A stretch of DNA of 64,000 nucleotides. Origin: Candidatus Levyibacteriota bacterium. GTDB lineage: Bacteria; Patescibacteriota; Microgenomatia; Levybacterales; UBA12049. Numbering within the stretch: position 1 is the stretch's first letter; every line of letters starts with the position of its first letter. The stretch covers positions 269,992 through 333,991 of the forward strand of contig JBDRBE010000004.1 of NCBI GenBank assembly GCA_043823085.1. Direction: 5' to 3'. A program made the position numbers and the translations under genes. Positions 1-64,000 of the stretch are shown here, one piece after another. Below the pieces are notes generated by a model. It saw only the letters and a program-made list of their open reading frames with translations. It had not been told where the DNA came from and did no database searches.

Positions 1-64
1 AATGTGGTCAAGGCGCGTGTCTGAAGAACACGTTATTGGTGTTCGATTCACCACTTCGGCACCA
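1..64 (+). tRNA. tRNA-Phe(GAA), 5' end truncated by window edge
   Basis: Anticodon stem-loop cgtgt-ctGAAga-acacg, T arm ggtgttcgattcacc, acceptor 3' strand cttcggc followed by acca. Confidence 0.6.
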
Positions 65-157
65 CTGTCAAACTGAATTTATGGAAATTATCTAGTCGCT
101 TTTGTTTGTGCAGATTTTGATAAAACACATTAAGGCTTTGTTATAAGGTTGCATCAT

Positions 158-229
158 GCGGTGGTAGTTCAGTGGTAGAACGCTTCCTTGCCAAGGAAGA
201 GGTCGGGGGTTCGAATCCCCTCCGCCGCT
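158..229 (+). tRNA. tRNA-Gly(GCC)
   Basis: Acceptor gcggtgg/ccgccgc, D loop agtggtagaa, anticodon loop ttGCCaa, T loop ggttcgaatcc. Confidence 0.8.
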
Positions 230-266
230 CAAAACTTGACAACTTTTTAAAATTGTGTCAACATAA

Positions 267-848
267 TTGCAAATGAGGAAGCTAATCCTGCTCATAACTT
301 TCTTTATAATAACACCTATTTTCTTAATCCTAAGTAGTTATTTTCTTCTAAGATTTTCAAACGCAAATTCAACACAAATTCTTTTGGGAAAAAAGAACGA
401 AAACAAAGCTCCGGTTTACGCAGCGCTACCCTCTGTACAAGATGAATTTATAGCTGACATTATACAATCAGATATCAGAGTTGAAAATGTTAAACAGTTC
501 TTAGCAAGGTATAATTCACCGCTGGCTCCTTTTGCCCAAAACATTGTTTCATCGGCTGATTCAAACAACATTGACTACAGATTAATCCCTGCAATTGCCA
601 TGCAAGAATCAAATCTTTGCGCCAAAGTTCCAAAAAACTCCTACAACTGTTGGGGATTTGGAGTATATGGCAATAAAGTAAAAAGATTCGAAAATTATGG
701 GCAGGCGATAGAAGCAGTCACAAAAACGCTTGCACAAAATTATATTCAAGGCGGCCTCCAAACCCCGGAGGAAATAATGAAAAAATACACCCCTTCAAAC
801 GATGGCTCCTGGGCTAAAAGCGTCAACTTCTTCATGAACCAATTATAA
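267..848 (+). CDS. secreted protein with N-terminal TM/signal and a C-terminal domain carrying N-x-W-G-F/W-G-x-Y-G, resembling glucosaminidase/FlgJ-type peptidoglycan hydrolases; paralog of 1058..1618
   Basis: Long ORF with hydrophobic N-terminus. Shares NCWGFGVYG / NAWGWGIYG and NSPLA motifs with the next ORF. Functional call is weak. Confidence 0.55.
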   Translation: MQMRKLILLITFFIITPIFLILSSYFLLRFSNANSTQILLGKKNENKAPVYAALPSVQDEFIADIIQSDIRVENVKQFLARYNSPLAPFAQNIVSSADSNNIDYRLIPAIAMQESNLCAKVPKNSYNCWGFGVYGNKVKRFENYGQAIEAVTKTLAQNYIQGGLQTPEEIMKKYTPSNDGSWAKSVNFFMNQL

Positions 849-979
849 ATAGCCTATATATCAAGCACTTTATCTGCCAATGATTGTTTGTCAAAATTAA
901 ACATTTGTTGCTATATTAGACCAATTCATAATTCTTAATTCCTGATTCCTGATTCAACAAAGGTTCGCGGTGGGGGGAC

Positions 980-1008
980 TTGACAAACCTATAGTTATCT
1001 GTTATACT
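980..1008 (+). promoter_or_regulatory. sigma70-like promoter TTGACA-17-TATACT upstream of 1058..1618
   Basis: cttgacaaacctatagttatctgttatact read directly. Confidence 0.45.
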
Positions 1009-1057
1009 TCCAAACTAGATCCTAAGGTTAGGCTTTGCCTAACGTTAGGATTTTTTT

Positions 1058-1618
1058 ATGTCCAAAACAATTTTGTCTTTTGTATTTCTTGTTGTCTTTC
1101 TGGCACTAATTATGCCGGAAGCTTCTTATGCAAAAGACGAATACGATCAAAAAATTATCAAAGTTATTTCTTCAAGCACGACCCTTAAGACCGAAGATTC
1201 TCGCACTAATCTTCTCCGACATTTTTTGAATAACTATAATTCTCCTTTAGCCGCAAATGCAGACACTTTTGTTGAAGAAGCTGATAAGAACAATCTCGAT
1301 TGGAGATTTGTTGCGGCTATTTCGGGCGTTGAATCAACCTTTGGGCTAGAAATTCCTTACAAATCCTATAATGCCTGGGGATGGGGAATTTATGGAGACA
1401 ATATGATAAGATTCAACTCGTACGATGAAGGAATTAAAGTCATTTCCAAAAGCTTGAGAGAGAAATACATTAATGCATGGGGGGCTCAAGACATTCATCA
1501 AATTGGACGATTTTACGCCGCCTCGCCAACATGGTCGCAAAGAGTAGTCTATCTTATGGAAAAAGTCGACGAGTTCGCAATAAACAATCCAAAAAATTAT
1601 CTTTCACTTTCTCTTTAA
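1058..1618 (+). CDS. secreted paralog of 267..848 (glucosaminidase-like domain protein)
   Basis: Signal-peptide-like N-terminus (LVVFLALIMPEASYA). Conserved motifs shared with 267..848. Confidence 0.55.
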   Translation: MSKTILSFVFLVVFLALIMPEASYAKDEYDQKIIKVISSSTTLKTEDSRTNLLRHFLNNYNSPLAANADTFVEEADKNNLDWRFVAAISGVESTFGLEIPYKSYNAWGWGIYGDNMIRFNSYDEGIKVISKSLREKYINAWGAQDIHQIGRFYAASPTWSQRVVYLMEKVDEFAINNPKNYLSLSL

Positions 1619-1682
1619 ATTGTGTATAATTGTTTCGCCATTCCTGCGGACCACGTAAAACGTGGCAGGCGTGTCGAAAATT

Positions 1683-1765
1683 GGGTCGGTGGCGGAACTT
1701 GGTATACGCGTACGGTTTAGGACCGTATCCCGAAAGGGTTGGAGGTTCGATTCCTCTCCGACCCA
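1683..1765 (+). tRNA. tRNA-Leu(TAG) with long variable arm
   Basis: Acceptor gggtcgg/ccgaccc, anticodon loop ttTAGga, variable arm tcccgaaaggg, T loop ggttcgattcc. Confidence 0.75.
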
Positions 1766-1895
1766 CAGGATAAAGGGTTCACTTGCCCGCCCGAAGTGCA
1801 CCTTGAGCTGTATACAAATAGTATTGAAAAGGCGAAAGGGAAACGGAGCGGAGGGAGTCCCTTCGTCCGCACAGCATACTTTAGGAATTAAAATT

Positions 1896-2723
1896 ATGAT
1901 ATCTGCAATCGAAAAAATTGAAGACGGAACAATTAAGCTGACAATAACCGTACCTTTTCTTGAGGTTAAAAAAGCCAGAGAAAAGGTAATAGAGAATATT
2001 GCAAAAAACACCGATATTAAGGGATTTAGAAAAGGCAAAGCTCCTAAAAAATTGGTTGAAGAAAAAGTTGATGAAGAGAAAGTCAGAGAAGAAATTCTTA
2101 AAATTCTTCTTCCCGAAAGCTATTTAAATGCTGTTAAAGAACATGATTTAAAACCAATCATGAATCCTAAAATTCAGGTTACGTCGCTTGAAAAAGACAA
2201 AGATTGGCAATTTATCGCTTTTACTTGCGAGCTTCCAAATATTGACCTTGGAGAATATAAAGAGAATATCGGGAAAATTACAGCCAAAACAAAAATAATT
2301 ATTCCTGGAAAAGAAGCCCAAAAACCTCATTTTGAAGAGATAGTAACTGCACTTTTGAAAAGTGTTTCTGTTAAAATTCCAAAAATTCTTCTCGACGGAG
2401 AAGTCGAAAGATTGCTTTCACAAACGCTTGACGAAATAAAAAAACTCGGGCTTAATCTTGACCAATATTTAATGTCAACGGGTAAAACCGCTGAAACTTT
2501 ACGAGCCGAGTATGAAAAAAAAGCTGAAAATGATCTTAAGTTTGAATTTGCGCTTCAAAAAATCGCCGATATTGAAAAAATTACAGTCAGCGAAGAAGAG
2601 ATTAACGAGGCAATTCATAAAGCCAAGGACGAGAATGAAAGAAAGAACCTCGAAAAAAACCGTTATCTTTTGGCTGGAATTTTAAGACAGCAAAAAACCC
2701 TTGATTTTTTAAAAAACTTGTGA
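1896..2723 (+). CDS. tig: trigger factor, short form (N-terminal ribosome-binding domain with GFRKGKAP motif, plus C-terminal domain; PPIase domain apparently absent)
   Basis: MISAIEKIEDGTIKLTITVP...GFRKGKAPKKLVEEK is characteristic of the trigger factor N-domain. Start taken at the ATG after RBS-like aggaatta; the ORF track entry begins upstream inside the tRNA-Leu. Confidence 0.75.
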   Translation: MISAIEKIEDGTIKLTITVPFLEVKKAREKVIENIAKNTDIKGFRKGKAPKKLVEEKVDEEKVREEILKILLPESYLNAVKEHDLKPIMNPKIQVTSLEKDKDWQFIAFTCELPNIDLGEYKENIGKITAKTKIIIPGKEAQKPHFEEIVTALLKSVSVKIPKILLDGEVERLLSQTLDEIKKLGLNLDQYLMSTGKTAETLRAEYEKKAENDLKFEFALQKIADIEKITVSEEEINEAIHKAKDENERKNLEKNRYLLAGILRQQKTLDFLKNL

Positions 2724-2738
2724 TAAGGTGAGGCCTAT

Positions 2739-3383
2739 ATGGCAGATAAAAAAACAAAAAAACAAAAAAAACAATTTATTAATAAAAATGCCGTTGAGGC
2801 CTTACAGGATGTAGGCGGAGGAATTGCAACAGCTGTCAAAAATGATGTGGCCAAAGGCATGATGACTGATCTTTGGGATCAATTTTTGGGCGCTGATAAA
2901 TACAAACAAAGCACAAAAGAAAGCGGAGACCTACAAGAAGGAGAGGAATTAAACCTTAGCGCAAAAAAAGACCAAAAAGAAGAACCTGCGGAAAAAACGC
3001 TTCCCGGACTTGATTATCAAAGAGAAATTCTTCACGGAGAAAGAAGAGTAATTGAAGAAAACAAGCAAGCTATTGAAGTCAAAATACAGGAAATTATTAT
3101 TGAAATTAAAAAACTAACAGCACAGTCCAAAGAACTGCAAGCCCAGTTTAAAGAAATTACTGTAGAAATACTCCCTGTAAATCCTGGCCAATACCATTTG
3201 AACTTTTTTGAATGGATGATTTTAACTATACGACAAGCCCGCATGAAAGTCGAAGATTCGGCGAGTTGGCTAGCTTTGTTTACCAGTAAAAAAGGGAAAA
3301 AGGAATACTGGGCAATGTTCAAAAAACACGGAACAACATTTGGTCTCTCCAACGAACGCGTGGTAGCCACCCAAACCGGCTAA
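2739..3383 (+). CDS. hypothetical protein, Lys/Glu-rich N-terminus, predicted coiled coil
   Basis: 214-aa ORF with housekeeping-like codon usage. No recognisable motif. Confidence 0.5.
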   Translation: MADKKTKKQKKQFINKNAVEALQDVGGGIATAVKNDVAKGMMTDLWDQFLGADKYKQSTKESGDLQEGEELNLSAKKDQKEEPAEKTLPGLDYQREILHGERRVIEENKQAIEVKIQEIIIEIKKLTAQSKELQAQFKEITVEILPVNPGQYHLNFFEWMILTIRQARMKVEDSASWLALFTSKKGKKEYWAMFKKHGTTFGLSNERVVATQTG

Positions 3384-3390
3384 TTGCTTC

Positions 3391-3420
3391 TTGACAAACA
3401 ACTGATTCGAAGAATATAAT
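3391..3420 (+). promoter_or_regulatory. sigma70-like promoter TTGACA-18-TATAAT
   Basis: ttgacaaacaactgattcgaagaatataat. Confidence 0.5.
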
Positions 3421-3431
3421 TTCAATAGAGC

Positions 3432-3565
3432 ATGAAAAAATCTTTATTAACCCTTACCATTACTATGCTCCTTTAAGAGGAGTTGAAATGGTTTGGGAGA
3501 GTAAAGAAGTTTCAAAATAACCAAATCAGTAATGTTTAATCTCCCAAACTTGGGAGATTTTTTTA
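3432..3565 (+). promoter_or_regulatory. putative leader region: 14-codon ORF (MKKSLLTLTITMLL), 10-codon ORF (MVWESKEVSK), intrinsic terminator, and a mutually exclusive antiterminator pairing
   Basis: Terminator ctccc-aaactt-gggag followed by 7 T (3541..3564). gtttgggag (3491..3499) is the exact complement of ctcccaaac (3541..3549). Confidence 0.4.
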
Positions 3566-3575
3566 TGGAGGAGAT

Positions 3576-3815
3576 ATGGAATTTGAAGTTTGTCCTGTAT
3601 GTAAACCTTTAACTTGTGAACGTTCATGCGCGGTTAGAGACGGAATAAATGGGTCTTCCAGAGCATGCAATGATAAGTGTACATTAGAAATAGAGTTTCG
3701 TGGTGGCGTCGAAACTATCGTTTGGACATGTAAAAAAGCCGCGTGCCATGCAAGAAAAGAAGCAATAAAAGCCCATAAAGAACATATTGTTTTCTCACGC
3801 ACGGCCACCGCCTAA
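3576..3815 (+). CDS. small Cys-rich protein (8 Cys, CxxC...CxxxC...CxxxC pattern), possible zinc ribbon
   Basis: 79-aa ORF starting 4 nt after GGAGGAG. The overlapping antisense ORF 3563..3808 is the alternative reading. Confidence 0.4.
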   Translation: MEFEVCPVCKPLTCERSCAVRDGINGSSRACNDKCTLEIEFRGGVETIVWTCKKAACHARKEAIKAHKEHIVFSRTATA

Positions 3816-3876
3816 AAAAGACAATAAAAAATTCAAACTTGACAAATTAGGACAATTTAGATTAAAAATATAAAAT

Positions 3877-4653
3877 ATGCCAGAAACAGGAATCGGAGTC
3901 TTAGAAAAGCCTAAACTACCTCACCCGACCCATGAAATTGCCGCTTATTATACAGGGAAATATAACAGCGCGGAAAAATCAGATAGTCCAGAACTCGCGA
4001 GAATCAATCTTATAAAAATGGCTTTTCCTTATCTTTTGTCATTTAGACAAAGCGACAGAGTATTAGATATAGGAGCAGGAAAACAAATTTTAGAAAGGCA
4101 GCTTAGAAATTACTTTAAAAATAAGGCTGGAAGGCCACTTCAAATACCAATAGTAACTCTTGACGTAGCAAATATTAAGTATAGAAAGTTACTGGAAAAA
4201 AAACAAAAAAATATCCACCATGTATTAGCAAGGAGTGAAAAACTCCCAATTCCAGATGAAAGTATAGCCTTAGTAATTTCAAGCATGGCCTTGGATTTAA
4301 TGCCTGACGAAGCAATTGCTGAAGTTTTTCGAGTTTTGAAACCCTGCTCTCACGCTCTGATAACTCTCCATCATCCGGCGCTGATTCCAAATGATCTTGA
4401 AGAATTATTGAAGAAACAGAATGTTAGAGCAAGCGAAAGAAGAGTTTATGAAATTTGGGACTACCTTATCAAGAATCAGAAACTTTCAAGCGATATGAAT
4501 ACAATAGCAAACAGATTAAATAAATATGGCTTCAATATAGCAACTATTAATGAAGCACGCGACGAAAAAGATACATGGTGGGAGATAGATTTAATCAAAC
4601 CAGAAAAAGCTGATGAAAATAATCTGTGGGCTCAAGAGGAGTCGAACCTCTGA
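3877..4653 (+). CDS. class I SAM-dependent methyltransferase; the 3' end reads into a tRNA-Val fragment
   Basis: Motif I VLDIGAGKQ, motif post-I/II region DESIALVISSMALDL, motif III FRVLKP. The last ~9 codons are encoded by tRNA-like sequence (tgggctcaagaggagtcgaacc). Confidence 0.6.
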   Translation: MPETGIGVLEKPKLPHPTHEIAAYYTGKYNSAEKSDSPELARINLIKMAFPYLLSFRQSDRVLDIGAGKQILERQLRNYFKNKAGRPLQIPIVTLDVANIKYRKLLEKKQKNIHHVLARSEKLPIPDESIALVISSMALDLMPDEAIAEVFRVLKPCSHALITLHHPALIPNDLEELLKKQNVRASERRVYEIWDYLIKNQKLSSDMNTIANRLNKYGFNIATINEARDEKDTWWEIDLIKPEKADENNLWAQEESNL

Positions 4654-4677
4654 CCTTTACAATGTCAATGCAACGCC
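4627..4677 (-). pseudogene. tRNA-Val 3' fragment (anticodon arm through 3' end) duplicated next to the complete tRNA-Val
   Basis: Minus-strand sequence gcgttgcattgacattgtaaaggtcagaggttcgactcctcttgagccca parallels the 3' two-thirds of the adjacent tRNA-Val with several substitutions. Confidence 0.6.
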
Positions 4678-4692
4678 CCGCCTGCCTTGCTG

Positions 4693-4766
4693 TGGAGTTG
4701 ACAGGATTCGAACCTGTGACCTTTGCAATGTCAATGCAACGCTCTAACCAACTGAGCTACAACTCC
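4693..4766 (-). tRNA. tRNA-Val(GAC)
   Basis: Minus strand ggagttgtagctcagttggttagagcgttgcattGACattgcaaaggtcacaggttcgaatcctgtcaactcca. Full cloverleaf. Confidence 0.8.
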
Positions 4767-4780
4767 AAATACGGCGGGCA

Positions 4781-4806
4781 GGTCTAACCAACTGAGCTAT
4801 GAGCCC
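4781..4806 (-). pseudogene. tRNA 5' fragment (acceptor plus D arm: gggctcatagctcagttggttagacc) whose acceptor strand matches the 3' fragment at 4627..4677
   Basis: gggctca pairs with tgagccc of the 3' fragment. The complete tRNA-Val lies between the two fragments. Confidence 0.5.
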
Positions 4807-4869
4807 TAAAATAACATTTAAATTTTAACAGATAAGAGTAAATCGAGCAAGATTAAGAATTTAAACTTT

Positions 4870-4921
4870 ATGAAAAAGATAATTTTAGCCTCTGCCTCTC
4901 CCCGAAGAAAAGAATTGTTAA
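4870..4921 (+). repeat. 52-bp direct repeat, copy 1 (duplicate of the maf 5' end; copy 2 at 5881..5932; 3 mismatches)
   Basis: atgaaaaagataattttagcctctgcctctccccgaagaaaagaattgttaaa versus atgaaaaagataattttagcctctgcctctcctcgaagagaagaattgttaaa. Confidence 0.85.
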
Positions 4922-5748
4922 ACTCTCTGTGGTGTTGGTGGAGGAAATACACTTTCTCCGCGGGGTGAGTTTGCAACCTTTATAACCGCATTTTTATCCA
5001 GCCGAAGTGTAAGAGCATAAGAAACCTTAGGAATGCCATCCTGAGGTCTTGGCTTATATTCAACTATCGTGGCAGATACTCCTGAAAGATTAGTTGCAAG
5101 ATCACCTACCCAACCATTCTGTTCGCTACTTTCACTAACATGATGCCATTTTTGATTCCTTCTGGCAAGGTTGATTAACAAAGGTAATGTAGCTCTATCC
5201 GTAAGCAAACCAATTCTTTTAAGCACTGGTTCTAATACCGAAGGATCTGTATGATCAAGTAAATAAAGATAATCACGAGATTGAAATGAGCCTGGGGTCT
5301 TTAGTTCATCTTGAAAAACGTCTTCTACGCCTGCAGGTTTTCCTTCCAATTCTCTTTCCACCTGAATTTTTTCAACCATCTCATGTATGTCATCTGCCAT
5401 CTTACGCAAGTTTTGACTTTTTCCACATAACATCCTTCTACGCTCATCACCTTCAGGAAATCCTTCAGCAACTTCATATAAAATATTATCTAACACTTCT
5501 ACTGGACTTTCTGCCAATTTTTCTTCTACTTCTCGTCTTGCCCTTTCTCCTGCCATCCTAGCAACATCAGCAATTACCCTACGTTGTTCTCGAGGAATAT
5601 CTAGTCCTATTGTTGGGACTATAATCTGTGCTTTTGTTCGCAACTCTGCTCTACGGGCTGAATCGCCCTTGGTATGTCGATTTATACGAGATTCCACTTG
5701 TTGGAGAGATGGTCTTGATCCTACTTCAGATCTTGGCTCACCATTCAT
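4918..5748 (-). CDS. hypothetical protein (276 aa) on a GC-enriched insertion; distant paralog of 21776..22441
   Basis: Long ORF with visibly higher GC than flanks. Shares N-terminal M-N-E-P..GSR and C-terminal YAL...RGE..PPP segments with the 221-aa protein at 21776..22441. Confidence 0.6.
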   Translation of the reverse strand: MNGEPRSEVGSRPSLQQVESRINRHTKGDSARRAELRTKAQIIVPTIGLDIPREQRRVIADVARMAGERARREVEEKLAESPVEVLDNILYEVAEGFPEGDERRRMLCGKSQNLRKMADDIHEMVEKIQVERELEGKPAGVEDVFQDELKTPGSFQSRDYLYLLDHTDPSVLEPVLKRIGLLTDRATLPLLINLARRNQKWHHVSESSEQNGWVGDLATNLSGVSATIVEYKPRPQDGIPKVSYALTLRLDKNAVIKVANSPRGESVFPPPTPQRV

Positions 5749-5880
5749 ATAGTGTCTTTGATGCTAGCATAGTTTTTTTACAAATGCAAGTGGTTTTTTC
5801 TTAAATACCTGTTAAAATACAGAGAGTAAAAATTTGTTTCCCGTACACGGGAGGGGTAAGGAAAGCTTATCCCGCATTTT

Positions 5881-6462
5881 ATGAAAAAGATAATTTTAGC
5901 CTCTGCCTCTCCTCGAAGAGAAGAATTGTTAAAAAATATCGGATTGAAATTCAGCGTTGAGCCAAGCAACTTAGATGAGAACATGACGCTAAATCTAAAA
6001 CCAGCTAAACTTGCTGAATTTTTATCATTCCAAAAAGCTAAAACCGTGGCCAAAAAATATAAAAATTCGATTATTATTGCCGCCGACACAATCGTTGTAA
6101 TCGGAAATGATATTTTAGGAAAAGCGCATACTGACAAAGAGGCAAAACAGATGTTAAATAAACTGAATGGAAAATCTCACTTGGTAATTACCGGATTTAC
6201 AATTATCGATAGCAATACAAATAAAAAAGTAACCAAATCCGAAAAAACAAAAGTATTCTTTAAAAAACTCAATGCACATGAAATAGATAATTATATAGCA
6301 ACAGGCGAACCGGTAAAAAAAGGAGGGGCGGGATCGTATTGCATTCAGGGTTTTGCCTCGATGTTTATAAAAAAAATTAAAGGAGACTATTTTAATGTTG
6401 TCGGCCTGCCGATATATTCGCTTATGGAATCTCTAAAAAAATTTGGCATCAAAGTTTTGTAA
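5881..6462 (+). CDS. maf: Maf-like nucleotide pyrophosphatase (septum formation protein Maf)
   Basis: N-terminal IILASASPRR with downstream conserved Maf/Ham1 motifs; 193 aa. Confidence 0.8.
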   Translation: MKKIILASASPRREELLKNIGLKFSVEPSNLDENMTLNLKPAKLAEFLSFQKAKTVAKKYKNSIIIAADTIVVIGNDILGKAHTDKEAKQMLNKLNGKSHLVITGFTIIDSNTNKKVTKSEKTKVFFKKLNAHEIDNYIATGEPVKKGGAGSYCIQGFASMFIKKIKGDYFNVVGLPIYSLMESLKKFGIKVL

Positions 6463-6469
6463 AATCAGC

Positions 6470-6498
6470 TTGACATGATGGTTGCAAAGTGATAAAGT
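6470..6498 (+). promoter_or_regulatory. promoter TTGACA-17-TAAAGT upstream of the thrS leader
   Basis: cttgacatgatggttgcaaagtgataaagt. Confidence 0.4.
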
Positions 6499-6511
6499 TA
6501 AAATTATCAAT

Positions 6512-6559
6512 ATGAAAAAATTTGATTTAAAAAAAACTACTACTACCTTTTCCTTCTAG
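6512..6559 (+). promoter_or_regulatory. 15-codon leader ORF MKKFDLKKTTTTFSF with four consecutive Thr codons
   Basis: atg aaa aaa ttt gat tta aaa aaa act act act acc ttt tcc ttc tag, read directly. Confidence 0.5.
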
Positions 6560-6585
6560 TGGGGGGTGGTAAGTTTGTGAAATAA

Positions 6586-6610
6586 AACCTCCCAATAGGA
6601 GGTTTTTTTG
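6586..6610 (+). terminator. intrinsic terminator cctcc(c)-aata-ggagg followed by T7, within the thrS leader
   Basis: aacctcccaataggaggttttttt. The upstream G-run tggggggtgg can pair with cctccc instead, forming an antiterminator. Confidence 0.55.
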
Positions 6611-6732
6611 TGTACATTTGAAAATTTATGAATAGCACACAATCCGTCTAAAAGCGCTCTTCGAGACAAGTCTGACTTGCTCGAGAAGTAAGCTTAGATG
6701 GATGTGTTAAATTCTGATATAATATAAAAATT

Positions 6733-8463
6733 ATGAGAAGTAAACAAATAGACAATCGTCTACAAATAATGAGACACTCATGCGCTCATCTTTTGGCTGC
6801 AGCAGTTTTGAAACTGTATCCAGACGTAAAACTTGGAATGGGACCTGCAATTGACAATGGGTTTTATTATGATTTTGAGTTTAAAAATGTAATTTCAAAA
6901 GATGATCTTCTAAAAATCGAGGAAGAAATGTTAAAGATTAAAAAAAAATGGAAGAAATTTGAACACTTTACAAAATCAGTTAACGAAGCCAGGGAAATTG
7001 AAAAAAACCAGCCATACAAATTAGAATTAGTCAGAGAACTTGCAAAACAAAATAAAAATTTTTCTTTTTACAAATCCGGTGATTTTGTTGATCTTTGCCT
7101 TGGACCGCACGTAAAAAATGCTAAAGAAATCGGCGCTTTCAAACTTACTTCAATTGCCGGCGCCTACTGGAAAGGCAATGAAAAAAACCCAATGCTGACA
7201 AGAATATACGGCATATGTTTTAAAACTCAAGAAGAATTAAATAAATATCTTTCCCAAAAATTACTGGCCAGTAAAAACGACCATAAAAGAATAGGCAGCG
7301 AGCTTGATCTTTTTAGCTTTCATCCGGAAGCTCCCGGATTTGTTTTCTGGCATGCGAATGGACAAAGGATGCGAAAACCGCTGGTAAATTTCTGGCAGAA
7401 AATGCACGATAAAGCAGGGTATGAAGAGGTTTCGACCCCCATTCTTCTTTCCGAAGAGCTTTGGAAAAAATCAGGCCACTGGCAGAATTATAAAGATAAG
7501 ATGTACTTTACTAAAAAGGAGAACAAAACACTTGCCCTAAAACCGATGAATTGCCCCGGAATGATGTTAATTTATAAGAATAATCCGCATTCTTACAAAG
7601 AGTTACCTATCAGATGGAGAGAGCTTGGGCTAGTTCATCGTCATGAACCATCCGGAGTTTTAAACGGATTGCTTCGCGAAAGAGCTTTTCGCCAGGATGA
7701 CGCTCATATTTTCTGTCAGGAAAATCAAGTTGAAGAAGAAGTTAAAAAGATTGTAAAATTGGAGCTTGAAATTTATTCTGCTTTCCACTTTGAAAAAATT
7801 CGTATTGAATTATCCACTCGGCCAAAAAAATCTATAGGTACAAGCAAAATGTGGAATACGGCTGAAAAAATTCTAAAAAAAGTCTTAAAAGATTTAAAAT
7901 TAGATTATGATATAAGCGAAGGCGAAGGAGCGTTTTACGGTCCTAAAGTTGATTTTCACTTAACTGATTCTCTGGATCGACCCTGGCAGTGCGGAACGAT
8001 TCAGGTGGATTTTGCTATGCCAAGTCAATTTGATTTAATATATATTGATAAAGATGGAAGTAAAAAATGTCCGGTTATGATCCATCGGGCTGTTTTTGGT
8101 TCATTTCATAGATTTTTCGGCATACTTATTGAACACTACGGAGGAGTGTTCCCTTTATGGCTTGCTCCGGTGCAGGTAAAAATTATTCCGATTACAGATG
8201 GGCAAAAAGACTTTGGAGAAATTATTTTGGAGCTTTTCCGAGGAGAAGGTATTAATGTTGACTTTGACGATAGATCAGAAACAATGCAAGCCAAAATCAG
8301 AGATGCCACTTTACAAAAAGTACCTTATATGGCTATAATAGGGGATAAGGAAATTGCAACGAACAGTGTTTCGGTCCGAACCAGAGATGGAAAAAATCTC
8401 GGAGCGATGAGAGTTTCGGAATTTTTACAAAAGTTAAAAGAAGAAATTGATAAAAAGATTTAG
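6733..8463 (+). CDS. thrS: threonyl-tRNA synthetase (short form, N-terminal TGS domain absent)
   Basis: HSCAHLL zinc motif, DHKRIGSELDLF, class II core motifs, C-terminal anticodon-binding domain. Confidence 0.9.
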   Translation: MRSKQIDNRLQIMRHSCAHLLAAAVLKLYPDVKLGMGPAIDNGFYYDFEFKNVISKDDLLKIEEEMLKIKKKWKKFEHFTKSVNEAREIEKNQPYKLELVRELAKQNKNFSFYKSGDFVDLCLGPHVKNAKEIGAFKLTSIAGAYWKGNEKNPMLTRIYGICFKTQEELNKYLSQKLLASKNDHKRIGSELDLFSFHPEAPGFVFWHANGQRMRKPLVNFWQKMHDKAGYEEVSTPILLSEELWKKSGHWQNYKDKMYFTKKENKTLALKPMNCPGMMLIYKNNPHSYKELPIRWRELGLVHRHEPSGVLNGLLRERAFRQDDAHIFCQENQVEEEVKKIVKLELEIYSAFHFEKIRIELSTRPKKSIGTSKMWNTAEKILKKVLKDLKLDYDISEGEGAFYGPKVDFHLTDSLDRPWQCGTIQVDFAMPSQFDLIYIDKDGSKKCPVMIHRAVFGSFHRFFGILIEHYGGVFPLWLAPVQVKIIPITDGQKDFGEIILELFRGEGINVDFDDRSETMQAKIRDATLQKVPYMAIIGDKEIATNSVSVRTRDGKNLGAMRVSEFLQKLKEEIDKKI

Positions 8464-9088
8464 AAAAAATCAAGTAAGAGTTTTTTATCGGACAAACGAG
8501 CGAATATATGCTGTAACGCTTCGTGTTTTAGATAGCGAAGGTAAGCAAATTGGGGTTCTTAGCAAATTTGACGCTTTAAAAAAAGCAAGAGATTTAAATT
8601 TAGATCTAGTCGAAGTAGCTCCGATGGCAAAACCTCCTGTTGCCAAAATAATTGATTTTAAAAAATTTTTGTATCAACAGGCAAAGAAAAAAAAGGAAGA
8701 AAAGAAAAAAAACAAAGTTTCCGAAACAAAAGAGATTAGACTCGGGCCTTTTATGAACGACCATGACCTTCAAGTCATGATTCGAAGAGGAAAAGAGTTT
8801 TTGGAAGACGGCGATAAAGTAAGATTGGTTGTCAAATTTTTTGGACGCCAAATAGCGCATCCTGAATTTGGCAAAAACGTTTTAGATAAAGTTGTAACGT
8901 CCCTATCGGAAATTTCGAAACTGGAGAGAGATCCTCATTTTGAGGGGAAACAATTGATTGCGATTCTTTCTCCTGCCCGCCATGGCTCTGCCAAAGGCGT
9001 TGCAGGCGGGCCGCAAAAAGCAAAAAAGTTCGCCAAAGAAGGCGAGGGAGATATTAAAAATGAGAAAAATAAAGAAATCAGTCAGTAA
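8447..9088 (+). CDS. infC: translation initiation factor IF-3; probable non-AUG start (TTG/ATA) overlapping the thrS end
   Basis: RVLDSEGKQIGVL...LDLVEVAPMAKPPVAKIIDFKKF matches the IF3 N-domain and linker. Confidence 0.85.
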   Translation: MIKRFRKNQVRVFYRTNERIYAVTLRVLDSEGKQIGVLSKFDALKKARDLNLDLVEVAPMAKPPVAKIIDFKKFLYQQAKKKKEEKKKNKVSETKEIRLGPFMNDHDLQVMIRRGKEFLEDGDKVRLVVKFFGRQIAHPEFGKNVLDKVVTSLSEISKLERDPHFEGKQLIAILSPARHGSAKGVAGGPQKAKKFAKEGEGDIKNEKNKEISQ

Positions 9089-9251
9089 AAGATTTAAAGT
9101 TACCAAAAACGGTAAAGTTCTTTTTTCACATCAATATAAAGGACATAAAATGGTTAGTAAGTCTTCAAGGAGAAAAAGGAGGCAAAAAGAACCGGGAATC
9201 TTGAAGGGCAAATTCGCGAAAAAGATAAAAAAGATGTTGGGCAAAAGTTAA
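9060..9251 (+). CDS. rpmI: 50S ribosomal protein L35
   Basis: MRKIKKSVSKRFKVTKNGKVLF... is L35-like. ATG is in frame inside the larger ORF 8958..9251. Confidence 0.8.
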   Translation: MRKIKKSVSKRFKVTKNGKVLFSHQYKGHKMVSKSSRRKRRQKEPGILKGKFAKKIKKMLGKS

Positions 9252-9443
9252 ATTTGTCTCGCAAAGCGAGATCCTGCTATGCGGGACAAAAAAGTAAAAC
9301 AAATGTTAGGAAAAGCCTGATGGGAAAAAGAGCAAGAAAAAATATAAATTTTAGGGAGACTCATTCCGAGAGATCGGCAACAAACTCGTACCGAAATTTT
9401 GGAAAGTCTTTAAAAGAAAAGTTTAACATAAAATTCGGAAAAT

Positions 9444-9568
9444 CTTGAAGTTAGAAGTGAGATTTTTTTGAGCTTGAATATTTGATTTCTTGAATTCTAG
9501 ATATCAAGATTTCAATTCGTCAGCTGACGAATCAAGATCAAAGACATCAAGGATATCCAACTTCAAGA
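9444..9568 (+). promoter_or_regulatory. structured nested inverted-repeat region between rpmI and rplT (possible L20 autoregulatory leader or palindromic element)
   Basis: Outer arms cttgaagtt / aacttcaag. Inner near-perfect 18-nt palindrome attcgtcagctgacgaat. Triple atcaagat motif. Confidence 0.4.
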
Positions 9569-9581
9569 ATTCTAAACAATT

Positions 9582-9926
9582 ATGGCGAGAATTAAAAGGG
9601 GAGTAGTGTCCCGAAGAAAGCATAAAAAATTACTGGGCAAAACAAAAGGTTTTCGCGGAACAAAAAGCAAACTGACAAGAGTCGCTCACGAAGCGGCTTT
9701 ACACGCGGGGGCTTATGCGTATCATGGAAGAAAGATTAGAAAAAGAGATTTTCGCGCTCTTTGGATAACCAGAATTAGTGAAGCTGTAAAACCCCAAGGC
9801 ATTTCCTACAGTGTTTTTATGAATCAATTAAAAAAAGCAAACATTGAGCTGGATAGAAAAATTTTAAGCGATCTTGTTTTAAATGATCCGGCAACTTTTA
9901 AAAAACTTGTTGCATCTGTAAAGTAA
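9582..9926 (+). CDS. rplT: 50S ribosomal protein L20
   Basis: MARIKRGVVSRRKHKK...RDFRALWITRI, canonical L20. Confidence 0.9.
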   Translation: MARIKRGVVSRRKHKKLLGKTKGFRGTKSKLTRVAHEAALHAGAYAYHGRKIRKRDFRALWITRISEAVKPQGISYSVFMNQLKKANIELDRKILSDLVLNDPATFKKLVASVK

Positions 9927-9985
9927 ATCTGATATAATTATTTTTAATATGAAACAATCTAGCAATGTAATCATCTTTGGTTTCT

Positions 9986-10012
9986 TTTTTACTTCCCAGA
10001 CCGGGAGGTTTT
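9986..10012 (+). terminator. intrinsic terminator cttccc-agacc-gggagg + T5
   Basis: Read directly after rplT. Confidence 0.5.
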
Positions 10013-10042
10013 TAATGTCTTAAAAAAATAAAAGACAAAAAG

Positions 10043-10068
10043 AACAACCTCCCGAGAAGGGAGGTTTT
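10043..10068 (+). terminator. intrinsic terminator cctccc-gagaa-gggagg + T6
   Basis: aacctcccgagaagggaggtttttt. Same style as the terminator at 6586. Confidence 0.6.
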
Positions 10069-10092
10069 TTAATGGCAAAGGAGGTGAATTAT

Positions 10093-10278
10093 ATGAGTAA
10101 ATCAGAGTGTTTACAATTAAAAACTGGTAGCTGTATGGGATGTAGTGTCTTAGAGATAGTTTTACGAAAAGGAAGAGAAGGACAAGTTGACGATATTGCT
10201 AAAAGAGTTGGCAAAAGTCTTTGCCCTGAGGGAATGCGACCAAGGGCTATATCGAAACCGAAACGTAAAATGTGGTAG
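10093..10278 (+). CDS. small hypothetical protein (about 61 aa; CMGC motif); start 7 nt after AAGGAGGTG
   Basis: Strong Shine-Dalgarno sequence with good spacing. The ORF track begins at the in-frame upstream ATG 10072. Confidence 0.45.
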   Translation: MSKSECLQLKTGSCMGCSVLEIVLRKGREGQVDDIAKRVGKSLCPEGMRPRAISKPKRKMW

Positions 10279-10316
10279 GTTTTAAAAAAAATTATTAAAA
10301 AAGGAGGTGATAAATT

Positions 10317-10595
10317 ATGGCAATTGCTGAAAGAAGTGCAGAAATTGGAATAACCGAAGCACTGGAAAAACTTGACGAAGTATCACGTGTAGCAAGAATA
10401 GAAAGAGAGCATGGAACACTCTCGGGAAAAAACATAATACCCGACTTAACAAGAAAAGCTAGAGAAAAAAGAATCACAACTATAATTAATGGAAAACATC
10501 CAGATTTAGATAGTGTTCCAAACATATATCGAGATAGTGTTTTCTCTGGAAAAACTTTAATAGTAGATGGGTATGGTGTCCACGTAGTTTCGTAG
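10317..10595 (+). CDS. small hypothetical protein (92 aa); RBS AAGGAGGTG
   Basis: Strong Shine-Dalgarno sequence. No recognisable domain. Confidence 0.45.
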   Translation: MAIAERSAEIGITEALEKLDEVSRVARIEREHGTLSGKNIIPDLTRKAREKRITTIINGKHPDLDSVPNIYRDSVFSGKTLIVDGYGVHVVS

Positions 10596-10662
10596 TTTCA
10601 AACTATTAAAATCTTTTAGAAAGCATAATGAAAAAAAGCCTTCACTATGATATTCTTAGAAT

Positions 10663-11721
10663 ATGGAAGAAGAGTTGATTGGTATTAAAAATGCCGCGGT
10701 TTCGCTTATTTTTGACGCCAAAGATAAGAAAACACTTGAAGAAACTAAACTTCAGTTTTTAGGAAGAAGCGGAAAATTAACTTTGGCAATTAAAGAAATT
10801 ATCAAAGTTCCCCTTATTAAAAGAGCAGAAATAGGAAGACTTGCCAACGAGGTTAAACAAGCGATAGAAGACGCGCTTGTGAATCAAGAATTAAGAATTA
10901 AGAATCTAGAATCAACGAAGCGAAAAGAAAATGTTGATAAAACTGTGCCCGGCATAAAACCAAAAATAGGCCATCTTCACCCAATGACGCAAGTTTTAAA
11001 TGAGGTTATTGATATTTTTAAAGGCATTGGATTCCAAGCTGCGGACGGGCCGGAAATAGAAACGGATTACTATAACTTCACTGCCTTAAACATGCCACCA
11101 AACGCACCGTCACGCGATACGCAAGCGACTCTTTATTTGGACACCCGAAATAGCAAAGCTGAGCCAGGACAAATTTTGTTACGAACCCAAACCTCTAATA
11201 TGCAGGTTAGGGTTATGGAGAAAACTAAACCACCAATCAGAGTAATAGTTCCGGGAAAAACATACCGCGTTGATGACGTAGATGCTTCACATAGTTTTGA
11301 ATTCTGGCAACTTGAAGGATTTATGGTGGATAAAGACGTTAGAATGACAGATCTTCTTGGAACAATTGATTATGTTCTTAAGCGCTTTATGGGAAAAAAC
11401 ACAAAAACAAAATTTGCCACAACTAATTTTTCATTCGTAGAGCCGGGAATCGACACGTATATGGAATGCACTGTATGCAAAGGGAAAGCCCGCCTGCCGA
11501 ACGGGCAGGGCTGTAGTTTTTGCAAACAAAGTGGATGGAGCGAAATAATGCCCGCGGGCATGATTCACCCAAATGTTTTAAGAGCCGCAGGTTACGATAG
11601 CCAAAAAGTTTCAGGATTTGCTTTTGCAATTGGCCTTTCAAGACTGACAACTCTCCGCTACCAAATGGACGATTTAAGATTATTAACCAATCCGGATTTG
11701 AGAATCCTTGAACAATTTTAA
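10663..11721 (+). CDS. pheS: phenylalanyl-tRNA synthetase alpha subunit (with Cys4 zinc-ribbon insertion as in Firmicutes-type PheS)
   Basis: Class II motifs; FSFVEPGIDTYMECTVCKGK...CSFCKQSGWSEIMPAGMIHPNVL; C-terminal FAFAIGLSRL. Confidence 0.9.
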   Translation: MEEELIGIKNAAVSLIFDAKDKKTLEETKLQFLGRSGKLTLAIKEIIKVPLIKRAEIGRLANEVKQAIEDALVNQELRIKNLESTKRKENVDKTVPGIKPKIGHLHPMTQVLNEVIDIFKGIGFQAADGPEIETDYYNFTALNMPPNAPSRDTQATLYLDTRNSKAEPGQILLRTQTSNMQVRVMEKTKPPIRVIVPGKTYRVDDVDASHSFEFWQLEGFMVDKDVRMTDLLGTIDYVLKRFMGKNTKTKFATTNFSFVEPGIDTYMECTVCKGKARLPNGQGCSFCKQSGWSEIMPAGMIHPNVLRAAGYDSQKVSGFAFAIGLSRLTTLRYQMDDLRLLTNPDLRILEQF

Positions 11722-11724
11722 ATT

Positions 11725-13605
11725 ATGTTAGCACCTTTGTCTTGGTTAAAAGAATACGTAGACATTACACTCTCTCCAAAAGAGCTGGGAGAGAGATTAA
11801 CCGAAGTGGGTTTGGGGACGGAAAAAATTATAAAAACCGATGGTGATGTAATTTTTGAATTTGAAATAACTCCCAACCGCCCGGATCTTTTGTCAATTAT
11901 CGGAATTGCAAGAGAAATTGCCGCCGTTGAAAATAAATCAATAAAGTATCCGCGCTTAAAAACAAACCTCAAACCTAAAAAAATTCTGCCATTGATAATT
12001 AAAACCGATTCAAAAATTAATCCGCGGTTTACAGGAATAATTATTGACGGCATAAAAGTCAAAGAATCGCCGACTTTGTTAAAAGATAAACTAGTAAAAA
12101 TTAACCAGCGTCCGATTAATAATATTGTTGATATCACAAACTATGTAATGTTTGAGCTTGGTAATCCAATTCACGCTTTTGACTATGACAAAATCAAAGG
12201 ACATATCATGGAAGTAAAAAAAACAAAGGGCGGGGAGGAATTTAAAAGCGTTGACGGAATTTCATATCATTTACCAAAAGGGGCAGTAGTTATTTATGAT
12301 GACCAAAATTTAATTGACCTTTGCGGTATAAAAGGGGGATTTAACAGCGGGACTTTCGAAGATACTAAAACGATTTTTCTTCGTATCCCTGTTGAAGATG
12401 CAATACAAACCCGAAAAACTTCGCAGTCGCTTGGTCTCCGCTCTGAAGCGTCAAGCATTTTCGAAAGGGGAGTAAATACCGGCGGAACAGTTGACGCACT
12501 TATTAGATGCGTTGACATAATTCTTGAACTAGCGGGCGGACAAGTAGTAAGTGAACTTTATGATATTAAAGAAAAAAGTTTTTCTCCTTGGAGAGTGGAT
12601 TTAAGAATAGAAAGACTAAACAAAATTTTAGGAATCCAAATACCAATAAAAGAAGTTTTACAAATTTTAGAAAGTTTAAATTTCTTGCCAAAAATTATTA
12701 AAAAAAATATTATTCAAACTTTAATTCCAACTTATCGAAACGATTTAAAAATAGAAGAAGATTTAATTGAAGAAGTAGCCAGACTTTACGGTTATAATAA
12801 ATTTCCAAAAACCTTGCCTTTTGGTGAAATTCCAACCAAACAAATTCCATATTTTAAAGATTATCGAATTGACGAAAAAGTAAAAAGCATCCTTAATTCC
12901 TGCGGCTTTTCCGAAGTTTACACTTATAGTTTACTCGGTGAAAAAGATTTAATTGATTGGGAAATTAATCCGAACAATATCCTTCGAATAGATAATCCTG
13001 TGAGCAAAGAATTTGAGTATTTGCGACCAACGCTAAAGATTAATCTTCTTAAAGCTTTAAGGCAAAATCAAGCAAATTTTGAAGAAATTAATCTCTTTGA
13101 ATTAGGCAAAGCATATCTTGGAAAAACTGTCGACAAAAACACCGAAGATTATTATCTAAGTGCTGTTTCCAACAAAAAAAACTTCTCTGAAATTAAAGGA
13201 CTTGTCGAATATATTTTTGAAAGTTTGGGAATTAAAGACGACCCTGCAAAATATATCGAAATTATCGATGACGGCATTATTTTTGAAATAAATTATTCGC
13301 AGATTCTAGAAAAAATGAATCCTCAAAAAAAATTCTTGTCCATTCCAAAACATCCGCCGATTATTGAAGATTTGGCAATAGTTATTGGCAACAATATTGA
13401 AGTTGGAAAAATTATAGAGGAGATAAAAAAACAAAGCCCGCTAATTTCACATGTGTCATTACTTGATCAATATCAAAATTCAAAAACTTTCCACCTTGTC
13501 TATCAACATCGGGAAAAAAATTTGACAAACGAGGAAGTAGCAAAAATCCGCGAGAAAATTATAACTGCTCTAAAAGAAAAATTCCATGCAAAGATCAAGG
13601 AATAA
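11725..13605 (+). CDS. pheT: phenylalanyl-tRNA synthetase beta subunit (short, 626 aa)
   Basis: B3/B4 and B5 domain motifs. Gene order with pheS. The N-terminal tRNA-binding domain appears absent. Confidence 0.85.
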   Translation: MLAPLSWLKEYVDITLSPKELGERLTEVGLGTEKIIKTDGDVIFEFEITPNRPDLLSIIGIAREIAAVENKSIKYPRLKTNLKPKKILPLIIKTDSKINPRFTGIIIDGIKVKESPTLLKDKLVKINQRPINNIVDITNYVMFELGNPIHAFDYDKIKGHIMEVKKTKGGEEFKSVDGISYHLPKGAVVIYDDQNLIDLCGIKGGFNSGTFEDTKTIFLRIPVEDAIQTRKTSQSLGLRSEASSIFERGVNTGGTVDALIRCVDIILELAGGQVVSELYDIKEKSFSPWRVDLRIERLNKILGIQIPIKEVLQILESLNFLPKIIKKNIIQTLIPTYRNDLKIEEDLIEEVARLYGYNKFPKTLPFGEIPTKQIPYFKDYRIDEKVKSILNSCGFSEVYTYSLLGEKDLIDWEINPNNILRIDNPVSKEFEYLRPTLKINLLKALRQNQANFEEINLFELGKAYLGKTVDKNTEDYYLSAVSNKKNFSEIKGLVEYIFESLGIKDDPAKYIEIIDDGIIFEINYSQILEKMNPQKKFLSIPKHPPIIEDLAIVIGNNIEVGKIIEEIKKQSPLISHVSLLDQYQNSKTFHLVYQHREKNLTNEEVAKIREKIITALKEKFHAKIKE

Positions 13606-13631
13606 AAAAGGTTCTATTAAATTCCAGTCTG

Positions 13632-15995
13632 TTATGGCGATATTGTTGGAGTTAATGTTGGCGTTAAAGTTGGAGTAATTGATATTGTTGGAGTTGGAGT
13701 AACTTCGGGATATTTATAATCGGAGGTTTCTGTTGGGGGGTAGTATTGCGAATCCGCCGCCGAATGATTTTCCTTTATCCAATCATTGATTCCATCCTGC
13801 CAGCGGTTTCTTCCATCAGTTGAAACCGGATCGGTTTCGGAAAAAACAAGGTAATCTTTAACATCATAATCTCCATGGTCTATCTCATCCTGATTAGCCA
13901 ATTTTTTATCCTGATGTTTTGAAACCTTAAGTTTTTTATAAATAGGCGATATTGCCGTCGGTTCTGTCCCCTTGATAAAATACTCAGATCGCGTAGGACG
14001 TCCATCAACCGGCAAGCCTCCGCCAAAAGCATCAATCATTACCGCCGTTACACCATCTGGTTTTTCAAAATCTTCATCCGACTTTCCCTTTAACGCCTCC
14101 AAGATAATTCTTCGCCAAATAGGAGCCGCGCCTGTCACACCGGAAGCAACATTTCCCATAGGAGAATTGTCATTATTTCCAACCCAAGTCGCAACCAAAA
14201 TACTTGGCGTCCAACCAATTGTCCAGTTATCCCTTTTATCATCGGTTGTACCGGTTTTGACAGCAATTGTTTTACCACTTACATTTAAATAACTGTTCAC
14301 TCCAAAAGTAATAAGCCTAGCATTATTATCTAAAAGCATATGAGAAATGATAAAGGCGACTTCCGCACTTATTGCTCTTCTTTTGGAAATATCCTTATGC
14401 TCATATAAAACATTTCCTTTGGGATCGCTGACTTTTAGAATTGCTATTGGCTCAACCCTATTTCCGCCATTTGCAAAAACTGTATATGCGGCAGCCAAAT
14501 CAATCGGTTTTACATCGCCTCCACCAAGCGTTAATGACAAACCAAAACGCTTTGTATTCTCATCTGTTGGCGAAAGTGTGGTTAATCCCATATCACTAGC
14601 TGTAGTCAGCATATTTTTAATCCCGACAAGCGATAAAAGTTTTACAGCAGGGATATTAATGGACGATCCCAAAGCAAACCGCAATTGCAAAGGCCCATGA
14701 AACTTTCCATCGTAATTAACAGGAATATAATCTTTTTCCCCCTGGTTTGGAAAAACAGTTTTTGTATCCATAATAAGAGTTGCCGCCGTGTAGCCCTTTT
14801 CAAGAGCCGCAGCATAAGTTACAGGCTTAATGGATGATCCAGGCTGGCGAATACCTTGCGTAATAACATTGAACTGTCCTTGAAAATTATCTTTTTTACT
14901 GGCCGATTGCGTGGCAAAAAAATCTCTGCTTCCAACCATCGCCAAAATCTCGCCGTTTCTTGGATTAAGAACAATACTGGCGCCGTTTCCAACATTCAAA
15001 TTTCTTGCGGCTGTTACTTCCTCGTTAACAATTTTTTCCGCTTTTTCTTCGAGTTTATAATCAAGGGTCGTTGTCACCTGCAAACCTCCTTGTTCAACCG
15101 CATTTTCTCCAAATTGTTTTATCAAAAGATCTTTAACATAAAAAGAAAAATGAGGCGCTTTTATTGATTGTCCGCTTGACTCAAAAGTTACTTTATCCAA
15201 TTGTTTTACCGCGTCATTTTCTTGTTTACTTGTAATATATCCGTCTTCCCGCATTCTTCTTAAAACTTCCTGCGCGCGGCCAATATAGGCTTTTGGATCC
15301 GGTCCATAAGGGGAATAATAAGAAGGACTTTGAGGAAATCCGGCTAAAATTGCAGATTCAACTAAAGCTAAATCTTTGGCTTTTTTTCCAAAATATCGCT
15401 CTGATGCCGCTTCGATTCCGACAGCCGGTCCGCCATATGGCGCCACATTTAAGTAAAGTTCTAGAATTTGATCTTTTGTGTACTTTCTATCAACTTGAAT
15501 TGATAGCATTAACTCCTTTATTTTTCGGGGAATTGATTTTTCCGAAGTTAGAAGAGCATTCTTTACCAACTGCTGAGTTAGGGTCGAACCTCCTGTTACT
15601 CTTCTGAAAAGAACAAAATCTCTTATGGCCCTCAAATATCCTGCAACTGAAAATCCTTGATTGGTATAAAAATTTTTGTCTTCAATAGAAATTGTTGCTT
15701 CCTGCAGAGTTTTGGGAATTGCATCCAAGGTAACATAAGTTCTATTTTGCTCTTGGTAAACATCATATAAAACAATACCGTTTCTATCCATTATTTTTGT
15801 GGACTGGGGAAGATTAGTAGATGTTAGTTTCCCTGGTGTTGGCAAATCACGGCTATACCAGATAAAAAGAAAAACAGTCAAAACAATCAGTCCAATTAAT
15901 CCAAAAAATGTAAATTTTGCCAGACGGCTTAGGAAGAGAATATTTGTCAATCTTTGTTTTAATCCTCCTCTTCGTCTTCGATAAAAATCCGCCAT
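13632..15995 (-). CDS. class A penicillin-binding protein (glycosyltransferase + transpeptidase) with Thr/Pro-rich C-terminal tail
   Basis: N-terminal TM; GT51 motifs (EDKNFY, GGSTLTQQ); transpeptidase SSIKP, SxN, KTG(T). C-terminal tail TPTPTISITPTLTPTLTPTISP. Confidence 0.85.
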   Translation of the reverse strand: MADFYRRRRGGLKQRLTNILFLSRLAKFTFFGLIGLIVLTVFLFIWYSRDLPTPGKLTSTNLPQSTKIMDRNGIVLYDVYQEQNRTYVTLDAIPKTLQEATISIEDKNFYTNQGFSVAGYLRAIRDFVLFRRVTGGSTLTQQLVKNALLTSEKSIPRKIKELMLSIQVDRKYTKDQILELYLNVAPYGGPAVGIEAASERYFGKKAKDLALVESAILAGFPQSPSYYSPYGPDPKAYIGRAQEVLRRMREDGYITSKQENDAVKQLDKVTFESSGQSIKAPHFSFYVKDLLIKQFGENAVEQGGLQVTTTLDYKLEEKAEKIVNEEVTAARNLNVGNGASIVLNPRNGEILAMVGSRDFFATQSASKKDNFQGQFNVITQGIRQPGSSIKPVTYAAALEKGYTAATLIMDTKTVFPNQGEKDYIPVNYDGKFHGPLQLRFALGSSINIPAVKLLSLVGIKNMLTTASDMGLTTLSPTDENTKRFGLSLTLGGGDVKPIDLAAAYTVFANGGNRVEPIAILKVSDPKGNVLYEHKDISKRRAISAEVAFIISHMLLDNNARLITFGVNSYLNVSGKTIAVKTGTTDDKRDNWTIGWTPSILVATWVGNNDNSPMGNVASGVTGAAPIWRRIILEALKGKSDEDFEKPDGVTAVMIDAFGGGLPVDGRPTRSEYFIKGTEPTAISPIYKKLKVSKHQDKKLANQDEIDHGDYDVKDYLVFSETDPVSTDGRNRWQDGINDWIKENHSAADSQYYPPTETSDYKYPEVTPTPTISITPTLTPTLTPTISP

Positions 15996-16043
15996 AAAAT
16001 ATAGTATACCAAATTTATCGTTTTATTAAAAATATGCTATACT

Positions 16044-25445: not shown

Positions 25446-26141
25446 ATGAAAATTTCTATCCTGACGCTATTCCCTGAAATGTTCCAAGGTCCTTTTGACT
25501 GCTCTATTTTAAAACGAGCGAAATACAAAAAATTAATTAACATCAAATTTGTAAATATACGGGATTTTGGTATTGGAAAACACAAAATTGTCGATGATGC
25601 GCCTTACGGCGGCGGGGTAGGAATGGTTATGCGTGTAGATGTCATTAAAAAGGCGGTTGAAAAAACTAAATGCAAAGAAAAATGCAAAGAAAAAGTTTTT
25701 TTTCTTGATCCAAGGGGAAAAACTTTTAATCAAAAGAAGGCAGTTGAGATATCAAAACTTAATCATATAATTTTAATTTGCGGACACTATGAAGGCATCG
25801 ACGAAAGAGTCAGGAAATTTATTGATGAAGAAATTTCTATCGGGGACTACGTGCTAACCGGCGGAGAAATACCCGCCATGGTAATCGTTGACTGCATTTC
25901 CCGCCTTTTGCAAGGTGTTCTCAAAAAAGAAGAAGCTACTCGGTTTGAATCATTCTCTCAAATGGAAAACTTAGTCGAGTACCCTCAATACACAAGACCG
26001 CAAGATTTTAACGGACAAAAAGTTCCGAATATACTTCTTTCGGGAAATCATAAAGAGATCGCAAAGTGGCGAAAAAACATGTCTTTGACATTAACTAAAT
26101 CAAACAGGCCAGATCTTCTAAAAACTTCAGAGAGAACCTGA
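25446..26141 (+). CDS. trmD: tRNA (guanine37-N1)-methyltransferase
   Basis: SPOUT-family TrmD motifs (ILTLFPEMF, DDAPYGGGVGMVM, GHYEGIDERV, SIGDYVLTGGE). Confidence 0.9.
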   Translation: MKISILTLFPEMFQGPFDCSILKRAKYKKLINIKFVNIRDFGIGKHKIVDDAPYGGGVGMVMRVDVIKKAVEKTKCKEKCKEKVFFLDPRGKTFNQKKAVEISKLNHIILICGHYEGIDERVRKFIDEEISIGDYVLTGGEIPAMVIVDCISRLLQGVLKKEEATRFESFSQMENLVEYPQYTRPQDFNGQKVPNILLSGNHKEIAKWRKNMSLTLTKSNRPDLLKTSERT

Positions 26142-26846
26142 AGAATTTGCGAAAGGCAAAGACTCCTCAAGCATCCACGAAGAAACATCCTTAAAAGTCG
26201 CTTCTTGACCCTTGCTTAAAGGCTTGATCAAAGCTGTATAATCCACAGATATTGGAGGAATTGCGCGATAATAAAAGACTATTGTCATTTTTGACCTGTT
26301 TTCTGCCGAATCGACACCGTTGACTTCAGAAATAGGAATTATTTTTGCAAGCGAGTTTAAAAATCTTCTTACACCTTCAATTCCCCCATCTTTTAGCTCC
26401 AACGATAAGCTTAAAGAAGGAAAAGAACCAATATTCCCCGATGATTTTTCAGTCTCTTGAGAAAGGCTACCGACTTGAAAAACATAATCTCCAACTGAAA
26501 CACCTGATTTAACCGAAGCACTCCTAATCGCGTTCAAAACTCCAATAAAGTCTTTCTCTCCCGGAAGAGCGCCTGAAACAATCTGCAACTGAGAATCTAA
26601 ATCTATATCATCTAAAGAAGCCACAAATTCCAAATTTTTTTGTAAAGTGATAATCTTTTCTTTTGTTAAATCTTCCTGGGCTCTAATAACAAAAATCTCT
26701 TGTATTTGAGGCATAACAAAAAAAACAAAAAGCATAACCGAAGCAGTGATAATCAAAACAGAAATAAGATAAGGCTTGCATCGTATATATAATATTTTTA
26801 AGACGCTTTGATCTATTTTTAATCTCTTTGTATCAACAGTTTGCAT
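26127..26846 (-). CDS. type IV pilus assembly protein PilO-like
   Basis: Single N-terminal TM followed by a periplasmic domain. Position after pilM-pilN. Confidence 0.55.
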   Translation of the reverse strand: MQTVDTKRLKIDQSVLKILYIRCKPYLISVLIITASVMLFVFFVMPQIQEIFVIRAQEDLTKEKIITLQKNLEFVASLDDIDLDSQLQIVSGALPGEKDFIGVLNAIRSASVKSGVSVGDYVFQVGSLSQETEKSSGNIGSFPSLSLSLELKDGGIEGVRRFLNSLAKIIPISEVNGVDSAENRSKMTIVFYYRAIPPISVDYTALIKPLSKGQEATFKDVSSWMLEESLPFANSSGSL

Positions 26847-27379
26847 TACGGTAAATCAGCTTTAATTGAAAACACGTATTGGTTAGCTTCCGTATCTATA
26901 GAAAGATTTTCAAGCGTAATTTTATTAAACATTTTTTTATCCGCCGCAAAAACCACTAAACTATCCATAAAATTATTTATTGCCGTAAGAGACATAGAAG
27001 AAGCTTTTATTGAAACATTTTTTTTGTTAACAGTCAGCGAGGTCATCGAAAGATCGACGGGCTTCTGTTGGACAATGGCATTTATAGTTCCATTAAAATT
27101 TGCTCGCTTAGATAAGAGACTTTCTATATTTTGCAATCTATCATTTACAATAAATAATTTTGCAATCTTTTGCTTTGAAGAATCAATATTGGCAGAAAGA
27201 GTTTTTTCTTGGTTTTGAAGGGACAAAAGAGGAGAACTAAGTTTTATAAAAAATACAAAAATAGAAGAAGTACAAACAAAAATGAGACAAAAAAACGCAC
27301 TTATTCGCAACAATATAACTCTCTTTTTTAATTTTGTAATTCTTTCTTTCTGCTTTGAAACTAAATTTATTTCACTCAT
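26846..27379 (-). CDS. type IV pilus assembly protein PilN-like
   Basis: Short cytoplasmic N-terminus, TM, coiled-coil periplasmic region; follows pilM. Confidence 0.55.
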   Translation of the reverse strand: MSEINLVSKQKERITKLKKRVILLRISAFFCLIFVCTSSIFVFFIKLSSPLLSLQNQEKTLSANIDSSKQKIAKLFIVNDRLQNIESLLSKRANFNGTINAIVQQKPVDLSMTSLTVNKKNVSIKASSMSLTAINNFMDSLVVFAADKKMFNKITLENLSIDTEANQYVFSIKADLP

Positions 27380-28403
27380 AGTCTCTCATTGCAAGCCCAA
27401 CGGCTACCGTAAAGTTTGGCGCGTTATCAATCATCTCTTTTGGAACTTCCGAGTTTAATATCTTCCATGGATTTGAAATTACCGTTTCTAAACCGCAATT
27501 TTGAGCAAAAAACGTATCAATCCCGGGAAGTTTTGCTGTTCCTCCCGAAAGTAAAATTTGCTTAAGAGGGCCTTCTTCTTTGTATTTTTCGCTATAATAC
27601 ACCATGGATTTTTTAACTTCTGTGACTATTGACGCGACAATTGGCAATGTCGCTTTACCAATTTTTCCTCCAAAAACCGTTTCTGATATTCCATAAGTTT
27701 TTTTATACTCTTCCGCTTGATCAAAACTAAATCCTAAATCCGTCATAATCGCACGGCTAATAACCGCACCGCCTGTTGCCACTGAATAAGTAAAAACTAA
27801 AACTCCGTCTTTTATAATTGCCAGAAGCGTATTTACAGCACCGATATGAACAATAATCGTATTTGGAAAATTCTCTCCTCGAACACAAGACCTTATCACG
27901 GCCAATATTTCCGTTTCCAAAGAATTAATAGAAAATCCCGCCACCTGAACAATTTTTTGATATTTTTCTATTAACGCTGTGGGAGCCCCAACCAAAAGAA
28001 CATTCATTTTAGCGCTAGCTGCCAAAGAATCTGTTTTTTTCAGTATTTTCCAATCCAAAGTAACATTTGGAAGCGGCAAAGGTATATATTGTTCCGCCTC
28101 CCAGTAAATCGCCGATGAAAGTTCTTTATCCGACAAAAGAGGCATTTCCAAAACTTTTGTATAAACCTGGCTTTCTGGAAGTGCGATATTGACGTTCGTT
28201 GAATTAATTTTTGCGTTATTACAAACCGCCCTTATTGATCTGGCCATTTCTTCCTGATCGAAAGGAGACTCTGAAAGCATTCCTTTTTGCGGAGTCGGCA
28301 GAGTTGATGTTGCACGTAAAACAAAACTGTTATTTTGCTCGGAAAGCCAAACAGCTTTCATTATCATATCTCCAATATCAAGTCCAAAAGGTTTGTCTTT
28401 CAT
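27372..28403 (-). CDS. pilM: type IV pilus assembly protein PilM (actin-like ATPase fold)
   Basis: FGLDIGDMIMKAV...; ASKHA-like motifs (VHIGAVNT, SGGTAKLPG). Confidence 0.75.
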   Translation of the reverse strand: MKDKPFGLDIGDMIMKAVWLSEQNNSFVLRATSTLPTPQKGMLSESPFDQEEMARSIRAVCNNAKINSTNVNIALPESQVYTKVLEMPLLSDKELSSAIYWEAEQYIPLPLPNVTLDWKILKKTDSLAASAKMNVLLVGAPTALIEKYQKIVQVAGFSINSLETEILAVIRSCVRGENFPNTIIVHIGAVNTLLAIIKDGVLVFTYSVATGGAVISRAIMTDLGFSFDQAEEYKKTYGISETVFGGKIGKATLPIVASIVTEVKKSMVYYSEKYKEEGPLKQILLSGGTAKLPGIDTFFAQNCGLETVISNPWKILNSEVPKEMIDNAPNFTVAVGLAMRDYE

Positions 28404-29251
28404 TATGTTGGCGAAAATAAAACGTATTGAAAAAATTCAGACGGAAGCTTGGGATATCCTTGATAAAAAGATACCCTTCTGTTAGTCGTACCGGAAGTTC
28501 CAGTAGAATCTATTACAGTTCCTTGAGACGGAAGCGCAATATTTCCCGATACGCCTATGAAACTCGATTTGTAAAGAGGCACAACTCTGACAACCAAGCC
28601 CGACGAGATACTATTTACCTCTGCCTTATAAGCAAAAGTTTTACCAAGCAGATTTTCGCCCAGCTTATTAATATTAGTTGAAAAGTTGTTCTGTGTTGCA
28701 CGCGAGCCGCATGGATCAAATACAGAACGGAACGAGGAAGAGCTGGAAACACTATTCCCAAAAATTAAAATTACTTCAAGCGCAGCGTTGTCACAATCAC
28801 CTAGGGCATTACTTCCCCAATAAAAGGTTAGTGATGATCCGGTCCATGTCGTTGAATAATCAGGAGTATTATCCGCCTTATGAGGAACCAGCCAAACATC
28901 CGCTCCGTCATTTGCATTTACGAGATTACCGCCATTGATTAAAAAATCCGTCCCCGAAAGGGATGTAACCGTAGTCGAAAAAGATGCTTTGTTCTCGCCT
29001 GTAAAATTACCGGCAACAGAGGTATTCTCTTTAAGCGCCTTTTCTATTCCTGCTTCAGCGGCCGAAAAAGCTTTCTGTGAATTTTCTTCTTCTGTTGAAG
29101 TTCGAAGATTGGTTACAGATCTTGAAATAAGCGCCAACCCAACTGTCATTGAAACAACCATAACTAAAACAACAATTAAAAATGCCTGCCCGCTATTGCT
29201 TCGCATCAAGCGATGCGGGCGGACCTGTCCTCTTTGCCTTGCATTATCCAT
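28403..29251 (-). CDS. PilX-like minor pilin / pilus assembly protein
   Basis: N-terminal RSNSGQAFLIVVLVMVVSM hydrophobic segment. In operon with pilM. Confidence 0.5.
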   Translation of the reverse strand: MDNARQRGQVRPHRLMRSNSGQAFLIVVLVMVVSMTVGLALISRSVTNLRTSTEEENSQKAFSAAEAGIEKALKENTSVAGNFTGENKASFSTTVTSLSGTDFLINGGNLVNANDGADVWLVPHKADNTPDYSTTWTGSSLTFYWGSNALGDCDNAALEVILIFGNSVSSSSSFRSVFDPCGSRATQNNFSTNINKLGENLLGKTFAYKAEVNSISSGLVVRVVPLYKSSFIGVSGNIALPSQGTVIDSTGTSGTTNRRVSFYQGYPKLPSEFFQYVLFSPT

Positions 29252-29303
29252 GTACTCTTAGAATAACAATTATTTTACGCCTATGTCAACCAAGCCAAAA
29301 GAG

Positions 29304-29900
29304 CTATCTTGCTAAATTTCTCAATACAACCGATGTTTGAAATGGTATTAAGGCCGAATTCTCCTGTAACGACACTCCGCTATCTGCAGCATAATTTTTT
29401 AAAGTAAATTTAATCCCTACCGATGGAGAATCTATATTGCTATTCTGACTGCATGTAAACGAGGTAGATACAGATGAACACGACTCTAACGTCACGCTAC
29501 TGGTGTCAAAAAGCGAGATGCGCTCTGTCAAACTACATACGCCATCTGTGTAATCGCCGTTAATTGATATTAAAGTATTTGAATCACCAGTCGTGCTTGT
29601 ACAACAGGCGTAAGTAAGATAGTTGCCCTCTGCAGTTAAAATAGTAATATGGTTTTGTGAGGAAGTCACTATGCAAGAAATTGGGTCCACTATATTTTTT
29701 GCATTTCTTATAGTTTTTGACATTTGAGAAATAGCACCGTTGCCATTCTGTCTAACAACAGTTAAAGCATTGGTCTTATTTGTTCCGCGAAGCGTCGAAA
29801 AAAGAATGGAAACGACAAAACCCCCTATTGCAATAACAACAATAACAACTACTAGTAATTCTATTAATGTGAAGCCTTTGGAAGTTGAAAGTTTTTTCAT
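29304..29900 (-). CDS. type IV pilin-like protein (prepilin-type N-terminal cleavage/methylation domain)
   Basis: KGFTLIELLVVVIVV. Confidence 0.75.
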   Translation of the reverse strand: MKKLSTSKGFTLIELLVVVIVVIAIGGFVVSILFSTLRGTNKTNALTVVRQNGNGAISQMSKTIRNAKNIVDPISCIVTSSQNHITILTAEGNYLTYACCTSTTGDSNTLISINGDYTDGVCSLTERISLFDTSSVTLESCSSVSTSFTCSQNSNIDSPSVGIKFTLKNYAADSGVSLQENSALIPFQTSVVLRNLAR

Positions 29901-30367
29901 GGGTTTGCCACGGTATTGAAATTAGAAAAACAAGACGAAATTTTAACGCTATTGCAAAAACCGGGTCTTTGGACACATTTGGCGTCAGACCAGCTGACAG
30001 TAACCGTTGCTTTGGTTTGATTATTTACACATGGAGAAGGACCATCAGGAGACACACCTCTGTCCAAATCAACTTCGCGAATATAAATACCAATATTTTG
30101 TTGGCAACTTGAGGCTACCCGCATATCTTCACCTAAACAATAATGTTTAGATAAGATAAGTGTCGCCCAATCAGAACTCTTATTAATTCCTCTTAATAAT
30201 TCCATTCCTTCCTGCGCGTACTGCGCGGCAAGGCTTTGATTTTTACTATACTGCGCGTTATTAAGAGAAGCAATTACAGCAGCTGTTATGGCAGATATTA
30301 CAGCAACTGCCGCCGCCATTGCCACTAAAGCTTCTATTAATGTCTGACCATTTTGGAAATTTCTCAT
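29897..30367 (-). CDS. type IV minor pilin-like protein
   Basis: NGQTLIEALVAMAAAV class III signal-like N-terminus. Confidence 0.65.
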   Translation of the reverse strand: MRNFQNGQTLIEALVAMAAAVAVISAITAAVIASLNNAQYSKNQSLAAQYAQEGMELLRGINKSSDWATLILSKHYCLGEDMRVASSCQQNIGIYIREVDLDRGVSPDGPSPCVNNQTKATVTVSWSDAKCVQRPGFCNSVKISSCFSNFNTVANP

Positions 30368-30371
30368 TAAA

Positions 30372-30947
30372 TTATTGTACTATGTTAATGTTACCGGCAC
30401 TATCAACCTCTATGGTTTTTTCAATGTCGCCAAAACCCTGCAATGTAATATTGCCCCCGTTTTTTACTCCGCCGACGACACTTTTGAAAAGAAAAAAAGT
30501 TGAGGAGTTTTCCTTAAATTCAACTTCCGAAGGAACTTTTTTATTCTCAATAGGATTATTTGTATTTGCAATGCTATCGTTACCACCACAAACAATATCA
30601 AACTCATAATTTGCATTTGTCTTGTTTTCATCATTCCGATCTTGACATAGTGATCCTCCAAGACCACAAATAAGCACTGCAAAACCTTTGAACGAATCGT
30701 TACCGCACATATTATTTTCTCCTTTTTGAATTGCCTGCGACATGGCCATTGACTTTGCCTTATTCAGCATCGTAATAACATCATAGGCCGCGGTATTCAT
30801 TGTTTGCATCCGGCTATAATTAACGTAAGAAGCAAGACCAAAGGTCGCAAGCATAGCCATAATAGAAAAGGCGACAAGAAATTCAATAAGCGTAAAACCT
30901 TTTCTACTAAATGCCAAAAACTGAAAATTGGAGATTAATTTTTTCAT
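30372..30947 (-). CDS. type IV pilin-like protein
   Basis: RKGFTLIEFLVAFSIMAM. Confidence 0.75.
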   Translation of the reverse strand: MKKLISNFQFLAFSRKGFTLIEFLVAFSIMAMLATFGLASYVNYSRMQTMNTAAYDVITMLNKAKSMAMSQAIQKGENNMCGNDSFKGFAVLICGLGGSLCQDRNDENKTNANYEFDIVCGGNDSIANTNNPIENKKVPSEVEFKENSSTFFLFKSVVGGVKNGGNITLQGFGDIEKTIEVDSAGNINIVQ

Positions 30948-31423
30948 GGGTTTTGTTTAACATAATATAAATTACTAGAACAAATACCGCTTCCTCCAGG
31001 TGAGGTAACCACCCCCTGAGAATCGCTTTTATTCTCGAGACATGCCGCCAGGGTATAATTCAGGTTATTATTTAAACTTAAATAGTAATAATTACCGCCA
31101 TTATAACAATCCGTACAAGCCGACGGATCTTTTGGAATATTTTGCATATAAGTTGCACCTTCATTTAATACTGTTGTATTTAACGTATAATCAGTCGCTG
31201 GAGGATAATTTCCGTAATCCGCCCGGTACATTTCAAGAGCCGACTGAATTTGTCCGATATCGGACTTCCTTTGCGCATCCCGCGTTCTTTGCCTAATCGA
31301 AATATAGTTGATTATAGAAAAAGAAAGCAAAATGCCGATAATTGCAATAACAACCAAAAGCTCAATTAAAGTAAAGCCTCTTCGTGAATTTTGCATTTTG
31401 AATTTCAACTTTGAATTTTGCAT
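30944..31423 (-). CDS. GspG/pseudopilin-like type IV pilin
   Basis: RRGFTLIELLVVIAIIGIL; RDAQRKSDIGQIQSALEMY is typical of GspG-like pilins. N-terminal tandem duplication MQNSKLKFKMQNS. Confidence 0.75.
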   Translation of the reverse strand: MQNSKLKFKMQNSRRGFTLIELLVVIAIIGILLSFSIINYISIRQRTRDAQRKSDIGQIQSALEMYRADYGNYPPATDYTLNTTVLNEGATYMQNIPKDPSACTDCYNGGNYYYLSLNNNLNYTLAACLENKSDSQGVVTSPGGSGICSSNLYYVKQNP

Positions 31424-31440
31424 TTTGAATTTTGAACTGT

Positions 31441-31935
31441 TTAAGGATTTACGTTTGCACTTGACAAGCCGTAATTACAAACGCCGCCGCAACTGGCATT
31501 GCTTGGAACATTCCGGCATTTATAATCTTTTACACCGTTCTTATAAAAACAGAGCTCTTTATCCGTACTATTATCTAGGCTAGCATAAATATAATAACTC
31601 TGTCCAGCTTCTAAATCAGAATAGTAAATATAATTTTTTGCTTCACTAGGATCTTTTGGTAAAACAGTCAAATATGGAATCCACTGCTGTCCCCAATCGG
31701 CAACAGAATCATCCAGTCTAACAATTCTAAAAAGTGGATTTTTTTGCGATGATTTGGGATATCGGCCGTGATTTTGATAATAATTTTCAAGAGCTGTTTG
31801 CAGTGTCTTAAGATCCGACTTTCTTCTTAAGTCGTTTGTTTTTTTAAAATCCTCGAGATACTTTGTGTTTTGTAAAATATATGCTCCTATAATTGCCAGA
31901 ACGATAATTATAAACAGTGTTTGAATTTTCTTCAT
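31441..31935 (-). CDS. pilin-like protein, paralog of 30944..31423, without a canonical GFTLIE motif
   Basis: Hydrophobic N-terminus; DLKTLQTALENYY; Cys pair near the C-terminus. Confidence 0.5.
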   Translation of the reverse strand: MKKIQTLFIIIVLAIIGAYILQNTKYLEDFKKTNDLRRKSDLKTLQTALENYYQNHGRYPKSSQKNPLFRIVRLDDSVADWGQQWIPYLTVLPKDPSEAKNYIYYSDLEAGQSYYIYASLDNSTDKELCFYKNGVKDYKCRNVPSNASCGGVCNYGLSSANVNP

Positions 31936-32723
31936 AACAATCTCAAAAATGGTATCAACTCAATTATTTCATGACTATAAAAAAACGCAAGTAATGTTCC
32001 TAAAACTAGAAACGGGCCAAAAGGGATTGTGTCCTTGGAAAACTTTTTCCTGCCAGCTATGACAAGCGCTAGCGCCACGAAAGCGCCGATAATAAAAGCC
32101 ATATAAAGCGCGATAATAATTTTTGGAAATCCCAAAAAAAGACCGGCCAAAAAAACATATTCAACATCGCCAAAGCCCATTCCTTTTCCTTTGGTAATCA
32201 AAAAGATAAGAAGGAAAAAGAAAAAAGCGCCAAAACCTGCCAAAAGATGAATCAGGAATAAGGAATTAAGAATTAGGGATACGTAGGCAAATGTCGCAAC
32301 AACGGCGACAAGAAGAATTCGGTCGGGGATAATCCCATATTTTAAATCGATAAAAAAAATAACGATGAGAGAGGAAACTATAAAAAGATAATAAATTAAT
32401 TCAGCAAAATATTTGATATTTGATATTTGATATTTGATATTTTCATTGGGGAAAAAAAGAAAAACTAGAACAAAAGTGATTCCAGTCGTTAACTCAACAA
32501 CCGGATAATAAAATGAAATAGGGGAGTGACAATAGCGGCAACGGCCTTTAAGAATAATAAAAGAAACAAACGGAATTAAATCATACCAAGCCAATTTTTT
32601 TTTACAGGCTTCGCAATGCGACCGGCCTTTAAATACTGACTCACCGCGGGGAAGTCTATCGATTACAACATTAAGAAAACTTCCAATACCAAGACCTAAA
32701 AAAAAGAGCAAAAATATAACCAC
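31932..32723 (-). CDS. pilD: prepilin peptidase (A24 family)
   Basis: CxxC...CxxC zinc motif (GRSHCEACKK...CRYCHSPIS), multiple TM segments, acidic catalytic residues. Contains a heptanucleotide repeat. Confidence 0.85.
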   Translation of the reverse strand: MVIFLLFFLGLGIGSFLNVVIDRLPRGESVFKGRSHCEACKKKLAWYDLIPFVSFIILKGRCRYCHSPISFYYPVVELTTGITFVLVFLFFPNENIKYQISNIKYFAELIYYLFIVSSLIVIFFIDLKYGIIPDRILLVAVVATFAYVSLILNSLFLIHLLAGFGAFFFFLLIFLITKGKGMGFGDVEYVFLAGLFLGFPKIIIALYMAFIIGAFVALALVIAGRKKFSKDTIPFGPFLVLGTLLAFFYSHEIIELIPFLRLL

Positions 32724-32775
32724 CTATATAGATTACCACAAATTCTTGTTTTTCTGTAGAATATTTTTGCGGCTG

Positions 32776-33213
32776 TTATTGACACGCACCTGATGCTGTC
32801 TCGCTGGCTGTTCCTTTTGCAGAACTCCAACACCAAACACTTCCAGCTGTTACAGGCGCTTTAAGCGTAGCATAAATTGCTATGTCATTGCATTTATTGC
32901 TTATCGAGCAAGTTGCCGGAACAAAAATATAACTCCCACCGCCTGGCGGTGTTGGTACATTTTTAAGATCTCCGCTAGTTACCAAATCACCTATAGTCGA
33001 TGTAAAAGTATTATTGGTCGTATAATAAGCCAATTCTGCCTGTCCGATTTGTTGGATATCGCTCTTTATTTTTGTGTCTGTCGCTTGATTTATCCTTTTG
33101 ATTGGATTAATTAACGTCATTAAACCAGCCGCTAATATTCCAAGTATGGCAATCACTATAATTAGTTCGATGAGGGTGAAGCCTTTTTGAGAAGTTTTAA
33201 ACAATTTTTTCAT
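32776..33213 (-). CDS. pilA: type IV pilin (major pilin candidate)
   Basis: QKGFTLIELIIVIAILGILAAG; C-terminal Cys pair. Confidence 0.8.
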   Translation of the reverse strand: MKKLFKTSQKGFTLIELIIVIAILGILAAGLMTLINPIKRINQATDTKIKSDIQQIGQAELAYYTTNNTFTSTIGDLVTSGDLKNVPTPPGGGSYIFVPATCSISNKCNDIAIYATLKAPVTAGSVWCWSSAKGTASETASGACQ

Positions 33214-33267
33214 TTTCTAATTTAGTGTAATCATAATTAATGCTCTTTGTCAATAGGGATAAAATTA

Positions 33268-34473
33268 TTATTGTATTGCAGACATGAGGCTATAAATTGG
33301 TGTAATAATAGAAATGATTAAAAAAGCCACGCCTACTCCCAAAATTATCATAATCATTGGTTCCAGGGCAGTCATCAGAGTTTTAACAGTCTGATCAACC
33401 TCCTGCTCAAAATATTCTGACACCTTGAGGAAAGACTCATCAAGTTTTCCCGTCTGTTCGCCAATTTTTGCCATTTGAACAAGAATCGGAGGAAAAAGAT
33501 TTGAATACATCATTGAGTCTCCAACAGTCATTCCTTTTTCAACTCGTTTTGATAAATCAGTGACAGCATTTTTGTAAAGAATATTACCTGTTATCTCGGC
33601 TACTTGATTTAAGGCTTCAACCACTAAAATCCCAGCTCCGACAAGAAGCGAAAACGTTCTCGAAAATTCAGTTAGAATAATTTCTTTAGAAAGCTTTCCA
33701 AAAATCGGAATTTTTAATTTAAAAGAATCGATAATAAGTTTTCCCGATTCGGTTTTGTTCCACCGCCTGTAAACAAAAGTTAAAATTATTGCCAAACCTA
33801 TTATTAAAGGCCAAAATGTAACAAGAAAATTAGACATGCCGATAACAATCCGCGTTGGGAGAGGCATTTGAATATTCATGCTCTCATAAAGCGTAGAAAG
33901 CTGGGGAATAACAAAAATCATCATAATAAAAACAACCGCAACCATGCCAATAATTACTATCGCAGGATACAAAAGAGCAGATTTAATTGAATCTTTAAGT
34001 TTTTTTTCTTTTTCAAGATTGTCGGCTAAACGCAAAAGCACTTTTTCCAAAAGTCCTGAACTTTCGGCAGCTTTTATAAGAGAAATATAAATCGGAGGAA
34101 AAATTTCAGTATGCAACAAAAGAGCAAGGGAAAGAGATTTTCCCCCTTCAATATCGGTAAGAATTGTCGACACAACCTCTTGTGTCATATCACCTTTAAC
34201 TTGTTCTTTTAAAACATTCAGGGATTGCGTTAAAGTTAAACCGGAGGCAAGCATTAACGAAAGCTGCCTTGTAAAAAGCATTAAATTAAAACCTCCAAAT
34301 TTCTTAAAGAATGAAGAAAAAGGTAAGGCTAATTTTGCCTGGTAAGGCGAAATTCTAATCGGCAGAAAATTATTATTGCGAAGATAAGTTGCGGCTTCGT
34401 TTATATCTCTTGCGTCAATAAATCCATGCACTATTTTTCCATCGCGAGAAACCGCTTTATACGAAAGTTTCAT
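33268..34473 (-). CDS. pilC: type IV pilus platform protein PilC (GspF family)
   Basis: Two T2SS-F domains and three TM regions. Confidence 0.85.
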   Translation of the reverse strand: MKLSYKAVSRDGKIVHGFIDARDINEAATYLRNNNFLPIRISPYQAKLALPFSSFFKKFGGFNLMLFTRQLSLMLASGLTLTQSLNVLKEQVKGDMTQEVVSTILTDIEGGKSLSLALLLHTEIFPPIYISLIKAAESSGLLEKVLLRLADNLEKEKKLKDSIKSALLYPAIVIIGMVAVVFIMMIFVIPQLSTLYESMNIQMPLPTRIVIGMSNFLVTFWPLIIGLAIILTFVYRRWNKTESGKLIIDSFKLKIPIFGKLSKEIILTEFSRTFSLLVGAGILVVEALNQVAEITGNILYKNAVTDLSKRVEKGMTVGDSMMYSNLFPPILVQMAKIGEQTGKLDESFLKVSEYFEQEVDQTVKTLMTALEPMIMIILGVGVAFLIISIITPIYSLMSAIQ

Positions 34474-34523
34474 CTTTTATTTTTTAATCTTTTCACTATT
34501 CACCATACGCTATGCGCTATTTA

Positions 34524-35591
34524 CTATCCAATCAGCCTTATCAATTCTTCAGGATGAACAGAGTAACCCGTTGCAATTTCCAAACTTACCATTCCTGAGA
34601 GAACAAGACTTGCCAGAGAGGCTTCCAAACTAATCATTCCAACATCTTGCGAGGTCTGAATAATCGAATCCAAAAGATGCGACTTTCCATCTCTTATATT
34701 TGTTGCAACGGCCGGCGTGCCAATTAAAACTTCTGCGGCCGGAATTCTTCCTCCGGCAATTTGCGGAAGGAGTCTTTGCGAAACAATACCTTTTAGAGTT
34801 GCTGACAGCTGAATTCTTATCTGAGGCTGCTGATGAGAAGGAAACGAATCTACAATTCTATCCACGCTTTGCGAGGCTGAATTAGTATGCAATGTCGAAA
34901 AAACCAAATGTCCGGTTTCGGCGACGGTAATTGCCGCGGCAATGGTTTCGGGATCACGCATTTCACCAACTAAAACAACATCCGGATCTTCTCTTAAAGC
35001 CGAACGAAGAGACATTGCCCAAGAATGTGTATCCGATCCCAACTCTCTTTGAGAAATAATGCTTTTGCTGTTTGGATAAACATATTCAATTGGATCCTCA
35101 ATTGTTAAAATATGGCAAGCTCTATTGATATTTATTTCATTTATAATTGCCGCTAAAGTTGTCGATTTTCCATGACCGGTCGGACCGCAAAGCAAAACAA
35201 AGCCTTGTTTCAAGGTAGTAAACGAATGAAGGATTTTGGGAAGATGAAGTTCCTCAATCGTTTTTATATTTGGCGGCAAAAATCTAAAAGCCGCGGACAA
35301 ATATCCTCTTTGATAGTAAAGATTTGAACGAAACCGTCCCGCGTCGCCATAAATACCTCCGCCAAATCCAAGCGAAAAATCCAATTCTTTATTGGTGACT
35401 AAAAGCTCTTTTTGTTCCGGCGTTAAAAGAGAAAAAATCATTTCCTCAACGTCTTCGCGTGTCAAGACGTTATAACCGGATAAACTAGAAAGTGCTCCAT
35501 CAACGCGAATAGAAGGCGGAATGCCCGGTAAAAGATGCAAATCAGAAGCTCTATTCTTAATAGTCAAACTTAATAATTCCTGAATATTCAT
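34524..35591 (-). CDS. pilT: twitching motility ATPase PilT
   Basis: Walker A GPTGHGKSTTLAA, Asp box, His box; about 355 aa, typical PilT size. Confidence 0.85.
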   Translation of the reverse strand: MNIQELLSLTIKNRASDLHLLPGIPPSIRVDGALSSLSGYNVLTREDVEEMIFSLLTPEQKELLVTNKELDFSLGFGGGIYGDAGRFRSNLYYQRGYLSAAFRFLPPNIKTIEELHLPKILHSFTTLKQGFVLLCGPTGHGKSTTLAAIINEININRACHILTIEDPIEYVYPNSKSIISQRELGSDTHSWAMSLRSALREDPDVVLVGEMRDPETIAAAITVAETGHLVFSTLHTNSASQSVDRIVDSFPSHQQPQIRIQLSATLKGIVSQRLLPQIAGGRIPAAEVLIGTPAVATNIRDGKSHLLDSIIQTSQDVGMISLEASLASLVLSGMVSLEIATGYSVHPEELIRLIG

Positions 35592-35592
35592 A

Positions 35593-37374
35593 CTATTCTT
35601 GCGCTACTCTCAAAACTTCTTCAACCGATGTTACGCCTTCAATAACTTTAAAATATCCGTCTTGTTTCATTGTAATCATCCCCTCCACGATAGCCTGTTT
35701 TTCAATTGTCGCGCTGTCCGAATTTTCCAAAAGAAGATGAGCAATTTTATCCGAAACAATCATTACCTCAAAGATTCCAACTCTTCCTAAATACCCTGAA
35801 TTTGAGCATGCAGGACATCCTTTCCCCTTATAAAATTTAAATTCTCCCTGCGTTTTTGGTAAAAGGTTTCCCAATACATTTTTAATCTCATTTATTATTG
35901 GAGACGGGGGAGAATAAGACTCTTTGCAATTAGAACAAATTTTTCGAACAATTCTTTGTCCAACCAGTGCATTCATTGTGGAAGCAAGCAAAAAAGGTTC
36001 CGCTCCTAAATCCAAAAGTCGAGGAAGCACCCCCGCGGCATTTGAAGTATGCAACGTTGAAAAAACCAAATGTCCGGTTAAAGCCGCCTGCAAAGCCAAA
36101 TCGTTTGTTTCTTCATCTCTTATTTCTCCAACCAAAATTATGTTTGGATCCTGACGAAGAAAAGACCTCAATCCTGTGGCAAAAGTAAGCCCGACAGCTG
36201 GATTAATCTGCACTTGATTAATTCCTGCTATTTGATACTCAACCGGATCTTCCAAAGACATAATATTAACCCTTGCGGTGTTTAGTTTTGAAAGAATGGA
36301 ATAAAGCGTTGTTGTTTTTCCCGAACCTGTCGGACCGCAAACAATAATTATTCCATGCGGACGTAAAATTGCAGTTTCTAAATTCTTCAAAGTCATACCT
36401 GAAAGGCCAAGTTCGGGAAGCGTTGGTATGCCTCCTGATTTTCGCAAAAGTCTCATCACAATTTTTTCTCCATCAACGGTTGGCAGGACAGAAATACGCA
36501 AATCAACTTCTTCATTTCCTATTTTAAAATTAAAACGTCCGTCTTGAGGAGAACGGTGTTCATCGATTTTCATTTCCGATAAAATTTTAATTCTGGAAAC
36601 GACCGCTTCCTGAACGGTTTTTGGAAGACTCAACCTGTCATATAAAATTCCGTCAATTCTATAGCGAACCCTGACTCTATCACTTTGAGGCTCAATATGA
36701 ACATCCGAAGCTCGACTTGTAACAGCATATTCTAAAATAGTTGTGACAATTTTAGCAATTGGCGCCTCTTTAATAATTTGCGATATTTGATTGCTATCGA
36801 CAACTCGGGTTTTAGGCATTTCCTCAGTTTCTCTTAGAGCTTGTCCGACTTCTGTTACTAATTCTTGACGATATTGTTCTTCAATAACTTTTGATATTTC
36901 CGAAGGAGTGGCTGCAAACGATTTGACGTCAAGCCCTGTTTTTTGACGAATAAAGGAAATCGCTTCAAGATCTGCAGGATTACCCATGGCAACAGAAAGA
37001 GTTTTATTTTTCTCGTCGTATAAAAAAGGGATTACTTTAAAACGCTCGGCAACTGCCCGCGGAATTAAATTTATGGTTTGGGGAGAAAATGAAGTAGTTG
37101 CAAGCGATACGAAAGGGACTCCTAAAAGTTTTGCACGGGCTTCTGTAAATTTATCTTCGGGAACAAGATTTAAAGCTTCTATAATTTCTCCAATAGGTTT
37201 TCCCTCCGTCGCGCTTTTAACCTTAGCCTCTCTGTATTGGCTCTGTGTTATAAGGCGATCGGCAAATAAAATATCCGCTATATTTTTTGGCGTCTGACCG
37301 AAATCCTGCGGTATGCTAGCTTTTCCACTTAAATCCAAACCCGATGTTGCTTGATTGTAAAAATCATTGGGCAT
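35593..37374 (-). CDS. pilB: type IV pilus assembly ATPase PilB (GspE family)
   Basis: GPTGSGKTTTLY Walker A; C-terminal tetracysteine CSNC...CPAC; N-terminal GspE-N domain. Confidence 0.9.
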   Translation of the reverse strand: MPNDFYNQATSGLDLSGKASIPQDFGQTPKNIADILFADRLITQSQYREAKVKSATEGKPIGEIIEALNLVPEDKFTEARAKLLGVPFVSLATTSFSPQTINLIPRAVAERFKVIPFLYDEKNKTLSVAMGNPADLEAISFIRQKTGLDVKSFAATPSEISKVIEEQYRQELVTEVGQALRETEEMPKTRVVDSNQISQIIKEAPIAKIVTTILEYAVTSRASDVHIEPQSDRVRVRYRIDGILYDRLSLPKTVQEAVVSRIKILSEMKIDEHRSPQDGRFNFKIGNEEVDLRISVLPTVDGEKIVMRLLRKSGGIPTLPELGLSGMTLKNLETAILRPHGIIIVCGPTGSGKTTTLYSILSKLNTARVNIMSLEDPVEYQIAGINQVQINPAVGLTFATGLRSFLRQDPNIILVGEIRDEETNDLALQAALTGHLVFSTLHTSNAAGVLPRLLDLGAEPFLLASTMNALVGQRIVRKICSNCKESYSPPSPIINEIKNVLGNLLPKTQGEFKFYKGKGCPACSNSGYLGRVGIFEVMIVSDKIAHLLLENSDSATIEKQAIVEGMITMKQDGYFKVIEGVTSVEEVLRVAQE

Positions 37375-37414
37375 TACTTTAATAATAAGAAAAAATGTGC
37401 TAGCATGTCAATAC

Positions 37415-37460
37415 TCGCAAAGAGTTTCTCGGTTCTTTGTCATTCTGAACTTGTTTCAGA
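37415..37460 (+). promoter_or_regulatory. inverted repeat attctgaa-cttgt-ttcagaat in the divergent pilB/holB intergenic region
   Basis: 8-bp perfect stems read directly. Candidate operator or hairpin. Confidence 0.35.
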
Positions 37461-37484
37461 ATCTCATTAAATACTTTAAAGTCT

Positions 37485-38141
37485 ATGCAAACTTTTATTT
37501 TTGAATCCAACGACCAAACTAAAAGTATTGAAAAAGCGCTAAAACTTTGCCGTGAAGAAAAAATTGATGAGTTTGATATTAGCATTTTTGAACAAACCGA
37601 AGGCTCAATTGGAGTAGAAGATGTAAGAAACCTTCAGAAAAAAATTTTTCTAAAGCCGCTAAAAAGCCAAACAAAAGCAGTTATTATTAAAAATTCGCAA
37701 AATTTAACAATTGAAGCGCAAAACGCACTCCTCAAAGTCCTTGAGGAACCGCCGGAGAATACCGTTATAATACTGACTGTTGCAAACATTGATCTTTTGC
37801 TTTCGACGATTCTTTCGCGGGGCAAGATTATTCAGCTTAAAAAAGAAAGCCTTGAACTTTTACCGGGTGAAATAAAAAAATATAATGATCTTCTTTTGTC
37901 TTTGCCTTCTCTTGAAATAGGGGAGAGATTAAAACTTGCCGAAAGTTTTAGTAAAAATAAAGACGAAGCAATTCTTTGGCTTGAAAAAATGATAATTGTT
38001 GCGCGGAAAAATTTGATTGATGATTCTTCAAATAACCAATTGCTCAATTGCTTAATTTCTTTTCAAAAAGTTCACACCATTCTTTCCACCACTAACGTCA
38101 ATCTCCGCCTAACCCTGGAAAACCTGTTTATGAACTTGTAG
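37485..38141 (+). CDS. holB: DNA polymerase III delta-prime-like subunit (short, AAA+ lid/sensor region retained)
   Basis: AQNALLKVLEEPPENTVIILT...ILSRG. Confidence 0.65.
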   Translation: MQTFIFESNDQTKSIEKALKLCREEKIDEFDISIFEQTEGSIGVEDVRNLQKKIFLKPLKSQTKAVIIKNSQNLTIEAQNALLKVLEEPPENTVIILTVANIDLLLSTILSRGKIIQLKKESLELLPGEIKKYNDLLLSLPSLEIGERLKLAESFSKNKDEAILWLEKMIIVARKNLIDDSSNNQLLNCLISFQKVHTILSTTNVNLRLTLENLFMNL

Positions 38142-38178
38142 ATATCAAGACTCTACATATAGTATAATTAAACCCTGA

Positions 38179-39141
38179 ATGAAGAATGTTGTTGTTACAG
38201 GCTCTCTTGCTTTTGACCATATTATGGATTTCCGTGAGAGCTTTGAGGAAAACATTCTTCCCGATAAATTAAAAACGCTTTCCGTTTCTTTTTTAGTTGA
38301 TAAATTCGACAAAAACTTTGGCGGAGTCGCCGGAAATATCGCTTATAATTTAGGCTTATTAAATCATAAAGCAATTATTTTATCATCGTGTGGCCAAAAA
38401 GATTTTTCACCTTATAAAAAGCATCTGCAAAAAATTGGCGTTGACATAAATTTTATAAAGTCATTAAGAAATAAATATACCGCAAACTTCTTTGTAATTA
38501 CCGATAAGAATAATTGCCAAATCGCCGCATTCAATCCCGGAGTAATGAACAGTGATGCTGATTTGAACATTGACTCCGTTAATAAAAATAACCCGATTGA
38601 TTTTCTTGTTATTTCACCGACAATTCCAAGCGCTATGAATAGTTTTGTCAACCAAGCCAAGAAACTGAACATTCCATATCTCTACGATCCGGCTCAGCAA
38701 ATTCCAAGAATCGAAAAAGAAGAATTAAAAAATGCGATTGATACGGCAGAAATTTTAATCGGCAATGATTATGAAATCGCACTTATCATTAAAAAAACCG
38801 GCTTTTCCAAAAAACAGATTATTGATAAAGTAAAAGTTTTAATTACAACTCTTGGAAAGGAAGGGTCAATTATTGAAACGAGAAGTAAACAATTTAAAAT
38901 CGGTGTTGTAAAACCAAAAAATATTATTGATCCAACCGGAGCAGGTGATGCTTACATTGCGGGATTTTTAAAAGGTTATCTCAATGATCATCCGCTCGAT
39001 GTCTGCGGACAACTAGGTGCAACCCTAGGAACTTATGCCATTGAAAATTACGGAACCCAAAAACACAAATTTTCACTTACTCAATTTAGAAAAAGATACA
39101 CAGAAAATTTTGGAAAGACTTCAGAATCTCAAGTCCTTTAG
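38179..39141 (+). CDS. PfkB-family carbohydrate/nucleoside kinase (ribokinase/adenosine kinase-like)
   Basis: N-terminal GG motif (NFGGVAGN) and C-terminal DPTGAGDAYIAGFL. Confidence 0.75.
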   Translation: MKNVVVTGSLAFDHIMDFRESFEENILPDKLKTLSVSFLVDKFDKNFGGVAGNIAYNLGLLNHKAIILSSCGQKDFSPYKKHLQKIGVDINFIKSLRNKYTANFFVITDKNNCQIAAFNPGVMNSDADLNIDSVNKNNPIDFLVISPTIPSAMNSFVNQAKKLNIPYLYDPAQQIPRIEKEELKNAIDTAEILIGNDYEIALIIKKTGFSKKQIIDKVKVLITTLGKEGSIIETRSKQFKIGVVKPKNIIDPTGAGDAYIAGFLKGYLNDHPLDVCGQLGATLGTYAIENYGTQKHKFSLTQFRKRYTENFGKTSESQVL

Positions 39142-39211
39142 ACCAGGAGTTTTTAATTTTTGAACTGTATTTTTGATTTTTGAACTCAATGATGTTATCA
39201 TTACTTTTTAA

Positions 39212-40468
39212 ATGAAATACGATATCAAAGATATTAGTTTAGACAAGGAAGGTAAATTAAAAATTGAGTGGGCGAGTCAACAAATGCCGGTTTTAAGGCT
39301 TATTGAAAAAGAATTTCAAAAAGAAAAACCATTGGAAGGAATAACTATTGGCGCCTGTCTTCATGTCACAAGTGAAACCGCAAATTTAATGCTGACTTTA
39401 AAAGCAGGAGGTGCAAACGTAATTCTTTGCGCTTCCAATCCTTTATCGACTCAAGATTCTATTGCCGCATCGCTGGTTCATGATTACGAAATTCCAACTT
39501 TTGCCGTAAAAGGGGAAGACAACAAAACTTTTTATAAACATTTAAATATGGTTTTGGATTTTCATCCTCAAATCACTATGGATGATGGCGCAGATTTAGT
39601 TTCGCTTTTGCATAAAGAAAGGAAAAATCAAATTAAAGAAATCACCGGCTCAAGCGAAGAAACAACAACCGGAATTATAAGACTTAAAGCAATGGAAAAA
39701 GAAAAAGTGTTGAAGTTTCCGGTTATTGCGGTCAACGATAGCGATACGAAACACATGTTTGATAACAGATACGGCACAGGACAATCATCAATTGACGGAA
39801 TTTTGCGGGCGACAAATATTCTACTGGCCGGTAAAAATTTTGTAGTCTGCGGATATGGCTGGTGTTCAAGAGGAGTTGCAACAAGAGCAAAAGGCATGGG
39901 AGCAAACATTATAATTACAGAAGTTGATCCAATTAAAGCATTGGAGGCGGTTATGGACGGATTTAGAGTTATGAAAATTCAAAAAGCGGCAAAGATTGCG
40001 GATATAATGATAACTGCAACCGGCGACAAGAGTGTCATTGATAAAAAAGTTATTGATAATTTAAAAGACGGCGCAATAATTGCAAACACCGGCCATTTTA
40101 ATGTTGAAATTGATATTGAATATTTAGAATCTGCAAAGAAAACTAAAAGAAAAATGCGAGATAATCTGGAAGAATATGTTTTAAAAAATGGCAAAACAGT
40201 TTATCTTTTGGCAGAAGGAAGACTCGTAAATTTAGCATCTGCCGAAGGACATCCGGCAGAAGTTATGGATATGAGTTTTGCCAATCAAGCTTTGGCCGCT
40301 AAATTTATAGTTAAAAATAAAGGCAAATTAAAAAATAAAGTTTATGTTTTACCCAAAAATATTGACAGAACTATTGCGTTTCTAAAACTCAAAGGGATGG
40401 GAGTTAGCATTGACCACCTGACTAAAGTTCAAAGAAAATATCTTACAAGCTGGCAGGAAGGAACATAA
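39212..40468 (+). CDS. ahcY: adenosylhomocysteinase
   Basis: [10 protein letters not shown]; NAD-binding [10 protein letters not shown]; TEVDPI; about 418 aa. Confidence 0.9.
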
Positions 40469-40488
40469 CCTCACATCGATTACATATT

Positions 40489-41304
40489 ACCAAAGGTGGC
40501 ATACCTAATCCACCTCTAAGGTGGATTTCTATTGACACCTCTGGTTTTCGACACTAGAATAAATTATGCCCGGAAGAAATACTATTCTTGCGAACGGGGA
40601 AACATATCATATTTTTAATAGAGGAGTTGCCTCTCAACCAACATTTATAGACAAAAAAGATTATCAGAGAGTTATGGATAGTTTCTTCTATTACCAAAAC
40701 ATTACTCCTCCAATAAAGTATTCAAAATTTTTAATGATTTCCGCTAAAGAGAGAGACAATATTATAAATAATTTAAGAAAAAAGAAATTTTTCCATGCTG
40801 ATATCATTGCTTATTGTTTTATGCCTACTCATTTCCATTTATTGTTAAGACAAAATGAAGAAAATGGAATCTCAAAATTTGTAGGAAACTTCACCAACAG
40901 TTATACAAGATACTTTAATACAAAACGGGAAAGAAAAGGACCAATCTTTGAAGGCAAATTCGGTTCTGTAAGAATTGAAACAAGCGAACAACTACTTCAT
41001 GTTTCGAGATACATTCACCTTAATCCTTACTCGTCTTATCTTGTTAAAACAACTCAGGAGCTCGAGTCTTTTACCTATTCATCATTTAATGAATATATCG
41101 CAGGTAATAGTAATCTTTGTAATAAAGACTTCATTCTGGAAAATTTTAAGACCGCTAAGGAATATAAAAAATTCGTTTTTGATCAAGCAGACTACCAAAA
41201 AAAACTAAACAACATTAAACACCTTCTCTTGGAGAATTAGCGGAAATACCAAAGGTGGCATACCTAATCCACCTCTAAGGTGGATTTCTATTGACACCTC
41301 TGGT
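40489..41304 (+). mobile_element. IS200/IS605-like element: HUH (Y1) transposase gene flanked by identical 57-bp hairpin-containing ends in direct orientation
   Basis: accaaaggtggcatacctaatccacctctaaggtggatttctattgacacctctggt occurs at 40489..40545 and 41248..41304. Each copy holds the ccacc-tctaa-ggtgg hairpin. Confidence 0.7.
40566..41240 (+). CDS. IS200-like / REP-associated tyrosine (HUH Y1) transposase
   Basis: HUH motif PTHFHLLL; catalytic Tyr region LHVSRYIHLNP. Confidence 0.7.
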   Translation: MPGRNTILANGETYHIFNRGVASQPTFIDKKDYQRVMDSFFYYQNITPPIKYSKFLMISAKERDNIINNLRKKKFFHADIIAYCFMPTHFHLLLRQNEENGISKFVGNFTNSYTRYFNTKRERKGPIFEGKFGSVRIETSEQLLHVSRYIHLNPYSSYLVKTTQELESFTYSSFNEYIAGNSNLCNKDFILENFKTAKEYKKFVFDQADYQKKLNNIKHLLLEN

Positions 41305-41356
41305 AAAAATTCAAAAAAAATGCGGTGGAAATTTAGACATAGATTTGCTAAAATAG

Positions 41357-43312
<1,956 letters not shown>

Positions 43313-43370
43313 ACGAGCGCGGTCCTGAGATTTATCGAAGGACGAAACTTACTGCTTTTGATGTTTAATC

Positions 43371-43922
43371 TTATTTCGCAGGTTCCGCAAAATTTACAGG
43401 CATAATTTTTCCGCCAAGCTTTCCATTTAACGCATCTCTCACACGCTTAGCTAACGATAGAAAACCATTCAAATCACTCATGCCCTCATCTTCCAGATCG
43501 GGGTCTCTGTCTCTAACCCACAGATTCCAAACCTTGAAGCAACTAGATTGTTTTCCGACATCATCAACCTTTAATTCATATATTATACGAGCAGGAATAG
43601 GAAGAATTGAAAACTCCTGCTGTTCTTTAAAATTCAATTGCAATTTTAACGCAACTGACTGGCTCGTATCAGAAACATCGCAACCTAATTCTAATGACAT
43701 TAAATGAGGCAATTTAAACATTGGAATCACTCTTCCAAATTTCTTCCAATTGATACCCGTTAATTTACACCATCTCTCACGGCTATCTGTTTTTTCCTGA
43801 AGAACCTGCATCTTTTGATGATTGTAAATTCCTTTCACTAAGCCAACAAAAGCCTGCGACTTTTCTTTATCAGCAACTGGTTCACCGCGAAATCTTGCTA
43901 AAACCTCTCTTAAATTAGACAT
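43371..43922 (-). CDS. hypothetical protein (183 aa), moderately GC-enriched
   Basis: ORF directly downstream of gyrB on the opposite strand. No recognisable motif. Confidence 0.45.
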   Translation of the reverse strand: MSNLREVLARFRGEPVADKEKSQAFVGLVKGIYNHQKMQVLQEKTDSRERWCKLTGINWKKFGRVIPMFKLPHLMSLELGCDVSDTSQSVALKLQLNFKEQQEFSILPIPARIIYELKVDDVGKQSSCFKVWNLWVRDRDPDLEDEGMSDLNGFLSLAKRVRDALNGKLGGKIMPVNFAEPAK

Positions 43923-43996
43923 AATTTAATTAGATAGAAAGTATAATGCTTCAGTATTTTTTTATCAGTGCTCGCATCATCTGCTATAATCGAATC

Positions 43997-44326
43997 ATGA
44001 TTCTAATCATCAAAACTAAAGCGACACCCGAACAAATCGAAAAAATGGCGGAGGATTTTGATGGATACATTAAAGTTATTGTTGATGTTGAAAAAAATAT
44101 ACTAGCTGACGGTGGAGAGCGGCATTTTGATGCCGAACAAGAGATGCTTAAACTTGGATCAAAACAAGAAAATCTTTGGGGTGGGGGACTGGATTTAGAA
44201 ACAAAAGAAATTGATTATAATTCTATTATCAACCTTCGTTCTTCTCAAGATAACCCCAGCCGAGACATTCTTTCTTTAGAAATAAGAAAAAAATTTGATA
44301 AAATAATAAAATCACTGCTTTTATGA
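43997..44326 (+). CDS. hypothetical protein (about 109 aa); apparently leaderless start 6 nt after TATAAT
   Basis: gctataat-cgaatc-ATG. The ORF track extends upstream to 43946. Confidence 0.45.
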   Translation: MILIIKTKATPEQIEKMAEDFDGYIKVIVDVEKNILADGGERHFDAEQEMLKLGSKQENLWGGGLDLETKEIDYNSIINLRSSQDNPSRDILSLEIRKKFDKIIKSLLL

Positions 44327-44634
44327 ATAACGAAGCAAAAATTTTGGATATTGCAATGAATTTAAACAGAATCGGAAATTGGGCGGCTGATGGATATGCG
44401 GCGAGACAAAAAAGAATTCATTTATTTTTAGACCAAACGTCTAAATATCTTAATTCTCTTGATTCATCAAAATTTTCCGATTCTTTTAAAAAAACCTTTG
44501 AACTTTTCTTAAAGGAATTTCCAAAACTTGAAAAGTCTGGAAAAAACGGACCAAAAGACGAACTTTTGTGGGCCGAAAAAATAATGACATGGGGAAACAT
44601 ATTGACCCATCGAGCAAAACTTATTAGATCTTGA
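44323..44634 (+). CDS. hypothetical protein (103 aa)
   Basis: ORF overlaps the stop of the upstream gene (ATGA coupling). Confidence 0.45.
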   Translation: MNNEAKILDIAMNLNRIGNWAADGYAARQKRIHLFLDQTSKYLNSLDSSKFSDSFKKTFELFLKEFPKLEKSGKNGPKDELLWAEKIMTWGNILTHRAKLIRS

Positions 44635-45072
44635 ATGAATATTTTCTTAATCTTTACTTGGATTTATTTGGCAATGATTGCTATGTCTTTTTGGGAATCT
44701 GAAGTTGAAGGCCGCAAAGTATGGGATAAAGGAAAATTGGGTTTTAAAATTCACCTGGGCAAATACTGTTTACCCGCTTATCACATTTTTCTCTTCTGGG
44801 TAATGTGGCCGCTTCTTTTAAGCCTTCCGCTGATAATATATGGCTGGAATCTAAAACTTTTTGGTATTTTGGCAAGCGCTTATCTTTCGGGAATTGTCAT
44901 TGAAGATTTTATGTGGTTTATTGTTAATCCGGCAATTAAATTTAAGGATTCCTTTAATTCACAATTTGCCAGCTATTATCCATGGTTGAAACTTGGTAAA
45001 TTCGAAATCCCAGTCTTATATCTTGTCGGCCTCACCCTCTCTGTTCTCTCTTGGTATTTTATTTGGAAATAA
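44635..45072 (+). CDS. hypothetical integral membrane protein (4 predicted TM helices)
   Basis: Hydrophobic segments, Trp-rich. Confidence 0.5.
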   Translation: MNIFLIFTWIYLAMIAMSFWESEVEGRKVWDKGKLGFKIHLGKYCLPAYHIFLFWVMWPLLLSLPLIIYGWNLKLFGILASAYLSGIVIEDFMWFIVNPAIKFKDSFNSQFASYYPWLKLGKFEIPVLYLVGLTLSVLSWYFIWK

Positions 45073-45085
45073 AGTTTAGCTTTTC

Positions 45086-45114
45086 TTGACAAGCAAATCT
45101 ACCTCTGCTAAAAT
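45086..45114 (+). promoter_or_regulatory. sigma70-like promoter TTGACA-17-TAAAAT
   Basis: cttgacaagcaaatctacctctgctaaaat. Confidence 0.5.
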
Positions 45115-45125
45115 CTATTTCACTT

Positions 45126-45515
45126 ATGGGAATTTCCGAAGTTTTAAATAAAGGCAGAGACTCTATACAAATTTGTGTTAAAAATGGTGATCTGCTCAGG
45201 CGTGCTGCTATAAATGAGTTAAGAAAACATCACGAAGTAGTAACTGGAGCTAGTACTGTTATAACAACTGCTGTATTATCTTATCGCGAAGCGCGCGCCA
45301 AAACACTAGCTGAAGAACTAGATCCTGAACTCCAAACAGATCGCACACCAGGCCTTGGAGGCGTTATGAGCAGAATAGGAACGACTATTCGTAATGAAAC
45401 CGCCCTTTTTAAGGAAACGCCAAAAGGGCCAATTATTAAAGCTGCCGCAACAGCCGTAATAGTATTTTTGGCAAAAAAAGCATCAGAGGAAATCAATAAA
45501 CCGTCCTCCAAATAA
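45126..45515 (+). CDS. hypothetical protein (129 aa)
   Basis: ORF downstream of a clear promoter. Confidence 0.45.
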   Translation: MGISEVLNKGRDSIQICVKNGDLLRRAAINELRKHHEVVTGASTVITTAVLSYREARAKTLAEELDPELQTDRTPGLGGVMSRIGTTIRNETALFKETPKGPIIKAAATAVIVFLAKKASEEINKPSSK

Positions 45516-45631
45516 ACTGTTTTTGAAATTTAATCCCTGGGTTTAACGCGGGGAAAATTTTATCTCAACAACTTATAATTAATTCTTAAGTAGCCCTTGA
45601 AAATGGATTAGCCGATTAGTATAATGTATAT

Positions 45632-47686
45632 ATGGATTTATCGTTTTTGTTGGAAAAGCCCGTAACTCTAGCAATGGGTGCAGGAATTTTATCCATCCTC
45701 TACGGAATATTTTTAACCTTTCAAGTCTTGCAAAAACCCCGCGGCGATAAAAAAATGAACGACATTTCAGATGCCATTTCCGAAGGCGCAACTGCATATT
45801 TGAGCAAACAATATAAAGTAGTTGCCCTAATTGGCGTGGTAATTTTTGGAATCCTCCTTTATTTTTACAATTTTGAAACCGCAGCCGGCTTTGCCTTGGG
45901 CGCAATTTTTTCAGCTATTGCCGGAATTGTCGGAATGAATGTTGCAGTAAGAAGCAACATTCGAACGGCTCAAGCTGCAAAATCCGGTCTTGCACCAGCT
46001 TTTAATCTTGCCTTTCAAGGCGGAGCAGTCACCGGCCTTATGGTTGCCGGACTTGCACTTCTTTCTGTAAGCGGACTTTATTTTGTATTAGTACGTATGG
46101 GTCAGGGACATGTTGCCAATCTCCAACCTTTTATCGCTCTTGGTTTTGGCGGATCTTTAATTTCGGTTTTTGCAAGACTGGGCGGAGGAATTTACACAAA
46201 GAGCGCTGATGTTGGAACCGACATGGTAGGAAAAATCGAAAAGGGAATTCCCGAAGATGATCCAAGAAATCCGGGAGTTATTGCAGATTTAGTAGGGGAT
46301 AATGTCGGTGATGACGCAGGAATGGCCGCAGATCTTTTCGAAACTTATGTTATTACCGCAGTTGCGGCTATGATTTTAGGAAGTTTGGCTTTTGGAGGGA
46401 ATACAATTTTAACCTATCCAATGTTAATCGGCGCGGTTTCAATTATCGCAAGCATTATCGGAACCTGGTTTGTCAGGCTCAAAGGAAAAAATATTATGAC
46501 TGCGCTTTATCAAGGACTTGGAATTACAGCTGTTCTTTCCCTTGTTGGTTTTTATTTTATCACAACAACTTTATTTAAAGATATTCCAGGAATGGAAATT
46601 GTAGCAAGTCCTAAAGCAATGCCATTATTTTTGTCATCTGTCATTGGAATTGTTGTAACTATTGGCCTCGTAATAATTACTGAATTTTATACCTCCAAAA
46701 AATTCTCCTCGGTTAAAACAATTGCCCAAAGCTCCAGTACCGGACACGGTACAAATATTATTGCAGGACTTGCTATTTCGATGAAATCGACTTTTGCTCC
46801 GATTATTTTAATTTCGGCCGGAATTTTATTTGCTTATAATATGGCCGGACTCTATGGAATTGCAGTTGCGGCCATGAGCATGTTATCGCTAACCGGAATC
46901 ATTGTCGCCATTGATGCTTTTGGACCAATTACTGACAACGCGGGCGGAATAGCCGAAATGGCAGGACTAGATCAAAAGGTAAGGGATGTAACAGATCCTC
47001 TTGACGCGGTTGGAAATACAACTAAGGCAGTAACTAAAGCGTATGCTATCGGTTCTGCAGGACTGGCGGCTTTGGTTTTATTTGCAAGCTACACACAGGA
47101 ATTGGCACGTTCGCCAAAAGGAATAAATATCGCATTTTCGCTTTCCGATCCGCTAGTCATAGTAGGCCTTTTTATTGGCGGAGCATTGCCTTATCTTTTT
47201 GGCGCGCTTGCCATGGAAGCGGTTGGAAAAGCCAGTATGTCTATTGTTAATGAAGTCAGAAGACAATTTAGAGAAATAAAAGGAATCATGACAGGAAAGG
47301 CAAAACCGGAATACGGAAAAGCAGTTAATATTGTTACCAGTGCCGCAATAAAAGAAATGATTATTCCAACTCTTATTCCAATACTTGCGCCAATTATTAT
47401 CGGATTTACCCTTGGACCAAAAGCACTTGGAGGAATGCTGGTTGGTACAATTGTGACAGGGCTTTTTGTCGCAATTTCTATGACAACAGGCGGTGCGGCT
47501 TGGGATAATGCAAAAAAATATATTGAAGAAGGAAATTTTGGCGGCAAAGGAAGTTTTGCTCATCAAGCGGCTGTGACCGGCGATACTGTCGGGGATCCTT
47601 ACAAAGATACTGCAGGACCGGCAATCAACCCAATGATTAAGGTCATAAATATTGTCGCGCTTTTAATTGCAGCCTTCTTAATATAA
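45632..47686 (+). CDS. hppA: membrane-bound proton/sodium-translocating pyrophosphatase
   Basis: [47 protein letters not shown] motifs; 684 aa polytopic. Confidence 0.95.
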
Positions 47687-47691
47687 ATAAC

Positions 47692-47812
47692 ATGGACGAT
47701 GGAAAATAGAAAATAGATGCTGGAATTTGATGATGGAAAATAGAAAATAGAAATTCTACCCTCAAACATCCAACCTCAAAATCTATTTTCTAGCTTCCAC
47801 CATCTATCGTCA
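47692..47812 (+). repeat. complex repeat region: 19-bp direct repeat gatggaaaatagaaaatag x2 plus inverted partner ctattttctag, bracketed by gacgat / atcgtc
   Basis: Read directly in the hppA-gyrA intergenic region. Confidence 0.6.
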
Positions 47813-47818
47813 AATAGT

Positions 47819-50287
47819 ATGACTAATATCGGTAAAATTCAGCCCGTTGAAATCACAACGGAAATGAAGAAAAGTTATCTTGATTACGCCATGAGCGTAA
47901 TTGTTGCCCGTGCTTTACCTGATGTTAAAGACGGTCTAAAACCGGTCCACAGACGCATCCTCTACGCCATGCACGAAATGAATCTAACCCACAGCGCTAA
48001 ATACGCAAAAAGTGCAAAAATTGTCGGAGAAGTCATGGGGAAATATCATCCTCACGGAGATATGCCAATTTATGACGCTCTTGTCCGGCTTGCACAGAAT
48101 TTTTCCATGCGTTATCCGCTTATTGACGGTCAGGGTAACTTTGGTTCCATGGACGGCGATCCGCCGGCAGCAATGAGATACACAGAGGCCAGACTTGCCG
48201 CAATAACTTCCGAGATGCTTTACGATTTAGACAAAGAGACTGTCTTGTATACGCAAAATTTTGACGCGACTCTTAAAGAACCTCTATATCTGCCTGCAAA
48301 ACTGCCGAATTTACTTTTGATGGGATCTGAAGGCATTGCTGTTGGCATGGCAACCAAAATTCCTCCGCATAATCTTGGAGAAGTTATTGACGCGATTAAT
48401 TTTATGATCGAAAAAACAACTATTTCCAAAGATGAAAAACATACCTTTAACACATCGGGCATGACCATTGACGAACTTTTAGAATTTATTAAAGGCCCGG
48501 ATTTTCCAACATATGGCGTAATTTACGATATATCAGAAATAAAAAATGTATATTTAACAGGACGGGGACGAATAATTATTCGCGGAAAAGCGGATATTGA
48601 AGATATTGGCAATGGAAAATCCGCGATTATAATTACCGAACTTCCGTATCAAGTTAACAAAGCACTGCTTGTGGCGCGCATTGCCGATTTGGCAAAAGAG
48701 AAAAAGGTTGAAGGAATTTCAGATCTCCGCGACGAATCGGACAGACATGGAATAAGAGTTGTTGTCGAATTAAAAAGAGACACTACGCCAAAAAAAGTTT
48801 TGAATAATTTGTTTAAACACACCGCTCTTCAAACAATTTTTCCGGCAAACATTGTTGCTTTGGTAGACGGAACACCCCAAACATTAAACCTTAAAACAAT
48901 TTTGGAAGAATATTTAAAACATCGTTTTTCTGTGATTTTCAAACGGTCTGAATTTGAACTCGTCCAGTCAAAAGCAAGACTGCATATTTTAAAAGGGTTA
49001 AAAATTGCGGTTGATAATATTGACGCCGTTATAAAAACCATCCGCGCCTCAAAAACACAAGAAGAGGCAAAGCAAAATTTAATGGAAAAATTCAAGTTAT
49101 CGGATCTTCAGGCAACTGCAATTTTGGACATGCAACTCCGCCGTCTTGCAGCCCTTGAAAGACAAAAAATTGAAGACGAGTACGAAATGGTTAAAGAAAC
49201 AATTGAATATCTTGAGGATTTGCTTGCCAATCCGCCAAAAATTTTAAAAGTAATAAAAGGCGAGCTTTCAAATCTCAGAGAGAAATATCATGATGAGCGA
49301 AGAACCAGAGTTTTTAAAAGTAAAGTCGGCGAGTTTTCCGAAGAAGACCTCATTCCAAATGAACCAACAGTTATAACACTGACAACAACCGGCTATATTA
49401 AAAGACAATCGTTGAATAGTTTTAGAACCCAGCATCGTGGCGGCAAAGGCGTAAGAGGAATGACTACAAAAGATGAAGATGGAATTATGCATATTCAATA
49501 TGCCCAAACCCATGATAATATTCTTTTCTTTACCAACAAAGGAAAAGTTTATCAGCTTCGCGCTTTTGAAATTGCCGAAAGCTCCAGAACCAGTAAAGGC
49601 AGTGCCATTATAAATTTATTGAGCATAGAAGTTGGTGAAAAAGTCGAATCTTTTGTAGTTTATGGAAAAAACCAAGGAAAAAAATATGTCTTTTTAACGA
49701 CAAGAAAGGGTACGGTCAAAAAATCAGCTCTTTCGGAATTTGAAAATATCAGAAGAAGCGGAATTGCGTCCATTAAACTTGATAAAAACGACGAACTTGT
49801 TTGGTCCGATTTAACAAGCGGAGACAGTGATGTTTTAATCGTTACAAAAAACGGCAAGGCCATAAGATTTTCGGAAAAAACGGCAAGGCCATTGGGACGA
49901 AACACCATGGGCGTTCGAGGAATAAAAATTACAGGAGACGACGAAGTAATCGGAATGGATGTTATCGAAAAAGGACAAAACCCTGATCTTTTGACCATTA
50001 TGGAAAGAGGTCTTGGTAAAAAAACCCCGGTTAATCAATTTCACAAGCAAAGCAGAGGAGGACAGGGAGTAAAAGTAGCAAAAGTCACACAAAAAACCGG
50101 AAAAGTCGCTTTTGCCCAAGTAATTCCCCAAATTTGCGAAGAAATTATTGTCACATCCAAACGCGGACAAATTGTTAAACTTGAACTCTCGTCTATTCCA
50201 AAGCTTTCGCGGGCAACACAAGGCGTAATTTTAATGAGATTTTCAAATCAGGCAGACAGCGTAACCTCGGGAACTTGTCTTGGTTAA
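47819..50287 (+). CDS. gyrA: DNA gyrase subunit A
   Basis: Catalytic Tyr region ([10 protein letters not shown]), QRDR-like region, C-terminal beta-pinwheel repeats. Confidence 0.95.
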
Positions 50288-50295
50288 TAAAAAAC

Positions 50296-51336
50296 ATGAA
50301 AATTGATGGAAAAGAAATTGCTAAAAATATCCTCGAAGATCTCAAAATTAGAGTTGAAAAATTAAAAGAGAAAAATATAATCCCAGGACTTTCGATAATT
50401 TTAGTTGGAGATAACCCGGCTTCCAAAGCTTATGTTCGGCAAAAAGAATTAAAAGCAGAAAAAATAGGAGCAAATGCTGTCGTTTTGAATTTAGATTCTA
50501 AAACTTCAAATTCTGAATTACTAAAAACAATTGAGCAATGGAACAATGATAGCAATATTCATGGAATGATTGTTCAGCGACCTCTTCCTTCGCATATTGA
50601 TGAGAAAAAAATTGATCTTGCAACCGACCCCAAAAAAGATATTGACTCCTTCCATCCAAAGTCTCCTTATCCAATGCCTCTTGCCGCAGCAGTTTTGAAA
50701 ATTTTAGAGGAAATTTATTTATTTACAAATGGCGCGGGAAGACACAAAATTTTCGCAAAGCGAGGTACAACGCATCATAACAAAGATTTTTATCGCGGGG
50801 AGTCTTTTCATGAGGCGATGTCTTCACTAGAGTCGCCGAAGGTGACCGTATCCCGAGACGAGCCACTTGACGGCGAGTCGGAGGGACGCTTGTGTTTGAA
50901 GACTCGCCAAACTGAAAAGACGACCTCAGCGATAAACCCTATCAACTTTAAAGAGTGGTTAAAATCTAAAAGAATTGTCGTGATTGGTAAAGGGAAAACA
51001 GGCGGGGGCCCAACTATTCAAATGCTAAAAAAAATGGGGGTTGAACTTCAAATTATCGACAGCAAAACCCAAAATCCAAAAGATTTCACAAAATCTGCAG
51101 ACATAATTATTTCAACTGTCGGAAAACCAAATATTTTGAAGCCGGAAATGATTAAAAAGGGAATAATTTTAATAAGTGTGGGCCAGCATAAAGGAATTGA
51201 CGGAAAATTCCATGGAGATTATGAGGAAAATGAAATTAAAAATATCGCCTCTTTTTACACCCCAACTCCCGGGGGCATCGGCCCTGTCAACGTCGCCATG
51301 CTTCTTGAAAACCTCGTCACCGCCGCCCAAAATTGA
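50296..51336 (+). CDS. folD: methylenetetrahydrofolate dehydrogenase/cyclohydrolase with an in-frame insertion of about 76 aa and a recoded 3' end
   Basis: N-terminal MKIDGKEIA...YVRQKELK; C-terminal TPTPGGIGPVNVAMLLENL. GC-rich insert between ILEE and IVVIGKG. Confidence 0.8.
   Translation: MKIDGKEIAKNILEDLKIRVEKLKEKNIIPGLSIILVGDNPASKAYVRQKELKAEKIGANAVVLNLDSKTSNSELLKTIEQWNNDSNIHGMIVQRPLPSHIDEKKIDLATDPKKDIDSFHPKSPYPMPLAAAVLKILEEIYLFTNGAGRHKIFAKRGTTHHNKDFYRGESFHEAMSSLESPKVTVSRDEPLDGESEGRLCLKTRQTEKTTSAINPINFKEWLKSKRIVVIGKGKTGGGPTIQMLKKMGVELQIIDSKTQNPKDFTKSADIIISTVGKPNILKPEMIKKGIILISVGQHKGIDGKFHGDYEENEIKNIASFYTPTPGGIGPVNVAMLLENLVTAAQN
50712..50940 (+). repeat. GC-rich in-frame insertion in folD sharing motifs with the purH/carB palindromic elements
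   Basis: Contains tcatgaggcg...cctcagcg termini, atcccgagac core, and ggcgagtc/gactcgcc inverted repeats. About 50% GC against about 33% in flanks. Confidence 0.5.
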
Positions 51337-51370
51337 TTTTCATCTAGCCTTGTGTTAATATCACGCTAAT

Positions 51371-52033
51371 ATGAGCAAAGAAAAGAAAGCAGGAGAACTA
51401 GCAAGACGTATTGAAGAAAAGAGACAAGAATCAATACGAGAAGAGGTCACTAAATTATTAGAAAAGATAAATCAAAAAATTTGCAGAATGAAGCAGTGGC
51501 GAGTAGATATCGAGGAAGCAGGAGTAGAAAATGTCTCTGTGCCAGAAGTTATACTGGCAACTGATGAATTAACAAAAGAAGCATTTGAAGAACTTGAAGT
51601 TAAACATATTCCAATCGTTATTCTGTCAGCTCCCCAAGAAAGGCAACAAGGTCCGATAAAAGTGTTCGTTACCAATGATCATCCTATTGATCATTTTAGT
51701 GTCACAAATTTTGATTTATCTGCTCATCTTCCCTTAGTCACAAGCCCCATTTGCTTAACAACTGCATTTAAAGATTATCGATATCCAGAGAATAGATATT
51801 ATAGTTTTTTCCCAATAGAAGGACGGATGAATCCTTGTCTCCCTTATTTACCAGGAGTTGATGGAACTAACTCTGCAAGTTTTCAAGATCCACGAGATGA
51901 AGAAAGTATGACCATAATTGTAATTGATGCCCGTTTTCCAACATCAGAAAGAGATGTGACATTTTTTCCAGCTGAAGTTCCGAGAGATGCAATGGAAACA
52001 CTTAGCGGTGTGCAATTTTTTCGCGATCGATAA
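51371..52033 (+). CDS. hypothetical protein (220 aa), cargo of an insertion at the folD 3' end
   Basis: ORF lies between the two copies of the 24-bp core caacgtcgccatgcttcttgaaaa. Charged N-terminus. Confidence 0.55.
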   Translation: MSKEKKAGELARRIEEKRQESIREEVTKLLEKINQKICRMKQWRVDIEEAGVENVSVPEVILATDELTKEAFEELEVKHIPIVILSAPQERQQGPIKVFVTNDHPIDHFSVTNFDLSAHLPLVTSPICLTTAFKDYRYPENRYYSFFPIEGRMNPCLPYLPGVDGTNSASFQDPRDEESMTIIVIDARFPTSERDVTFFPAEVPRDAMETLSGVQFFRDR

Positions 52034-52203
52034 CAAAGTTTCGAATTCCCACATCCACTTCTTTCCACTTTAATGACATATATTATTAAAGTGATTTATA
52101 CTTATCTCAACTCTATGACTTCTAGCGTTCATTTTATAACTTCGTTGCTTTTGGATTATCACGGCAATCTTTCCGAGGACCGTCCCCATTATTTATCTCC
52201 CTT

Positions 52204-52261
52204 CAACGTCGCCATGCTTCTTGAAAATTTAGTCGTTGCAACAGAAACTAGCTCAACATAA
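52204..52261 (+). pseudogene. displaced native-like 3' end fragment of folD (encodes ...SPFNVAMLLENLVVATETSST*)
   Basis: 24-bp identity with folD 51288..51311 followed by AT-rich codons for the same C-terminal peptide. Confidence 0.6.
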
Positions 52262-52317
52262 AAATTCAGAATGAAGATTCTATCAGAATTATGCAGATGC
52301 GAAGAGAACTTCAGTTT

Positions 52318-52440
52318 CTAGTTCTTTTTTGCGTCTTTCCTCTTTTTCCTCCAACTTCCGTCTTTATTTCTGTCTCTCGGTTGTTTCCCTCCGTGTTCGT
52401 CCCTGACATAAGGACCTTTCCCCAATCTTCTATCTCCCAT
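52318..52440 (-). CDS. possible 40-aa highly basic small protein (MGDRRLGKGPYVRDEHGGKQPRDRNKDGSWRKKRKDAKKN)
   Basis: AAGGAGGTG 6 nt upstream of the ATG on the minus strand, inside a 360-bp CT-rich intergenic region. Below the ORF-track size cut-off. Confidence 0.3.
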   Translation of the reverse strand: MGDRRLGKGPYVRDEHGGKQPRDRNKDGSWRKKRKDAKKN

Positions 52441-52623
52441 TTGCTCCACCTCCTTTCATAAAAAAATCCTATTTTTCAAATATAATCGTCGCAACTTTAG
52501 TATACCACCACAACGAAGCGGAATCATCATTTTTTCCCAATTGACAACAAATACCCCTTCTGTTAAAGTAAAATCCCAGAGCGACCTGCCATCCGCGTAG
52601 CGCGAGCAAAAGCCCTGGTTTTT

Positions 52624-53580
52624 ATGGATAAAATTAACGGAAAGTTCAAAGGTAAAGATATTCTTTCCCTCGATCAATTCTCCCCAAAAGACATCAGTAT
52701 CCTCTTTAAATTAACTAAAAAAATGAAAAATATCGCGTATAATGCCAGACCATCAAAGGTACTCCATGGTAATATTGTTGTTCTTCTTTTTTATGAACCC
52801 TCCAGTCGTACATTTGGATCTTTTTCAGCTTCTGCTAAACAATTAGGAGGACAAACAGTTGAAATTCAAAACCCTCAAGAATTTTCATCGGTTTCAAAAG
52901 GAGAAACATTCGAAGATACCATGCGAGTTTTTGAAGCATATTGCGACGCAATCGTAATTCGCCACCCGGAAGTCGGCAGCGCAAAAAAAGCAGCCGATTT
53001 TGCAAAACGTGTTCCTGTTATTAATGCCGGTGACGGAGTAGGAGAACACCCAACGCAAACTCTTTTAGATCTCTATACTATTTATGAGAAATTTCAAAGA
53101 CTCGATAATTTAATAGGCGTTGCCGTAGGAGATATTCTTAATGGAAGAGCCGTTAAATCATTAATTCGAGGTCTTTCTTTGTTTCCGAAAAACAGGTTCT
53201 ATCTTCTTTCGCCAAATGAACTCAAACTTTCAAGAGAAGATTTTGATAATTTCAAAAAACTCAAAATAAAATTAATAGAAATAAAAAGCGAAAAAGAAAT
53301 TCCAAAAAACGCTAATTTTTGGTATTGGACAAGAACACAAAAAGAACGATTTAAAACTAAAAAGGCATACGAAAAAGTGAAAAATCGTTTTATTCTGACA
53401 AATGATCTACTAAAAAAATATGGGAATAAAAATTTGATTTTAATGCACCCATTGCCAAGAGTTGGAGAAATTGAAACAGATATTGATATTGACCCACGGG
53501 CAGTTTATTTAACTTCGCAAACAAGAAATGGAATGTATATTCGCATGGCGCTTTTAGCGCTAGTTTTAGGTAAAATATGA
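52624..53580 (+). CDS. pyrB: aspartate carbamoyltransferase catalytic subunit
   Basis: EPSSRTFGSF, HPTQ, HPLPRV motifs. Confidence 0.9.
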   Translation: MDKINGKFKGKDILSLDQFSPKDISILFKLTKKMKNIAYNARPSKVLHGNIVVLLFYEPSSRTFGSFSASAKQLGGQTVEIQNPQEFSSVSKGETFEDTMRVFEAYCDAIVIRHPEVGSAKKAADFAKRVPVINAGDGVGEHPTQTLLDLYTIYEKFQRLDNLIGVAVGDILNGRAVKSLIRGLSLFPKNRFYLLSPNELKLSREDFDNFKKLKIKLIEIKSEKEIPKNANFWYWTRTQKERFKTKKAYEKVKNRFILTNDLLKKYGNKNLILMHPLPRVGEIETDIDIDPRAVYLTSQTRNGMYIRMALLALVLGKI

Positions 53581-54632
53581 CTGGAAAATTAATTTTAGAA
53601 GATGGAACTACTCTAGAAGGCCAAAGTTTTGGAGCAGAAATTAGTGTTGCCGGCGAAGTAGTTTTTTCAACCGGCATGGTGGGATACCCCGAAAGCATTA
53701 CAGATCCCTCGTATCAAGGACAGATTTTAATCATGACCTACCCTTTAATTGGAAACTATGGCGTTCCCAAAAAATCCTATTGGGAGTCCGATAGTATAAA
53801 AGTTTCTGGACTTATAGTTTCAAGCTACATTGACACACCGTCGCATTTTCAAAACACAATGACTCTTTCCAGATGGCTTAAAAATGAAAATATTCCATCA
53901 CTTGAAATCGCAGATACCAGATTTTTAGCGCAAAAAATTAGAGAGAAGGGGACAATGCTTGGAAAAATTATTTTAAATAAAACCCTTGATTTTTACGATC
54001 CGAACAAAAGAAATCTTGTGGCTGATGTATCTTCTAAAAAAGTTGAAATTTTAGGAAATGGCAAAAAAACCATAGTTCTTATTGATTGCGGAGTTAAAAG
54101 AAATATTGTCAATAACCTTTTAAAAAAAGGGGTAAAAATTATTAAAGTCCCTTGGGACTTCGATCCCTTCAACTCCTTTTTACACCCCGGGGGTGTAAAG
54201 CTAAACTTTGATGGCATTGTCATTTCTAATGGTCCAGGCGACCCAAAGATGGCAAATAAAACTATTGAAACAATTAAAAAAGCATTGGAAAAGAAAATTC
54301 CTATTTTTGGAATTTGTCTTGGAAACCAAATTTTGGCATTGGCCGCCGGAGGAGACACATATAAACTAAAATTCGGACACAGAAGCCAAAACCAGCCTTG
54401 CGTAATGAGTGACTCCCAACGGTGTTTTATAACCGTCCAAAACCACGGTTTTGCGGTTGAAAAAATCCCTAAGGATTTTAAACCGTGGTTTATAAATGCC
54501 AACGACAAATCAAACGAAGGAATTATTCACAAAAATCTGCCTTTTATGTCGGTTCAATTCCACCCCGAAGCAACTCCAGGCCCACAAGACACAGAATGGA
54601 TATTTGATTATTTCTTGGAAAGGATACCTTAA
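53577..54632 (+). CDS. carA: carbamoyl-phosphate synthase small (glutamine amidotransferase) subunit
   Basis: CPSase small-chain N-domain plus GATase GICLGNQ, HGF. Confidence 0.9.
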   Translation: MTGKLILEDGTTLEGQSFGAEISVAGEVVFSTGMVGYPESITDPSYQGQILIMTYPLIGNYGVPKKSYWESDSIKVSGLIVSSYIDTPSHFQNTMTLSRWLKNENIPSLEIADTRFLAQKIREKGTMLGKIILNKTLDFYDPNKRNLVADVSSKKVEILGNGKKTIVLIDCGVKRNIVNNLLKKGVKIIKVPWDFDPFNSFLHPGGVKLNFDGIVISNGPGDPKMANKTIETIKKALEKKIPIFGICLGNQILALAAGGDTYKLKFGHRSQNQPCVMSDSQRCFITVQNHGFAVEKIPKDFKPWFINANDKSNEGIIHKNLPFMSVQFHPEATPGPQDTEWIFDYFLERIP

Positions 54633-54633
54633 T

Positions 54634-54717
54634 GTCATGCCGAAATCTTTAGGTGTCGTCCTGAATTTATTTCAGGACCTCGTTTTGCTCGAGATGCCGA
54701 AACAAGTTCGGCATGAC
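54634..54717 (+). repeat. 84-bp nested palindromic element (MITE/REP-like) between carA and carB
   Basis: Outer arms gtcatgccgaa / ttcggcatgac (11 bp perfect). Inner hairpin gtcctgaa-ttta-tttcaggac. Confidence 0.7.
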
Positions 54718-54731
54718 AAGGAGAAAATAAT

Positions 54732-57700
54732 ATGAAAATTAAAAAAGTACTAATTTTGGGCTCTGGAGCGTTGAAAATTGGCGAGGCGGGGGAGTTTGAC
54801 TACTCCGGTTCTCAAGCCATTAAAGCCCTTAAAGAGGAAGGGATAAAAACAGTTTTAGTTAATCCAAACATTGCCACTATTCAAACCTCAAAATTTTTAG
54901 CAGACACTGTTTACTTTCTTCCCATTGATGATTTTTTTGTCGAAAAAATAATTAAAAAAGAAAAGCCAGACGGGATCCTTCTCTCTTTTGGCGGCCAAAC
55001 AGCTCTCAATTGCGGAATAAATCTCTACAAAAAAGGGGTTCTTAAAAAGAATAATGTACAGATACTTGGCACTCCGATCTCGGCAATTCTTTTAACCGAA
55101 GATCGCAATAAATTCGCCAAACATCTTTTAAAAATAGGGGTTCCGATTCCAAAAAGCCAGACAGCAAATTCAGCAAAACAGGTAAAAATAATCGCTAAAG
55201 AAATTGGTTTTCCGGTGATGGTAAGAGCCGGTTTTACTCTAGGAGGACAAGGATCGGGAATTGCACAAAACGAGAAGGAATTAAATAAAATAGCGGAAGC
55301 GGCTTTTTCTTTTGCCCCGCAGGTTTTAATTGAAAAATATTTACATCACTACAAAGAAATTGAATACGAAGTTGTCCGCGACAAATTTGATAATTGTATT
55401 ACAGTCTGCAATATGGAAAACATGGACCCTATGGGAATTCACACCGGCGAATCTATTGTGGTTGCTCCTAGCCAAACTTTAAATAATTTTGAATATCAGG
55501 CTTTGCGAAACGCAGCCATAAAAATTGTCCGAAGTCTAAAAATCGTCGGCGAATGCAATGTCCAATTTGCATTAAACCCAAACCCTAATCGCAATGTCAT
55601 CCTGAGGAGCAAAGCGACGAAGGATCTCACCGACGTTCGAGATTCTTCGACTTCGCCTCAGAATGACAATAATGATATTGAATACTACGTTATCGAGGTC
55701 AACGCCCGGCTTTCCCGAAGTTCAGCTCTGGCATCAAAAGCAACCGGATATCCGCTTGCCTATGTCGCAGCAAAATTGGCACTCGAAAAAAATCTTACTT
55801 CTATCAAAAATAAAGTTACCAGCATTACCCAATCCTGTTTTGAACCGGCTCTTGATTATATTGTTGTCAAAATTCCCCGCTGGGATATAGAAAAATTCAA
55901 AGGCGCAGAAGAACAAATTGGAAGCAGTATGAAATCAGTCGGAGAAGTGATGGGAATTGGAAGGACTTTTGAAGAAACGTATCAAAAAGCCATCCGCATG
56001 CTTGATTTAGATTTTGAGGGCGCGGTAAATGAAAAAATAATAAAAAATGAAAAGTCATTAACTTATCAATTAAAAACACCAACCCCAAAACGCATTTTCG
56101 CAATTGCCAAAGCGATTTCGCAAAACTTTTCCATTAAAAGAATCAATCAATTAACTGGAATTGACCCGTGGTTTTTATATCATATTAAAAGCATCGTTGA
56201 TCAAGAAAAAAACCTCCGGAATAAAAAAATAAATGATTTATCCAAAGAAAAATTATTAGAATTAAAGAGATTAGGATTTTCCGACAAACGCATCGGGCAG
56301 CTTCTGGGAGTCTTGGGACTTGAAATTAGAAAAATTAGGAAGAAATGGAAAATTTTGCCAAACGTTTTTCAAATTGACACTCTGGCAGGCGAATTTCCCG
56401 CTAAAACCAATTATCTTTACACAACATACGGTAATAATCATGATGATGTTAAACCGGCCGGAAAAAGCGGAGTGATAGTTTTGGGCTCAGGCCCTTACAG
56501 AATTGGTTCGTCTGTTGAATTTGACTGGACAAGTGTTAATACTGTTTTGGCGCTAAAAGAACATAAAAAACAATCGATAATAATAAACTGCAATCCGGAA
56601 ACCGTTTCCACAGACTATGATATTTCCGACCGGCTTTATTTTGAAGAATTATCATTTGAAAGAATCGCAGATATTTATGAATTTGAAAATCCGTTGGGCG
56701 TTATTATTTCTGTGGGCGGACAAACGCCAAACAACAGAGCAAAATCGCTAAAAAGTTATGGCTTTCATATTCTTGGGACAGACCCCGCAAATATTGACAG
56801 GGCAGAGGATAGGAATAAATTTTCCAAACTTCTTGACCATCTTAAAATTTCACAGCCTCCCTGGAACAAATTTTCTAACATTAAAGATGCTTTAAGTTTT
56901 TGCGAAAAAGTAGGCTACCCTGTATTAATTCGTCCTTCTTATGTACTATCTGGAACAAGTATGAATATCTGTTATGACCAAAAAGAATTTCTTCATTATC
57001 TTAAAAAAGCTTCTTACATTTCCAAAGAATATCCCGTAACAGTTTCCAAATTTATTAAAGATGCAAAGGAAATTGAGTATGACGCGGTCGCCCAAAAAGG
57101 AAAAATCAAGACCTCGGTGATTTCCGAACACATAGAAAATGCCGGAATTCATTCGGGAGACGCAACAATTGTACTCCCGCCGCAAAAAATTTATCTTGAA
57201 ACGCAAAGAAAAATCCATAACGTTGCCAATAAATTAGCAGAGTCTCTTGTTATTTCCGGCCCTTTCAACATACAATTTTTAGCCAAAGATAATGATATTT
57301 CTGTAATCGAAATTAATCTTCGCTCATCGCGGACTTTTCCTTTTATTTCCAAGGTTACCGGCGTTGATTTTATCAAACTCTCTGTAGATTCTTTTTTTGG
57401 CAAACATATTCCGAAGATTTTCACCAATTCATTAAAATTTACAGCAGTAAAAGTTGCCCAGTTTTCTTTTGCAAGACTTACCGGCGCAGATCCGATAATT
57501 CGTGTCGAAATGGCATCAACCGGCGAGGTGGCTTGTTTTGGAGAAAATGTTGAGGAGGCGTTTTTAAAAGGAGAACTTGCTGTTGGTGGAAAAATTCCAA
57601 AAATCGGTGTCTTCCTAAGTTTAGGGGGAGAAGAAAATAAAATTAAATTTTTAGAAAACTTTCCTCATTTGAAATTTTTGAATCTTCCGATTTTTGCAAC

Positions 57701-64000: not shown

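Follow-up and report, generated by a model that had tools for sequence, protein, structure and literature searches.

A probable leucine attenuator retained upstream of exchanged cargo genes in Candidatus Levyibacteriota

The enterobacterial leu leader (leuL; Rfam Leu_leader), together with the trp, his, thr, ilv, and pheA attenuators, forms the classical comparison set for leader-peptide attenuation. To our knowledge, gene regulation in CPR/Patescibacteria is almost unknown, and a full-text search of one library returned no paper joining leader-peptide attenuation with this group, which is not proof that none exists. Outside Proteobacteria, leucine attenuation with the same inferred features as the leader described here has been reported for the Staphylococcus aureus ilv-leu operon (PMC5794164) and for the actinobacterial leuA and ilvB genes (PMC1262725, PMC11857589). 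The trpL leader of Sinorhizobium meliloti has a role beyond its own operon, namely that its RNA rnTrpL and its peptide peTrpL act in trans (PMC7968998, PMC7298713).

Here we analyze a leader in a 64,000-nt stretch of DNA from a Candidatus Levyibacteriota genome, the whole of which is hereinafter designated the window. Judged from its sequence and predicted folds, the leader at 3391-3566 is a member of a conserved family of leader-peptide transcription attenuators and not a new type of switch. It is probably a ribosome-mediated attenuator, most likely sensing charged tRNA-Leu, and the ortholog of a leucine-operon attenuator whose cargo has been replaced; sequence features, homology, synteny, alternative folds, Leu-codon enrichment, and some covariation are what we show, and we infer where transcription starts, that ribosomes stall, that regulation takes place, and that the window copy still functions. 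Specifically, the features of this class are present in the sequence and the predicted folds: a Leu-enriched short ORF, a terminator before the first gene, and mutually exclusive 1:2, 2:3, and 3:4 pairings. Downstream genes that make or handle the cognate amino acid are found at the related loci L032, L122, and L151 (leuA, ilvD, leuCDB, ilvE), but not in the window. The features are listed in Table 1.

Table 1. Coordinates of the leader, its cargo, and the right boundary of the site in the window.
Feature	Coordinates	Strand	Details
Sigma-70-type promoter	3391..3420	+	TTGACA (3391-3396), 18-nt spacer, TATAAT (3415-3420)
Leader peptide ORF (mini-ORF1)	3432..3476	+	MKKSLLTLTITMLL and stop, 14 codons: 5 Leu, 3 Thr, 1 Ile
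Region 1, 5' strand of long hairpin	3441..3473	+	contains UCUUUAUU, CCC, CCAUUA, GCUCCUU; basis: minimum-free-energy folds, covariation
Region 2, 3' strand of long hairpin	3477..3513	+	core GUUUGGGAGA (3491-3500), the antiterminator strand
Mini-ORF2	3488..3520	+	MVWESKEVSK and stop, 10 codons; GAGGAG (3477-3482) 5 nt upstream of AUG
Intrinsic terminator	3538..3566	+	9-bp stem 3538-3546 with 3551-3559, loop AACU, U7 at 3560-3566
79-aa ORF, 8 Cys	3576..3815	+	orphan, coding status doubtful
Class I SAM-dependent methyltransferase, 258 aa	3877..4653	+	Pfam Methyltransf_11, Methyltransf_25
Right boundary	4618..4812	-	tRNA-Val(GAC) gene split in D arm; insert holds second complete tRNA-Val(GAC) (4692-4766)

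The promoter, which had been proposed in an earlier sequence-only reading of this DNA, agrees with the consensus at 12 of 12 positions and is the sole perfect match within 2600-5200. An exact TTGACA −35 element stands at the same place in 12 of the 13 family members, the exception being L100 (TTGACT), and a TATAAT-like −10 hexamer 16-18 nt past the −35 element was pattern-matched in 11, L138 and L100 remaining unmatched. Because only 7-12 nt separate the −10 hexamer from the leader ATG across the family, the leader ORF is likely leaderless or nearly so. Both mini-ORFs of the earlier reading are found, with the lengths given there, and the first is indeed rich in Leu, Thr, and Ile. Its Leu codons are UUA at 3444 and 3447, CUU at 3453, CUC at 3468, and CUU at 3471, and its stop codon, UAA at 3474-3476, makes up the triloop of the apical hairpin. 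Leu makes up 36% of mini-ORF1 (binomial P = 0.008 for 5 Leu in 14 codons) and 27.8% of the codons of the 13 leaders, compared with 9.7% in the genes of the window. The rare codon CUC accounts for 29 of 70 Leu codons in the leaders versus 6.4% of Leu codons in window genes, an enrichment of ~18-fold that is partly imposed by pairing with GGAG. At aligned Leu positions, the synonymous codons UUA, CUC, and CUU interchange.

The leader RNA folds with −46.9 kcal/mol (z = −4.75; 0/200 shuffles as good). Region 3, UCUCCCAAAC (3540-3549), is the alternative partner of region 2. As had been noticed from the sequence, the 9-mer GTTTGGGAG (3491-3499) inside mini-ORF2 is the exact reverse complement of CTCCCAAAC (3541-3549) in the 5' arm of the terminator, and one further pair, A3500:U3540, brings the helix to 10 bp. 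The 9-mer has no second copy on either strand of the 64-kb window, with 0.37 occurrences expected per 64 kb. As isolated duplexes, the antiterminator has −17.6 kcal/mol versus −12.5 kcal/mol for the terminator arms. The terminator is as clean as had been described, its GC-containing 9-bp stem and T7 tract being kept across the family.

Folding bears out the alternative between terminator and antiterminator in 12/12 aligned leaders: the free RNA forms the 1:2 hairpin and the terminator in all of them, and the antiterminator forms in all of them when region 1 is masked and the transcript is cut before the 3' arm of the terminator. Modeled ribosome footprints, a check suggested by the earlier reading, give the same picture for the window copy, with 10/10 antiterminator pairs for a footprint at each of the five Leu codons and 0/10 for the free transcript or for a ribosome at the stop codon. 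The energies of the footprint states are close (−16.1 kcal/mol for a stall at 3468 versus −16.8 kcal/mol for a ribosome at the stop codon), and most masked states revert to the terminator with full-length RNA.

The same family comprises 14 further loci in Levyibacteriota-like (CPR) genomes. They share the TTGACA promoter, the nearly leaderless Leu-rich mini-ORF, the long 1:2 hairpin, the antiterminator strand GUUUGGGAGA, and the terminator AAUCUCCCAA..GGGAGAUUUUUU; the terminator is present in all members, and GTTTGGGAGA is invariant across the 12 aligned leaders. A scan with the terminator sequence led to a Candidatus Levyibacteriota chromosome (CP066685.1; L032), whose leader is homologous and encodes the peptide MKTNQNILLTIDLLLTEI; it also has a stretch, ATGGTTTGGGAGA, identical to that of the window. 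The L032 leader directly precedes 2-isopropylmalate synthase (595 bits versus a cut-off of 532), and the order after the leader is leuA, ilvD, ridA, leuC, leuD, leuB, and tRNA-Val. A scan of metagenomes returned leaders before leuA (L122) and ilvE-leuA-leuC (L151), and eight before other genes. The same leader thus precedes leuA or ilvE-leuA operons in three relatives (L032, L122, and L151), and for this reason mini-ORF1, rather than mini-ORF2, is likely the sensing ORF. Against a covariance model, the 13 complete leaders score 94-155 bits, the window copy scoring 130 bits, and the copy of L001, which is cut at its 5' end, scores 68 bits. The scan with the terminator pattern gave 119 genome hits, most of which are unrelated terminators of other phyla.

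The earlier reading had proposed looking for the complementarity in relatives. It is there, in that neither the antiterminator arms nor the terminator arms vary in our sample, but this invariance was demanded by the search patterns; the 2:3 and 3:4 arms are thus uninformative, and the 2:3 pairing has no independent covariation support except in L001 (GGC..GGGAG versus CUCCCAAGCC). For the structure of 1:2 hairpin plus terminator, 74.8% of cells are paired versus 42-55% with slid partners, in an alignment that had been fitted to the covariance model. The covariation score of this structure is 0.166 versus 0.114 in shuffles (0/500 as high), 7 of 10 outer-helix pairs change on both sides, and region 2 with its own region 1 outpairs cross-pairing (p = 0.008). 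RNAalifold on a MAFFT alignment recovered only the apical hairpin and the invariant antiterminator, and the 1:2 helix needed model-based realignment.

The order of the syntenic site is tig, DUF5660, leader, cargo, tRNA-Val, and thrS, with tRNA-Val 3' of the cargo in L001, L032, L127, L129, L132, L147, and L154. In at least ten loci, the leucine genes are replaced by unrelated cargo. The neighboring proteins have diverged (DUF5660 45-61% identical, ThrRS 56%), and despite this the leaders retain the −35 and −10 elements, the ORF, and all helices irrespective of cargo. From these comparisons, the attenuator appears to be kept under purifying selection while the cargo swaps. No leu genes were found by tblastn in the 64-kb window. 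The interval 3560-3880 was considered as a decayed piece of the leucine operon and rejected, as tblastn with IlvC, LeuA, IlvD, RidA, LeuC, LeuD, and LeuB of L032 found nothing there; the one match that these proteins give in the window lies at 60398-60748 and is to an unrelated RidA. The accessory block had been read as adjoining tRNA-Val, and the stop codon of the methyltransferase does fall within a tRNA-Val half. A nucleotidyltransferase, an S9-like hydrolase, small proteins that contain Cys, and many orphans are among the other genes found behind these leaders. Other leaders in the same genomes carry four consecutive Thr codons before thrS, are Phe-rich before pheST, or are Ile/Thr-rich before ilvA.

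The first ORF behind the terminator, the 79-aa ORF with 8 Cys, is present as the earlier reading described it, but it is an orphan, and its codon usage falls within the off-frame range. Word-indexed and exhaustive phmmer searches, over 5.8 billion proteins and 1.84 billion representatives, returned the ORF itself and nothing else; it matches no Pfam or NCBIfam family and, by tblastn, no phage or plasmid. Its codon log-odds is 0.059, compared with 0.159 for the 5th percentile of true genes and 0.105 for the 95th percentile of off-frame windows. AlphaFold2 gives it a pLDDT of 61, with no significant fold match (best Foldseek E-value 0.02), and comparison with zinc-ribbon and other known families of small Cys-rich proteins found neither profile, fold, nor homolog. 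The ORF is absent from L001 and L127, in which the methyltransferase directly follows the terminator. Given its lack of relatives and its non-native codon usage, it is doubtful whether the ORF codes for a protein, and it may not be a gene. Kinship to the small Cys proteins behind other leaders (window 10093-10278, and L154) was considered, and no resemblance was found; those two proteins have just a CPEGM[RQ]P motif in common.

The profile search that found no family for the Cys-rich ORF confirms the downstream class I methyltransferase, with 33.7 bits for Methyltransf_11 (cut-off 21.2) and 29.6 bits for Methyltransf_25 (cut-off 27). Its predicted fold is Rossmann-like, with Foldseek E-values of ~1e-8 to MitM, PE N-methyltransferase, Coq5, and JHAMT. 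No NCBIfam model reaches its cut-off, the named equivalogs BioC, UbiE/MenG, ArsM, and RlmA included; the best is BioC (37.7 bits versus 184.95), with all others far short of theirs, and only generic or small-molecule methyltransferases were returned by the PDB sequence search, NCBIfam, and the fold search. The family consists of five sequences in 5.8 billion. The enzyme stands behind the leader in the window, in L001 (P0003), and in L127 (P0004), and P0005 (L161) sits directly upstream of leuS; P0006 is a 520-aa protein (E 7.6e-13) that covers half of the query. Searching the GTDB species representatives with an alignment of the methyltransferase gave no relative, the family being very rare. 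The sole candidate for an internal promoter of the methyltransferase (AGGACA, 16 nt, TAAAAT at 3849-3876; 9/12) was rejected, as its transcription start would fall inside the ORF.

The folds and the family suggest the following mechanism. The strong promoter would yield a nearly leaderless transcript, on which a ribosome translates the Leu-rich mini-ORF1. When region 1 is free of the ribosome, 3441-3473 would pair with 3477-3513, and the terminator (3538-3559 plus U7) would form and stop transcription before 3576. A ribosome stalled at a Leu codon (3444-3473) would mask region 1, and GUUUGGGAGA would pair with UCUCCCAAAC before the 3' arm of the terminator exists, letting RNA polymerase read through into the Cys-rich ORF and the methyltransferase. 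Completed translation of mini-ORF1 would restore termination. In most family members, the leader stop codon adjoins region 2, which suggests that the terminating ribosome masks region 2; the stop abuts the antiterminator strand in 9 of 12 complete relatives. In the window copy, whose stop lies 14 nt earlier, termination would proceed via re-pairing of region 1 behind the ribosome, via re-initiation at mini-ORF2, or via both. The element is orthologous to the attenuator of leuA-ilvD-ridA-leuCDB or ilvE-leuA-leuC in related genomes. In the window and many relatives, the biosynthetic operon between leader and tRNA-Val has been replaced, so that the new cargo would inherit control by leucine starvation.

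The position of the window stop codon bears on an alternative, namely that the element is a relic, an attenuator left after loss of the leucine operon that provides only the promoter and the terminator of the tig-DUF5660 transcript, the premature stop having ended control by leucine. The premature TAA, 14 nt upstream of the antiterminator strand, is unique among the 13 leaders, and the independent Logan assembly L002 is 100% identical across 1712-4662, so the stop is not the error of one assembly. In the S. aureus ilv-leu attenuator, repression is relieved when a comparable nonsense codon interrupts the leader peptide (PMC5794164), and by analogy the window copy may be partly derepressed or decaying. 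The cargo of the window has no link to leucine synthesis, and no other terminator was found between the DUF5660 stop (3383) and 3538. Against a relic, the window copy has kept every helix, its five Leu codons, and a perfect promoter; it scores 130 bits with the family model and still distinguishes stalled from unstalled states in footprint modeling. The leaders of ten other loci whose cargo is non-leucine remain full-length and Leu-rich despite deep divergence. We consider the relic unlikely. A role in trans is very unlikely: here the ~140-nt terminated leader RNA or its peptide would act like rnTrpL/peTrpL of Sinorhizobium, for which trans-acting attenuator RNAs and peptides are a precedent (PMC7968998, PMC7298713). 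This would explain retention after loss of the operon, as the element is kept before at least ten unrelated cargos, and the strong promoter, the stable structure (z = −4.75), and the efficient terminator would yield an abundant small RNA. However, the best-conserved parts are exactly those that attenuation in cis needs, the enrichment of Leu codons is unexplained by a small-RNA function, and no target is predicted.

The earlier reading had located the switch in the translation of mini-ORF2 itself, a ribosome on 3488-3520 covering the antiterminator strand and so deciding between termination and read-through. A good Shine-Dalgarno sequence (GAGGAG) lies 5 nt ahead of its AUG, the ORF contains the antiterminator strand, and a footprint at its initiation (3476-3503) leaves 0/10 antiterminator pairs and 9/9 terminator pairs. 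In L032, L138, L147, and L154, stop and start overlap as TAATG, which likewise creates a short ORF across the antiterminator strand. Yet most of the mini-ORF2 sequence is simply the conserved antiterminator strand divided into codons. Across relatives, it has 5-10 codons in differing frames with ATG, GTG, TTG, or no start, and it is absent from L129 and L001, whereas what is conserved is the strand as RNA and, upstream, the Leu-rich ORF. Mini-ORF2 has no single-codon run and thus nothing obvious to sense. The apical hairpin takes up its Shine-Dalgarno sequence as the 3' arm, which makes translation of mini-ORF2 dependent on mini-ORF1. A switch in mini-ORF2 is accordingly quite unlikely, and what stands of the claim is that, in the model, a ribosome starting there would mask the antiterminator strand and favor termination. 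Because the window leader ORF stops early, mini-ORF2 is possibly a copy-specific helper in masking. A protein-independent riboswitch or a tRNA-sensing T-box leader shares the terminator/antiterminator architecture, and the window copy has UGG just 5' of the antiterminator strand. This reading is exceedingly improbable, since UGG is not conserved (UUG, ACG, or GUG in relatives), there is no conserved core resembling a ligand pocket, and a conserved Leu-codon ORF with its stop abutting region 2 is a hallmark of ribosome-mediated attenuation. In Rfam searches of the window and relatives, run with permissive and with gathering thresholds, no family reached threshold on the leader, and T-box and SAM riboswitches were absent even at E up to 1. 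The best Rfam match on the window leader is Phe_leader with 27.7 bits (gathering threshold 55), Leu_leader giving none at E up to 1, and relatives have none except Phe_leader with 38.7 bits on a different leader in L152.

With a leucine-sensing attenuator as the preferred reading, one further step is tentative: the attenuator may have outlived its operon as a starvation-induced "expression socket" at the hypervariable DUF5660/tRNA-Val site, and the methyltransferase may act on the leucine branch of translation (e.g., tRNA-Leu, LeuRS, or a leucine-derived metabolite). If so, lineage-specific genes would be turned on when the symbiont is short of charged tRNA-Leu, that is, when host amino acids are scarce. 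More broadly, ribosome-mediated attenuation of the textbook kind appears to be in wide use in this lineage (leu, thrS, pheST, ilvA), with leaders that are leaderless or nearly so and none of which is in Rfam. The evolution suggested here is unusual, with the attenuator of a biosynthetic operon kept and its cargo exchanged for unrelated genes across many lineages. If the attenuator works, it would offer a testable handle on the expression of reduced, host-dependent bacteria under amino-acid starvation. It also places a set of orphan genes and a five-sequence methyltransferase family in a functional context for the first time.

Compared with enterobacterial leuL, the window element likewise combines a short ORF enriched in cognate codons, with a rare Leu codon among them, with helices 1:2, 2:3, and 3:4 that exclude one another and with a terminator before the first gene; the orthologous copies in relatives would control leuA. 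The two differ in that they have no similarity in sequence or by covariance model, and in that the window ORF is leaderless or nearly so, its Leu codons are scattered CUC, CUU, and UUA instead of a CUA run, its stop lies in a hairpin triloop, and its cargo is non-biosynthetic. The S. aureus and actinobacterial attenuators, unlike that of the window, control BCAA operons only; they belong to other phyla and have no detectable sequence relationship to it. The Salmonella mgtA/mgtCBR leaders are long, respond to several signals, do not derive from a biosynthetic attenuator, and have no described swapping of cargo, all in contrast to the window leader. Nevertheless, translation of their short leader ORFs alters stem-loops and thereby controls transcription of non-biosynthetic genes (PMC3641672), which makes them the closest functional analogy for the cargo of the window.

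Judging by the NCBI name of its methyltransferase, the window belongs to a Candidatus Levyibacteriota (CPR) genome. All features that a sequence-only reading had claimed for the leader were found in place (table below), and the stretch 1712-4662 is identical in an independent assembly. GTTTGGGAG is the exact complement of CTCCCAAAC, the pairing reaches 10 bp, and neither 9-mer recurs anywhere in the 64 kb, whichever strand is read. The leader RNA has a fold energy of -46.9 kcal/mol (z = -4.75 versus shuffles). In the minimum-free-energy fold, mini-ORF1 and the mini-ORF2 region together form a single long hairpin (regions 1:2), which is absent from the sequence-only reading; the mini-ORF1 stop codon is its triloop, and in its apical stem the Leu codons CUC-CUU pair with the GAGGAG preceding mini-ORF2. 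The antiterminator is formed by regions 2:3 and the terminator by regions 3:4.

Features of the leader, its surroundings and related loci (window positions unless another locus is named)
Feature	Coordinates	Strand	Remark
Promoter	3391-3420	+	TTGACA-18 nt-TATAAT, 12/12 positions match
Mini-ORF1	3432-3476	+	leader peptide ORF, MKKSLLTLTITMLL
Mini-ORF2	3488-3520	+	MVWESKEVSK, GAGGAG in front
GTTTGGGAG	3491-3499		pairs with CTCCCAAAC
Terminator	3538-3559	+	9-bp stem, then seven T
CTCCCAAAC	3541-3549		pairs with GTTTGGGAG
Cys-rich ORF	3576-3815		79 aa, 8 Cys
Methyltransferase	3877-4653		258 aa
Split tRNA-Val(GAC)	4618-4812	-	122-nt insert in D arm (GA/GC)
Inner tRNA-Val(GAC)	4692-4766		complete
maf 5' end, two copies	4870-4920, 5881-5930		MKKIILASASPRREELL
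Orphan ORF	4918-5748	-	276 aa
thrS leader	6470-6611		ORF 6512-6559, MKKFDLKKTTTTFSF; terminator ~6586-6610
Phe-rich leader	9910-10071		ORF 9949-10023, MKQSSNVIIFGFFFTSQTGRFLMS; terminator ~10046-10071
Cys-containing protein	10093-10278		61 aa
pheS, pheT	10663, 11725		
L001, thrS leader	1855-1995		peptide MRKLAKINGTTTTDPS
L032, LeuA	890-2032		380 aa
L032, Ile/Thr-rich leader	7743-7874		MNKNQIITITTIPS, with terminator
L122, integrase	2-895		rve-type (IS transposase)
L154, Cys-containing protein	1858-2067	-	behind Leu leader
L161, P0005	251-1258		methyltransferase relative

The window leader was folded with ribosome footprints, assuming a transcription start at 3427; antiterminator pairs were counted in RNA that stops at 3550, short of the terminator 3' arm. 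When any of the Leu codons (3444, 3447, 3453, 3468 or 3471) occupies the ribosomal A site, 10 of 10 antiterminator pairs form. None of the ten forms when there is no ribosome, when the ribosome stands at the stop codon or when it initiates on mini-ORF2, and in these three states the folding model yields the terminator as soon as its 3' arm has been made. Scored as isolated duplexes, the antiterminator reaches -17.6 kcal/mol, compared with -12.5 kcal/mol for the terminator arms. The outcomes therefore follow classical attenuator logic with mini-ORF1 as the leucine sensor, and the window leader probably works in this way, a regulation that we infer from sequence, structure and comparison alone.

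A recognisably homologous leader and terminator lie on the short contig L001, directly before a methyltransferase and without a Cys-rich ORF; next come tRNA-Val, a 200-aa protein that lacks annotation, and thrS. A terminator-sequence scan of species-representative genomes, in which most matches were unrelated terminators, also found a leader of the window type in L032 (Levyibacteriota chromosome CP066685.1). This leader, with peptide MKTNQNILLTIDLLLTEI, shares with the window leader its TTGACA promoter, its terminator and, unchanged, ATGGTTTGGGAGA; it directly precedes 2-isopropylmalate synthase, ilvD, ridA, leuC, leuD and leuB, then tRNA-Val. Ten further leaders came from a metagenome scan, one before leuA (L122), one before ilvE-leuA-leuC (L151) and eight before other genes. 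The covariance model R1, built from 12 leaders, found an extra genome copy (L100); complete members all score 94-155 bits, the window copy 130 and L001, whose 5' end is cut, 68.

Members of the family are alike in architecture. The -35 hexamer is an exact TTGACA in 12 of 13 leaders (TTGACT in L100), and a TATAAT-like -10 hexamer is present. The leader ORF has 14-28 codons and begins 7-12 nt past the -10 hexamer, which makes it leaderless or nearly so. Leucine makes up 27.8% of the leader ORFs versus 9.7% of the window genes, and the rare codon CUC accounts for 29 of 70 Leu codons in leaders versus 6.4% in genes. In the apical hairpin, CUCCUC and GAGGAG flank the loop. The strand [U/C/G]GNUUUGGGAGA, which borders directly on the stop codon in 9 of 12 leaders, has two alternative partners, the 5' leader ORF (1:2) or the terminator 5' arm and loop (2:3).

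As free RNA, all 12 leaders fold as 1:2 plus terminator; when region 1 is masked and the RNA stops short of the terminator 3' arm, every one of them forms the antiterminator. For the pair counts the leaders were realigned to the model, so that the alignment is fitted to it; 74.8% of cells are paired versus 42-55% with partners slid; the covariation score is above all 500 shuffles, and both sides changed in 7 of 10 outer-helix pairs. In an alignment-free test, region 2 pairing with its own versus another leader's region 1 gave p = 0.008. The search patterns fixed the 2:3 and 3:4 arms, which for that reason do not vary among the leaders.

The window copy departs from the family in one respect: mini-ORF1 ends four codons early, at TAA 3474-3476, and the position of the L032 and L001 stop reads AAA. 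The copy may still be functional, with region 1 re-pairing behind the terminating ribosome or re-initiation on mini-ORF2 supplying the ancestral-stop masking. Translation of mini-ORF2, which the sequence-only reading took to be the switch itself, would then survive as a helper step; across the family mini-ORF2 shows no conservation as an ORF, and the sensor is probably mini-ORF1. Alternatively, the window copy may be partly derepressed, as is the S. aureus leader with a leader-peptide nonsense mutation (PMC5794164). The differences in energy are not large enough to choose between a functional and a partly derepressed copy. The original observation is confirmed, and its interpretation is partly supported.

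The leader lies at a syntenic site, in the order 186-aa protein, tRNA-Leu(UAG), trigger factor, DUF5660, leader, cargo (the genes 3' of the leader), tRNA-Val(GAC), conserved unannotated protein of ~200 aa, thrS and infC. The cargo is leucine or branched-chain amino acid genes in L032, L122 and L151, a methyltransferase of one family (30-51% identical) in the window, L001 and L127, and unrelated genes, mostly orphans but with an S9-like hydrolase and a nucleotidyltransferase among them, in L100, L129, L132, L138, L147, L152, L154 and L159. L147 has ilvB, ilvA and ridA just upstream of the leader and an orphan downstream. The L122 integrase lies immediately upstream of leader-leuA, where most other loci have DUF5660. 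No leu genes were found in the window, nor leu remnants 3' of its leader. Because the flanking proteins are only 45-61% (DUF5660) and 56% (ThrRS) identical, the intact leaders are being kept by selection, irrespective of the cargo behind them. The simplest history would be an ancestral leader with a leucine operon whose genes were replaced repeatedly.

The sequence-only reading placed two ORFs downstream, and both are present. The methyltransferase has native-like codon usage (0.200 per codon), belongs to Pfam Methyltransf_11 with a class I fold nearest small-molecule methyltransferases, and fits none of the named equivalogs. Its family, first seen as one homologue with 51% identity on L001, comprises five sequences among 5.8 billion proteins. 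Three stand behind the leader, namely the window's own, P0003 (L001) and P0004 (L127). A fourth, P0005, shares 42% identity with the window protein across 84% of the latter and is immediately followed by leuS (77-aa fragment, 116.9 bits to leuS_bact); the 250 nt preceding P0005 contain no Leu-type leader. The fifth, P0006, has 520 aa, and its match (E 7.6e-13) spans half of the query. The remaining matches are generic methyltransferases, of which many carry the name arsenite methyltransferase or UbiE. The four loci are suggestive of an association of this family with leucine. The Cys-rich ORF is preceded by a Shine-Dalgarno sequence, but protein database searches found no relative anywhere, and its codon usage (0.059) is in the off-frame range. 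It is overlapped by an antisense ORF comparable in length and score, its GC content is 0.42 versus 0.37 for the window, and its structure model has low confidence. It is possibly a recent insertion or new gene, with putative translation.

Next to the cargo, the insert splitting the tRNA-Val(GAC) gene contains a second, complete one, flanked by the GC-rich complementary 10-mers CCUGCCCGCC and GGCAGGCGGG (9 of 10 pairs). Removal of the insert restores a perfect cloverleaf, and the predicted fold of the whole keeps the outer arms, bridging helix and inner cloverleaf. Rather than simple scars, this may be a tRNA of a nested, intron-like or split kind. The orphan ORF between the two copies of the maf 5' end suggests an insertion with duplicated target beside the tRNA-Val site.

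Other leaders occur in the lineage. The thrS leader of the window, with a TTGACA promoter and four Thr codons in a row, resembles a leader-peptide attenuator for threonine that would control threonyl-tRNA synthetase; L001 has a leader of the same design. The Phe-rich leader after rplT, matched by R1 at 39.7 bits, precedes the 61-aa Cys-containing protein, a 92-aa ORF, pheS and pheT, an arrangement resembling E. coli rplT-pheM-pheST. The small Cys-containing proteins of the window and L154, both immediately behind leader terminators, have in common a CPEGM[RQ]P motif and the spacing CxGC, and neither falls into a Pfam family. The Ile/Thr-rich leader of L032, upstream of an apparent threonine dehydratase gene (by eye), is a putative fourth attenuator type in the lineage. 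The L032 LeuA matches positions 4-382 of a 516-position profile and therefore lacks the C-terminal part. In other LeuA enzymes this part forms the feedback domain that binds leucine; the sole leucine control of L032 LeuA may be attenuation. In eleven metagenome contigs (L125, L126, L130, L131, L135, L137, L140, L143, L153, L156 and L157), GGTTGGGAG[AG]TTTTTT precedes the same terminator sequence, and in several a conserved ORF starting MSWDG then follows, which looks like a different leader or element class.

T-box identity was rejected for the window element, and it belongs to none of the Rfam leader families. Its mechanism matches those of the enterobacterial leu leader and of the Leu-rich attenuators known from S. 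aureus and Actinobacteria. For CPR bacteria, a search of one literature library found no account of attenuation by a leader peptide. New are the phylum, the leaderless design and, above all, an attenuator that persists through cargo exchange.

Follow-up and report, generated by a model that had tools for sequence, protein, structure and literature searches.

Anatomy of the maf locus

The stretch of Levyibacteria DNA analysed here (64,000 nt, hereafter the window) belongs to a CPR genome and contains an insert of about 1 kb, with a single gene, inside the start of maf. From left to right, the locus consists of the following features.

4626-4810, minus strand: tRNA-Val nest, the left neighbour of the insert, in which an inner tRNA-Val(GAC) at 4692-4766 lies inside a second tRNA-Val(GAC).
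4867-4922, plus strand: repeat copy 1, comprising 3 nt of upstream sequence and the opening 53 nt of maf, left behind as a stub of its 5' end (repeat search, pattern search, alignment with copy 2 and with the maf of a relative).
4870-4968, plus strand: reading frame of the stub, 32 codons, MKKIILASASPRRKELLNSLWCWWRKYTFSAG followed by a stop (sequence, tblastn of the Maf N-terminus, alignment).
4918-5748, minus strand: cargo gene 1, 276 aa, NCBI ABH816_03565, hypothetical protein (ORF list).
5749-5877, no strand assigned: spacer of 129 nt between the divergent cargo gene 1 and maf, which came with the insert (sequence).
5878-5933, plus strand: repeat copy 2, the working 5' end of maf.
5881-6462, plus strand: maf, 193 aa, intact (full-length match to Pfam PF02545, 6.4e-59).

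The two repeat copies are direct and 96% identical over 56 nt (54/56). Their outer edge lies 3 nt before the maf ATG and their other end falls in codon 18. The 52-bp repeat with three mismatches described in the original prediction is real, but slightly longer and cleaner than stated, with two mismatches. The window holds two matches to the repeat against none expected (100 shuffles), the self-BLAST E-value is 2.9e-20 and no further copy of the core was found in the window or on viral contigs. The exact core is 35 nt; two SNPs, at positions 33 and 39 of the maf coding sequence (4902/5913 and 4908/5919 in the window), separate the copies, with CCC...AAA in copy 1 and CCT...GAG in copy 2. Residue 14 of the stub is lysine, whereas copy 2 and a relative whose Maf is 82% identical have glutamate. 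As the original prediction had it, a single minus-strand ORF lies between the repeats and the order is host–core–cargo–core–host, with the copies bracketing 4918-5748. The insert leaves maf whole and strands the 32-codon stub beside tRNA-Val, its frame running convergent with the 3' end of cargo gene 1. The scar that recombination has left in maf is real and rather ordinary in type.

The spacer must now carry the maf promoter. Two small hairpins lie within it, at 5839-5850 and at 5853-5873; the z-score of the DNA fold is about -1, and a promoter and terminator scan gives weak consensus matches only.

The cargo gene and its composition

Cargo gene 1 ends within repeat copy 1, which contains its stop codon and the two closing nt of the sense codon before it; the stop codon is thus maf-derived sequence. 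In alignment, the C-terminal tail is one residue shorter than that of the closest homologue (PQRV against GRVY before the stop). The protein family is very rare, with eight representatives among 1.84 billion proteins, and a search of about 15 billion proteins gives no close relative. Across the family alignment, most invariant residues are of structural types (L, A, P, G, W). Searches of Pfam, PHROGs, PADLOC, NCBIfam and a PDB sequence profile return nothing significant for the protein. The first four of these collections are empty for the only ORF of the insert, which therefore has no integrase, as originally stated, nor any other recombinase. Structure prediction yields a usable AlphaFold model (pLDDT 84, pTM 0.76; the single-sequence model is poor, pLDDT 46), in which a long helical N-terminal part is predicted to be followed by a small alpha/beta domain. 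Neither a fold nor a family match was found for the protein.

Members of the family sit in a different gene neighbourhood in each genome, and none of the others is flanked by repeats. Nothing here therefore marks cargo gene 1 as a unit able to move by itself. The Logan contigs that contain its homologues all stop 24-174 nt past the gene, and no hidden repeats were found at their ends. A distant paralogue had been proposed at 21776-22441; the two proteins are unrelated (BLASTP E = 3.4; hhalign probability of 0.2% with the cargo family profile).

The original prediction also described the GC content of the ORF as clearly above that of the surrounding genes. This was not confirmed: the ORF has 0.409 against a mean of 0.366 for the ORFs of the window (sd 0.031), a difference of about 1.4 sd. 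At the third codon position the gene is poorer in GC than average (GC3 0.227; window mean 0.298). Its excess arises at codon positions 1 and 2 and reflects amino-acid composition, not foreign base composition; raised GC1 and GC2 are expected from a translation rich in Arg, Glu, Gly, Ala and Pro. An argument for foreign origin from composition is therefore wrong.

A second duplicated gene end at folD

A similar arrangement is found further along the window, where the 3' end of folD is duplicated (51287-51318 and 52203-52234, repeat search) around a second orphan gene.

51287-51318, plus strand: folD copy A, the working 3' end of folD (gene 50275-51336), ending in PVNVAMLLENLVTAAQN before the stop (repeat, self-BLAST, tblastn of the FolD C-terminus, alignment).
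51371-52033, plus strand: cargo gene 2, an orphan of 220 aa, GC3 0.208.
52200-52261, plus strand: folD copy B, a stranded remnant of the folD 3' end, ending in FNVAMLLENLVVATETSST before the stop (repeat, tblastn, alignment).

Self-BLAST aligns 25 nt of the two copies exactly (E 8.6e-06). Past this stretch the tails are diverged yet homologous (VTAAQN against VVATETSST before the stop), and upstream of it the similarity ends abruptly (PGGIGP against PHYLSP). An exact core, a diverged tail and an abrupt upstream loss form the pattern of two alleles and one illegitimate junction. Cargo gene 2 and both repeats are assembled identically in three independent samples. The same strain is present in JGI 3300014656 and ERZ27247128, at 99.7-100% identity over the folD locus. 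The folD case is an older event of the same design as the maf case. The cores of the two are unrelated, window self-BLAST finds no non-coding sequence that they share, and the proposal that the two cargo genes are related fails (hhalign probability 3.6%). The events thus share their architecture and nothing else, which speaks against a single family of elements with a common attachment site and integrase. A phage origin was considered for both cargo genes and rejected, as neither has relatives on viral contigs.

The tRNA-thrS interval in relatives

No relative was found to have an uninterrupted tRNA-Val–maf junction, the comparison suggested by the original prediction; none of the relatives is close enough, and the syntenic ones have no maf there. 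A scan of genome contigs with Maf gives 80 loci, the best of them 60% identical, and none with tRNA-Val–maf–thrS synteny. The exact 30-nt junction pattern has no match in JGI metagenome contigs. The nearest Maf homologue (82% amino-acid identity) is on contigs of at most 1.6 kb with other genes upstream. In the six syntenic relatives maf is absent between the tRNA and thrS, and the interval from the tRNA-Val nest to thrS has a different gene content in each. Hence maf itself occupies a variable slot next to the tRNA. Exact-protein look-ups of Maf and of the methyltransferase add no further samples. The searches revealed no donor, empty site or strain polymorphism for the insertion.

Comparison with known elements

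In prophage e14 and phage 21, both at icd, and in many tRNA-targeting islands, the attachment site overlaps and re-creates the end of a gene. The maf insert resembles such gene-end integrated elements in its target-derived repeats of tens of bases with few mismatches, its intact target and its displaced fragment. Unlike them it is only 1 kb long and has a single gene with neither integrase nor excisionase, its two cases have no common core and no sign of excision was seen. Of the marks of an integrative element, the insert has flanking repeats that share a core with the target (54/56, maf 5' end); an integrase is neither present nor adjacent, and neither the element nor the core was found at the same target in other genomes. 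The recombinase nearest to the insert is Xer-like and 57 kb away.

CIME-type elements are ICE-derived, lack an integrase, are flanked by att sites and are mobilised in trans. The insert is likewise flanked by repeats and without a recombinase of its own; it differs in that no element with a cognate integrase and no matching att site was found, and in that it shows no sign of a larger ancestor. With integron cassettes it shares a size of about 1 kb, a single gene, the lack of a recombinase, a boundary right after the stop codon and a GTTRRRY-like heptamer at the junction (GTTAAAC). It lacks the attC hairpin, IntI, attI and an array, and its repeat is target coding sequence. An integron cassette was rejected, since on either strand the repeat with its flanks folds less stably than shuffled sequence (-1.7 to -3.6 kcal/mol). 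The only tyrosine recombinase of the window scores best as XerD/XerC, not as integron integrase (230 against 114 bits). DNA transposons are marked by a transposase, terminal inverted repeats and a short target duplication (2-15 bp). A transposon or insertion sequence does not fit either: the insert has no transposase and no terminal inverted repeats at 4923 and 5877, and the duplication is 56 nt.

Homology-facilitated illegitimate recombination has been described in natural transformation of Acinetobacter and Streptococcus pneumoniae. The maf insert shares with it junctions of accidental appearance and no need for an enzyme of the element; a homology anchor on one side and microhomology on the other would be further common features. 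In most published cases DNA of the recipient is lost, whereas at maf a short stretch of it is kept in duplicate.

A proposed mechanism and its alternatives

The anatomy, the intact state of maf and of cargo gene 1, the lack of a recombinase in the insert and the folD case are observed. Because neither an empty site nor a donor could be found, we infer from the scar where the DNA came from, in which order events took place and which enzymes acted. The explanation that we tentatively prefer, at somewhat short of even confidence, is a homology-anchored insertion of DNA from a related strain with one illegitimate junction. A fragment of such DNA, carrying the accessory gene head-to-head with the donor's own maf, would join the chromosome within the resident maf. 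The right side of the fragment would pair with the resident gene through homologous recombination of the ordinary kind, and its free left end, just beyond the stop of the accessory gene, would be joined illegitimately to the resident maf at codon 18, at the A-rich microhomology TTAAA. The whole process would be homology-facilitated illegitimate recombination. The same product would arise if the fragment had circularised and entered by a Campbell-type single crossover within the 53-nt identity. As a result, the old maf start and its promoter region would be left as the 32-codon stub beside tRNA-Val, the accessory gene would follow in antisense orientation and the incoming spacer and maf start would drive the intact maf. 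No enzyme of the element would be required, as host recombination functions and DNA uptake would suffice. We read the folD duplication likewise, as a homology-anchored insertion from a related strain with one illegitimate junction; here the same process would have its anchor on the opposite side.

We favour this mechanism since the insert has neither a recombinase nor a recognisable domain and since most invariant residues of the cargo family are structural ones. The layout is compatible with an anchor on one side: homology is seen at the maf end of the insert, and at the far junction none is seen past the TTAAA of the recipient. An outer edge 3 nt before the ATG is expected from two maf alleles with different upstream neighbours, and the variable tRNA-Val–thrS slot makes donor strains with different neighbours there plausible. 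The inner edge coincides precisely with the end of the cargo ORF, whose stop is maf-derived and whose product is a residue short; it looks accidental and not like a designed site. The GC3 of both cargo genes, at or below the host average, suggests similarly AT-rich donors, which fits CPR relatives. The window also contains a complete type IV pilus cluster (26-37 kb), a candidate DNA-uptake machinery; type IV pili serve DNA uptake in many bacteria. Against the model count the failure to find a donor, an empty site or a strain polymorphism, and the lack of a close relative of the cargo protein among about 15 billion proteins. Homology-facilitated illegitimate recombination also usually deletes recipient DNA and does not duplicate it, and recombination over only 53 nt would be inefficient.

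The main competitor, which we regard as rather unlikely, is site-specific integration, in which a tyrosine or serine recombinase supplied from elsewhere inserted a 1-kb unit without integrase, or a larger element since eroded, with an attachment site that imitates the opening 53 nt of maf; the repeats would then be attL and attR. A core–cargo–core order that re-creates a gene end with few core mismatches is the classic signature of gene-end integration, the 3' end of folD (another conserved gene) has the same look and the site adjoins a tRNA gene, at a place where relatives differ in gene content. Both targets are intact with junctions within a few bases of a gene end, as at integrase attachment sites, although selection against disrupted genes could also explain this. 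The window has a tyrosine recombinase gene (Xer-type, 63243-63983) and an integrase might be encoded elsewhere in the 431-kb contig; however, the insert itself has none and the recombinase of the window scores as XerC/XerD, a housekeeping type. The maf and folD events have no common core or arm sequence, and other members of the cargo 1 family occur in unrelated contexts without flanking repeats. Site-specific integration is further opposed by the absence of both the cargo relatives and the core from viral contigs, and by the stop codon of cargo gene 1 inside the core, which leaves the protein a residue short. The original prediction, an insertion either site-specific or homology-guided that re-creates the end of its target gene, agrees with the layout and loses its compositional and paralogue support; the two routes look alike, and the evidence leans to the homology-guided one.

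The remaining explanations dispense with a second allele, with a foreign insertion or with the insertion altogether. A target-site duplication, in which a staggered break or replication template switching copied 56 nt from the single resident maf, would suit the near identity of the copies (54/56), and template switching is known to give insertions with flanking duplications of arbitrary length. Terminal inverted repeats and a transposase are missing, however, and no bacterial transposase or casposase is known to make duplications of about 56 nt. Edges at a gene start and at the end of the cargo ORF would be rare for a random staggered break and the folD tails past the exact core are diverged homologues, not copies. 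We consider this origin improbable. We give slightly less credence still to an old local rearrangement, with cargo gene 1 a long-standing neighbour of maf and the stub a product of partial duplication or of an eroded tandem maf. The host-like GC3 of the gene and the failure to find an empty site in any relative are in its favour, but the copies differ at only 2/56 positions although copy 1 is unconstrained as maf, the cargo family is patchy with a different context in each genome and the slot beside the tRNA varies among relatives. Least probable is an assembly artefact, a loop threaded through the 35-nt exact repeat where the truth would be an uninterrupted tRNA–maf junction and a separate cargo molecule. 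In its favour, an independent Logan contig (k = 31) extends from 4872 to 5907 exactly and stops at the repeat at either end, so that the k = 31 graph cannot choose between the paths. Against this, the artefact needs a 1,011-bp circle without replication function, typical short reads (about 100-150 nt) would span the 35-nt core, two SNPs distinguish the copies and the analogous folD arrangement recurs identically in three independent samples.

Under the homology-anchored mechanism, the maf event taken singly is minor, and shows a very rare accessory gene entering a reduced CPR genome without harm to its target. CPR genomes such as those of Levyibacteria have few classical mobile elements. Two scars within 64 kb, one of them by a variable tRNA slot, suggest that short identity at conserved gene ends is a routine entry for orphan genes. 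In that case, stubs of gene ends could serve as marks of gene gain in CPR metagenome bins, from which such gains could be counted and dated. A more speculative reading, to which we attach little probability, would join the maf scar, the folD scar and the tRNA nest as one CPR habit, in which insertions carry a spare of the essential gene that they interrupt (a whole tRNA, a 5' end or a 3' end) and are placed by trans-acting machinery homing on conserved gene sequence. The 1-kb units would then be a new class of minimal, enzyme-less gene cassettes, and the nested tRNAs self-replacing cassettes able to re-invade their own copy.

Nested tRNA-Val genes

The tRNA-Val nest is a more surprising observation than the maf insertion and may be the more valuable lead; no description of nested tRNA genes was found in the literature searched. 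The outer tRNA-Val is split at position 23/24 of the D-arm, with its 5' part running from 4810 to 4783 and its 3' part from 4676 to 4626, and a GC-rich stem (CCTGCCCGCC / GGCAGGCGGG) links the two. ARAGORN and Rfam report the inner tRNA-Val alone, while the repeat search detects two repeats in the nest. The RNA fold of the nest consists of two stacked cloverleaves, and the spliced outer sequence is a perfect tRNA-Val. Nested tRNAs were compared in register, a brute-force ARAGORN splice test being too permissive. At least 31 tRNA-in-tRNA nests are present in metagenomes, where they are widespread and structured, and at two loci the nests are three to four deep.

Anatomy of the insertion at maf

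The finding at maf is real but by itself ordinary: recombination left a scar there, adding a single orphan gene without breaking maf. What gives it value is that the window has a second such scar and that it points to a variable slot adjoining a very unusual tRNA locus. The parts are as follows.

4867-4922, copy 1 of the direct repeat (56 nt)
4870-4968, 32-codon stub, a stranded maf 5' end
4918-5748, minus strand, cargo 1 (276 aa, ABH816_03565), the sole ORF between the repeat copies
5749-5877, spacer (129 nt)
5878-5933, copy 2 of the direct repeat (56 nt)
5881-6462, maf

The original prediction had described 52-bp repeats with three mismatches; the repeat itself stands, and a repeat search of the window measures it at 56 nt with two mismatches (self-BLAST E = 2.9e-20). 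Also as predicted, the ORF listing gives a single minus-strand ORF between the copies and this ORF, lacking a domain in every library searched, supplies no integrase. A degenerate pattern of the core, the sequence common to both copies, matches the window at the two repeat copies only and has no match in 100 shuffles. The repeat starts 3 nt upstream of the maf ATG and ends within codon 18. Copy 2 runs on into a full-length Maf (Pfam 6.4e-59), whereas copy 1 reads on for 14 codons beyond the repeat to a stop, giving the stub. In the alignment, copy 2 has, at the two mismatches, the state that preserves Glu14, like the Maf of the closest relative, and copy 1 has Lys. Copy 1 also contains the stop codon of cargo 1 and the final 2 nt of its last sense codon. 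An independently assembled Logan contig from SRR27458547 spans exactly 4872-5907, ending where 31-mers become common to both copies; it confirms in the reads the joins of cargo and core on both sides, and either route across the 35-nt exact core fits it.

The cargo 1 protein

Cargo 1 matches itself alone in a word-indexed search of 5.8 billion proteins; this identical NCBI entry is on a 431-kb contig and places the window in a CPR (Patescibacteria) genome. HMMER, run exhaustively against 1.84 billion representatives, finds seven relatives with 28-41% identity. By the family alignment cargo 1 is full length: its C-terminus ...ESVFPPPTPQRV aligns with ...ESFFPRPKPPGRVY of the closest relative and stops one residue sooner. 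Domain searches (Pfam, PHROGs, PADLOC, NCBIfam) returned nothing. For the structure prediction proposed for the 276-aa protein, AlphaFold gave a confident model from the eight-sequence alignment (pLDDT 84, pTM 0.76); a PDB sequence profile gave no match. The predicted structure has long helices up to about residue 135, followed by a small α/β domain, and the residues invariant in the family are mainly structural. Family members lie beside a CvpA/CAP gene (L083), a transketolase gene (L084) or, in L091 and L092, between toxin–antitoxin genes on one side and smpB on the other. These neighbourhoods are unrelated, and no flanking repeats were found around the family members in them. Cargo 1 is an accessory gene and shows no sign of being mobile by itself.

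The original prediction had put the GC content of cargo 1 clearly above that of the surrounding genes. The window as a whole has 36.8% GC. The GC of cargo 1, 0.409, is 1.4 s.d. over the mean of the window ORFs, yet its GC3 is lower than the mean (0.227 vs 0.298); what raises the total is the abundance of Arg, Glu, Gly, Ala and Pro in the protein and not a foreign base composition. The proposed distant paralog at 21776-22441 does not hold up either (BLASTP E 3.4, hhalign probability 0.2%). That minus-strand gene encodes a 221-aa orphan without a family match and unrelated to cargo 1; it has the highest GC of the window (0.441) with ordinary GC3 (0.297) and adjoins a DUF3800 gene (22673-23455).

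The four Logan contigs with distant cargo homologues (L082-L085) all stop 24-174 nt past the stop codon of the gene, and L085 also terminates 59 nt ahead of the gene start. No repeat explaining these contig ends was found, and they may reflect chance or local strain variation.

A second event at the 3' end of folD

A window-wide scan for short direct repeats, combined with a peptide-level comparison of gene termini, reveals one further event of the same design.

51287-51318 and 52203-52234, folD repeat (25 nt exact, 32 nt at 91%)
51371-52033, cargo 2, a single 220-aa orphan gene between the folD copies (GC3 0.208)
52184-52261, folD 3' remnant

The folD 3' end ...PGGIGPVNVAMLLENLVTAAQN (ending at 51336) reappears 916 nt downstream as ...PHYLSPFNVAMLLENLVVATETSST. 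Cargo 2 matches no family and is unrelated to cargo 1. Beyond the exact core the two tails are diverged homologues, and upstream of it similarity is lost abruptly at PGGIGP, a conserved motif of FolD proteins. What remains is thus the tail of another folD allele, arbitrarily cut. The arrangement is real and stable, being assembled identically from three independent samples (Logan SRR27458547, JGI Ga0180007 at 99.7% and ENA ERZ27247128). Across 1.4 Mb of other loci, few isolated short repeats have a like spacing, and most of those are hairpins or parts of tRNAs.

FolD itself has 353 aa, with about 100 extra in-frame residues (window 50647-50958, residues about 125-228) that separate the catalytic from the NAD(P)-binding domain, in place of positions 1-33 of the C-terminal Pfam model. 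Its four differences from a JGI contig (L190) are grouped at the end of this extra segment.

Origin of the two scars

Homology-anchored insertion is the favoured explanation for both scars. The insert carries no recombinase, the maf and folD events differ in core, arms and cargo, and each repeat has one edge at the limit of conserved coding sequence while the opposite edge looks accidental: at maf the stop codon of cargo 1 is taken from maf sequence, and at folD the remnant is cut within a conserved motif. The donor would be a related strain that has the cargo beside the same conserved gene. One side of the donated fragment would pair with the resident gene, and the other would be joined by illegitimate recombination. 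The same topology would result from a Campbell-type crossover by a circularised fragment. Both cargos have low GC3, in keeping with AT-rich donors from the CPR, and DNA uptake is plausible given the full type IV pilus cluster in the window (PilB-like, PilT-like, PilC, PilM, prepilin peptidase and pilins).

The main rival to homology-anchored insertion is that a trans-acting integrase, possibly encoded at another place in the genome, carried out the integration. Integrase attachment sites at gene ends produce this architecture. The one recombinase that the window encodes is Xer-like. Three further readings rank lower: target-site duplication, an old local rearrangement and an assembly loop. An integron cassette is ruled out, as the repeat has no attC fold.

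The window also holds a gene for a 224-aa IS200-like Y1 (HUH) transposase (40566-41240; Pfam Y1_Tnp 3.9e-09). Two 58-nt direct repeats without a mismatch bracket it (40488-40545 and 41247-41304) and include a CCACC-TCTAA-GGTGG hairpin. The element (40488-41304) lies between a 418-aa gene upstream (39212-40468) and a 650-aa gene downstream (41360-43312), gyrB-like by eye.

A variable interval between tRNA-Val and thrS

The closest Maf proteins (82% amino acid identity) are on five contigs from Rifle groundwater; two small minus-strand genes lie upstream, with no tRNA and no repeat there. Among GTDB representative genomes, no Maf exceeds 60% identity and none of the maf loci is syntenic. Six syntenic relatives, met in the tRNA survey described below, share with the window trigger factor, DUF5660, the nested tRNA-Val, thrS and infC.

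Content of the tRNA-Val–thrS interval in the window and its syntenic relatives
L139: empty, ~70 nt
L144, L096, L181: 73-81-aa membrane ORF
L174: 323-aa ORF
L165: 254-aa methyltransferase-like ORF
Window (4811-6732): stub, cargo 1 and maf

Since the contents vary and maf is absent from this interval in all six relatives, maf itself occupies a variable tRNA-adjacent slot. An empty-site comparator, that is an uninterrupted tRNA-Val–maf junction, was found at none of the Rifle, GTDB-representative or six syntenic loci. ThrS has about 400 aa in several of the syntenic relatives vs 576 aa in the window.

Nested tRNA genes

To the left of the maf stub, ARAGORN and Rfam call one tRNA-Val(GAC), which is only the inner gene of a nest, a complete tRNA gene lying within another.

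4626-4810, minus strand, outer tRNA-Val(GAC), with its 5' 24 nt (4810->4783) and 3' 50 nt (4676->4626) flanking the inner gene
4692-4766, inner tRNA-Val(GAC)

A 10-bp GC-rich stem bearing the complete inner tRNA interrupts the outer gene at D-arm position 23/24, and the two genes are joined via the complementary GC-rich spacers CCTGCCCGCC and GGCAGGCGGG. RNA folding gives the transcript two stacked cloverleaves, and exact excision of the insert yields a perfect outer tRNA-Val.

Such nests are widespread in groundwater and sediment metagenomes. Scanning for a D-arm followed by a second D-arm within 15-40 nt yielded 96 stretches on JGI metagenome contigs (L093-L188). Of these, at least 31 form complete nests whose outer 3' part has a T-loop and 7/7 acceptor pairing (examples are L144:700-890, L139:3340-3500, L147, L095, L117 and L169). 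The outer gene is interrupted in either its D-arm or its anticodon loop, the boundary stems show both conservation and covariation (CCYGCCYGCC / GGCRGGCRGG; CACCC(C)G...CGGG(G)CAAG), and inner and outer anticodons are identical in most nests. One tRNA-Val(GAC) lineage has nests three to four deep (L175:8760-9200 and L188:1750-2200), with near-identical 5' halves stacked on one side and 3' halves on the other, as if a cassette, once in place, had been invaded again at the same position. No nests were found on viral contigs. The literature searched holds no description of nested or embedded tRNA genes of this kind, and a 2026 survey of tRNA introns in Patescibacteria reports group I introns only (PMC13011429).

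Among the syntenic relatives, given tRNA-Val variants are the outer gene in one genome and the inner in another. The outer gene is exactly restorable in the window, L139, L144 and L147, and not restorable in L181, L175 and the CACCC class. On the survey as a whole we lean towards tRNA-carrying cassettes that invade at the DNA level, with later decay of the outer gene, over obligatory RNA splicing. In L174 the 3' part of the outer tRNA-Val (~3450-3560) carries an extra insert of about 45 nt, GAGCGGACGAGCGGAGCGACGGAGCTCGCTTGCTTGACAAGCGCAGC, in the variable or T-arm region.

Follow-up and report, generated by a model that had tools for sequence, protein, structure and literature searches.

How does a bacterium with hardly any recognisable regulators adjust the expression of its threonyl-tRNA synthetase gene? 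The CPR/Patescibacteria have very small genomes in which few regulators can be recognised, and to our knowledge almost nothing has been learned about how they control gene expression. The question is raised by the region upstream of thrS in a stretch of 64,000 nt from a Candidatus Levyibacteriota genome (the window, to whose first letter all positions refer). A preliminary description had read in this region a promoter (TTGACA-17-TAAAGT), a 15-codon ORF with the Thr codons act act act acc, a G-run, a terminator with T7 and thrS about 120 nt downstream, and had taken the whole for the architecture of ribosome-mediated attenuation. It proposed to fold the leader RNA in search of mutually exclusive structures and to look for conservation of the Thr peptide in relatives, and it named orthologous leaders without Thr codons or terminator, or a leader that fits a T-box covariance model, as findings that would speak against it. 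The locus is laid out as follows.

5881–6462: maf, the upstream neighbour of the thrS leader
6470–6498, plus strand: promoter P1, with the -35 element TTGACA at 6470–6475, a 17-nt spacer, TG at 6490–6491 and the -10 element TAAAGT at 6493–6498
6512–6559, plus strand: leader ORF of 15 codons, MKKFDLKKTTTTFSF and stop, with ATG at 6512 and TAG at 6557–6559
6534–6554, plus strand: region 1, the Thr codons and the next CU-rich codons, 5' strand of the 1:2 (anti-antiterminator or pause) hairpin
6560–6576, plus strand: region 2, UGGGGGGUGGUAAGUUU, partner of region 1 or, through 6560–6567, of region 3
6584–6609, plus strand: intrinsic terminator (regions 3 and 4), in DNA AAAACCTCC-CAATA-GGAGGTTTT at 6584–6606 with T7 at 6603–6609, in RNA AAAACCUCC / CAAUA / GGAGGUUUU with U7; 6587–6594 is the 3' strand of the antiterminator
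6733–8463, plus strand: thrS, threonyl-tRNA synthetase of 576 aa with tRNA_SAD, class II core and HGTP anticodon-binding domains and no TGS domain
8447–9088, plus strand: infC, overlapping thrS, downstream in the thrS unit
9060–9251, plus strand: rpmI, downstream in the thrS unit, assigned by by-eye similarity to L35 of locus L161
9582–9926, plus strand: rplT, last gene of the thrS-infC-rpmI-rplT unit, of which 8447–9926 lies downstream of thrS

All the parts named in the preliminary description were found in the window. P1 is of the sigma-70 type and gives 10 of 12 matches in the promoter scan, and the TG at 6490–6491, which we add to the earlier reading, makes its -10 element an extended one. 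The end of P1 is separated by 13 nt from the ATG of the leader ORF, which has no Shine-Dalgarno (SD) sequence and a predicted 5'UTR of only about 6 nt. The regulatory Thr codons ACT ACT ACT ACC occupy 6536–6547, and the G-run TGGGGGGTGG (6560–6569) follows directly on the leader TAG. The terminator, a 9-bp stem with U7, is situated between the leader ORF and thrS; its loop is CAATA, and the distance to thrS is 123 nt from the T-run to the ATG at 6733. The coordinates of the preliminary description needed small corrections. The encoded ThrRS is 100% identical to the NCBI entry 'MAG: threonine--tRNA ligase [Candidatus Levyibacteriota bacterium]'. Further downstream an ORF at 9254–9448 was considered for rpmI and rejected, as neither Pfam nor BLAST supported it. 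Nowhere else in the 64-kb window is an intergenic small ORF with a Thr run followed by a T-run.

The leader RNA has three mutually exclusive pairings, which in the window are of similar stability. In the 1:2 hairpin the stretch 6534–6554 (Thr codons and CU-rich codons) pairs with 6561–6576, including GGUGGUA, at -14.3 kcal/mol; in the 2:3 antiterminator UGGGGGGU (6560–6567) pairs with ACCUCCCA (6587–6594) at -15.4 kcal/mol; the third pairing is the 3:4 terminator. Duplex energies for all three range from about -9 to -21 kcal/mol over all 10 aligned members of the family described below. We then folded the RNA with a ribosome mask, whereby the stretch under the ribosome is held single-stranded and the rest is left to fold. 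With the mask reaching to 6552 or 6558 (a Thr codon in the A site, and up to 13 nt past it) the antiterminator was the minimum-energy fold, even of the full RNA. A ribosome at the stop codon (mask to 6570) gave the terminator only, and without any mask the 1:2 hairpin and the terminator formed together. The geometry of the leader is such that the stop codon (6557–6559) abuts the G-run (6560–6569) and the last of the Thr codons ends 13 nt upstream of this run, and the distance from the stop codon to region 2 is 0–6 nt in all members. In these model folds the switching is what a trp-type attenuator should show, and the mutually exclusive structures that the preliminary description had proposed to look for change places as the attenuation model predicts.

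Tandem cognate codons, an intrinsic terminator, mutually exclusive helices and a ribosome geometry appropriate to them, which are the sequence marks of a classical attenuator, are thus all found at this locus. Judged by its sequence, the element is very probably a classical ribosome-mediated transcription attenuator that senses charged tRNA-Thr and acts on thrS, and we propose that its control extends to readthrough from P1 into thrS-infC-rpmI-rplT. Transcription from P1 would begin a few nt before the leader AUG, and the 15-codon ORF would be translated in a leaderless or near-leaderless manner. With Thr-tRNA in plentiful supply, the ribosome would reach the UAG and cover the G-run (region 2), leaving regions 3 and 4 to form the terminator, and transcription would stop at U7; after release of the ribosome, region 2 would pair with the Thr codons (1:2). 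With Thr-tRNA scarce, the ribosome would stall on ACU ACU ACU ACC, mask region 1 and leave the G-run free. The free G-run would pair with the 5' arm of the terminator once this has been made, no terminator would form and RNA polymerase would continue into thrS. Translation of the leader ORF, its coupling to transcription and the response to Thr limitation are the steps that we infer.

A large protein search yielded near relatives with 58–66% ThrRS identity, and the contigs of 12 of these were read. Distant relatives, all at ≤55% identity, came from ThrRS scans of JGI metagenomes and of a collection with one genome for each GTDB species. Of the 12 nearest ThrRS relatives examined, 9 carry the cassette of Thr run and terminator, and further CPR clades have it too, so the check on the conservation of the Thr peptide that the preliminary description had proposed came out in its favour; at several distant CPR-type loci a Thr-run ORF ends about 100 nt before thrS. 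The leader peptides at these thrS loci are given below; unless noted otherwise, each sequence ends at a stop codon, and dots stand for residues not written out.

L161: MKQSAIASTTTTKLS
L163: MQIAGQVTTTTTFPS
L164: MKPQMENTTTTTTSS
L165: leader incomplete because the contig ends there; region 2 and terminator both found
L166: MKPQIAKAVTTTTIPS
L168 (Woykebacteria): RKTKALDCTTTASSS, with a GTG start
L169: MKLTRLTTTTTTAEFS
L171: ..AETTTDLS
L172 and L173: ..TSTTTTDSS
L077, L080 and L140: MITFFSITTTTFS, MITLFSTTTTTFS
L124: MRKNTTTTTTTRA
L050 (Nealsonbacteria): ..NRITTTTTTS
L132: ..ITATTTTSL
L148: ..ITNTTTSF
L115: ..LQTTTSP

Peptide endings among the near relatives include ..TTTTTFPS and ..TTTTIPS. Region 2 of the near relatives reads (A/G)GGRGGUUGU and complements both the Thr codons (ACAACNACC) and the 5' arm of the terminator (ACAACCUCC); the terminator that follows it has the form AACCUCC-loop-GGAGGUU with a U-run. 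The genes upstream of the cassette vary by locus (maf, thrC, DUF5665, NAGPA, tRNA-Val), from which we conclude that the element is tied to thrS, not to the neighbouring gene, and travels with thrS. A covariance model built from 10 members (R1) recovered L171, L172 and L173, which are outside its training set, at E = 1e-10 to 1e-13. In an alignment of 12 members the off-state structure is 94% paired, compared to 50–67% with the partners slid by 1–3 columns; 6 of its pairs show compensatory changes, and its covariation score was reached by no shuffle. Helices 1-2 are 92–98% paired according to the alignment pair counts, and compensatory changes across relatives were noted in three terminator pairs. 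The antiterminator is 87% paired in the 12 members versus 58–78% in the slid controls, with shuffle controls that were not decisive. Covariation is altogether modest, since there are few members and their helices have changed little.

The element is patchy in its distribution, missing from 3 of the 12 nearest relatives and from most distant CPR relatives. In 2 of the 3 near relatives without a cassette thrS abuts the DUF5665 gene, and the cassette-less L162 has a 190-nt leader. Three-frame translation of the Thr-less relatives in search of missed leaders indicated that most of them really have none, often because thrS directly abuts the upstream gene. At L115 the cassette is inserted between a gene and thrS, and the same two genes are 3 nt apart in the relative L103. 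Variants of the layout were noted as well. In L050, L115, L132 and L148 the 5' arm of the terminator overlaps the last ORF codons, with an internal hairpin enclosed. This is a simpler arrangement, in which a stalled ribosome would by its own presence block the terminator. L077 and L140 have a leader ORF that starts a few nt after the tRNA-Val gene (5 nt in L077) with no promoter in between. In L161 the U-tract of the terminator runs straight into the thrS ATG and the GGGAGG 3' arm is located 13 nt upstream of the start codon, suggesting that region 4 may double as a ribosome-binding site in some members.

The promoter is conserved along with the leader. The pattern TTGAC(A/G)-17/18-TGnTA(A/T)A(G/A)T was found 6–13 nt before the leader start in L161, L163, L164, L166, L168, L169, L171 and L172, and at this distance from the start codon the transcript would begin 0–6 nt before the AUG. 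Many genes of the window likewise have a -10 element 5–9 nt before the ATG and no SD sequence, so leaderless or near-leaderless initiation appears to be the norm here. Leaderless leader peptides have been described for attenuators of Streptomyces (PMC8079986). Translation of the SD-less leader ORF is plausible from these gene starts.

In order to assess how often such runs arise by chance and whether they are specific for threonine, we counted runs of at least 4 identical residues in ATG-started ORFs of 6–45 codons lying ≤300 nt upstream of thrS at about 156 loci, to which the nearest relatives (58–66%) are additional. Runs of at least 4 Thr occur at 7 of the approximately 156 loci, versus 0.04 expected from composition-preserving shuffles (maximum 1). 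Every other amino acid forms a run of this length in at most one locus of the same set, and on the reverse strand of these upstream regions no locus has a Thr run. The seven loci are not all independent, as L077, L080 and L140 belong to one clade, and represent about 5 lineages. Looser counts (at least 3 residues, or 4 within a stretch of 6 combined with a simple rule for the terminator) were tried and discarded; runs of Leu and Ser abound in AT-rich DNA and made these counts uninformative, whereas the stricter test with at least 4 residues and an ATG start did discriminate.

Between the terminator and thrS the window contains two more features that bear on how thrS is expressed and that the preliminary description had not mentioned.

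6633–6709, plus strand: long hairpin, 77 nt, nearly perfect, in the 5'UTR of the readthrough transcript
6715–6723, plus strand: candidate promoter P2, a perfect extended -10 element TGATATAAT, 9 nt before the thrS ATG

The segment 6614–6745 folds at -36.5 kcal/mol with a z-score of -4.9. The hairpin has the apical loop CUG and ends 24 nt before the thrS ATG. The readthrough transcript carries thrS without an SD sequence and downstream of a very stable structure. No other copy was found in the window or in 170 loci, which led us to reject a repeat or mobile element; neither was there an Rfam match to the hairpin or conservation of it in the relatives. On direct reading it does not present the NGU in a 7-nt loop by the ribosome-binding site by which an E. 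coli-type thrS operator is recognised. P2 has the layout of the leaderless configuration typical of this genome. The related sequences TGnTATAGT or TGnTATTAT lie 4–9 nt before the thrS ATG in L163, L165 and L166, and about 26 and 40 nt before it in L164. As P2 is located beyond the terminator, most or even all expression of thrS could come from a promoter of its own, and P2 and the hairpin together suggest that the attenuator modulates one of two transcription inputs. P2, just before the ATG, probably gives basal expression; we infer that it is the basal promoter of thrS, to which the attenuator would add inducible transcription from P1 and any readthrough from maf.

R1 also cross-matched further sites beyond thrS, and attenuator-like units were noted at other genes both in the window and at other loci (each peptide again followed by a stop).

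3391–3564: third attenuator-like unit in the window, MKKSLLTLTITMLL, preceding a 79-aa Cys-rich ORF
9930–9938: copy of TGATATAAT just after rplT, 10 nt before the Phe-rich ORF
9949–10023: Phe-rich leader ORF before pheST in the window, MKQSSNVIIFGFFFTSQTGRFLMS
L119: MKLFTFTGFFFRI, before a pheS-like gene
L161: aromatic-type leader MQKLTKTFGFFYLTP, before the shikimate dehydrogenase gene (aroE)
L123: MKQLSNTTIWVFFYFTS, before a DAHP-synthase-like gene
L157: MKFFQSTNVFFFTSQ, an R1 cross-match

The Phe-rich ORF is followed by the segments ACUUCCC / GGGAGGU / ACCUCCC / GGGAGGU and U6, which can form either 1:2 together with 3:4, or 2:3. After this pheST attenuator come two small ORFs with SD sequences and then pheS and pheT; the small ORFs after the attenuators had no Pfam match. 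Wherever the target of a parallel element can be recognised, the codons enriched in the leader correspond to that gene, that is Phe for pheS or pheST and Phe/aromatic for aroE and the DAHP-synthase-like gene, and this correspondence gives strong indirect support for function.

With these observations the other explanations of the locus can be weighed. The Thr run might belong to an ORF that arose by chance, and hairpin and T-run might simply be the terminator of maf, given that maf ends at 6462 with no other terminator before 6584 and that AT-rich intergenic DNA yields many small ORFs. A conserved TG-extended promoter stands between maf and the leader ORF, however, the Thr runs are enriched more than 100-fold and specifically upstream of thrS, and the cassette recurs beside thrS in loci without maf. 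The comparative data effectively refute this explanation, to which we leave next to no probability. A different possibility is that promoter, small ORF and terminator make up an independent short unit, a small RNA or micropeptide gene, whose terminator always works without any regulation in cis, thrS being transcribed from P2 only. The perfection and position of P2, shared with the -10 elements of many window genes, and the comparable elements in L163–L166 would fit such a unit, and in other bacteria released attenuator RNAs are reported to act in trans, e.g. rnTrpL (PMC6614838). Yet the cassette is always located directly upstream of thrS, whatever the gene on its other side, and the features that are conserved are exactly those an attenuator needs, namely the Thr codons, a stop codon right next to region 2 and the complementarity of region 2 to both region 1 and region 3. 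The direct contact of U-tract and start codon in L161 leaves no room for a separate promoter, and the codons of the sister elements match their own downstream genes. We regard the independent unit as unlikely.

Control of thrS could also be mainly of the RNA-protein or RNA-tRNA kind, through a divergent T-box or through a ThrRS or L20 operator at the hairpin 6633–6709, with the leader ORF being incidental. It is true that this hairpin is unusually stable for its sequence (z-score -4.9) and placed between terminator and thrS, that ThrRS and L20 of E. coli autoregulate via 5'UTR structures, and that L162 carries a T-box-like GGGTGGAACC motif in place of the leader. But an Rfam search of 6300–6900 at E ≤ 10 returned no match to T-box (RF00230), Thr_leader (RF00506), L20-leader or any other family except for weak partial Phe_leader matches that align to the terminator only, and at gathering score the whole window, again with no RF00506 match, gave tRNAs only. 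The T-box core GGGUGGNACCNCG is absent from the window and present in 37 mostly clostridial loci, the clostridial relatives in the same ThrRS search among its carriers. The apical loop CUG is unlike the anticodon loop of tRNA-Thr, and the hairpin is not conserved in the relatives whereas the leader cassette is. The motif of L162 (GGGTGGAACCATCC) was examined as a T-box and rejected, as it has no Rfam T-box match at E ≤ 0.1, and hence we do not propose that a T-box has been replaced in this clade. Such control as the main mechanism appears very unlikely to us; an additional operator-type layer could coexist with attenuation. With no T-box model fitting the leader, and with the folds and the conservation in its support, the ribosome-mediated attenuation put forward in the preliminary description is the reading that we prefer.

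If the attenuator works as proposed, CPR bacteria would sense tRNA charging through ribosome stalling and would couple transcription and translation; it would further suggest that these organisms translate leader ORFs efficiently even when the 5'UTR is very short or missing. thrS would join the short list of synthetase genes controlled by attenuators. R1 describes a small sequence-defined element and could serve in the annotation of hundreds of CPR genomes, and the close relatives offer a natural case of exchange between an attenuator, other control of thrS, and none. A wider reading, which we put forward tentatively and with some doubt, is that the thrS leader is one instance of a modular, leaderless-translated cassette that CPR/Patescibacteria have re-targeted repeatedly by codon swaps, and that would be a principal amino-acid-sensing device of these reduced genomes. 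In this wider reading the cassette would comprise a promoter, a start codon no more than about 10 nt away, regulatory codons with their stop codon, then GGGAGGUUGU, AACCUCCC and GGGAGG with a U-run. Its targets would be thrS for Thr codons, pheST for Phe, aroE and DAHP synthase for aromatic codons and the Cys-rich small protein for a leader rich in Leu, Thr and Ile. If true, the modular cassette would take the place of the T-boxes of Firmicutes and imply tight transcription-translation coupling in CPR.

Leader-peptide attenuation is well known from the trp, his, thr, leu, ilv and pheA operons, and among synthetases the established case is pheST of E. coli. The pheM-pheST system resembles the locus studied here in that a synthetase operon stands under a short ORF rich in cognate codons, with alternative hairpins and an intrinsic terminator. 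The neighbourhood thrS-infC-rpmI-rplT-pheST is also shared, the Phe-rich leader of the window occupying the position of pheM after rplT. In contrast to pheM, the window's leader senses Thr for thrS, belongs to a CPR bacterium and lies without an SD sequence 6–13 nt from the -10 element, and the likeness we point to is one of layout. In the enterobacterial thrL (RF00506) tandem Thr codons likewise sense the charging of Thr-tRNA, and mutually exclusive helices govern an intrinsic terminator; thrL, however, regulates the biosynthetic thrABC genes, contains Ile codons and has an SD sequence, and its Rfam model has no match here. The thrS T-box of Firmicutes (RF00230) shares the regulatory logic and the outcome, in that the terminator upstream of thrS fails to form when charged tRNA-Thr runs short, but there the RNA senses uncharged tRNA directly, without translation. 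That T-boxes and leader peptides are exchanged for one another at a given gene in the course of evolution has been documented (PMC2965389).

The closest precedents for the leaderless layout come from Streptomyces, where classical attenuators have been predicted for trpS and leuS (PMC1262725) and where S. lividans has leaderless candidates before leuS, trpS, alaS and thrS (PMC8079986). These share with the present element the missing 5'UTR, the cognate codons and the position upstream of aminoacyl-tRNA synthetase genes, thrS included. The S. lividans thrL-thrS case is a weak candidate, its ThrL having two Thr codons and no clear terminator (PMC8079986), whereas here we find 3–7 consecutive Thr codons and a canonical terminator in many genomes of a different phylum-level lineage. 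A full-text literature search found no report of leader-peptide attenuation in CPR. In our judgement there is a strong case that the thrS element represents a thrS-specific, leaderless-type attenuator family of the CPR, which falls outside RF00506 and RF00230 and has no matching Rfam family. The preliminary description had called an attenuator at this gene an unusual regulatory solution. This holds insofar as attenuation is uncommon for thrS, but with pheST of E. coli and the Streptomyces predictions as precedents it is not new in kind.

Between the terminator of the Thr attenuator and thrS lies an almost perfect hairpin of 77 nt (6633-6709, z-score -4.9). No second copy of it was found in the window or in any fetched locus, Rfam returned no match, and the hairpin is not conserved in relatives. 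Closer to the gene, and still 3' of the attenuator, TGATATAAT at 6715-6723 forms a perfect extended -10 element 9 nt upstream of the thrS ATG. This element may serve as a basal leaderless promoter (P2), and similar elements are present at the thrS loci of the relatives L163, L164, L165 and L166.

In most genes of the window a TTGACA-17-TATAAT-type promoter is found with the -10 end just 5-9 nt upstream of the ATG and without a Shine-Dalgarno sequence (for example the starts at 40566, 45632 and 58050 on the plus strand and 13632, 21776, 22673 and 61569 on the minus strand). This layout implies that leaderless mRNAs are widespread in this Levybacteria genome. Strong AAGGAGGTG sites are confined to a minority of the window genes, for the most part small ORFs. 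Three small ORFs with strong Shine-Dalgarno sequences, in the window and in the relative L166, each lie 3' of the terminator of an attenuator and 5' of the synthetase gene that this attenuator precedes, and none has a match in Pfam:
Window 10093-10278, 61 aa
Window 10317-10595, 92 aa
L166 475-663, 62 aa

A third attenuator-like unit was noted at 3391-3564 of the window. The sequence TTGACA-18-TATAAT lies 11 nt upstream of its ORF, which is followed by a very stable 1:2 fold (z-score -5.4) and, 3' of this fold, by the terminator AAUCUCCC-AAAC-UUGGGAGAUU with U7. The downstream ORF has no match in Pfam.
3432-3476, leader ORF, MKKSLLTLTITMLL-stop
3576-3815, Cys-rich ORF of 79 aa with a strong Shine-Dalgarno sequence

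The region upstream of thrS varies among relatives. L115 and L103 are fairly close relatives sharing a common upstream gene; in L103 (~1985-1995) only 3 nt separate its stop codon from the thrS start, whereas in L115 (~1800-1995) about 190 nt with promoter, Thr leader and terminator are found between the two genes, which points to an attenuator recently gained or lost. In the Parcubacteria-like loci L050, L132, L148 and L115 thrS is preceded by a Thr leader of a second design, in which the end of the ORF, from the last Thr codons to the stop codon, overlaps the 5' arm of the terminator, and this arm encloses an internal hairpin. With the arm in this position a stalled ribosome would itself directly block the terminator, without a separate antiterminator. 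In the L077/L140 clade the Thr leader ORF starts very close to the 3' end of a tRNA-Val(GAC) gene (a few nt away; in L077, 5 nt), which is itself preceded by tRNA-Asp. No promoter was found between tRNA-Val(GAC) and the leader ORF; leader and tRNAs would share one transcript, from which tRNA 3' processing would expose the leader.
Second design: L050 2855-2975; L132 1512-1625; L148 1835-1950; L115 1847-1945
L077/L140 clade: L077 2767-2951; L140 794-978

In the close relative L162 (ThrRS identity 63%) the place of the Thr leader is taken by an upstream region of about 190 nt (300-483), in which a terminator and the motif GGGTGGAACCATCC, resembling a T-box, are present. As Rfam gave no T-box match there at E <= 0.1, this could be a T-box that has diverged or an element of another kind. 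At L161 (59-1360) thrC, encoding threonine synthase, is located directly upstream of Thr leader and thrS, so that threonine synthesis and charging are adjacent there.

Downstream of thrS, a gap of 330 nt (9252-9581) separates rpmI (9060-9251) from rplT (9582). No supported gene was found in it, the ORF 9254-9448 being without Pfam or BLAST support, and Rfam gave no match. Gaps upstream of rplT are also present in the relatives L162, L166 and L170. The gap in the window could hold an unrecognised L20-responsive leader.

In four relatives, leader peptides rich in Phe or aromatic residues are encoded after rplT, together with terminators:
L161 4336-4433, MQKLTKTFGFFYLTP-stop, upstream of shikimate dehydrogenase
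L119 ~4955-5054, MKLFTFTGFFFRI-stop, upstream of a pheS-like gene
L123 ~4858-4967, MKQLSNTTIWVFFYFTS-stop, upstream of a DAHP-synthase-like gene
L157 ~4934-5038, MKFFQSTNVFFFTSQ-stop

In the window itself, 9930-10070 is a candidate Phe leader-peptide attenuator:
9930-9938, TGATATAAT, 10 nt upstream of the leader ORF
9949-10023, Phe leader ORF, MKQSSNVIIFGFFFTSQTGRFLMS-stop
10046-10070, terminator (3:4)
The ORF is followed by four segments, ACUUCCC/GGGAGGU/ACCUCCC/GGGAGGU+U6, which can pair either as 1:2 with 3:4 or as 2:3, and then by two small ORFs, pheS (10663) and pheT (11725). The candidate Phe leader occupies the same position, after rplT, as pheM in E. coli.

Follow-up and report, generated by a model that had tools for sequence, protein, structure and literature searches.

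The Y1 gene between ahcY and gyrB

The window, that is, the whole 64-kb stretch of Levybacteria (CPR) DNA analysed here, carries one gene for a Y1 HUH single-strand DNA nuclease or transposase-like protein, located between an S-adenosylhomocysteine-hydrolase-like gene (ahcY) and gyrB (Table 1). No second Y1 gene was found in the 64-kb window and no tnpB at the locus. On either side the gene is bordered by one copy of a 58-nt direct repeat, identified by a repeat search and a DNA search of the window; the copies are 100% identical and lie on the same strand, the downstream one beginning 6 nt past the Y1 stop codon. The first-pass annotation had described them as identical hairpin repeats of 57 bp, which proved correct apart from the length, one base too short, and the repeats are cognate to the Y1 gene. 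Shuffling gave a chance expectation of 0 for a repeat of 58 nt, and no third copy was found in the 64-kb window even allowing three mismatches. The core CCACCTCTAAGGTGG occurs in the window at 40510 and 41269 only, the same two sites that were the only matches of an HMM built from 64 related units and run on the 64-kb window. The bases just outside both 58-mers differ, and identity goes no further than the repeat borders, which excludes a longer duplicated stretch of host DNA, a possibility raised in the first-pass annotation.

Table 1. Features of the Y1 locus in window coordinates.
Feature	Position	Strand	Basis or remark
S-adenosylhomocysteine-hydrolase-like gene (ahcY)	39212..40468		upstream neighbour
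Upstream 58-nt "double-foot" unit (quasi-palindrome)	40488..40545	+	repeat search, folding, comparison with ~100 related units
Upstream unit, foot TACCAAAGGTG	40488-40498	+	
Upstream unit, 11-nt spacer GCATACCTAAT	between foot and hairpin	+	
Upstream unit, hairpin CCACC-TCTAA-GGTGG	40510-40524	+	extended stem 40507-40527
Upstream unit, inverted second foot CACCTCTGGT	40536-40545	+	
Predicted sigma-70-like promoter of the Y1 gene (TTGACA, 17 nt, TAGAAT)	40532..40560	+	11/12 consensus positions
Y1 HUH single-strand DNA nuclease/transposase-like gene, 224 aa	40566..41240	+	ORF, Pfam, motifs, predicted fold
Downstream 58-nt unit, identical to the upstream one	41247..41304	+	core hairpin 41269-41283
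gyrB	41360..43312		downstream neighbour

The unit HMM matches each 58-mer on both strands (44 bits on the plus and 32-34 bits on the minus strand), and each 58-mer therefore consists of two oppositely oriented half-units that share one central hairpin. Folded as single-stranded DNA, either strand is predicted to form one long imperfect hairpin (-14.6 to -15.9 kcal/mol, z = -5.2 to -6.4), in which AATCCACCT pairs with AGGTGGATT in the central stem and ACCA.AGGTG with CACCT.TGGT in the outer one. The "direct orientation" assigned to the repeats earlier is literally right but of limited meaning, as the units are ~71-75% self-complementary and homologs have direct and inverted hairpin arrangements in about equal numbers. 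The hairpins have no match in Rfam, show no intrinsic-terminator pattern and are not followed by a T-run; readings of them as RNA elements or terminators were dropped for lack of an Rfam match and a terminator pattern.

The -35 box of the predicted promoter lies inside the upstream unit, in its inverted second foot, and the start codon follows the end of the -10 box by 5 nt, a spacing from which the Y1 transcript would probably be leaderless or near-leaderless. The layout TTGACA-N17-TAnnnT-~6 nt-ATG recurs upstream of orthologs and paralogs and is found in 35 of the 69 protein-anchored loci. Y1 might regulate its own expression through the promoter-embedded unit. The idea that promoter-bearing units serve as mobile promoters was dropped; the solo unit L010:4311, for example, faces the 3' end of the neighbouring gene.

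The protein matches Pfam Y1_Tnp (E = 3.9e-9, residues 65-151) and carries the motifs T-H89-F-H91, FE, Y149-IHLNP and S172-S173 as well as a helical C-terminal extension of ~70 aa. The HuH (H89, H91) and RYIHLNP (Y149) positions are invariant in 26-36 homologs, bearing out the earlier identification as a Y1 HUH enzyme, and Y14, H15, N18 and S172-S173 are likewise invariant. The family consensus reads NHFH ... FQ ... YIHLNP ... SS at homolog lengths of 221-230 aa; the window protein departs from it by T88 in place of N and by E128 (FE for FQ). The best 120 of 4,608 homolog matches are 217-274 aa long (nearly all 220-230) and 55-67% identical, and the named sources among these 120 are Levy-, Gottesman- and Shapirobacteria and other Microgenomates/Patescibacteria MAGs. 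The 90% protein cluster of the window protein has one member on one contig.

Whereas phmmer with the single Y1 sequence gave no match among PDB sequences, a profile of the homologs matched ISDra2 TnpA (E = 9e-4) and E. coli TnpA_REP (4er8, E = 3e-3), so that the link to solved TnpAs came only via profile and fold searches. The top Foldseek match of the AlphaFold2 model (pLDDT 85, pTM 0.84) was again 4er8 (E = 1.8e-6, TMt 0.73), and the IS608 and ISDra2 transposases reached TMt 0.52-0.62. Sequence identity to E. coli TnpA_REP is only 15%, and the match to the NCBIfam family REP_Tyr_transpos (NF047646) scores 46.2 bits, below the equivalog cut-off of 80 bits. With its Y---NP motif and its TnpA_REP-like predicted fold, the protein falls into class 2 of the Y1 transposases, and the view that it resembles RAYTs more than TnpA, which the first-pass annotation had put forward on the basis of size, is the one best supported by the motif, the fold match and the solo units of relatives described below. 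Subclass 2.1 (Group 1 of Bertels et al, largely TIRYTs) is characterized by NH[YF]H, FQ (or W[EQ]), Y[IV]HLNP and a proximal SS, a median length of 238 aa and a C-terminal domain (Quentin et al, 2018, PMC6006769, Table 1). Scored by these published motifs only, the family fits subclass 2.1, the window protein deviating at T88 and E128. The same table gives for IS200/IS605 (subclass 1.1) a transposase of ~150 aa with the HuH motif D-H-[VI]-H and the Y motif Y[IV]ENQ (Y---Q); this signature (DH[VI]H, Y[IV]ENQ) is absent from the window protein.

Repeat units and Y1 proteins in related genomes

Related loci were collected by homolog look-ups (L001 and L002), by searching GTDB genomes for the core WTCCACCTCTAAGGTGGAW (88 stretches) and by protein-anchored scanning of metagenomes (80 loci). 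The layout of the window locus recurs in about 80 homologous CPR loci, and the order hairpin, TTGACA foot, Y1, foot, hairpin is common to at least 12 orthologous loci. On the 5' side of the orthologs, an optional outer foot is followed by CCACC-TCTAA-GGTGG, AATGCTA-TTGACA-CCTTTGGTA, ~8 nt, TAnnnT, ~6 nt and the ATG; on the 3' side, the stop codon is followed within a few nucleotides by TACCAAAGGTG-GCGTATCTGTT-CCACC-TCTAA-GGTGG. The gene-proximal feet in orthologs accordingly form inverted repeats (CACCTTTGGTA ... TACCAAAGGTG), with the hairpins distal to them. From these comparisons a repeat unit of ~36 nt emerges, consisting of a 10-11-nt foot (TACCnAAGGTG), an 11-nt spacer and CCACC-TCTAA-GGTGG, which exists as an A unit (ACCnAAGGTGGCGTAkCTrTT plus hairpin) and a B unit (ACCCAAGGTGTCAATAGnATT plus hairpin). 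The 58-mer of the window is a fused "double-foot" of foot A, hairpin and inverted foot B, and the same fusion is present upstream of Y1 in L001 and L009. Foot and spacer, which were not selected on by the search, are 83% identical between genomes, implying that the whole ~36-nt unit is constrained. Pairing beyond the 7-bp stem at offsets 3-7 was no better than base composition predicts. The GT[AG]G tag of canonical REPs is absent directly at the foot of the unit hairpin, and the feet do not fit the TIR consensus GGGGWSAS, the nearest stretch being GGTGTCAA.

The hairpins vary together with the proteins. Among the 69 protein-anchored metagenome loci with both flanks, 64 have a stretch of 10 nt or more that is identical in the two flanks (mostly 6-8 nt in mismatched-locus controls), and in 37 this shared stretch contains a Watson-Crick hairpin of 5 bp or more, compared to 2% of shuffles. 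Stems differ between protein clades in a compensatory manner (CCACC/GGTGG, CACACC/GGTGTG, CAACC/GGTTG, CCACT/AGTGG, CCATCC/GGATGG and TTAACC/GGTTAA), and the hairpin type tracks the neighbour-joining order of the Y1 proteins. L001 contains three divergent Y1 paralogs within 20 kb, each with its own hairpins. Identity between the two flanking copies spans 58 nt in the window, 32 nt in L001 and ~35 nt in L009. The gene, in short, lies between cognate palindromic repeats of its own, and repeats and protein co-vary.

Units also occur away from Y1 genes. The 19-mer core was found in the 88 GTDB stretches, mostly from CPR MAGs; most occurrences have no Y1 gene in the 8-kb locus, and most have the conserved foot and spacer. 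Chance is estimated to account for ~17 matches to the core pattern in 596 Gb (assuming equal base frequencies), with which the handful of foot-less core matches in non-CPR genomes is consistent. Exact cores number at least 15 in the MAG CAZIZQ01, at least nine in the Gottesmanbacteria genome JACOXO01 and at least five in the closed 762-kb genome CP066685.1; each of these genomes yielded only one CCACC-type Y1 locus, with two of the cores at its flanks. The solo hairpins that the first-pass annotation had suggested looking for thus exist in related genomes; the 64-kb window has none, and dispersal is seen in the genomes of relatives. According to a crude ORF test, 40 of 56 foot-bearing units are intergenic, and units mostly lie just past gene ends; several of the remainder overlap ORF ends or sit within long ORFs, some of them in frame. 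A comparison of unit similarity within and between genomes gave a weak signal of recent intragenomic spread for A units (0.853 versus 0.826, p ~0.04) and none for B units. The copy numbers in relatives match those of known families: the flanking 16-mers of Group 1 RAYTs have ~12 copies per replicon (Bertels et al, 2017, PMC5581495), and among the repeats on either side of TIRYT genes, some belong to families of moderate abundance (Di Nocera et al, 2013, PMC3733652).

Residence, exchange and competing explanations

Gene order in the window corresponds to that of L001 (pilins, prepilin peptidase, T2SSF, PilT, PilB, holB, Y1, gyrB ... gyrA), except that pfkB and ahcY lie between holB and Y1 in the window only. 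Between the two loci Y1 is 67.4% identical, compared to 66.6% for gyrB, 62.8% for gyrA, 61.2% for PilB and 35.5% for holB. Being syntenic and as conserved as gyrB, Y1 behaves like a housekeeping gene, which argues against a recent insertion.

A closer relative, L032 (gyrB 82% and ahcY 78% identical to the window), shows that inheritance was not simply vertical. Its ahcY-gyrB site is occupied by a different Y1, only 48% identical to that of the window, accompanied by a unit of the same design and other sequence (CTCTGTACC ... CCGAT-CCCGT-ATCGG ... TTGACG ... GGTACA), and from the gyrB promoter region (ATAGATTTGCTAA(A/G)ATAG) onward the two sequences are homologous again. At some time in the past the whole cassette has been moved or replaced. 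The CCACC-type Y1 of the same genome sits elsewhere (L029) and is 60% identical to the window Y1, while the L032-type hairpin CCGATCCCRTATCGG, searched in the window and all loci, is present only at its own cassette. In the Beckwithbacteria locus L027, holB and gyrB are separated by 88 nt without a cassette, and in the Gottesmanbacteria locus L039 a solo A unit lies ~90 nt upstream of gyrB. Judged from these sequence comparisons, whole cassettes are gained, lost or swapped over evolutionary time, and the slot upstream of gyrB recurs. Movement mediated by Y1 and recombination in the flanking genes fit this exchange equally well. A 27-mer specific to the window had no match in the metagenome contigs.

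We interpret the locus, with a probability of about two in three, as a REPtron/TIRtron-like cassette, that is, a long-resident chromosomal RAYT-class Y1 gene of the Group 1/subclass 2.1 type with cognate repeats on both sides. This interpretation draws on the anatomy of the units, the class of the protein, the covariation of protein and hairpin, the solo units in relatives and the synteny. If it works like TnpA_REP and IS608 TnpA, the enzyme would bind the hairpin extruded on single-stranded DNA and might read the foot as a guide or recognition sequence. It would then cut nearby via Tyr149 and a metal held by H89/H91, forming a 5'-phosphotyrosine link, and could afterwards rejoin the strands. 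Activity of this kind might maintain the units and occasionally copy them, giving rise to the solo units of relatives, and may keep the two flanking units identical by homogenisation.

Several observations run counter to a REPtron reading: the canonical GT[AG]G tag is missing, the equivalog cut-off is not reached, the window has no solo unit, Quentin et al report no REP-like sequences for subclass 2.1, and a different Y1 paralog occupies the L032 site.

The peel-and-paste transposon of the IS200/IS605 type proposed in the first-pass annotation, an autonomous element that had recently transposed, is largely refuted and by now highly improbable. IS200/IS605 elements are present in several near-identical copies per genome, have distinct left and right subterminal hairpins and often a tnpB partner. 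The Y1 HUH fold common to IS608 and ISDra2 TnpA and the identical same-strand hairpins at both ends would suit such an element, but the protein has the class 2 motif YIHLNP instead of Y---Q and, at 224 aa, a C-terminal extension; the gene is single-copy (in the 64-kb window and as a one-member 90% cluster), syntenic, conserved like gyrB and without tnpB; its ends are one palindromic unit and not distinct left and right ends with separate cleavage sites; and solo units far exceed genes in relatives. Nor does the perfect identity of the ends speak for recent activity, as had been suggested, since perfect identity also extends over 32-35 nt in L001 and L009 and homogenisation explains it equally well. 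Rather unlikely is a self-mobile cassette that would be excised as a 759-nt single-stranded circle (the gene with one unit) when Y1 cuts the two repeats at equivalent positions and would re-insert into solo units, thereby regenerating direct repeats. It would explain the perfect 58-nt direct repeats, the other Y1 cassette in the exact ahcY-gyrB slot of L032 with homology resuming at the gyrB promoter, the solo unit of L039, the empty holB-gyrB junction of L027, and the three divergent cassettes in 20 kb of L001; Group 1 is, moreover, the most IS-like RAYT group after Group 6 (Bertels et al, PMC5581495). However, no near-identical gene copies were seen (the 90% cluster has one member), the linkage of Y1 and gyrB has been kept across gyrB-level divergence, many orthologs have only half-units or inverted hairpins, for which regeneration needs extra assumptions, and the replacement could equally reflect homologous recombination in the flanking housekeeping genes.

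A related proposal, unlikely in our judgement, treats the Y1 gene and one hairpin unit as an exchangeable cassette, analogous to an integron cassette with a Y1 nuclease. HUH-catalysed single-strand recombination would take place between units, the slot upstream of gyrB would be a recurrent docking site, and solo units would be seeded elsewhere, including in-frame copies in essential genes such as aroA. Finally, the repeats might have a purely regulatory function in the host, as promoters, operators, terminators or protein-binding sites, and Y1 would be a DNA-binding regulator or a protein with another role that processes no DNA. The near-consensus promoter whose -35 box lies in the upstream unit and which is conserved in homologs, the location of most units just past gene ends and the conservation of their sequence between genomes are what such sites would show. 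We nevertheless hold this to be very unlikely: no homolog departs from the catalytic H-u-H and Tyr, the hairpins lack both a T-run and an Rfam match, solo promoter-foot units (e.g. L010:4311) face the 3' end of the neighbouring gene, and some units lie in frame inside ORFs. The preferred reading remains the resident REPtron/TIRtron-like cassette, in which ssDNA binding, cleavage and unit copying by the Y1 protein are presumed from TnpA_REP and IS608.

Relation to known Y1 systems

The closest known system is the TIRYT/TIRtron (PMC3733652), which corresponds to subclass 2.1 (PMC6006769) and RAYT Group 1 (PMC5581495). Shared features are a protein of ~225-238 aa with a C-terminal extension and the motifs NH[YF]H / FQ / Y[IV]HLNP / SS, a low copy number, divergent paralogs with flanking repeats of their own, inverted gene-proximal repeats (the TACCAAAGGTG feet of orthologs) and, in relatives, a repeat family of moderate size (~5-15 per genome). 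The window protein differs from the subclass motifs in having T for N before the HuH and FE for FQ, and the foot differs from the TIR consensus. In contrast to subclass 2.1, for which no REP-like sequences or structures have been reported (Quentin et al, 2018, PMC6006769), a conserved short hairpin lies 11 nt beyond the foot. The hosts differ as well, being CPR/Microgenomates here and Proteobacteria and Clostridia where the surveys name them (PMC3733652, PMC6006769, PMC5581495).

With TnpA_REP (E. coli YafM, 4er8; Group 2/3 RAYTs of Pseudomonas) the locus has in common the best structural match and a single gene with cognate hairpin repeats, and as in REP systems the solo repeats of relatives are mostly intergenic. 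Like a REPIN or "double-foot" REP, the 58-nt unit forms a long imperfect hairpin of two inverted halves. Unlike canonical REPs, the units have no GT[AG]G tag and reach tens of copies at most, not hundreds, and the protein, at 15% identity and below the equivalog threshold, has an additional C-terminal region. Whereas canonical REP families are described as subclass-specific (PMC6006769), the present unit is conserved across several order-level lineages. The HUH/Y1 core and the one-strand hairpins near both gene ends are shared with IS608/ISDra2 TnpA; Y---NP in place of Y---Q, the single copy, identical palindromic ends, the missing tnpB and the syntenic, housekeeping-like conservation set the locus apart from IS200/IS605.

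To our knowledge, work on RAYTs and REPs has so far been carried out almost entirely in Proteobacteria and Cyanobacteria, and the literature library that we searched contained no paper linking RAYTs with CPR/Patescibacteria. As this locus shows, ultra-small Microgenomates genomes retain a Y1 gene of the Group 1/subclass 2.1 type with a defined ~36-nt repeat, and this unit offers a compact, sequence-defined substrate for probing DNA recognition by the least understood RAYT subclass. Caution is advised in annotation, where such genes are called "transposase" in MAGs, as the window Y1 behaves as a resident gene. In kind, the system is known, a RAYT of Group 1/subclass 2.1/TIRYT with flanking repeats. 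New is the lineage, and four features differ, namely the hairpin beyond the foot, a unit with neither GTAG nor GGGGWSAS, the promoter embedded in the unit and the conservation of the unit across several CPR candidate orders.

Y1 paralogs in and around the gyrB slot

In the relative of the window genome represented by locus L032, which is otherwise closer to it (gyrB 82%), the same position between ahcY and gyrB is filled by a different Y1 paralog, with 48% identity to the window Y1. The unit of this cassette follows the design of the window unit but differs in sequence (CCGATCCCGTATCGG hairpin). Two additional Y1 paralogs lie less than 20 kb from the ortholog at the syntenic locus L001, each with its own flanking hairpins, and the first is positioned between a prepilin peptidase gene and a pilin gene, whose window counterparts are just 52 nt apart.

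Several MAGs titled "uncultured Gammaproteobacteria/Pseudomonadales (binchicken)" contain a CPR-type Y1 gene and many units; these labels look wrong for the five assemblies listed in the table.

Coordinates of paralogs, units and repeats (L numbers, related loci)
Feature	Position	Detail
Y1 paralog in ahcY-[Y1]-gyrB slot	L032:3484-4447	minus strand
Additional Y1 paralogs	L001:3385-4071; L001:19234-19902	35% and 41% identity
Loci of MAGs labelled Gammaproteobacteria/Pseudomonadales	L004, L005, L007, L011, others	CAZIZQ01, CAYZZG01, CAZYIC01, CAZDQA01, CAYICL01
Units with extra partial 3′ stem half	L010:4311, L023:5167, L034:637, L070:7183, L071:3055, L075:2579, L029:7245	
GGTGGAAA	window 41324-41331	20 nt past downstream unit
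AT-rich motif GAATCAGGAATnAGGAATTAAGAAT	window 924-955 (-), 10881-10905 (+), 32249-32273 (+)	25-33 nt
Imperfect palindrome	window 47692-47807	54-nt arms, 70% complementary
Direct repeat	window 4867-4922; 5878-5933	56 nt, 96% identical
B-type unit (hairpin + CTATTGACACCTTTGG) within aroA (EPSP-synthase) ORF	L002:1010-1047 = L003:6427 region	CP066685.1
B-type unit (hairpin + CTATTGACACCTTTGG) within aroA (EPSP-synthase) ORF	L067:1486 region	CAZIZQ01
Foot-bearing units deep within long ORFs	L011:4936, L022:1954, L031:6150, L077:5848	crude ORF test

Partial stems and other repeats

Past many units, at a distance of 4-10 nt downstream, the 3′ stem half reappears as a second, partial copy ((A)GGTGGAA); at L029 there is a tandem partial hairpin. 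The window GGTGGAAA overlaps the −35-like hexamer of a candidate gyrB promoter.

Elsewhere in the window, the AT-rich motif occurs three times versus 0 expected by chance, and the palindrome occupies the gap separating a 684-aa ORF from gyrA. The copies of the direct repeat, spaced 1011 nt, include an ATG and the first codons (MKKIILASASP...) and are probably the mark of tandem paralogous genes.

Units inside coding sequence

The aroA-internal B-type unit is present in two different genomes, the closed 762-kb genome CP066685.1 and the MAG CAZIZQ01, and the aroA reading frame runs unbroken across it, the unit being translated as ...SFHLRGGNLLTPLE... The unit has the appearance of a repeat inserted in frame within the gene. 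The four units deep within long ORFs may likewise be in-frame insertions, or else ORF over-calls. In-frame intragenic insertions have been reported for REPs, the dispersed palindromic repeats cognate to RAYTs, and the aroA case resembles such insertions.

What the first reader, a model, noticed from the sequence alone, without database searches (positions are those of the whole stretch)
50712..50940. About 230-bp GC-rich in-frame insertion in folD with motifs of the same element family
Between ILEE and the NADP-binding IVVIGKG motif, folD carries about 76 extra codons at roughly 50% GC against roughly 33% in the rest of the gene. The segment contains atcccgagac (also in the purH element), tcatgagg…cctcagcg termini, and ggcgagtc/gactcgcc inverted repeats. 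It encodes …SRDEPLDGESEG…, where SRD echoes the SRDSS of the other copies. It could be two tandem or nested elements. FolD orthologs normally have only about 8 residues here.
Basis: partly seen in the sequence, partly recalled or inferred. Interest (0 to 1): 0.7.

Follow-up and report, generated by a model that had tools for sequence, protein, structure and literature searches.

The report
Nested hairpin repeats translated inside folD
The extra ~70 codons in this bacterium's folD gene are two selfish hairpin DNA repeats lodged in frame in a tolerant surface loop; one of them belongs to an undescribed, strongly structured family also found inside six other housekeeping genes of related candidate-phyla bacteria.

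Summary
The insertion is real. folD (50296-51336) has 81 codons (50713-50955) where solved FolDs have about 10.

It has two parts. The first (50731-50793) is a remnant of a hairpin repeat I call F-type, which also occurs in relatives' folD loops and once between genes. The second (50790-50935) is a complete 146-nt element I call b-type, folded as a long stem with a three-way junction.

I found eight more b-type copies in metagenomes. All sit in frame inside housekeeping genes: trxB-like, sufC (two), dnaX (two), a Trp/Tyr tRNA synthetase, prs and a membrane protein. The stems covary and the junction sequences are conserved. Ten of ten single units have the same length modulo 3, so they are read through rather than spliced out.

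F-type and b-type share the termini GCGCGGGGAG and CGACCTCAGCGC. Neither is related to the purH and carB elements, which belong to a different family with GTCAT...ATGAC ends.

AlphaFold2 predicts the insert as a disordered excursion from an intact FolD core. The closest known analogue is the Rickettsia palindromic elements. I found no Rfam family and no published description. How the elements move is unknown.

The parts
50296..51336 (+). folD coding sequence, 346 aa, the host gene
   Evidence: ORF. Pfam finds PF00763 and PF02882. Solved FolDs align to residues 3-123 and 222-346. AlphaFold2 gives the core pLDDT above 90.
50713..50955 (+). Hypervariable loop of 81 codons between LKILEE and WLKSK. 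This is the tolerant site that collects repeats.
   Evidence: Among 120 relatives the loop is 1-81 aa, and this one is the longest. Residues ~146-212 have pLDDT below 50.
50731..50793 (+). Remnant of an F-type hairpin element. It consists of a T5-like end GGCGCGGGAAG (50731-50741), the left arm ACACAAAATTTTCGCAAAGCGA (50742-50763), and a decayed right arm AACAAAGATTTTTATC (50779-50793).
   Evidence: It matches the F-type copy in the L085 folD loop (score 32, z = 7.3, best of 1000 shuffles 25) and the intergenic copy in L084 (score 28, z = 5.8). It is absent from the closest relative, P0002.
50790..50935 (+). Complete b-type element, in the same orientation as folD and translated as ...YRGESFHEAMSSLESPKVTVSRDEPLDGESEGRLCLKTRQTEKTTSAI...
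   Evidence: Covariance model R1 gives 126.9 bits, E = 3e-28. Eight homologous copies exist elsewhere. RNA folding energy is -66.9 kcal/mol.
50794..50802 (+). T5 terminus CGCGGGGAG of the b-type element. It pairs with T3.
   Evidence: Conserved in all 9 copies and in F-type copies.
50803..50810 (+). Helix P0, 5' strand TCTTTTCA. It pairs with TGAAAAGA at 50913-50920.
   Evidence: Perfect 8-9 bp inverted repeat (I5). The sequence differs in every copy but pairing is kept; the outer T + P0 helix supplies 11 of the 13 pairs changed on both sides.
50814..50825 (+). Helix P1, 5' strand GGCGATGTCTTC. It pairs with GAAGACTCGCC at 50898-50908.
   Evidence: This was the search pattern, so its conservation is partly due to how copies were found. 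L109 and L110, found independently, keep it with 1-2 mismatches.
50826..50897 (+). Three-way-junction core. In order: J1/2 ACTAG (50826-50830), variable hairpin 1 (50831-50846), conserved CGTATCCCGAG (50847-50857), variable hairpin 2 (50858-50882), conserved GGGACG (50883-50888), and CTTGTGTTT (50889-50897).
   Evidence: CTAG, CGTATCCCGAG and GGGACGCTTGCGTT are conserved across copies from different genomes. The hairpins differ in sequence and length but stay paired.
50921..50931 (+). T3 terminus CGACCTCAGCG of the b-type element
   Evidence: Conserved in b-type and F-type copies. The closest relative, P0002, keeps T5 + ACTG + T3 without the core (L001 510-535).
17721..17775 (+). purH in-frame hairpin element of the GTCAT...ATGAC family. 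Listed for comparison; it is not part of the folD element family.
   Evidence: about 10 extra residues compared with PDB 4ehi.
55596..55667 (+). carB in-frame hairpin element, GTCATCCTGAGG...CCTCAGAATGAC. Listed for comparison; it belongs to the same family as the purH element.
   Evidence: a clean 30-aa insertion compared with PDB 5dot.
40488..41304 (+). IS200-like Y1 (HUH) transposase gene (40566-41240) flanked by exact 58-nt hairpin repeats. It is the only enzyme in the window that acts on single-stranded DNA hairpins, so it is a candidate mobiliser by inference only.
   Evidence: PF01797 at E = 3.9e-9, 37.1 bits against a cutoff of 23. Repeats D2 and I2/I5. Its flanking repeats show no similarity to T5/T3.

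Best explanation
The folD insert is selfish palindromic repeat DNA that landed in frame in the one loop of FolD that tolerates extra residues, and it is translated as a disordered surface excursion.

It has two parts:
- A decayed F-type hairpin element at 50731-50793.
- Abutting it, a complete 146-nt b-type element at 50790-50935.

Both types belong to one superfamily defined by shared termini (5' GCGCGGGGAG and 3' CGACCTCAGCGC) but carry unrelated interiors.

The b-type interior is a long stem (T, P0, P1) that ends in a three-way junction with conserved unpaired nucleotides and variable side hairpins. Copies spread, by a route not yet identified, into tolerant loops of essential genes in Microgenomates-type candidate-phyla bacteria. 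Only copies that keep the host frame open survive.

Shown here:
- The anatomy of the insert.
- Homology to eight other copies.
- In-frame status of every copy.
- Covariation in the stems.
- Lack of relationship to the purH and carB elements.
- A predicted disordered loop.

Inferred, not shown:
- That the elements are mobile.
- That the insert is translated in vivo.
- Which enzyme moves them. A single-stranded-DNA hairpin transposase such as the IS200-like Y1 enzyme at 40566-41240 is a candidate, but no evidence links it to these elements.
For: 1. The insertion sits exactly between the two FolD domains, and the gene is otherwise intact. AlphaFold2 gives the core pLDDT above 90 and residues ~146-212 below 50.

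2. The site is a hot spot.
- In 120 relatives the loop is 1-81 aa and carries translations of several different hairpin repeat families.
- At the DNA level these loops are hairpins.
- The closest relative, P0002 (77% identical), lacks both the 72-nt F block and the 114-nt b core.

3. b-type is a dispersed family.
- A pattern scan found true homologues in low-GC metagenome contigs, and the other 14 hits were chance.
- Two further copies were found independently, through a peptide and through a SufC ortholog.
- Covariance model scores are 98-143 bits.

4. Every copy lies inside a housekeeping gene and leaves the host frame open: trxB-like, sufC-like ATPase, dnaX, a class I W/Y tRNA synthetase, prs and a membrane protein.

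5. Ten of ten single T5..T3 units, ranging from 26 to 146 nt, have length 2 mod 3. This is a multiple of 3 once the terminal G and C are trimmed. The chance of all ten agreeing is about 5e-5.

6. Structure is under constraint.
- 93% of cells are paired.
- 13 pairs changed on both sides, against 8.0 +/- 1.5 in shuffles (0 of 500) and 3-6 in slid controls.
- An independent RNAalifold prediction gives the same fold, with 18 compensatory pairs.

7. F-type is also dispersed. The intergenic copy in L084 (5528-5650) has arms nearly identical to the folD-loop copy in L085. F-type and b-type share T5 and T3.

8. Precedent: Rickettsia palindromic elements of ~105-150 bp are inserted in frame in unrelated metabolic genes (PMC10969869, PMC3184786).
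Against: - Only one b-type copy and one F-type remnant occur in this 64-kb window. Copy number in this genome is therefore unknown.
- No target-site duplication, no clean terminal inverted repeat and no autonomous parent element were found.
- The relative P0002 keeps T5 + ACTG + T3, so there is no truly empty site to prove an insertion event.
- The element core is about 90-95% identical between genomes whose host genes are saturated at third codon positions. The pairs are dnaX L096/L100 (44% third-position identity) and sufC L091/L110 (42%). A purely neutral resident parasite should have decayed, so this needs either recurrent re-insertion or gene conversion, or a function.
- Translation has not been observed.
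Confidence: 0.7

Rival explanations
1. One reading: the folD insert consists of one or two copies of the same element family as the in-frame elements in purH and carB.
For: - It shares the 10-mer ATCCCGAGAC with the purH element.
- Both kinds are GC-rich in-frame hairpins with ...GAGG / CCTCAG... near their ends.
- The purH/carB family does occupy the folD loop in relative P0028.
Against: - Pairwise alignment is not significant (score 20, p = 0.03-0.10), whereas purH against carB scores 40 with a shuffle maximum of 24.
- The covariance model of the folD element finds nothing at purH or carB, even at E <= 10 with filters off.
- The termini differ (GCGCGGGGAG/CGACCTCAGCGC against GTCATyCTGrG/CyCAGrATGAC), and so does the internal architecture.
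Confidence: 0.05
2. The b-type element is a functional structured nucleic acid that hosts maintain by selection. It might be a catalytic or regulatory RNA, an antisense RNA gene, or a single-stranded DNA site. On this view it is inherited vertically at fixed sites rather than being a mobile parasite.
For: - It shows the classic signature of a functional fold: conserved unpaired junction nucleotides, covarying helices and variable peripheral hairpins.
- The core is about 90-95% identical where flanking third codon positions are saturated, even when the element is read in different frames.
- It occupies the same site in diverged orthologs of dnaX and of sufC.
- Two conserved G.U wobble pairs exist on one strand only.
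- The window copy has drifted toward AT (54% GC against 59-70% in the others), yet its P0 helix is still perfectly paired.
Against: - Copies occur in both orientations relative to the host gene: one sense and six antisense independent sites.
- They occur in unrelated genes with no shared pathway.
- P0002 has lost the core and still has an intact folD.
- No Rfam family matches.
- The same termini carry an unrelated interior in F-type, which is typical of mobile families.
Confidence: 0.12
3. The element is an intron-like sequence that is removed from the mRNA, so FolD is made without the insert.
For: It is highly structured, recurs at the same site in orthologs in a homing-like way, and has conserved termini.
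Against: - All copies are free of stop codons in the host frame.
- Ten of ten units keep length 0 mod 3 despite hairpins of variable length. Neither constraint would apply to a spliced sequence.
- Most copies are antisense to the host mRNA.
- There is no group I or group II intron or ribozyme match in Rfam.
Confidence: 0.04
4. The insert is a lineage-specific adaptive protein loop, selected at the amino-acid level.
For: The frame is open over 81 codons. The loop lies at the junction between the two domains, where a regulatory excursion is conceivable.
Against: - The peptide is not conserved: the closest relative lacks it.
- Homologous DNA is read in other frames and on the other strand in other genes.
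- pLDDT is below 50 throughout the insert.
- A search of 1.84 billion representative proteins found only one real peptide match, and that is a spurious ORF on another copy.
Confidence: 0.04

Closest known systems
Rickettsia palindromic elements (RPE; Ogata et al. 2000, as summarised in PMC10969869 and PMC3184786)
   Same: - A repeat of about 100-150 bp that folds as a hairpin.
- Several families are inserted in frame into unrelated housekeeping or metabolic genes.
- The insert is read through as an extra peptide at sites compatible with the protein fold.
- No transposase gene lies inside the element.
   Different: - The host is a different phylum (candidate phyla radiation, Microgenomates-like) rather than an intracellular alphaproteobacterium.
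- No sequence relationship was tested or is expected.
- b-type has a three-way-junction core with conserved unpaired nucleotides.
- Its core is conserved across genomes that are saturated at synonymous sites.
- Two interiors share one pair of termini.
- Copies are read in several frames and on both strands rather than encoding one conserved peptide.
Classical bacterial MITEs (for example Correia, ERIC, Nezha, BOX)
   Same: Small, non-autonomous, hairpin-forming and dispersed. They occasionally fuse in frame with genes.
   Different: Only a short imperfect terminal inverted repeat is present (GCGC + G-rich/C-rich). No target-site duplication was seen, no parent IS is known, and all copies found so far are inside genes except one F-type copy.
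REP elements with RAYT / IS200-IS605 Y1 transposases (REPtrons, PATEs)
   Same: These are hairpin DNA thought to be handled as single strands, with no target duplication. A Y1 transposase with flanking hairpin repeats is encoded in this window (40488-41304). Nested or adjacent half-elements are common in both.
   Different: REPs are 20-40 nt, extragenic and carry a GTAG or CGTC tag. The repeats flanking the Y1 gene here (CCACCT..AGGTGG) are unrelated to T5/T3, and no link between enzyme and element has been shown.
The GTCATyCTGrG...CyCAGrATGAC hairpin family in this window (purH 17721-17775, carB 55596-55667)
   Same: The same lifestyle in the same genome: a GC-rich hairpin inserted in frame in a biosynthetic gene. 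This family is also found in the folD loop of relative P0028.
   Different: The termini, size (55-72 nt against 146 nt) and architecture all differ. There is no significant alignment and no covariance-model hit.

Membership tests
RPE-like in-frame palindromic repeats (a functional class, not a sequence family) | Dispersed family with several copies at unrelated loci | tested here: met
   Nine b-type copies lie in seven different host genes across metagenomes. F-type occurs in folD loops and once between genes. Within this genome only one copy was seen in 64 kb.
RPE-like in-frame palindromic repeats (a functional class, not a sequence family) | Palindromic; folds as a stable hairpin | tested here: met
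   z = -4.15 and -4.82 against shuffles. All copies fold alike at -62 to -96 kcal/mol.
RPE-like in-frame palindromic repeats (a functional class, not a sequence family) | Inserted inside ORFs with the host reading frame preserved | tested here: met
   All 9 copies are free of stops in the host frame. Unit length is constant modulo 3 in 10 of 10.
RPE-like in-frame palindromic repeats (a functional class, not a sequence family) | Insertion site compatible with the protein fold (surface or tolerant loop) | tested here: met
   By prediction only: pLDDT is below 50 for residues ~146-212 while the core is above 90. The site is hypervariable in 120 FolD relatives and in 120 SufC relatives.
RPE-like in-frame palindromic repeats (a functional class, not a sequence family) | Sequence homology to Rickettsia RPE-1..10 | not tested
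Homology is not expected, and the comparison is one of mechanism only.
Classical MITE | Terminal inverted repeats plus a target-site duplication | tested here: not met
   The termini GCGCGGGGAG and rc(T3) GCGCTGAGGTCG match only over GCGC plus a few bases. The flanks show extension of the palindrome rather than direct repeats.
Classical MITE | Derived from an identifiable autonomous IS with the same ends | not testable with these tools
   No T5...T3 pair encloses a coding-size segment in the low-GC candidate-phyla loci among the 1.45 Mb held; the few kb-scale pairings elsewhere rely on one-mismatch termini and look like chance.
REP / RAYT system | 20-40 nt palindromes with a GTAG or CGTC tag, similar to the repeats flanking a RAYT gene | tested here: not met
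   The Y1 transposase is present, but its 58-nt flanking repeats are unrelated to T5/T3 or to the b core. The element is 146 nt.
purH/carB element family of this window | Termini GTCATyCTGrG ... CyCAGrATGAC and alignable arms | tested here: not met
Known structured RNAs, ribozymes and introns (Rfam 15) | Match to a curated covariance model | tested here: not met
   There were no hits at gathering threshold, and none at E <= 1-10 with permissive filters, either on the window site or on six other copies.
Intein | Splicing-domain motifs, size of at least ~130 aa | tested here: not met
   The insert is 81 aa in total, has no Pfam domain and is predicted disordered.

The most novel reading that the evidence does not exclude
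The b-type element may be more than inert junk. It could be a new class of structured nucleic-acid element kept under nucleotide-level selection inside essential genes of candidate-phyla bacteria.

Its features are a three-way junction, conserved junction nucleotides and two strand-specific conserved G.U pairs. It shares its ends with a second element type.

It could be the recognition module of an unknown hairpin-directed single-stranded-DNA mobility system that re-targets the same tolerant loops. Alternatively, it could be an RNA with catalytic or regulatory activity embedded in, or antisense to, coding sequence.
Probability: 0.2. Interest if true: 0.85.

Novelty: new variant of a known kind. 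Interest (0 to 1): 0.62.

Why it matters
In-frame palindromic repeats in essential genes have been treated largely as a peculiarity of Rickettsia. This window and its relatives suggest that the same lifestyle is widespread in candidate-phyla bacteria with small genomes. Single tolerant loops of FolD and SufC are each colonised by several different hairpin families.

This has three consequences:
- It affects how proteins from these lineages are annotated, aligned and modelled.
- It offers a natural map of loops that tolerate insertions.
- It makes a question testable: how does a 146-nt element keep a near-identical core across genomes that have saturated synonymous sites?

The b-type consensus and covariance model give a concrete handle for a census and for biochemical tests.

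Tried and rejected
- **Peptide search.** I searched three open frames of the b core, concatenated, against 5.8 billion proteins. It returned nothing, not even the source protein, so I treat it as uninformative.
- **Genome-contig scan.** I ran it with a FolD alignment. The scan was effectively wasted.
- **blastn-short of the insert against the window.** It found no second copy, only 11-13-mers at chance level.
- **HMMER search of the 81-aa loop against 1.84 billion representatives.**
  - It gave two hits.
  - One is a repetitive artefact (P0121).
  - The other (P0122) led to a real extra copy in prs.
- **Two viral-contig scans** (b core; T5..T3) found nothing.
- **Rfam**, at gathering threshold and in permissive mode, found nothing.
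- **The two 220-aa ORFs.**
  - I compared the 220-aa ORF downstream of folD with a 220-aa ORF in L083.
  - They are unrelated.
- **Rejected explanations.**
  - Intein and group I/II intron: rejected on size, absence of motifs, and the frame and length constraints.
  - Assembly artefact: rejected because a separate Logan contig is identical and homologous copies exist elsewhere.
- **Literature.** Five searches for a report from candidate-phyla or Patescibacteria genomes found none in the held library.
Full report
**1. The observation**

folD occupies 50296-51336 on the + strand. Solved FolD structures align to residues 3-123 and 222-346. The query therefore has about 99 residues where they have about 31. 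Pfam finds only the two FolD domains.

The extra segment lies between helix ...PLAAAVLKILEE and ...WLKSKRIVVIGKG, at 50713-50955 (81 codons).

The excess is confined to 50790-50935 (54.1%); the block 50717-50788 is at background, 37.5%.

The region folds far better than shuffles. The 118-nt core folds at -48 kcal/mol (z = -4.15) and the 234-nt region at -77.6 kcal/mol (z = -4.82), with none of 200 shuffles as good. An identical sequence occurs in a separate Logan contig.

**2. The site is a hot spot**

The 120 best FolD homologues are Levybacteria-like candidate-phyla (CPR) proteins of 265-346 aa. They differ almost only in this loop, which is 1-81 residues long with a median of 16. The query has the longest.

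The loop peptides are recognisable translations of several different hairpin repeats. Examples are HSGERSDSRI...SQDDD, ILKQVQDD, YTPRVEPQF, HLRGGVAPAAHLEGEF and KSEARNPKSETN...FDIRISNF.

At the DNA level the loops of four relatives are hairpins. The loop of P0028 carries GTCATTCTGG...CCAGGATGAC, which is the family seen in this window's purH and carB.

**3. Anatomy of the insert**

The closest relative is P0002 (77% identical, L001). Its loop is only ATCTTTTATCGCGGGGAG-ACTG-CGACCTCAGCGATAAAC.... Relative to it, the window has two extra blocks.

*Block a (about 50717-50788).* It contains GGCGCGGGAAGACACAAAATTTTCGCAAAGCGA. This matches the left arm of a hairpin repeat that I call F-type (GCGCGGGGAG..CAAAATTTTCGCAGTTCGCA ... 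TGCGGAACAAGAAAATTTTCGTACCGACCTCAGCGC).
- F-type is present in the folD loops of L085, L084 and L083.
- A copy with nearly identical arms lies in the ppa-gyrA spacer of L084 (5528-5650).
- Block a against L085 scores 32 (z = 7.3, best of 1000 shuffles 25). Against the intergenic copy it scores 28 (z = 5.8).

*Block b.* This is a 117-nt hairpin (50803-50919) nested between CGCGGGGAG and CGACCTCAGCG.

**4. Block b belongs to a dispersed, structured family**

A metagenome scan with the two P1 arms (GGCGANGTCTTC N55-85 GAAGACTCGCC) returned 22 loci.
- Fourteen are GC-rich chance hits with alignment scores of 26 or less.
- Eight, from low-GC contigs, are true homologues with scores of 50-85.

Two more copies were found independently of that pattern:
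- L109, through a 75-aa spurious ORF hit.
- L110, through a SufC ortholog.

All copies have the same layout:

T5 GCGCGGGGAG - P0 (variable, paired) - TGA - P1 GGCGAyGTCTTC - rCTAG - hairpin 1 (variable) - CGTATCCCGAG - hairpin 2 (variable or absent) - GGGACG - CTTGCGTTy - P1' GAAGACTCGCC - GAAC - P0' - T3 CGACCTCAGCGC.

A covariance model (R1) scores the nine copies at 98-143 bits. The window copy, 50790-50935, scores 126.9 bits.

Measures on the nine-sequence alignment:
- 93% of cells are paired.
- 13 pairs changed on both sides, against 8.0 +/- 1.5 in shuffles (0 of 500) and 3-6 when partners are slid.

RNAalifold independently predicts the same fold plus hairpin 1, with 18 compensatory pairs. 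No Rfam family matches the site or the other copies.

**5. Where the copies sit**

| Locus | Host gene | Orientation relative to host |
|---|---|---|
| window | folD | sense |
| L088 | trxB-like oxidoreductase | antisense |
| L091 (same as L097 and L098) | sufC-like ATPase | antisense |
| L110 | sufC ortholog, same site as L091 | antisense |
| L096 and L100 | dnaX, same site in both | antisense |
| L099 | class I Trp/Tyr tRNA synthetase | antisense |
| L109 | prs | antisense |
| L102 | membrane protein | antisense |

Every copy lies inside a long ORF of a housekeeping gene and leaves the host frame open.

Part of the orientation bias can be explained by stop codons. Only 6 of 24 sense frames are free of stops, against 13 of 24 antisense frames.

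Host frames differ between copies, and even within the dnaX pair. The peptide is therefore not what is conserved.

All ten single T5..T3 units are congruent to 2 mod 3. Their lengths are 26, 104, 122, 125, 131, 134, 134, 134, 140 and 146 nt. Trimming the terminal G and C makes each a multiple of 3. The chance of all ten agreeing is about 5e-5. This argues for read-through translation and against splicing.

**6. Shared ends and composite copies**

F-type and b-type share T5 and T3 but nothing inside. The window copy is composite: an extra T5-like end and an F-type arm lie upstream of the b-type element. L088 also has an extra T5 upstream, and L096 has an extra T3 downstream.

P0002 retains T5 + ACTG + T3. 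ACTG is part of the conserved GAACTGA of b-type, so P0002 looks like a deletion derivative. I cannot exclude the alternative that the T5/T3 mini-hairpin is a target into which cores are inserted.

**7. Relationship to the purH and carB elements**

Both are real in-frame insertions. carB has a clean 30-aa insertion compared with 5dot, and purH has about 10 extra residues compared with 4ehi. They are related to each other (score 40; shuffle maximum 24).

The folD insert is not significantly related to either (score 20, p = 0.03-0.10). R1 does not detect them. Their termini are GTCATyCTGrG/CyCAGrATGAC.

**8. The protein**

AlphaFold2, run with a 30-sequence alignment, gives mean pLDDT 84.7 and pTM 0.81. 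The core is above 90. Residues ~146-212 are below 50, between helices 128-144 and 215-223. The insert is a predicted disordered excursion. Catalytic and NADP-binding motifs are invariant in the family alignment.

**9. What remains odd**

Between L096 and L100, dnaX is 63% identical at the protein level and 44% at third codon positions. Between L091 and L110, sufC is 70% and 42%. Yet the conserved blocks of the element, compared by eye on the alignments, are about 90-95% identical in both pairs. For the sufC pair the element is 80% identical overall and 68% at 'third' positions.

A neutral resident would have decayed. Either copies are repeatedly renewed by re-insertion or gene conversion from active sources, or the core is under selection.

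Two conserved G.U pairs exist only on the element's '+' strand, but that strand is antisense to the host gene at most sites.

The window copy is the most AT-rich (54% GC against 59-70% in the others), yet its P0 helix is perfectly paired.

**10. How the elements might move**

No target duplication and no autonomous parent were found. The window encodes an IS200-like Y1 transposase (PF01797, E = 3.9e-9) flanked by exact 58-nt hairpin repeats. This shows that a transposase of the family that acts on hairpin DNA is present. Its repeats are unrelated to T5/T3, so the link is only a hypothesis.

**11. Comparison with what is known**

The closest analogue is the Rickettsia palindromic elements. They are ~105-150 bp and inserted in frame in unrelated metabolic genes at sites compatible with the protein fold (PMC3184786; PMC10969869).

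Five searches of the held literature found no description of such elements in CPR/Patescibacteria. SufC of Curtissbacteria-like bacteria shows the same kind of hypervariable, repeat-filled loop. The phenomenon therefore appears general in this group.

**Verdict**

The best explanation is an RPE-like selfish element, at confidence 0.7. The unusual conservation of the b-type core keeps a more novel reading open, at about 0.2.

Noticed in passing
window 51283-52261: An identical 24-nt direct repeat (CAACGTCGCCATGCTTCTTGAAAA, the folD codons NVAMLLEN) occurs at 51283-51306 and 52203-52226. It brackets about 920 bp that hold a 220-aa ORF (51371-52033, no Pfam hit). The current folD end (...LVTAAQN*) is GC-rich, and the displaced original end (...LVVATETSST*) survives at 52203-52261. 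In relative L084, folD is followed directly by pyrB. This looks like a ~0.9-kb insertion into the 3' end of folD that supplied replacement final codons.
   Followed up: partly
window 4867-5933: The same pattern occurs at a maf-like gene. A 56-nt repeat, 96% identical and covering the ATG plus the first 17 codons, lies at 4867-4922 and 5878-5933. It flanks about 1 kb with a 276-aa ORF on the minus strand (4918-5748, no Pfam hit). This may be a second member of a class of ~1-kb insertions that duplicate a gene end.
   Followed up: partly
window 40488-41304: An IS200-like Y1 (HUH) transposase gene at 40566-41240 (PF01797, E = 3.9e-9) is flanked by exact 58-nt direct repeats. Each repeat is a hairpin with CCACCT-cta-AGGTGG. 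The unit resembles a REPtron or RAYT unit.
   Followed up: partly
window 17721-17775 and 55596-55667: Hairpin elements of the GTCATyCTGrG...CyCAGrATGAC family are inserted in frame in purH (about 10 extra residues compared with PDB 4ehi) and in carB (a clean 30-residue insertion compared with PDB 5dot). They are related to each other but not to the folD elements.
   Followed up: yes
window 924-956, 10880-10912, 32248-32280: Another repeat (AATTCTTAATTCCTGATTC-like) occurs once between genes and twice inside ORFs. In ORF 10663-11721 it reads VNQELRIKNLES. The other intragenic copy is in ORF 31932-32723. It resembles the KSEARNPKSETN-type loops seen in relatives' FolD.
   Followed up: no
window 37434-37465 and 54691-54722: Short intergenic hairpins of the GTCATTCTGAAC...GTTTCAGAATC / GCCGAAACAAGTTCGGCATGAC kind. 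One lies just upstream of carB.
   Followed up: no
SufC homologues P0123-P0242 (host gene of L091 and L110): SufC of Curtissbacteria-like CPR bacteria has a hypervariable loop between SVFNxLRKAK and FRxELLEYASSL. The aligned segment spanning it is 29-89 aa long. It is filled with translations of many hairpin repeat families, including b-type at the same site in orthologs that are 70% identical.
   Followed up: partly
L084 1695-4964: In a relative with the same gene order (gyrB-ppa-gyrA-folD-pyrB-carA-carB), gyrB carries an intein (PF14890). This is another kind of in-frame passenger in the same neighbourhood.
   Followed up: no
window 47103-47213 and 47692-47807: Further local inverted repeats. 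One 20-nt pair lies inside gyrB (47103-47122 and 47194-47213). A 54-nt imperfect palindrome lies in the gyrB-gyrA spacer.
   Followed up: no

Follow-up and report, generated by a model that had tools for sequence, protein, structure and literature searches.

A single-gene module at the 3' end of folD in a Candidatus Levyibacteriota genome: probable insertion with replacement of the gene end

Several described systems place foreign DNA at the end of a resident gene or move a single gene without a recombinase of its own. The integrative and conjugative elements ICESt1 and ICESt3 integrate in the 3' end of fda, while SXT integrates in the 5' end of prfC and brings a new promoter and N-terminus. 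IMEX are integrative elements that exploit XerC/D at dif, and integron cassettes are single-ORF units of about 1 kb that lack a recombinase and are mobilised in trans. Homology-facilitated illegitimate recombination was reportedly described by de Vries and Wackernagel in 2002 and by Prudhomme et al. in 2002. The att repeats of integrative elements are typically 8–60 bp long, and CIMEs are forms in which the integrase has been lost and attL and attR are kept (PMC5704250). When a cassette strikes an essential gene, transformation can leave a duplication in which one copy stays intact, as in merodiploids of S. pneumoniae (PMC3784515), and E. coli conjugation offers a further case (PMC3240628).

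The locus analysed here lies in a stretch of 64,000 nt (the window) and is organised around an exact 25-nt direct repeat, TCAACGTCGCCATGCTTCTTGAAAA, whose copies (Table 1) are 916 nt apart from start to start and bracket 891 nt of unique DNA. The core matched only at these two places in the 64 kb, and never in 100 dinucleotide-preserving shuffles, when up to 3 mismatches were tolerated, and core copy 2 was recovered at E=1e-9 (blastn-short, 11 kb searched). The sequences at copy 1 and copy 2 mismatch at 0/25 positions in the core and at 13/25 positions after it (Fisher p=3e-5), a pattern that excludes chance and simple duplication, and the sequence upstream of core copy 2 did not align significantly with folD. 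Four other assemblies reach across both copies of the core and show this structure at 99.7–100% identity (the Logan assembly of SRR27458547, a JGI 3300014656 contig retrieved twice as L003 and L013, and ENA ERZ27247128), and a fifth same-strain contig (SRR27458548) begins downstream of the relic and matches at 100%. As the structure recurs in other same-strain assemblies, the locus is not an assembly artefact.

Table 1. Features of the folD locus, with positions counted along the window.
Feature	Coordinates	Strand	Basis or remarks
Live folD (346 aa, counted from the gene-caller ATG)	50296..51336	+	ORF list; Pfam
Core copy 1	51287..51311	+	exact repeat inside folD (codons VNVAMLLE); left recombination junction
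Insert-borne folD replacement end	51312..51336	+	cc tc gtc acc gcc gcc caa aat tga (..LVTAAQN*); GC3 4/6; identical in L001
Promoter-like TTGATT-N17-TAATAT (inference)	51333..51361	+	overlaps folD stop; ends 9 nt before ORF220 ATG
ORF220, ORFan	51371..52033	+	charged N-terminal helix, then beta-rich domain; sequence searches
Non-coding 3' arm of insert	52034..52202	+	hairpin 52066-52093; homologous to L001 to ~52197
Core copy 2	52203..52227	+	right recombination junction; folD relic starts here
Displaced folD tail ..LVVATETSST*	52228..52261	+	in frame with core copy 2; AT-rich codons match clade pattern
Second lineage-specific segment, ~290 nt	52262..52555	.	between relic and pyrB leader; relatives have only ~75 nt folD-pyrB
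40-aa basic ORF	52318-52440	-	strong Shine-Dalgarno; called by gene callers
Ancestral folD-pyrB spacer	52556..52623	+	leader ctgttaaagt.aaatcccaga ... ctggttttt directly before pyrB ATG; conserved in L014, L021

Related genomes share the order gyrA-folD-(75 nt)-pyrB; in contigs L014, L021 and L027 folD is followed by pyrB after about 75 nt, the same folD-75 nt-pyrB arrangement is found in relatives at 63–72% identity, and a second copy of the folD end was found in 0/24 relatives. Since relatives have folD directly before pyrB, the 916-bp unit is an insertion relative to that arrangement, and an insertion with replacement of the folD gene end is probably what this locus records. The preliminary description had proposed a 24-bp core duplication and an insertion of about 910 bp supplying a new gene end. 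This picture held up: the repeat is one base longer and exact, its second copy matches far better than chance, the unit added relative to the family arrangement of L014, L021 and L027 measures 916 bp, and a genuine folD-type tail now terminates the gene while a second in-frame tail is stranded downstream.

Pfam PF00763 and PF02882 both matched live folD, the latter to profile position 157/160, and the gene was likewise called at 346 aa in the Logan contig. After the core it reads aac ctc gtc acc gcc gcc caa aat tga (NLVTAAQN*), and after core copy 2, in frame, aat tta gtc gtt gca aca gaa act agc tca aca taa (NLVVATETSST*), so that the in-frame relic located 916 nt downstream measures 59 nt and includes a former tail of 11 codons and a stop. 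The body of live folD is host sequence and its last 8 codons and stop come from the insert; the proposed direction of this replacement is suggested by topology and codon composition. The two tails, earlier said to encode an identical peptide, are similar at 5/8 residues. The GC-rich folD end noted earlier proved unusual in its last 6–7 codons only, as the GC-rich patch begins upstream of the core in codons for PGGIGPVNVA that are GC3-rich in related folD genes too. The insert-borne LVTAAQ fits the family pattern V/I/L-x-A-A/T-E/Q, which argues for a real folD tail and not random sequence; it is unlike the AT-rich tails of close relatives and nearer to those of the Gottesmanbacteria-like contigs L008 and L018 (13/18 nt). 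Telling a native from a foreign tail by peptide was rejected, because both tails fall within the variation of 73 relatives, and the peptide alone does not mark the AT-rich tail as native. The only relative found with the GC-rich folD end, contig L001, also has the ORF that follows it. Neither this nor the match of the second copy, the two points on which the preliminary description could have failed by its own terms, refuted it.

The insert holds one 220-aa ORF (ORF220) and, as had been stated before, no recombinase domain (51312-52202 searched). ORF220 had no family match in Pfam, PHROGs, NCBIfam or PADLOC, and none of these collections pointed to a nuclease, transposase or recombinase. Beyond the protein P0002 (76% identity), no homologue emerged from 5.8 billion protein clusters (word-indexed search), 1.84 billion representatives (exhaustive HMMER profile search), IMG/VR or INPHARED, and across those clusters and representatives ORF220 is known solely at this folD junction, in two lineages. 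A pN of 0.121 against a pS of 0.245 (Fisher p=4e-4), together with a lone 1-codon indel, indicates a real coding gene under purifying selection. Its composition is host-like (GC 37%, GC3 0.21), and its AlphaFold2 model, with a pLDDT of 38, was unusable. The leader ahead of ORF220 is very short and lacks a Shine-Dalgarno sequence; the promoter-like sequence scores under the threshold of the consensus scan, and the corresponding hexamers in L001 are TTGATT and TAACAT. An antisense ORF of 67 aa was discounted, as it is not kept in L001. The module ends carry no inverted repeats.

Contig L001 (ERZ28564264, sample SAMN03202994) carries the only other copy of ORF220, at the same folD junction and in the order folD(GC tail)-ORF219-arm. 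Searching other contigs for the 220-aa protein, a check proposed in the preliminary description, recovered only L001 beyond the same strain. A second core or folD relic was not detectable in the 241 nt after ORF219, where the contig ends, and its tail, when aligned locally with folD ends, did not outscore shuffles. The last 24 nt of L001 encode MLKYQNGK, a peptide similar to pyrB N-termini (the window has MDKINGKFKGKD), and the pyrB identification is based on these 8 codons. L001 would fit a donor-type adjacency of gene and cargo without duplication, on a short contig whose next gene is judged from those codons. At the ends of the arms, L001 reads ..GATTGAAC.., the window ..CCCTTCAAC.. and folD ..CCTGTCAAC.., giving 3–5 nt of possible microhomology.

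Synonymous differences from L001 were counted at conserved amino-acid positions and amounted to 23/162 codons in ORF220 (0.30 of saturation) in comparison to 63/157 codons in folD (0.75 of saturation), a difference with p=1.7e-7. Codon bias as a cause of the low ORF220 value was rejected after normalising to each gene's own saturation. Divergence along ORF220 is mosaic, at 0.21–0.33 of saturation over codons 1-160 and 0.65 from codon 161 onwards. The C-terminal third and the arm match folD in their divergence from L001. A mosaic of this kind is typical of recombination between lineages, and there is evidence for an exchange of the cassette, or of part of it, between lineages that had already separated.

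Our tentative preference, held with somewhat less than even confidence, is that positions 51312-52227 represent a horizontally acquired single-gene module that was recombined into the last 50 nt of folD by host homology-dependent recombination acting on a relative's DNA. The module would comprise the 891 nt of unique DNA and one 25-nt core copy. Its topology could have arisen by a single reciprocal crossover of the Campbell type between the chromosome and a circular or circularised donor of the form "core + tail + ORF220 + arm", or equivalently by one homologous joint in the conserved folD core and one illegitimate joint at the core start. The donor may have been DNA acquired from a related Levyibacterium that, like L001, already had ORF220 behind folD, with ORF220 as cargo, and the agent would be the host's own homology-dependent recombination and not a dedicated cassette integrase. 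The homology anchor is present, as the insert opens with the folD-orthologous core and tail. The window also encodes a type IV pilus cluster, RecG and RarA, and the pilus cluster might serve DNA uptake.

The event would be later than the split from the L001 lineage, because a neutral relic would not be expected to stay 25/25 identical over that divergence (expected probability of 4e-6 to 0.02). A comparable insert at the gyrA end of the Gottesmanbacteria-like contig L018, which also occurs in L008, qualifies this dating: L018 keeps a perfect 40-nt repeat while its module is as diverged from that of L008 as the host genes are, so a perfect repeat is a weaker sign of a recent event than the neutral calculation suggests.

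Homology-facilitated illegitimate recombination, together with the duplications known from transformation, resembles the folD locus in having one homology anchor in a conserved gene, another joint without homology and no element enzyme, and it would account for a donor arrangement without duplication such as L001 may show. Published anchors, however, are usually >=150 nt, against 25 nt of identity at folD, and the usual outcome is an insertion-deletion. The transformation duplications are similar in that survivors of a hit in an essential gene keep an intact copy; those published span 100–900 kb between long repeats, in comparison to 25–59 nt at folD.

Several further observations count against a homology-based origin. 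An anchor of 25 nt is at the lower limit for RecA-type recombination. Recombination with linear DNA normally leads to replacement or insertion-deletion and not to duplication, so an extra step such as a circular intermediate, unequal sister exchange or fill-in would be needed. Such a model does not explain how a circle with a folD end first arose, and a GC-rich tail like those of L008 and L018 would fit an element with an att mimic from a former host. ORF220 is also present in two lineages only, with L001 cut 241 nt after the ORF.

Homology-anchored recombination is thus our favoured reading, closely followed by a site-specific element that has decayed or is mobilised in trans. According to this second explanation, which we consider possible though rather unlikely, the module is a site-specific integrative cassette or the decayed, CIME-like remnant of a larger element, the core would be the identity block of attL and attR, attP would carry a folD-end mimic from a former host, and a tyrosine or serine recombinase would act in trans and could also permit excision. 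The direct repeats with one copy in the gene end, the frame restored by the element, the native end on the far side and a repeat length within 8–60 bp are all shared with ICEs, IMEs and islands at gene ends, and standard att architecture likewise consists of a block of exact identity that borders unrelated sequence at one end and a recoded gene end at the other. The SXT/prfC arrangement is mirrored by an insert at maf elsewhere in the window. A left junction common to two lineages, a module less diverged than the host gene and the resemblance of the GC-rich replacement tail to the tails of L008 and L018 also speak for site-specific entry, as does the recurrence of the architecture at maf (window) and gyrA (L018, L008). 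A XerC/D-like recombinase lies 11 kb from the insert at 63243-63983(-). It is cut by the window end, scores 219–230 bits with the XerD and XerC models, under the equivalog cut-offs of 329.6 and 335.15, and is the sole tyrosine recombinase in the window; the integron-integrase model gave 114 bits against a cut-off of 265 bits, and the protein scores best with the XerC/D models.

Against site-specific entry, none of the modules encodes a recombinase, attR is missing from its expected place in L001, the core by inspection lacks dif-like dyad symmetry, and the composition of ORF220 is host-like. The folD core, the 56-nt maf repeat and the 40-nt L018 gyrA repeat share no sequence motif, so that several trans-acting specificities would be needed in a genome of about 1 Mb, and this points instead to a mechanism that needs target homology rather than a recognition site. 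Scanning GTDB genomes and JGI metagenomes with folD brought up the same strain and relatives at <=72% identity, with no same-species empty site, and look-ups of the window folD, pyrB and small-ORF proteins returned same-strain contigs only, of which all spanning ones were occupied. Exact scans of viral contigs found neither the core nor the GC-rich tail, and the protein, viral and phage collections and contigs yielded no circular junction, viral copy, cognate recombinase or second genomic context of ORF220 or of the junction sequences.

Comparison with the individual element classes gave a similar picture. The folD unit differs from ICEs, IMEs and CIMEs in being 0.9 kb long with a single ORFan and no integrase, excisionase or transfer function, and in that no related autonomous element, empty site or excised form was found and the L001 copy lacks the second repeat. 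IMEX, which use the host tyrosine recombinase, likewise have no recombinase of their own and a short site duplicated at both ends, and a Xer-type gene is in the window; unlike IMEX sites, the folD core lies inside a gene and has no dif-like arms, TCAACGTCGCCATGCTTCTTGAAAA showing only a 4–5 nt TTCAA/TTGAA dyad at copy 2 only, and the insert opens with a mimic of a gene end, a feature absent from IMEX. Integron cassettes differ in that the folD module has no attC-type palindrome at its end, no integron integrase, attI or array, has its own promoter-like sequence and sits inside a housekeeping gene. There is no proof that the module is a self-contained mobile element. The claims that it is a "classic integrative element" and that it is "mobilised in trans" went beyond the data: the searches gave no empty site, circular junction or cognate recombinase, and they placed ORF220 only at this folD junction.

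A broader form of the site-specific idea, which we regard as improbable, is a candidate phyla radiation (CPR) family of integrase-less cassettes of 0.8–1 kb, each with one lineage-specific ORF and a replacement terminus, that enter the ends of folD, maf and gyrA site-specifically and are moved in trans by a chromosomal (e.g. Xer-like) recombinase or by the cassette protein as a new recombinase. The insert at maf, 46 kb from the folD locus, has a 56-nt repeat at 96% identity. Its assignment to the same architecture and class had been suggested earlier, and of this the architecture stands, while its ORF276 is an unrelated singleton ORFan and the repeats share no motif. Kinship of ORF220 and ORF276 was dismissed (BLASTP E=0.07, charged helix only), as was kinship of the folD and maf repeats, whose DNA alignments were no better than shuffles. 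The gyrA-end insert, whose 40-nt repeat is 100% identical in L018, is an architectural parallel only. The RAYT gene is also flanked by repeats (58 nt, 100%); these are REP-like and belong to a known system, contig L034 having a homologous RAYT with REP-like repeats, and this system was rejected as the mobiliser because its end and target features do not fit.

Alternatively, ORF220 could have been resident after folD in the ancestor of the window and L001 lineages, with the relic and the 290-nt small-ORF segment (52203-52555) added later from an AT-tailed close relative. The core is the most conserved DNA of the folD end (21–23/25 identical in relatives at 65–85% identity) and the tails are hypervariable, so that orthologous ends of close relatives would look identical and then divergent; the divergence of the C-terminal third and arm from L001, similar to that of folD, and the relic's absence from L001 also agree with residence. 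We nevertheless consider it very improbable, as it needs more steps than two simple insertions into folD-spacer-pyrB, the ancestor must lose and then regain tail, spacer and pyrB leader, the small-ORF segment follows folD in no relative, and the low synonymous divergence of codons 1-160 is left unexplained.

Still less credible is a transposition-like insertion in which wide staggered cuts and fill-in, perhaps by ORF220 as the enzyme, produced a target-site duplication of 25–58 nt. Near-perfect long repeats do flank small modules at maf, gyrA (L018) and RAYT, and ORF220 has no recognisable fold, so a novel enzyme is conceivable. Target duplication cannot, however, produce a tail that differs from the relic at 13/25 positions beside a core at 25/25, the module has no second context and no nuclease, transposase or recombinase signature, and the RAYT repeats belong to the known REP-like system. 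DDE and HUH transposons (including IS200/IS605 and RAYT-mobilised units) also differ in that the module ends lack terminal inverted repeats and subterminal hairpins and the repeat continues as a recoded gene end, and a free-standing homing endonuclease gene does not match either, since ORF220 has no GIY-YIG, HNH, LAGLIDADG or PD-(D/E)xK match and the target is duplicated. That there was no insertion at all, and that a chance repeat, in-situ duplication of the folD end with drift or a chimeric assembly created the pattern, has only the general frequency of short repeats in AT-rich DNA in its favour and is refuted by the shuffles and E value, by the 0/25 versus 13/25 mismatches that rule out uniform drift, by the four agreeing spanning assemblies with the fifth contig matching the downstream part, and by the segment missing from relatives.

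CPR genomes of about 1 Mb have few recognisable mobile elements and many lineage-specific ORFans, whose arrival route is poorly understood. The folD locus offers a clean, datable case in which an orphan gene with its own putative promoter sits at the end of an essential gene and a spare end keeps folD working. Duplication of a conserved terminus, as at folD, maf and gyrA, may be a recurrent footprint of gene gain that can be searched for systematically. If the process is homology-dependent, it would show how streamlined genomes gain novel genes through DNA uptake and short conserved anchors; if it is site-specific and catalysed in trans, the module would represent a new minimal kind of mobile cassette.

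The lineage-specific segment downstream of the relic had no similar DNA or peptide in any fetched relative. The pyrB leader beyond it may act as an attenuator, with no Rfam match at E<=1, and no Rfam family was found at that threshold within 50200-52700. An RNA-based explanation of the locus was rejected, as folding was no stronger than in shuffles at the live junction (z +0.46) and weaker than in shuffles in the relic region (z +2.35), and no covariation was seen in the well-conserved centre of ORF220 when the two sequences were compared. The sole hairpin, a conserved 28-nt structure in the minimum-free-energy fold 110 nt from the insert end, has one base pair altered on both sides between the window and L001 (T-A to C-G).

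An insertion has taken place at the 3' end of folD in which the end of the gene was replaced and the old end displaced. A core of 25 nt, TCAACGTCGCCATGCTTCTTGAAAA, is present exactly twice; no further match with up to three mismatches occurred elsewhere in the 64 kb, 100 shuffles gave zero matches, and core copy 2 was recovered with E=1e-9 (blastn-short, 11 kb searched). The duplicated 24-bp core of the preliminary description was therefore confirmed with a corrected length, and the second copy aligned to folD better than chance. Live folD continues 3' of the core as NLVTAAQN-stop in GC-rich codons while core copy 2 runs on in the same frame as NLVVATETSST-stop in AT-rich codons, the folD-type end previously described, and the two copies agreed at every core position (0/25 mismatches) but differed at 13/25 positions directly after it (Fisher p=3e-5). 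Upstream of core copy 2 no folD similarity beyond chance was found. A GC-rich folD end after the first copy had also been claimed, which is correct for the codons of the live end, but the GC-rich patch starts 5' of the core at the PGGIGP codons, where relatives are GC3-rich too, and only the last 6–7 folD codons are unusual (GC3 4/6 versus 0–3/6 in closer relatives). The structure is no artefact, since four other assemblies (one Logan, a JGI contig retrieved twice and one ENA) span both core copies at 99.7–100% identity; the sequence beyond the relic was recovered at 100% identity in a second Logan contig.

The window derives from a Candidatus Levyibacteriota MAG and overall consists of housekeeping genes, and the neighbourhood of the insert includes a proton-pumping pyrophosphatase, gyrA, folD, pyrB, carA and carB. 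Among 32 folD loci fetched from GTDB genomes and JGI metagenomes, the order gyrA-folD-pyrB-carA-carB was conserved wherever downstream DNA is present. In three relatives (L014, L021 and L027) the pyrB ATG comes only ~75 nt after the folD stop, which bears out an insertion at the folD 3' end, and this gap is mostly a conserved leader (ctttgttaaagt.aaatcccaga ... ctggttttttt). Because the window retains the leader, two extra segments must separate it from the folD body, one being the 916-nt unit and the other a stretch of ~290 nt (52262-52555) between the relic and the leader. The latter segment is strongly pyrimidine-rich on the plus strand and absent from relatives, with nothing similar in any fetched locus, and a second copy of the folD end was found in 0/24 relatives with a readable folD end. 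The 630-nt folD-pyrB spacer of another relative (L025, 1004-1635) contains a 90-aa ORF (minus) and a 63-aa membrane-like ORF (plus), indicating that this intergenic position is a hotspot of small-gene gain.

Coordinates of the features at the gene-end duplications and of genes possibly relevant to their origin (window positions unless a contig is named)
Feature	Position	Strand	Remarks
maf repeat	4867-4922 and 5878-5933		56 nt, 96% identity, spacing 1011 nt
ORF276	between maf repeats	minus	
Type IV pilus cluster	27372-37374	minus	PilM, two T2SSE ATPases, T2SSF, prepilin peptidase, several pseudopilins
Intact folD	50296-51336		contains core copy 1; both Pfam domains, second matched to profile position 157 of 160
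Core copies 1 and 2	51287-51311 and 52203-52227		spacing 916 nt
folD-type tail	51312-51336		LVTAAQ fits family pattern V/I/L-x-A-A/T-E/Q of 73 relatives
Promoter-like TTGATT-N17-TAATAT	51333-51361		overlaps folD stop, ends 9 nt before ATG
ORF220	51371-52033		
Hairpin	52066-52093		found in minimum-free-energy fold
Non-coding arm	up to 52202		
Very basic ORF, 40 aa	52318-52440	minus	within 52262-52555; preceded by AAAGGAGGTG
Conserved pyrB leader	52556-52623		
XerC/D-like tyrosine recombinase	63243-63983	minus	cut by window's right edge
gyrA-end repeat, L018	2696-2735 and 3509-3548		40 nt exact, 813-nt spacing

Judged from its sequence, the tail that opens the unit is genuine folD sequence of another lineage and not random DNA. 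The hexamers that follow represent a putative promoter giving a nearly leaderless mRNA; they persist in the only other ORF220-type locus (L001) as TTGATT and TAACAT, but the window motif is too weak for a consensus scan. One base pair of the hairpin is altered on both sides in L001 (T-A to C-G), and the unit showed neither terminal inverted repeats nor an Rfam family. ORF220 is identical to ABH816_03805, located on a 431-kb contig, and had no family match in four HMM libraries and no phage or viral relative. Only one homologue (P0002, 76% identity) emerged when 5.8 billion protein clusters were searched and 1.84 billion representatives were scanned exhaustively with a profile. Between these two proteins pN was 0.121 and pS 0.245 (Fisher p=4e-4) with one 1-codon indel, which marks ORF220 as a genuine gene under moderate purifying selection. 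Its base composition resembles that of the host (GC 37%, GC3 0.21), structure prediction failed (pLDDT 38), and we treat ORF220 as cargo.

L001 is a 1630-nt ENA contig with folD, the identical GC-rich tail, ORF219 (the ORF220 counterpart) and an arm homologous to that of the window until ~52197. Its core differs from that of the window at 5/25 positions. The 28 nt that come after the core (to 51339) match exactly, an unremarkable run at 84% overall identity. No significant folD relic was found in its remaining ~45 nt, and the last 24 nt encode MLKYQNGK, similar to pyrB N-termini (MDKINGKFKGKD in the window), so that L001 looks like folD-module-pyrB without duplication, although the contig is too short for certainty. 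Codons differing at conserved amino acids were 23/162 for ORF220 versus ORF219 in comparison to 63/157 for folD (p=1.7e-7), and this gap is no composition artefact because it persists after normalisation to each gene's codon-usage saturation (0.30 and 0.75, respectively). The divergence is mosaic, with codons 1–160 at 0.21–0.33 of saturation and codons 161 to the end at 0.65; these last codons and the arm (51–62% identity over most, 78% at the hairpin) have diverged to the same extent as folD. The common ancestor of at least the left 540 nt of the module is therefore younger than that of the host genes, which indicates exchange between lineages. A neutral 25-nt relic would remain unchanged over half the window-L001 divergence with an expected probability of only 4e-6 to 0.02, and the window duplication thus looks younger than the split from L001, with the caveat that a perfect repeat is no watertight sign of recency, since one surrounds an old module in L018, a Gottesmanbacteria-like contig.

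This L018 repeat consists of the final 39 nt of gyrA and one further nt, and encloses an 84-aa ORF together with a Trp-repressor-like gene that has identical 26-nt palindromes on either side. A second such contig (L008, ~2700-3560) has this module at the corresponding site, but its relic is decayed, its live gyrA tail differs and its first ORF is unrelated; a third palindrome copy lies at 7476-7509 of L008. Between these contigs the repressor gene (pS 0.69) is as diverged as gyrA (0.56–0.61) and folD (0.61). The maf repeat covers the initial 53 nt of maf together with 3 nt upstream, and intact maf uses the right-hand copy, its upstream region being insert DNA. The preliminary assignment of the folD and maf inserts to one class stands for the architecture, which is a mirror image at the 5' end, but ORF276 is unrelated to ORF220 and the repeats share no motif. 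Searched against 5.8 billion protein clusters, ORF276 proved to be a singleton ORFan, and it had no viral relative either. Three gene-end duplications around small modules were thus found in ~230 kb of CPR DNA, a sample biased by loci fetched around folD; the footprint recurs, with no evidence that a single family or a single enzyme lies behind it. Elements that integrate into a gene end and restore the gene are a known kind, and the folD unit is unusual in its minimal size, lack of a recombinase and ORFan cargo. It would matter much more if reads showed excision or a survey showed a shared mechanism.

The topology needs two joints, the first within the core and the second at 52202/52203, which could reflect a single Campbell-type crossover with a donor circle, or a homologous joint combined with an illegitimate one. 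Our choice, held tentatively as plausible if short of probable, is that module DNA would have been acquired from a relative in a homology-dependent manner. This is favoured because the insert begins with sequence orthologous to its target, L001 appears to show the donor arrangement that such a route predicts, ORF220 divergence is mosaic with host-like composition, and the type IV pilus cluster could be relevant to acquisition by transformation if used for DNA uptake. Duplications preserving an essential gene can arise by transformation (PMC3784515), which was also counted in its favour. RecG and RarA are also encoded in the window. The right joint has 3–5 nt of possible microhomology (..TTGAAC.. 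in L001, ..TTCAAC.. in the window), which would also fit. The very short anchor and the need to explain the duplication argue against this route.

Alternatively, the unit may have been inserted in trans by a site-specific recombinase or may stem from a decayed island, a reading that comes a close second although we consider it rather unlikely. The att-like architecture (PMC5704250), a left junction shared by two lineages, a GC-rich tail similar to that of the Gottesmanbacteria-like contigs and the nearby Xer-type gene, the sole recombinase detected in 64 kb, agree with such an origin, but the core lacks dif-like symmetry and no second genomic context is known for the module. Integrase-less cassettes mobilised in trans had been proposed, and 0/3 modules (folD, maf and gyrA) indeed carry a recombinase, which itself speaks against a site-specific origin, as do the lack of a motif common to the three repeats and of a significant second core in the 241 nt of L001 beyond ORF219. 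Overall, the initial observation was confirmed and its interpretation partly supported. That the relic and small-ORF segment were instead the incoming piece is improbable, as this requires more steps and a donor arrangement seen in no relative, while a transposition-like target duplication, contradicted by the recoded tail, is very improbable, and chance or artefact is negligible.

Other features were also observed in the window. A 34-nt repeat (34884 and 36046) lies within the two paralogous ATPase genes of the pilus cluster. A tRNA-Val(GAC) gene (4692-4766, minus) is nested inside a second tRNA-Val-like gene split in two (region 4624-4806; 5' part 4767-4806, 3' part 4624-4680), whose two parts, if joined, would make up a whole tRNA; only the inner gene is predicted by ARAGORN and Rfam. 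Between ahcY and gyrB, a RAYT-like (IS200-type Y1) transposase gene (40566-41240) is bracketed by perfect 58-nt direct repeats with hairpins (region 40488-41304) and is a member of the known REP/RAYT system; L034 carries a homologue of this gene, with REP-like repeats around lepA. Finally, folD itself carries between its two domains an in-frame GC-rich (52–56%) insert of ~70 codons (50729-50940), which matched no Rfam family and occurs only once in the window, that folds as one long hairpin (MFE -77.6 kcal/mol, z=-4.3; stability reached by 0/200 shuffles). At the corresponding position (200-310) L001 carries a different insert, AT-rich and likewise palindromic (z=-2.6), and the window insert recalls the palindromic elements that interrupt Rickettsia genes in frame.
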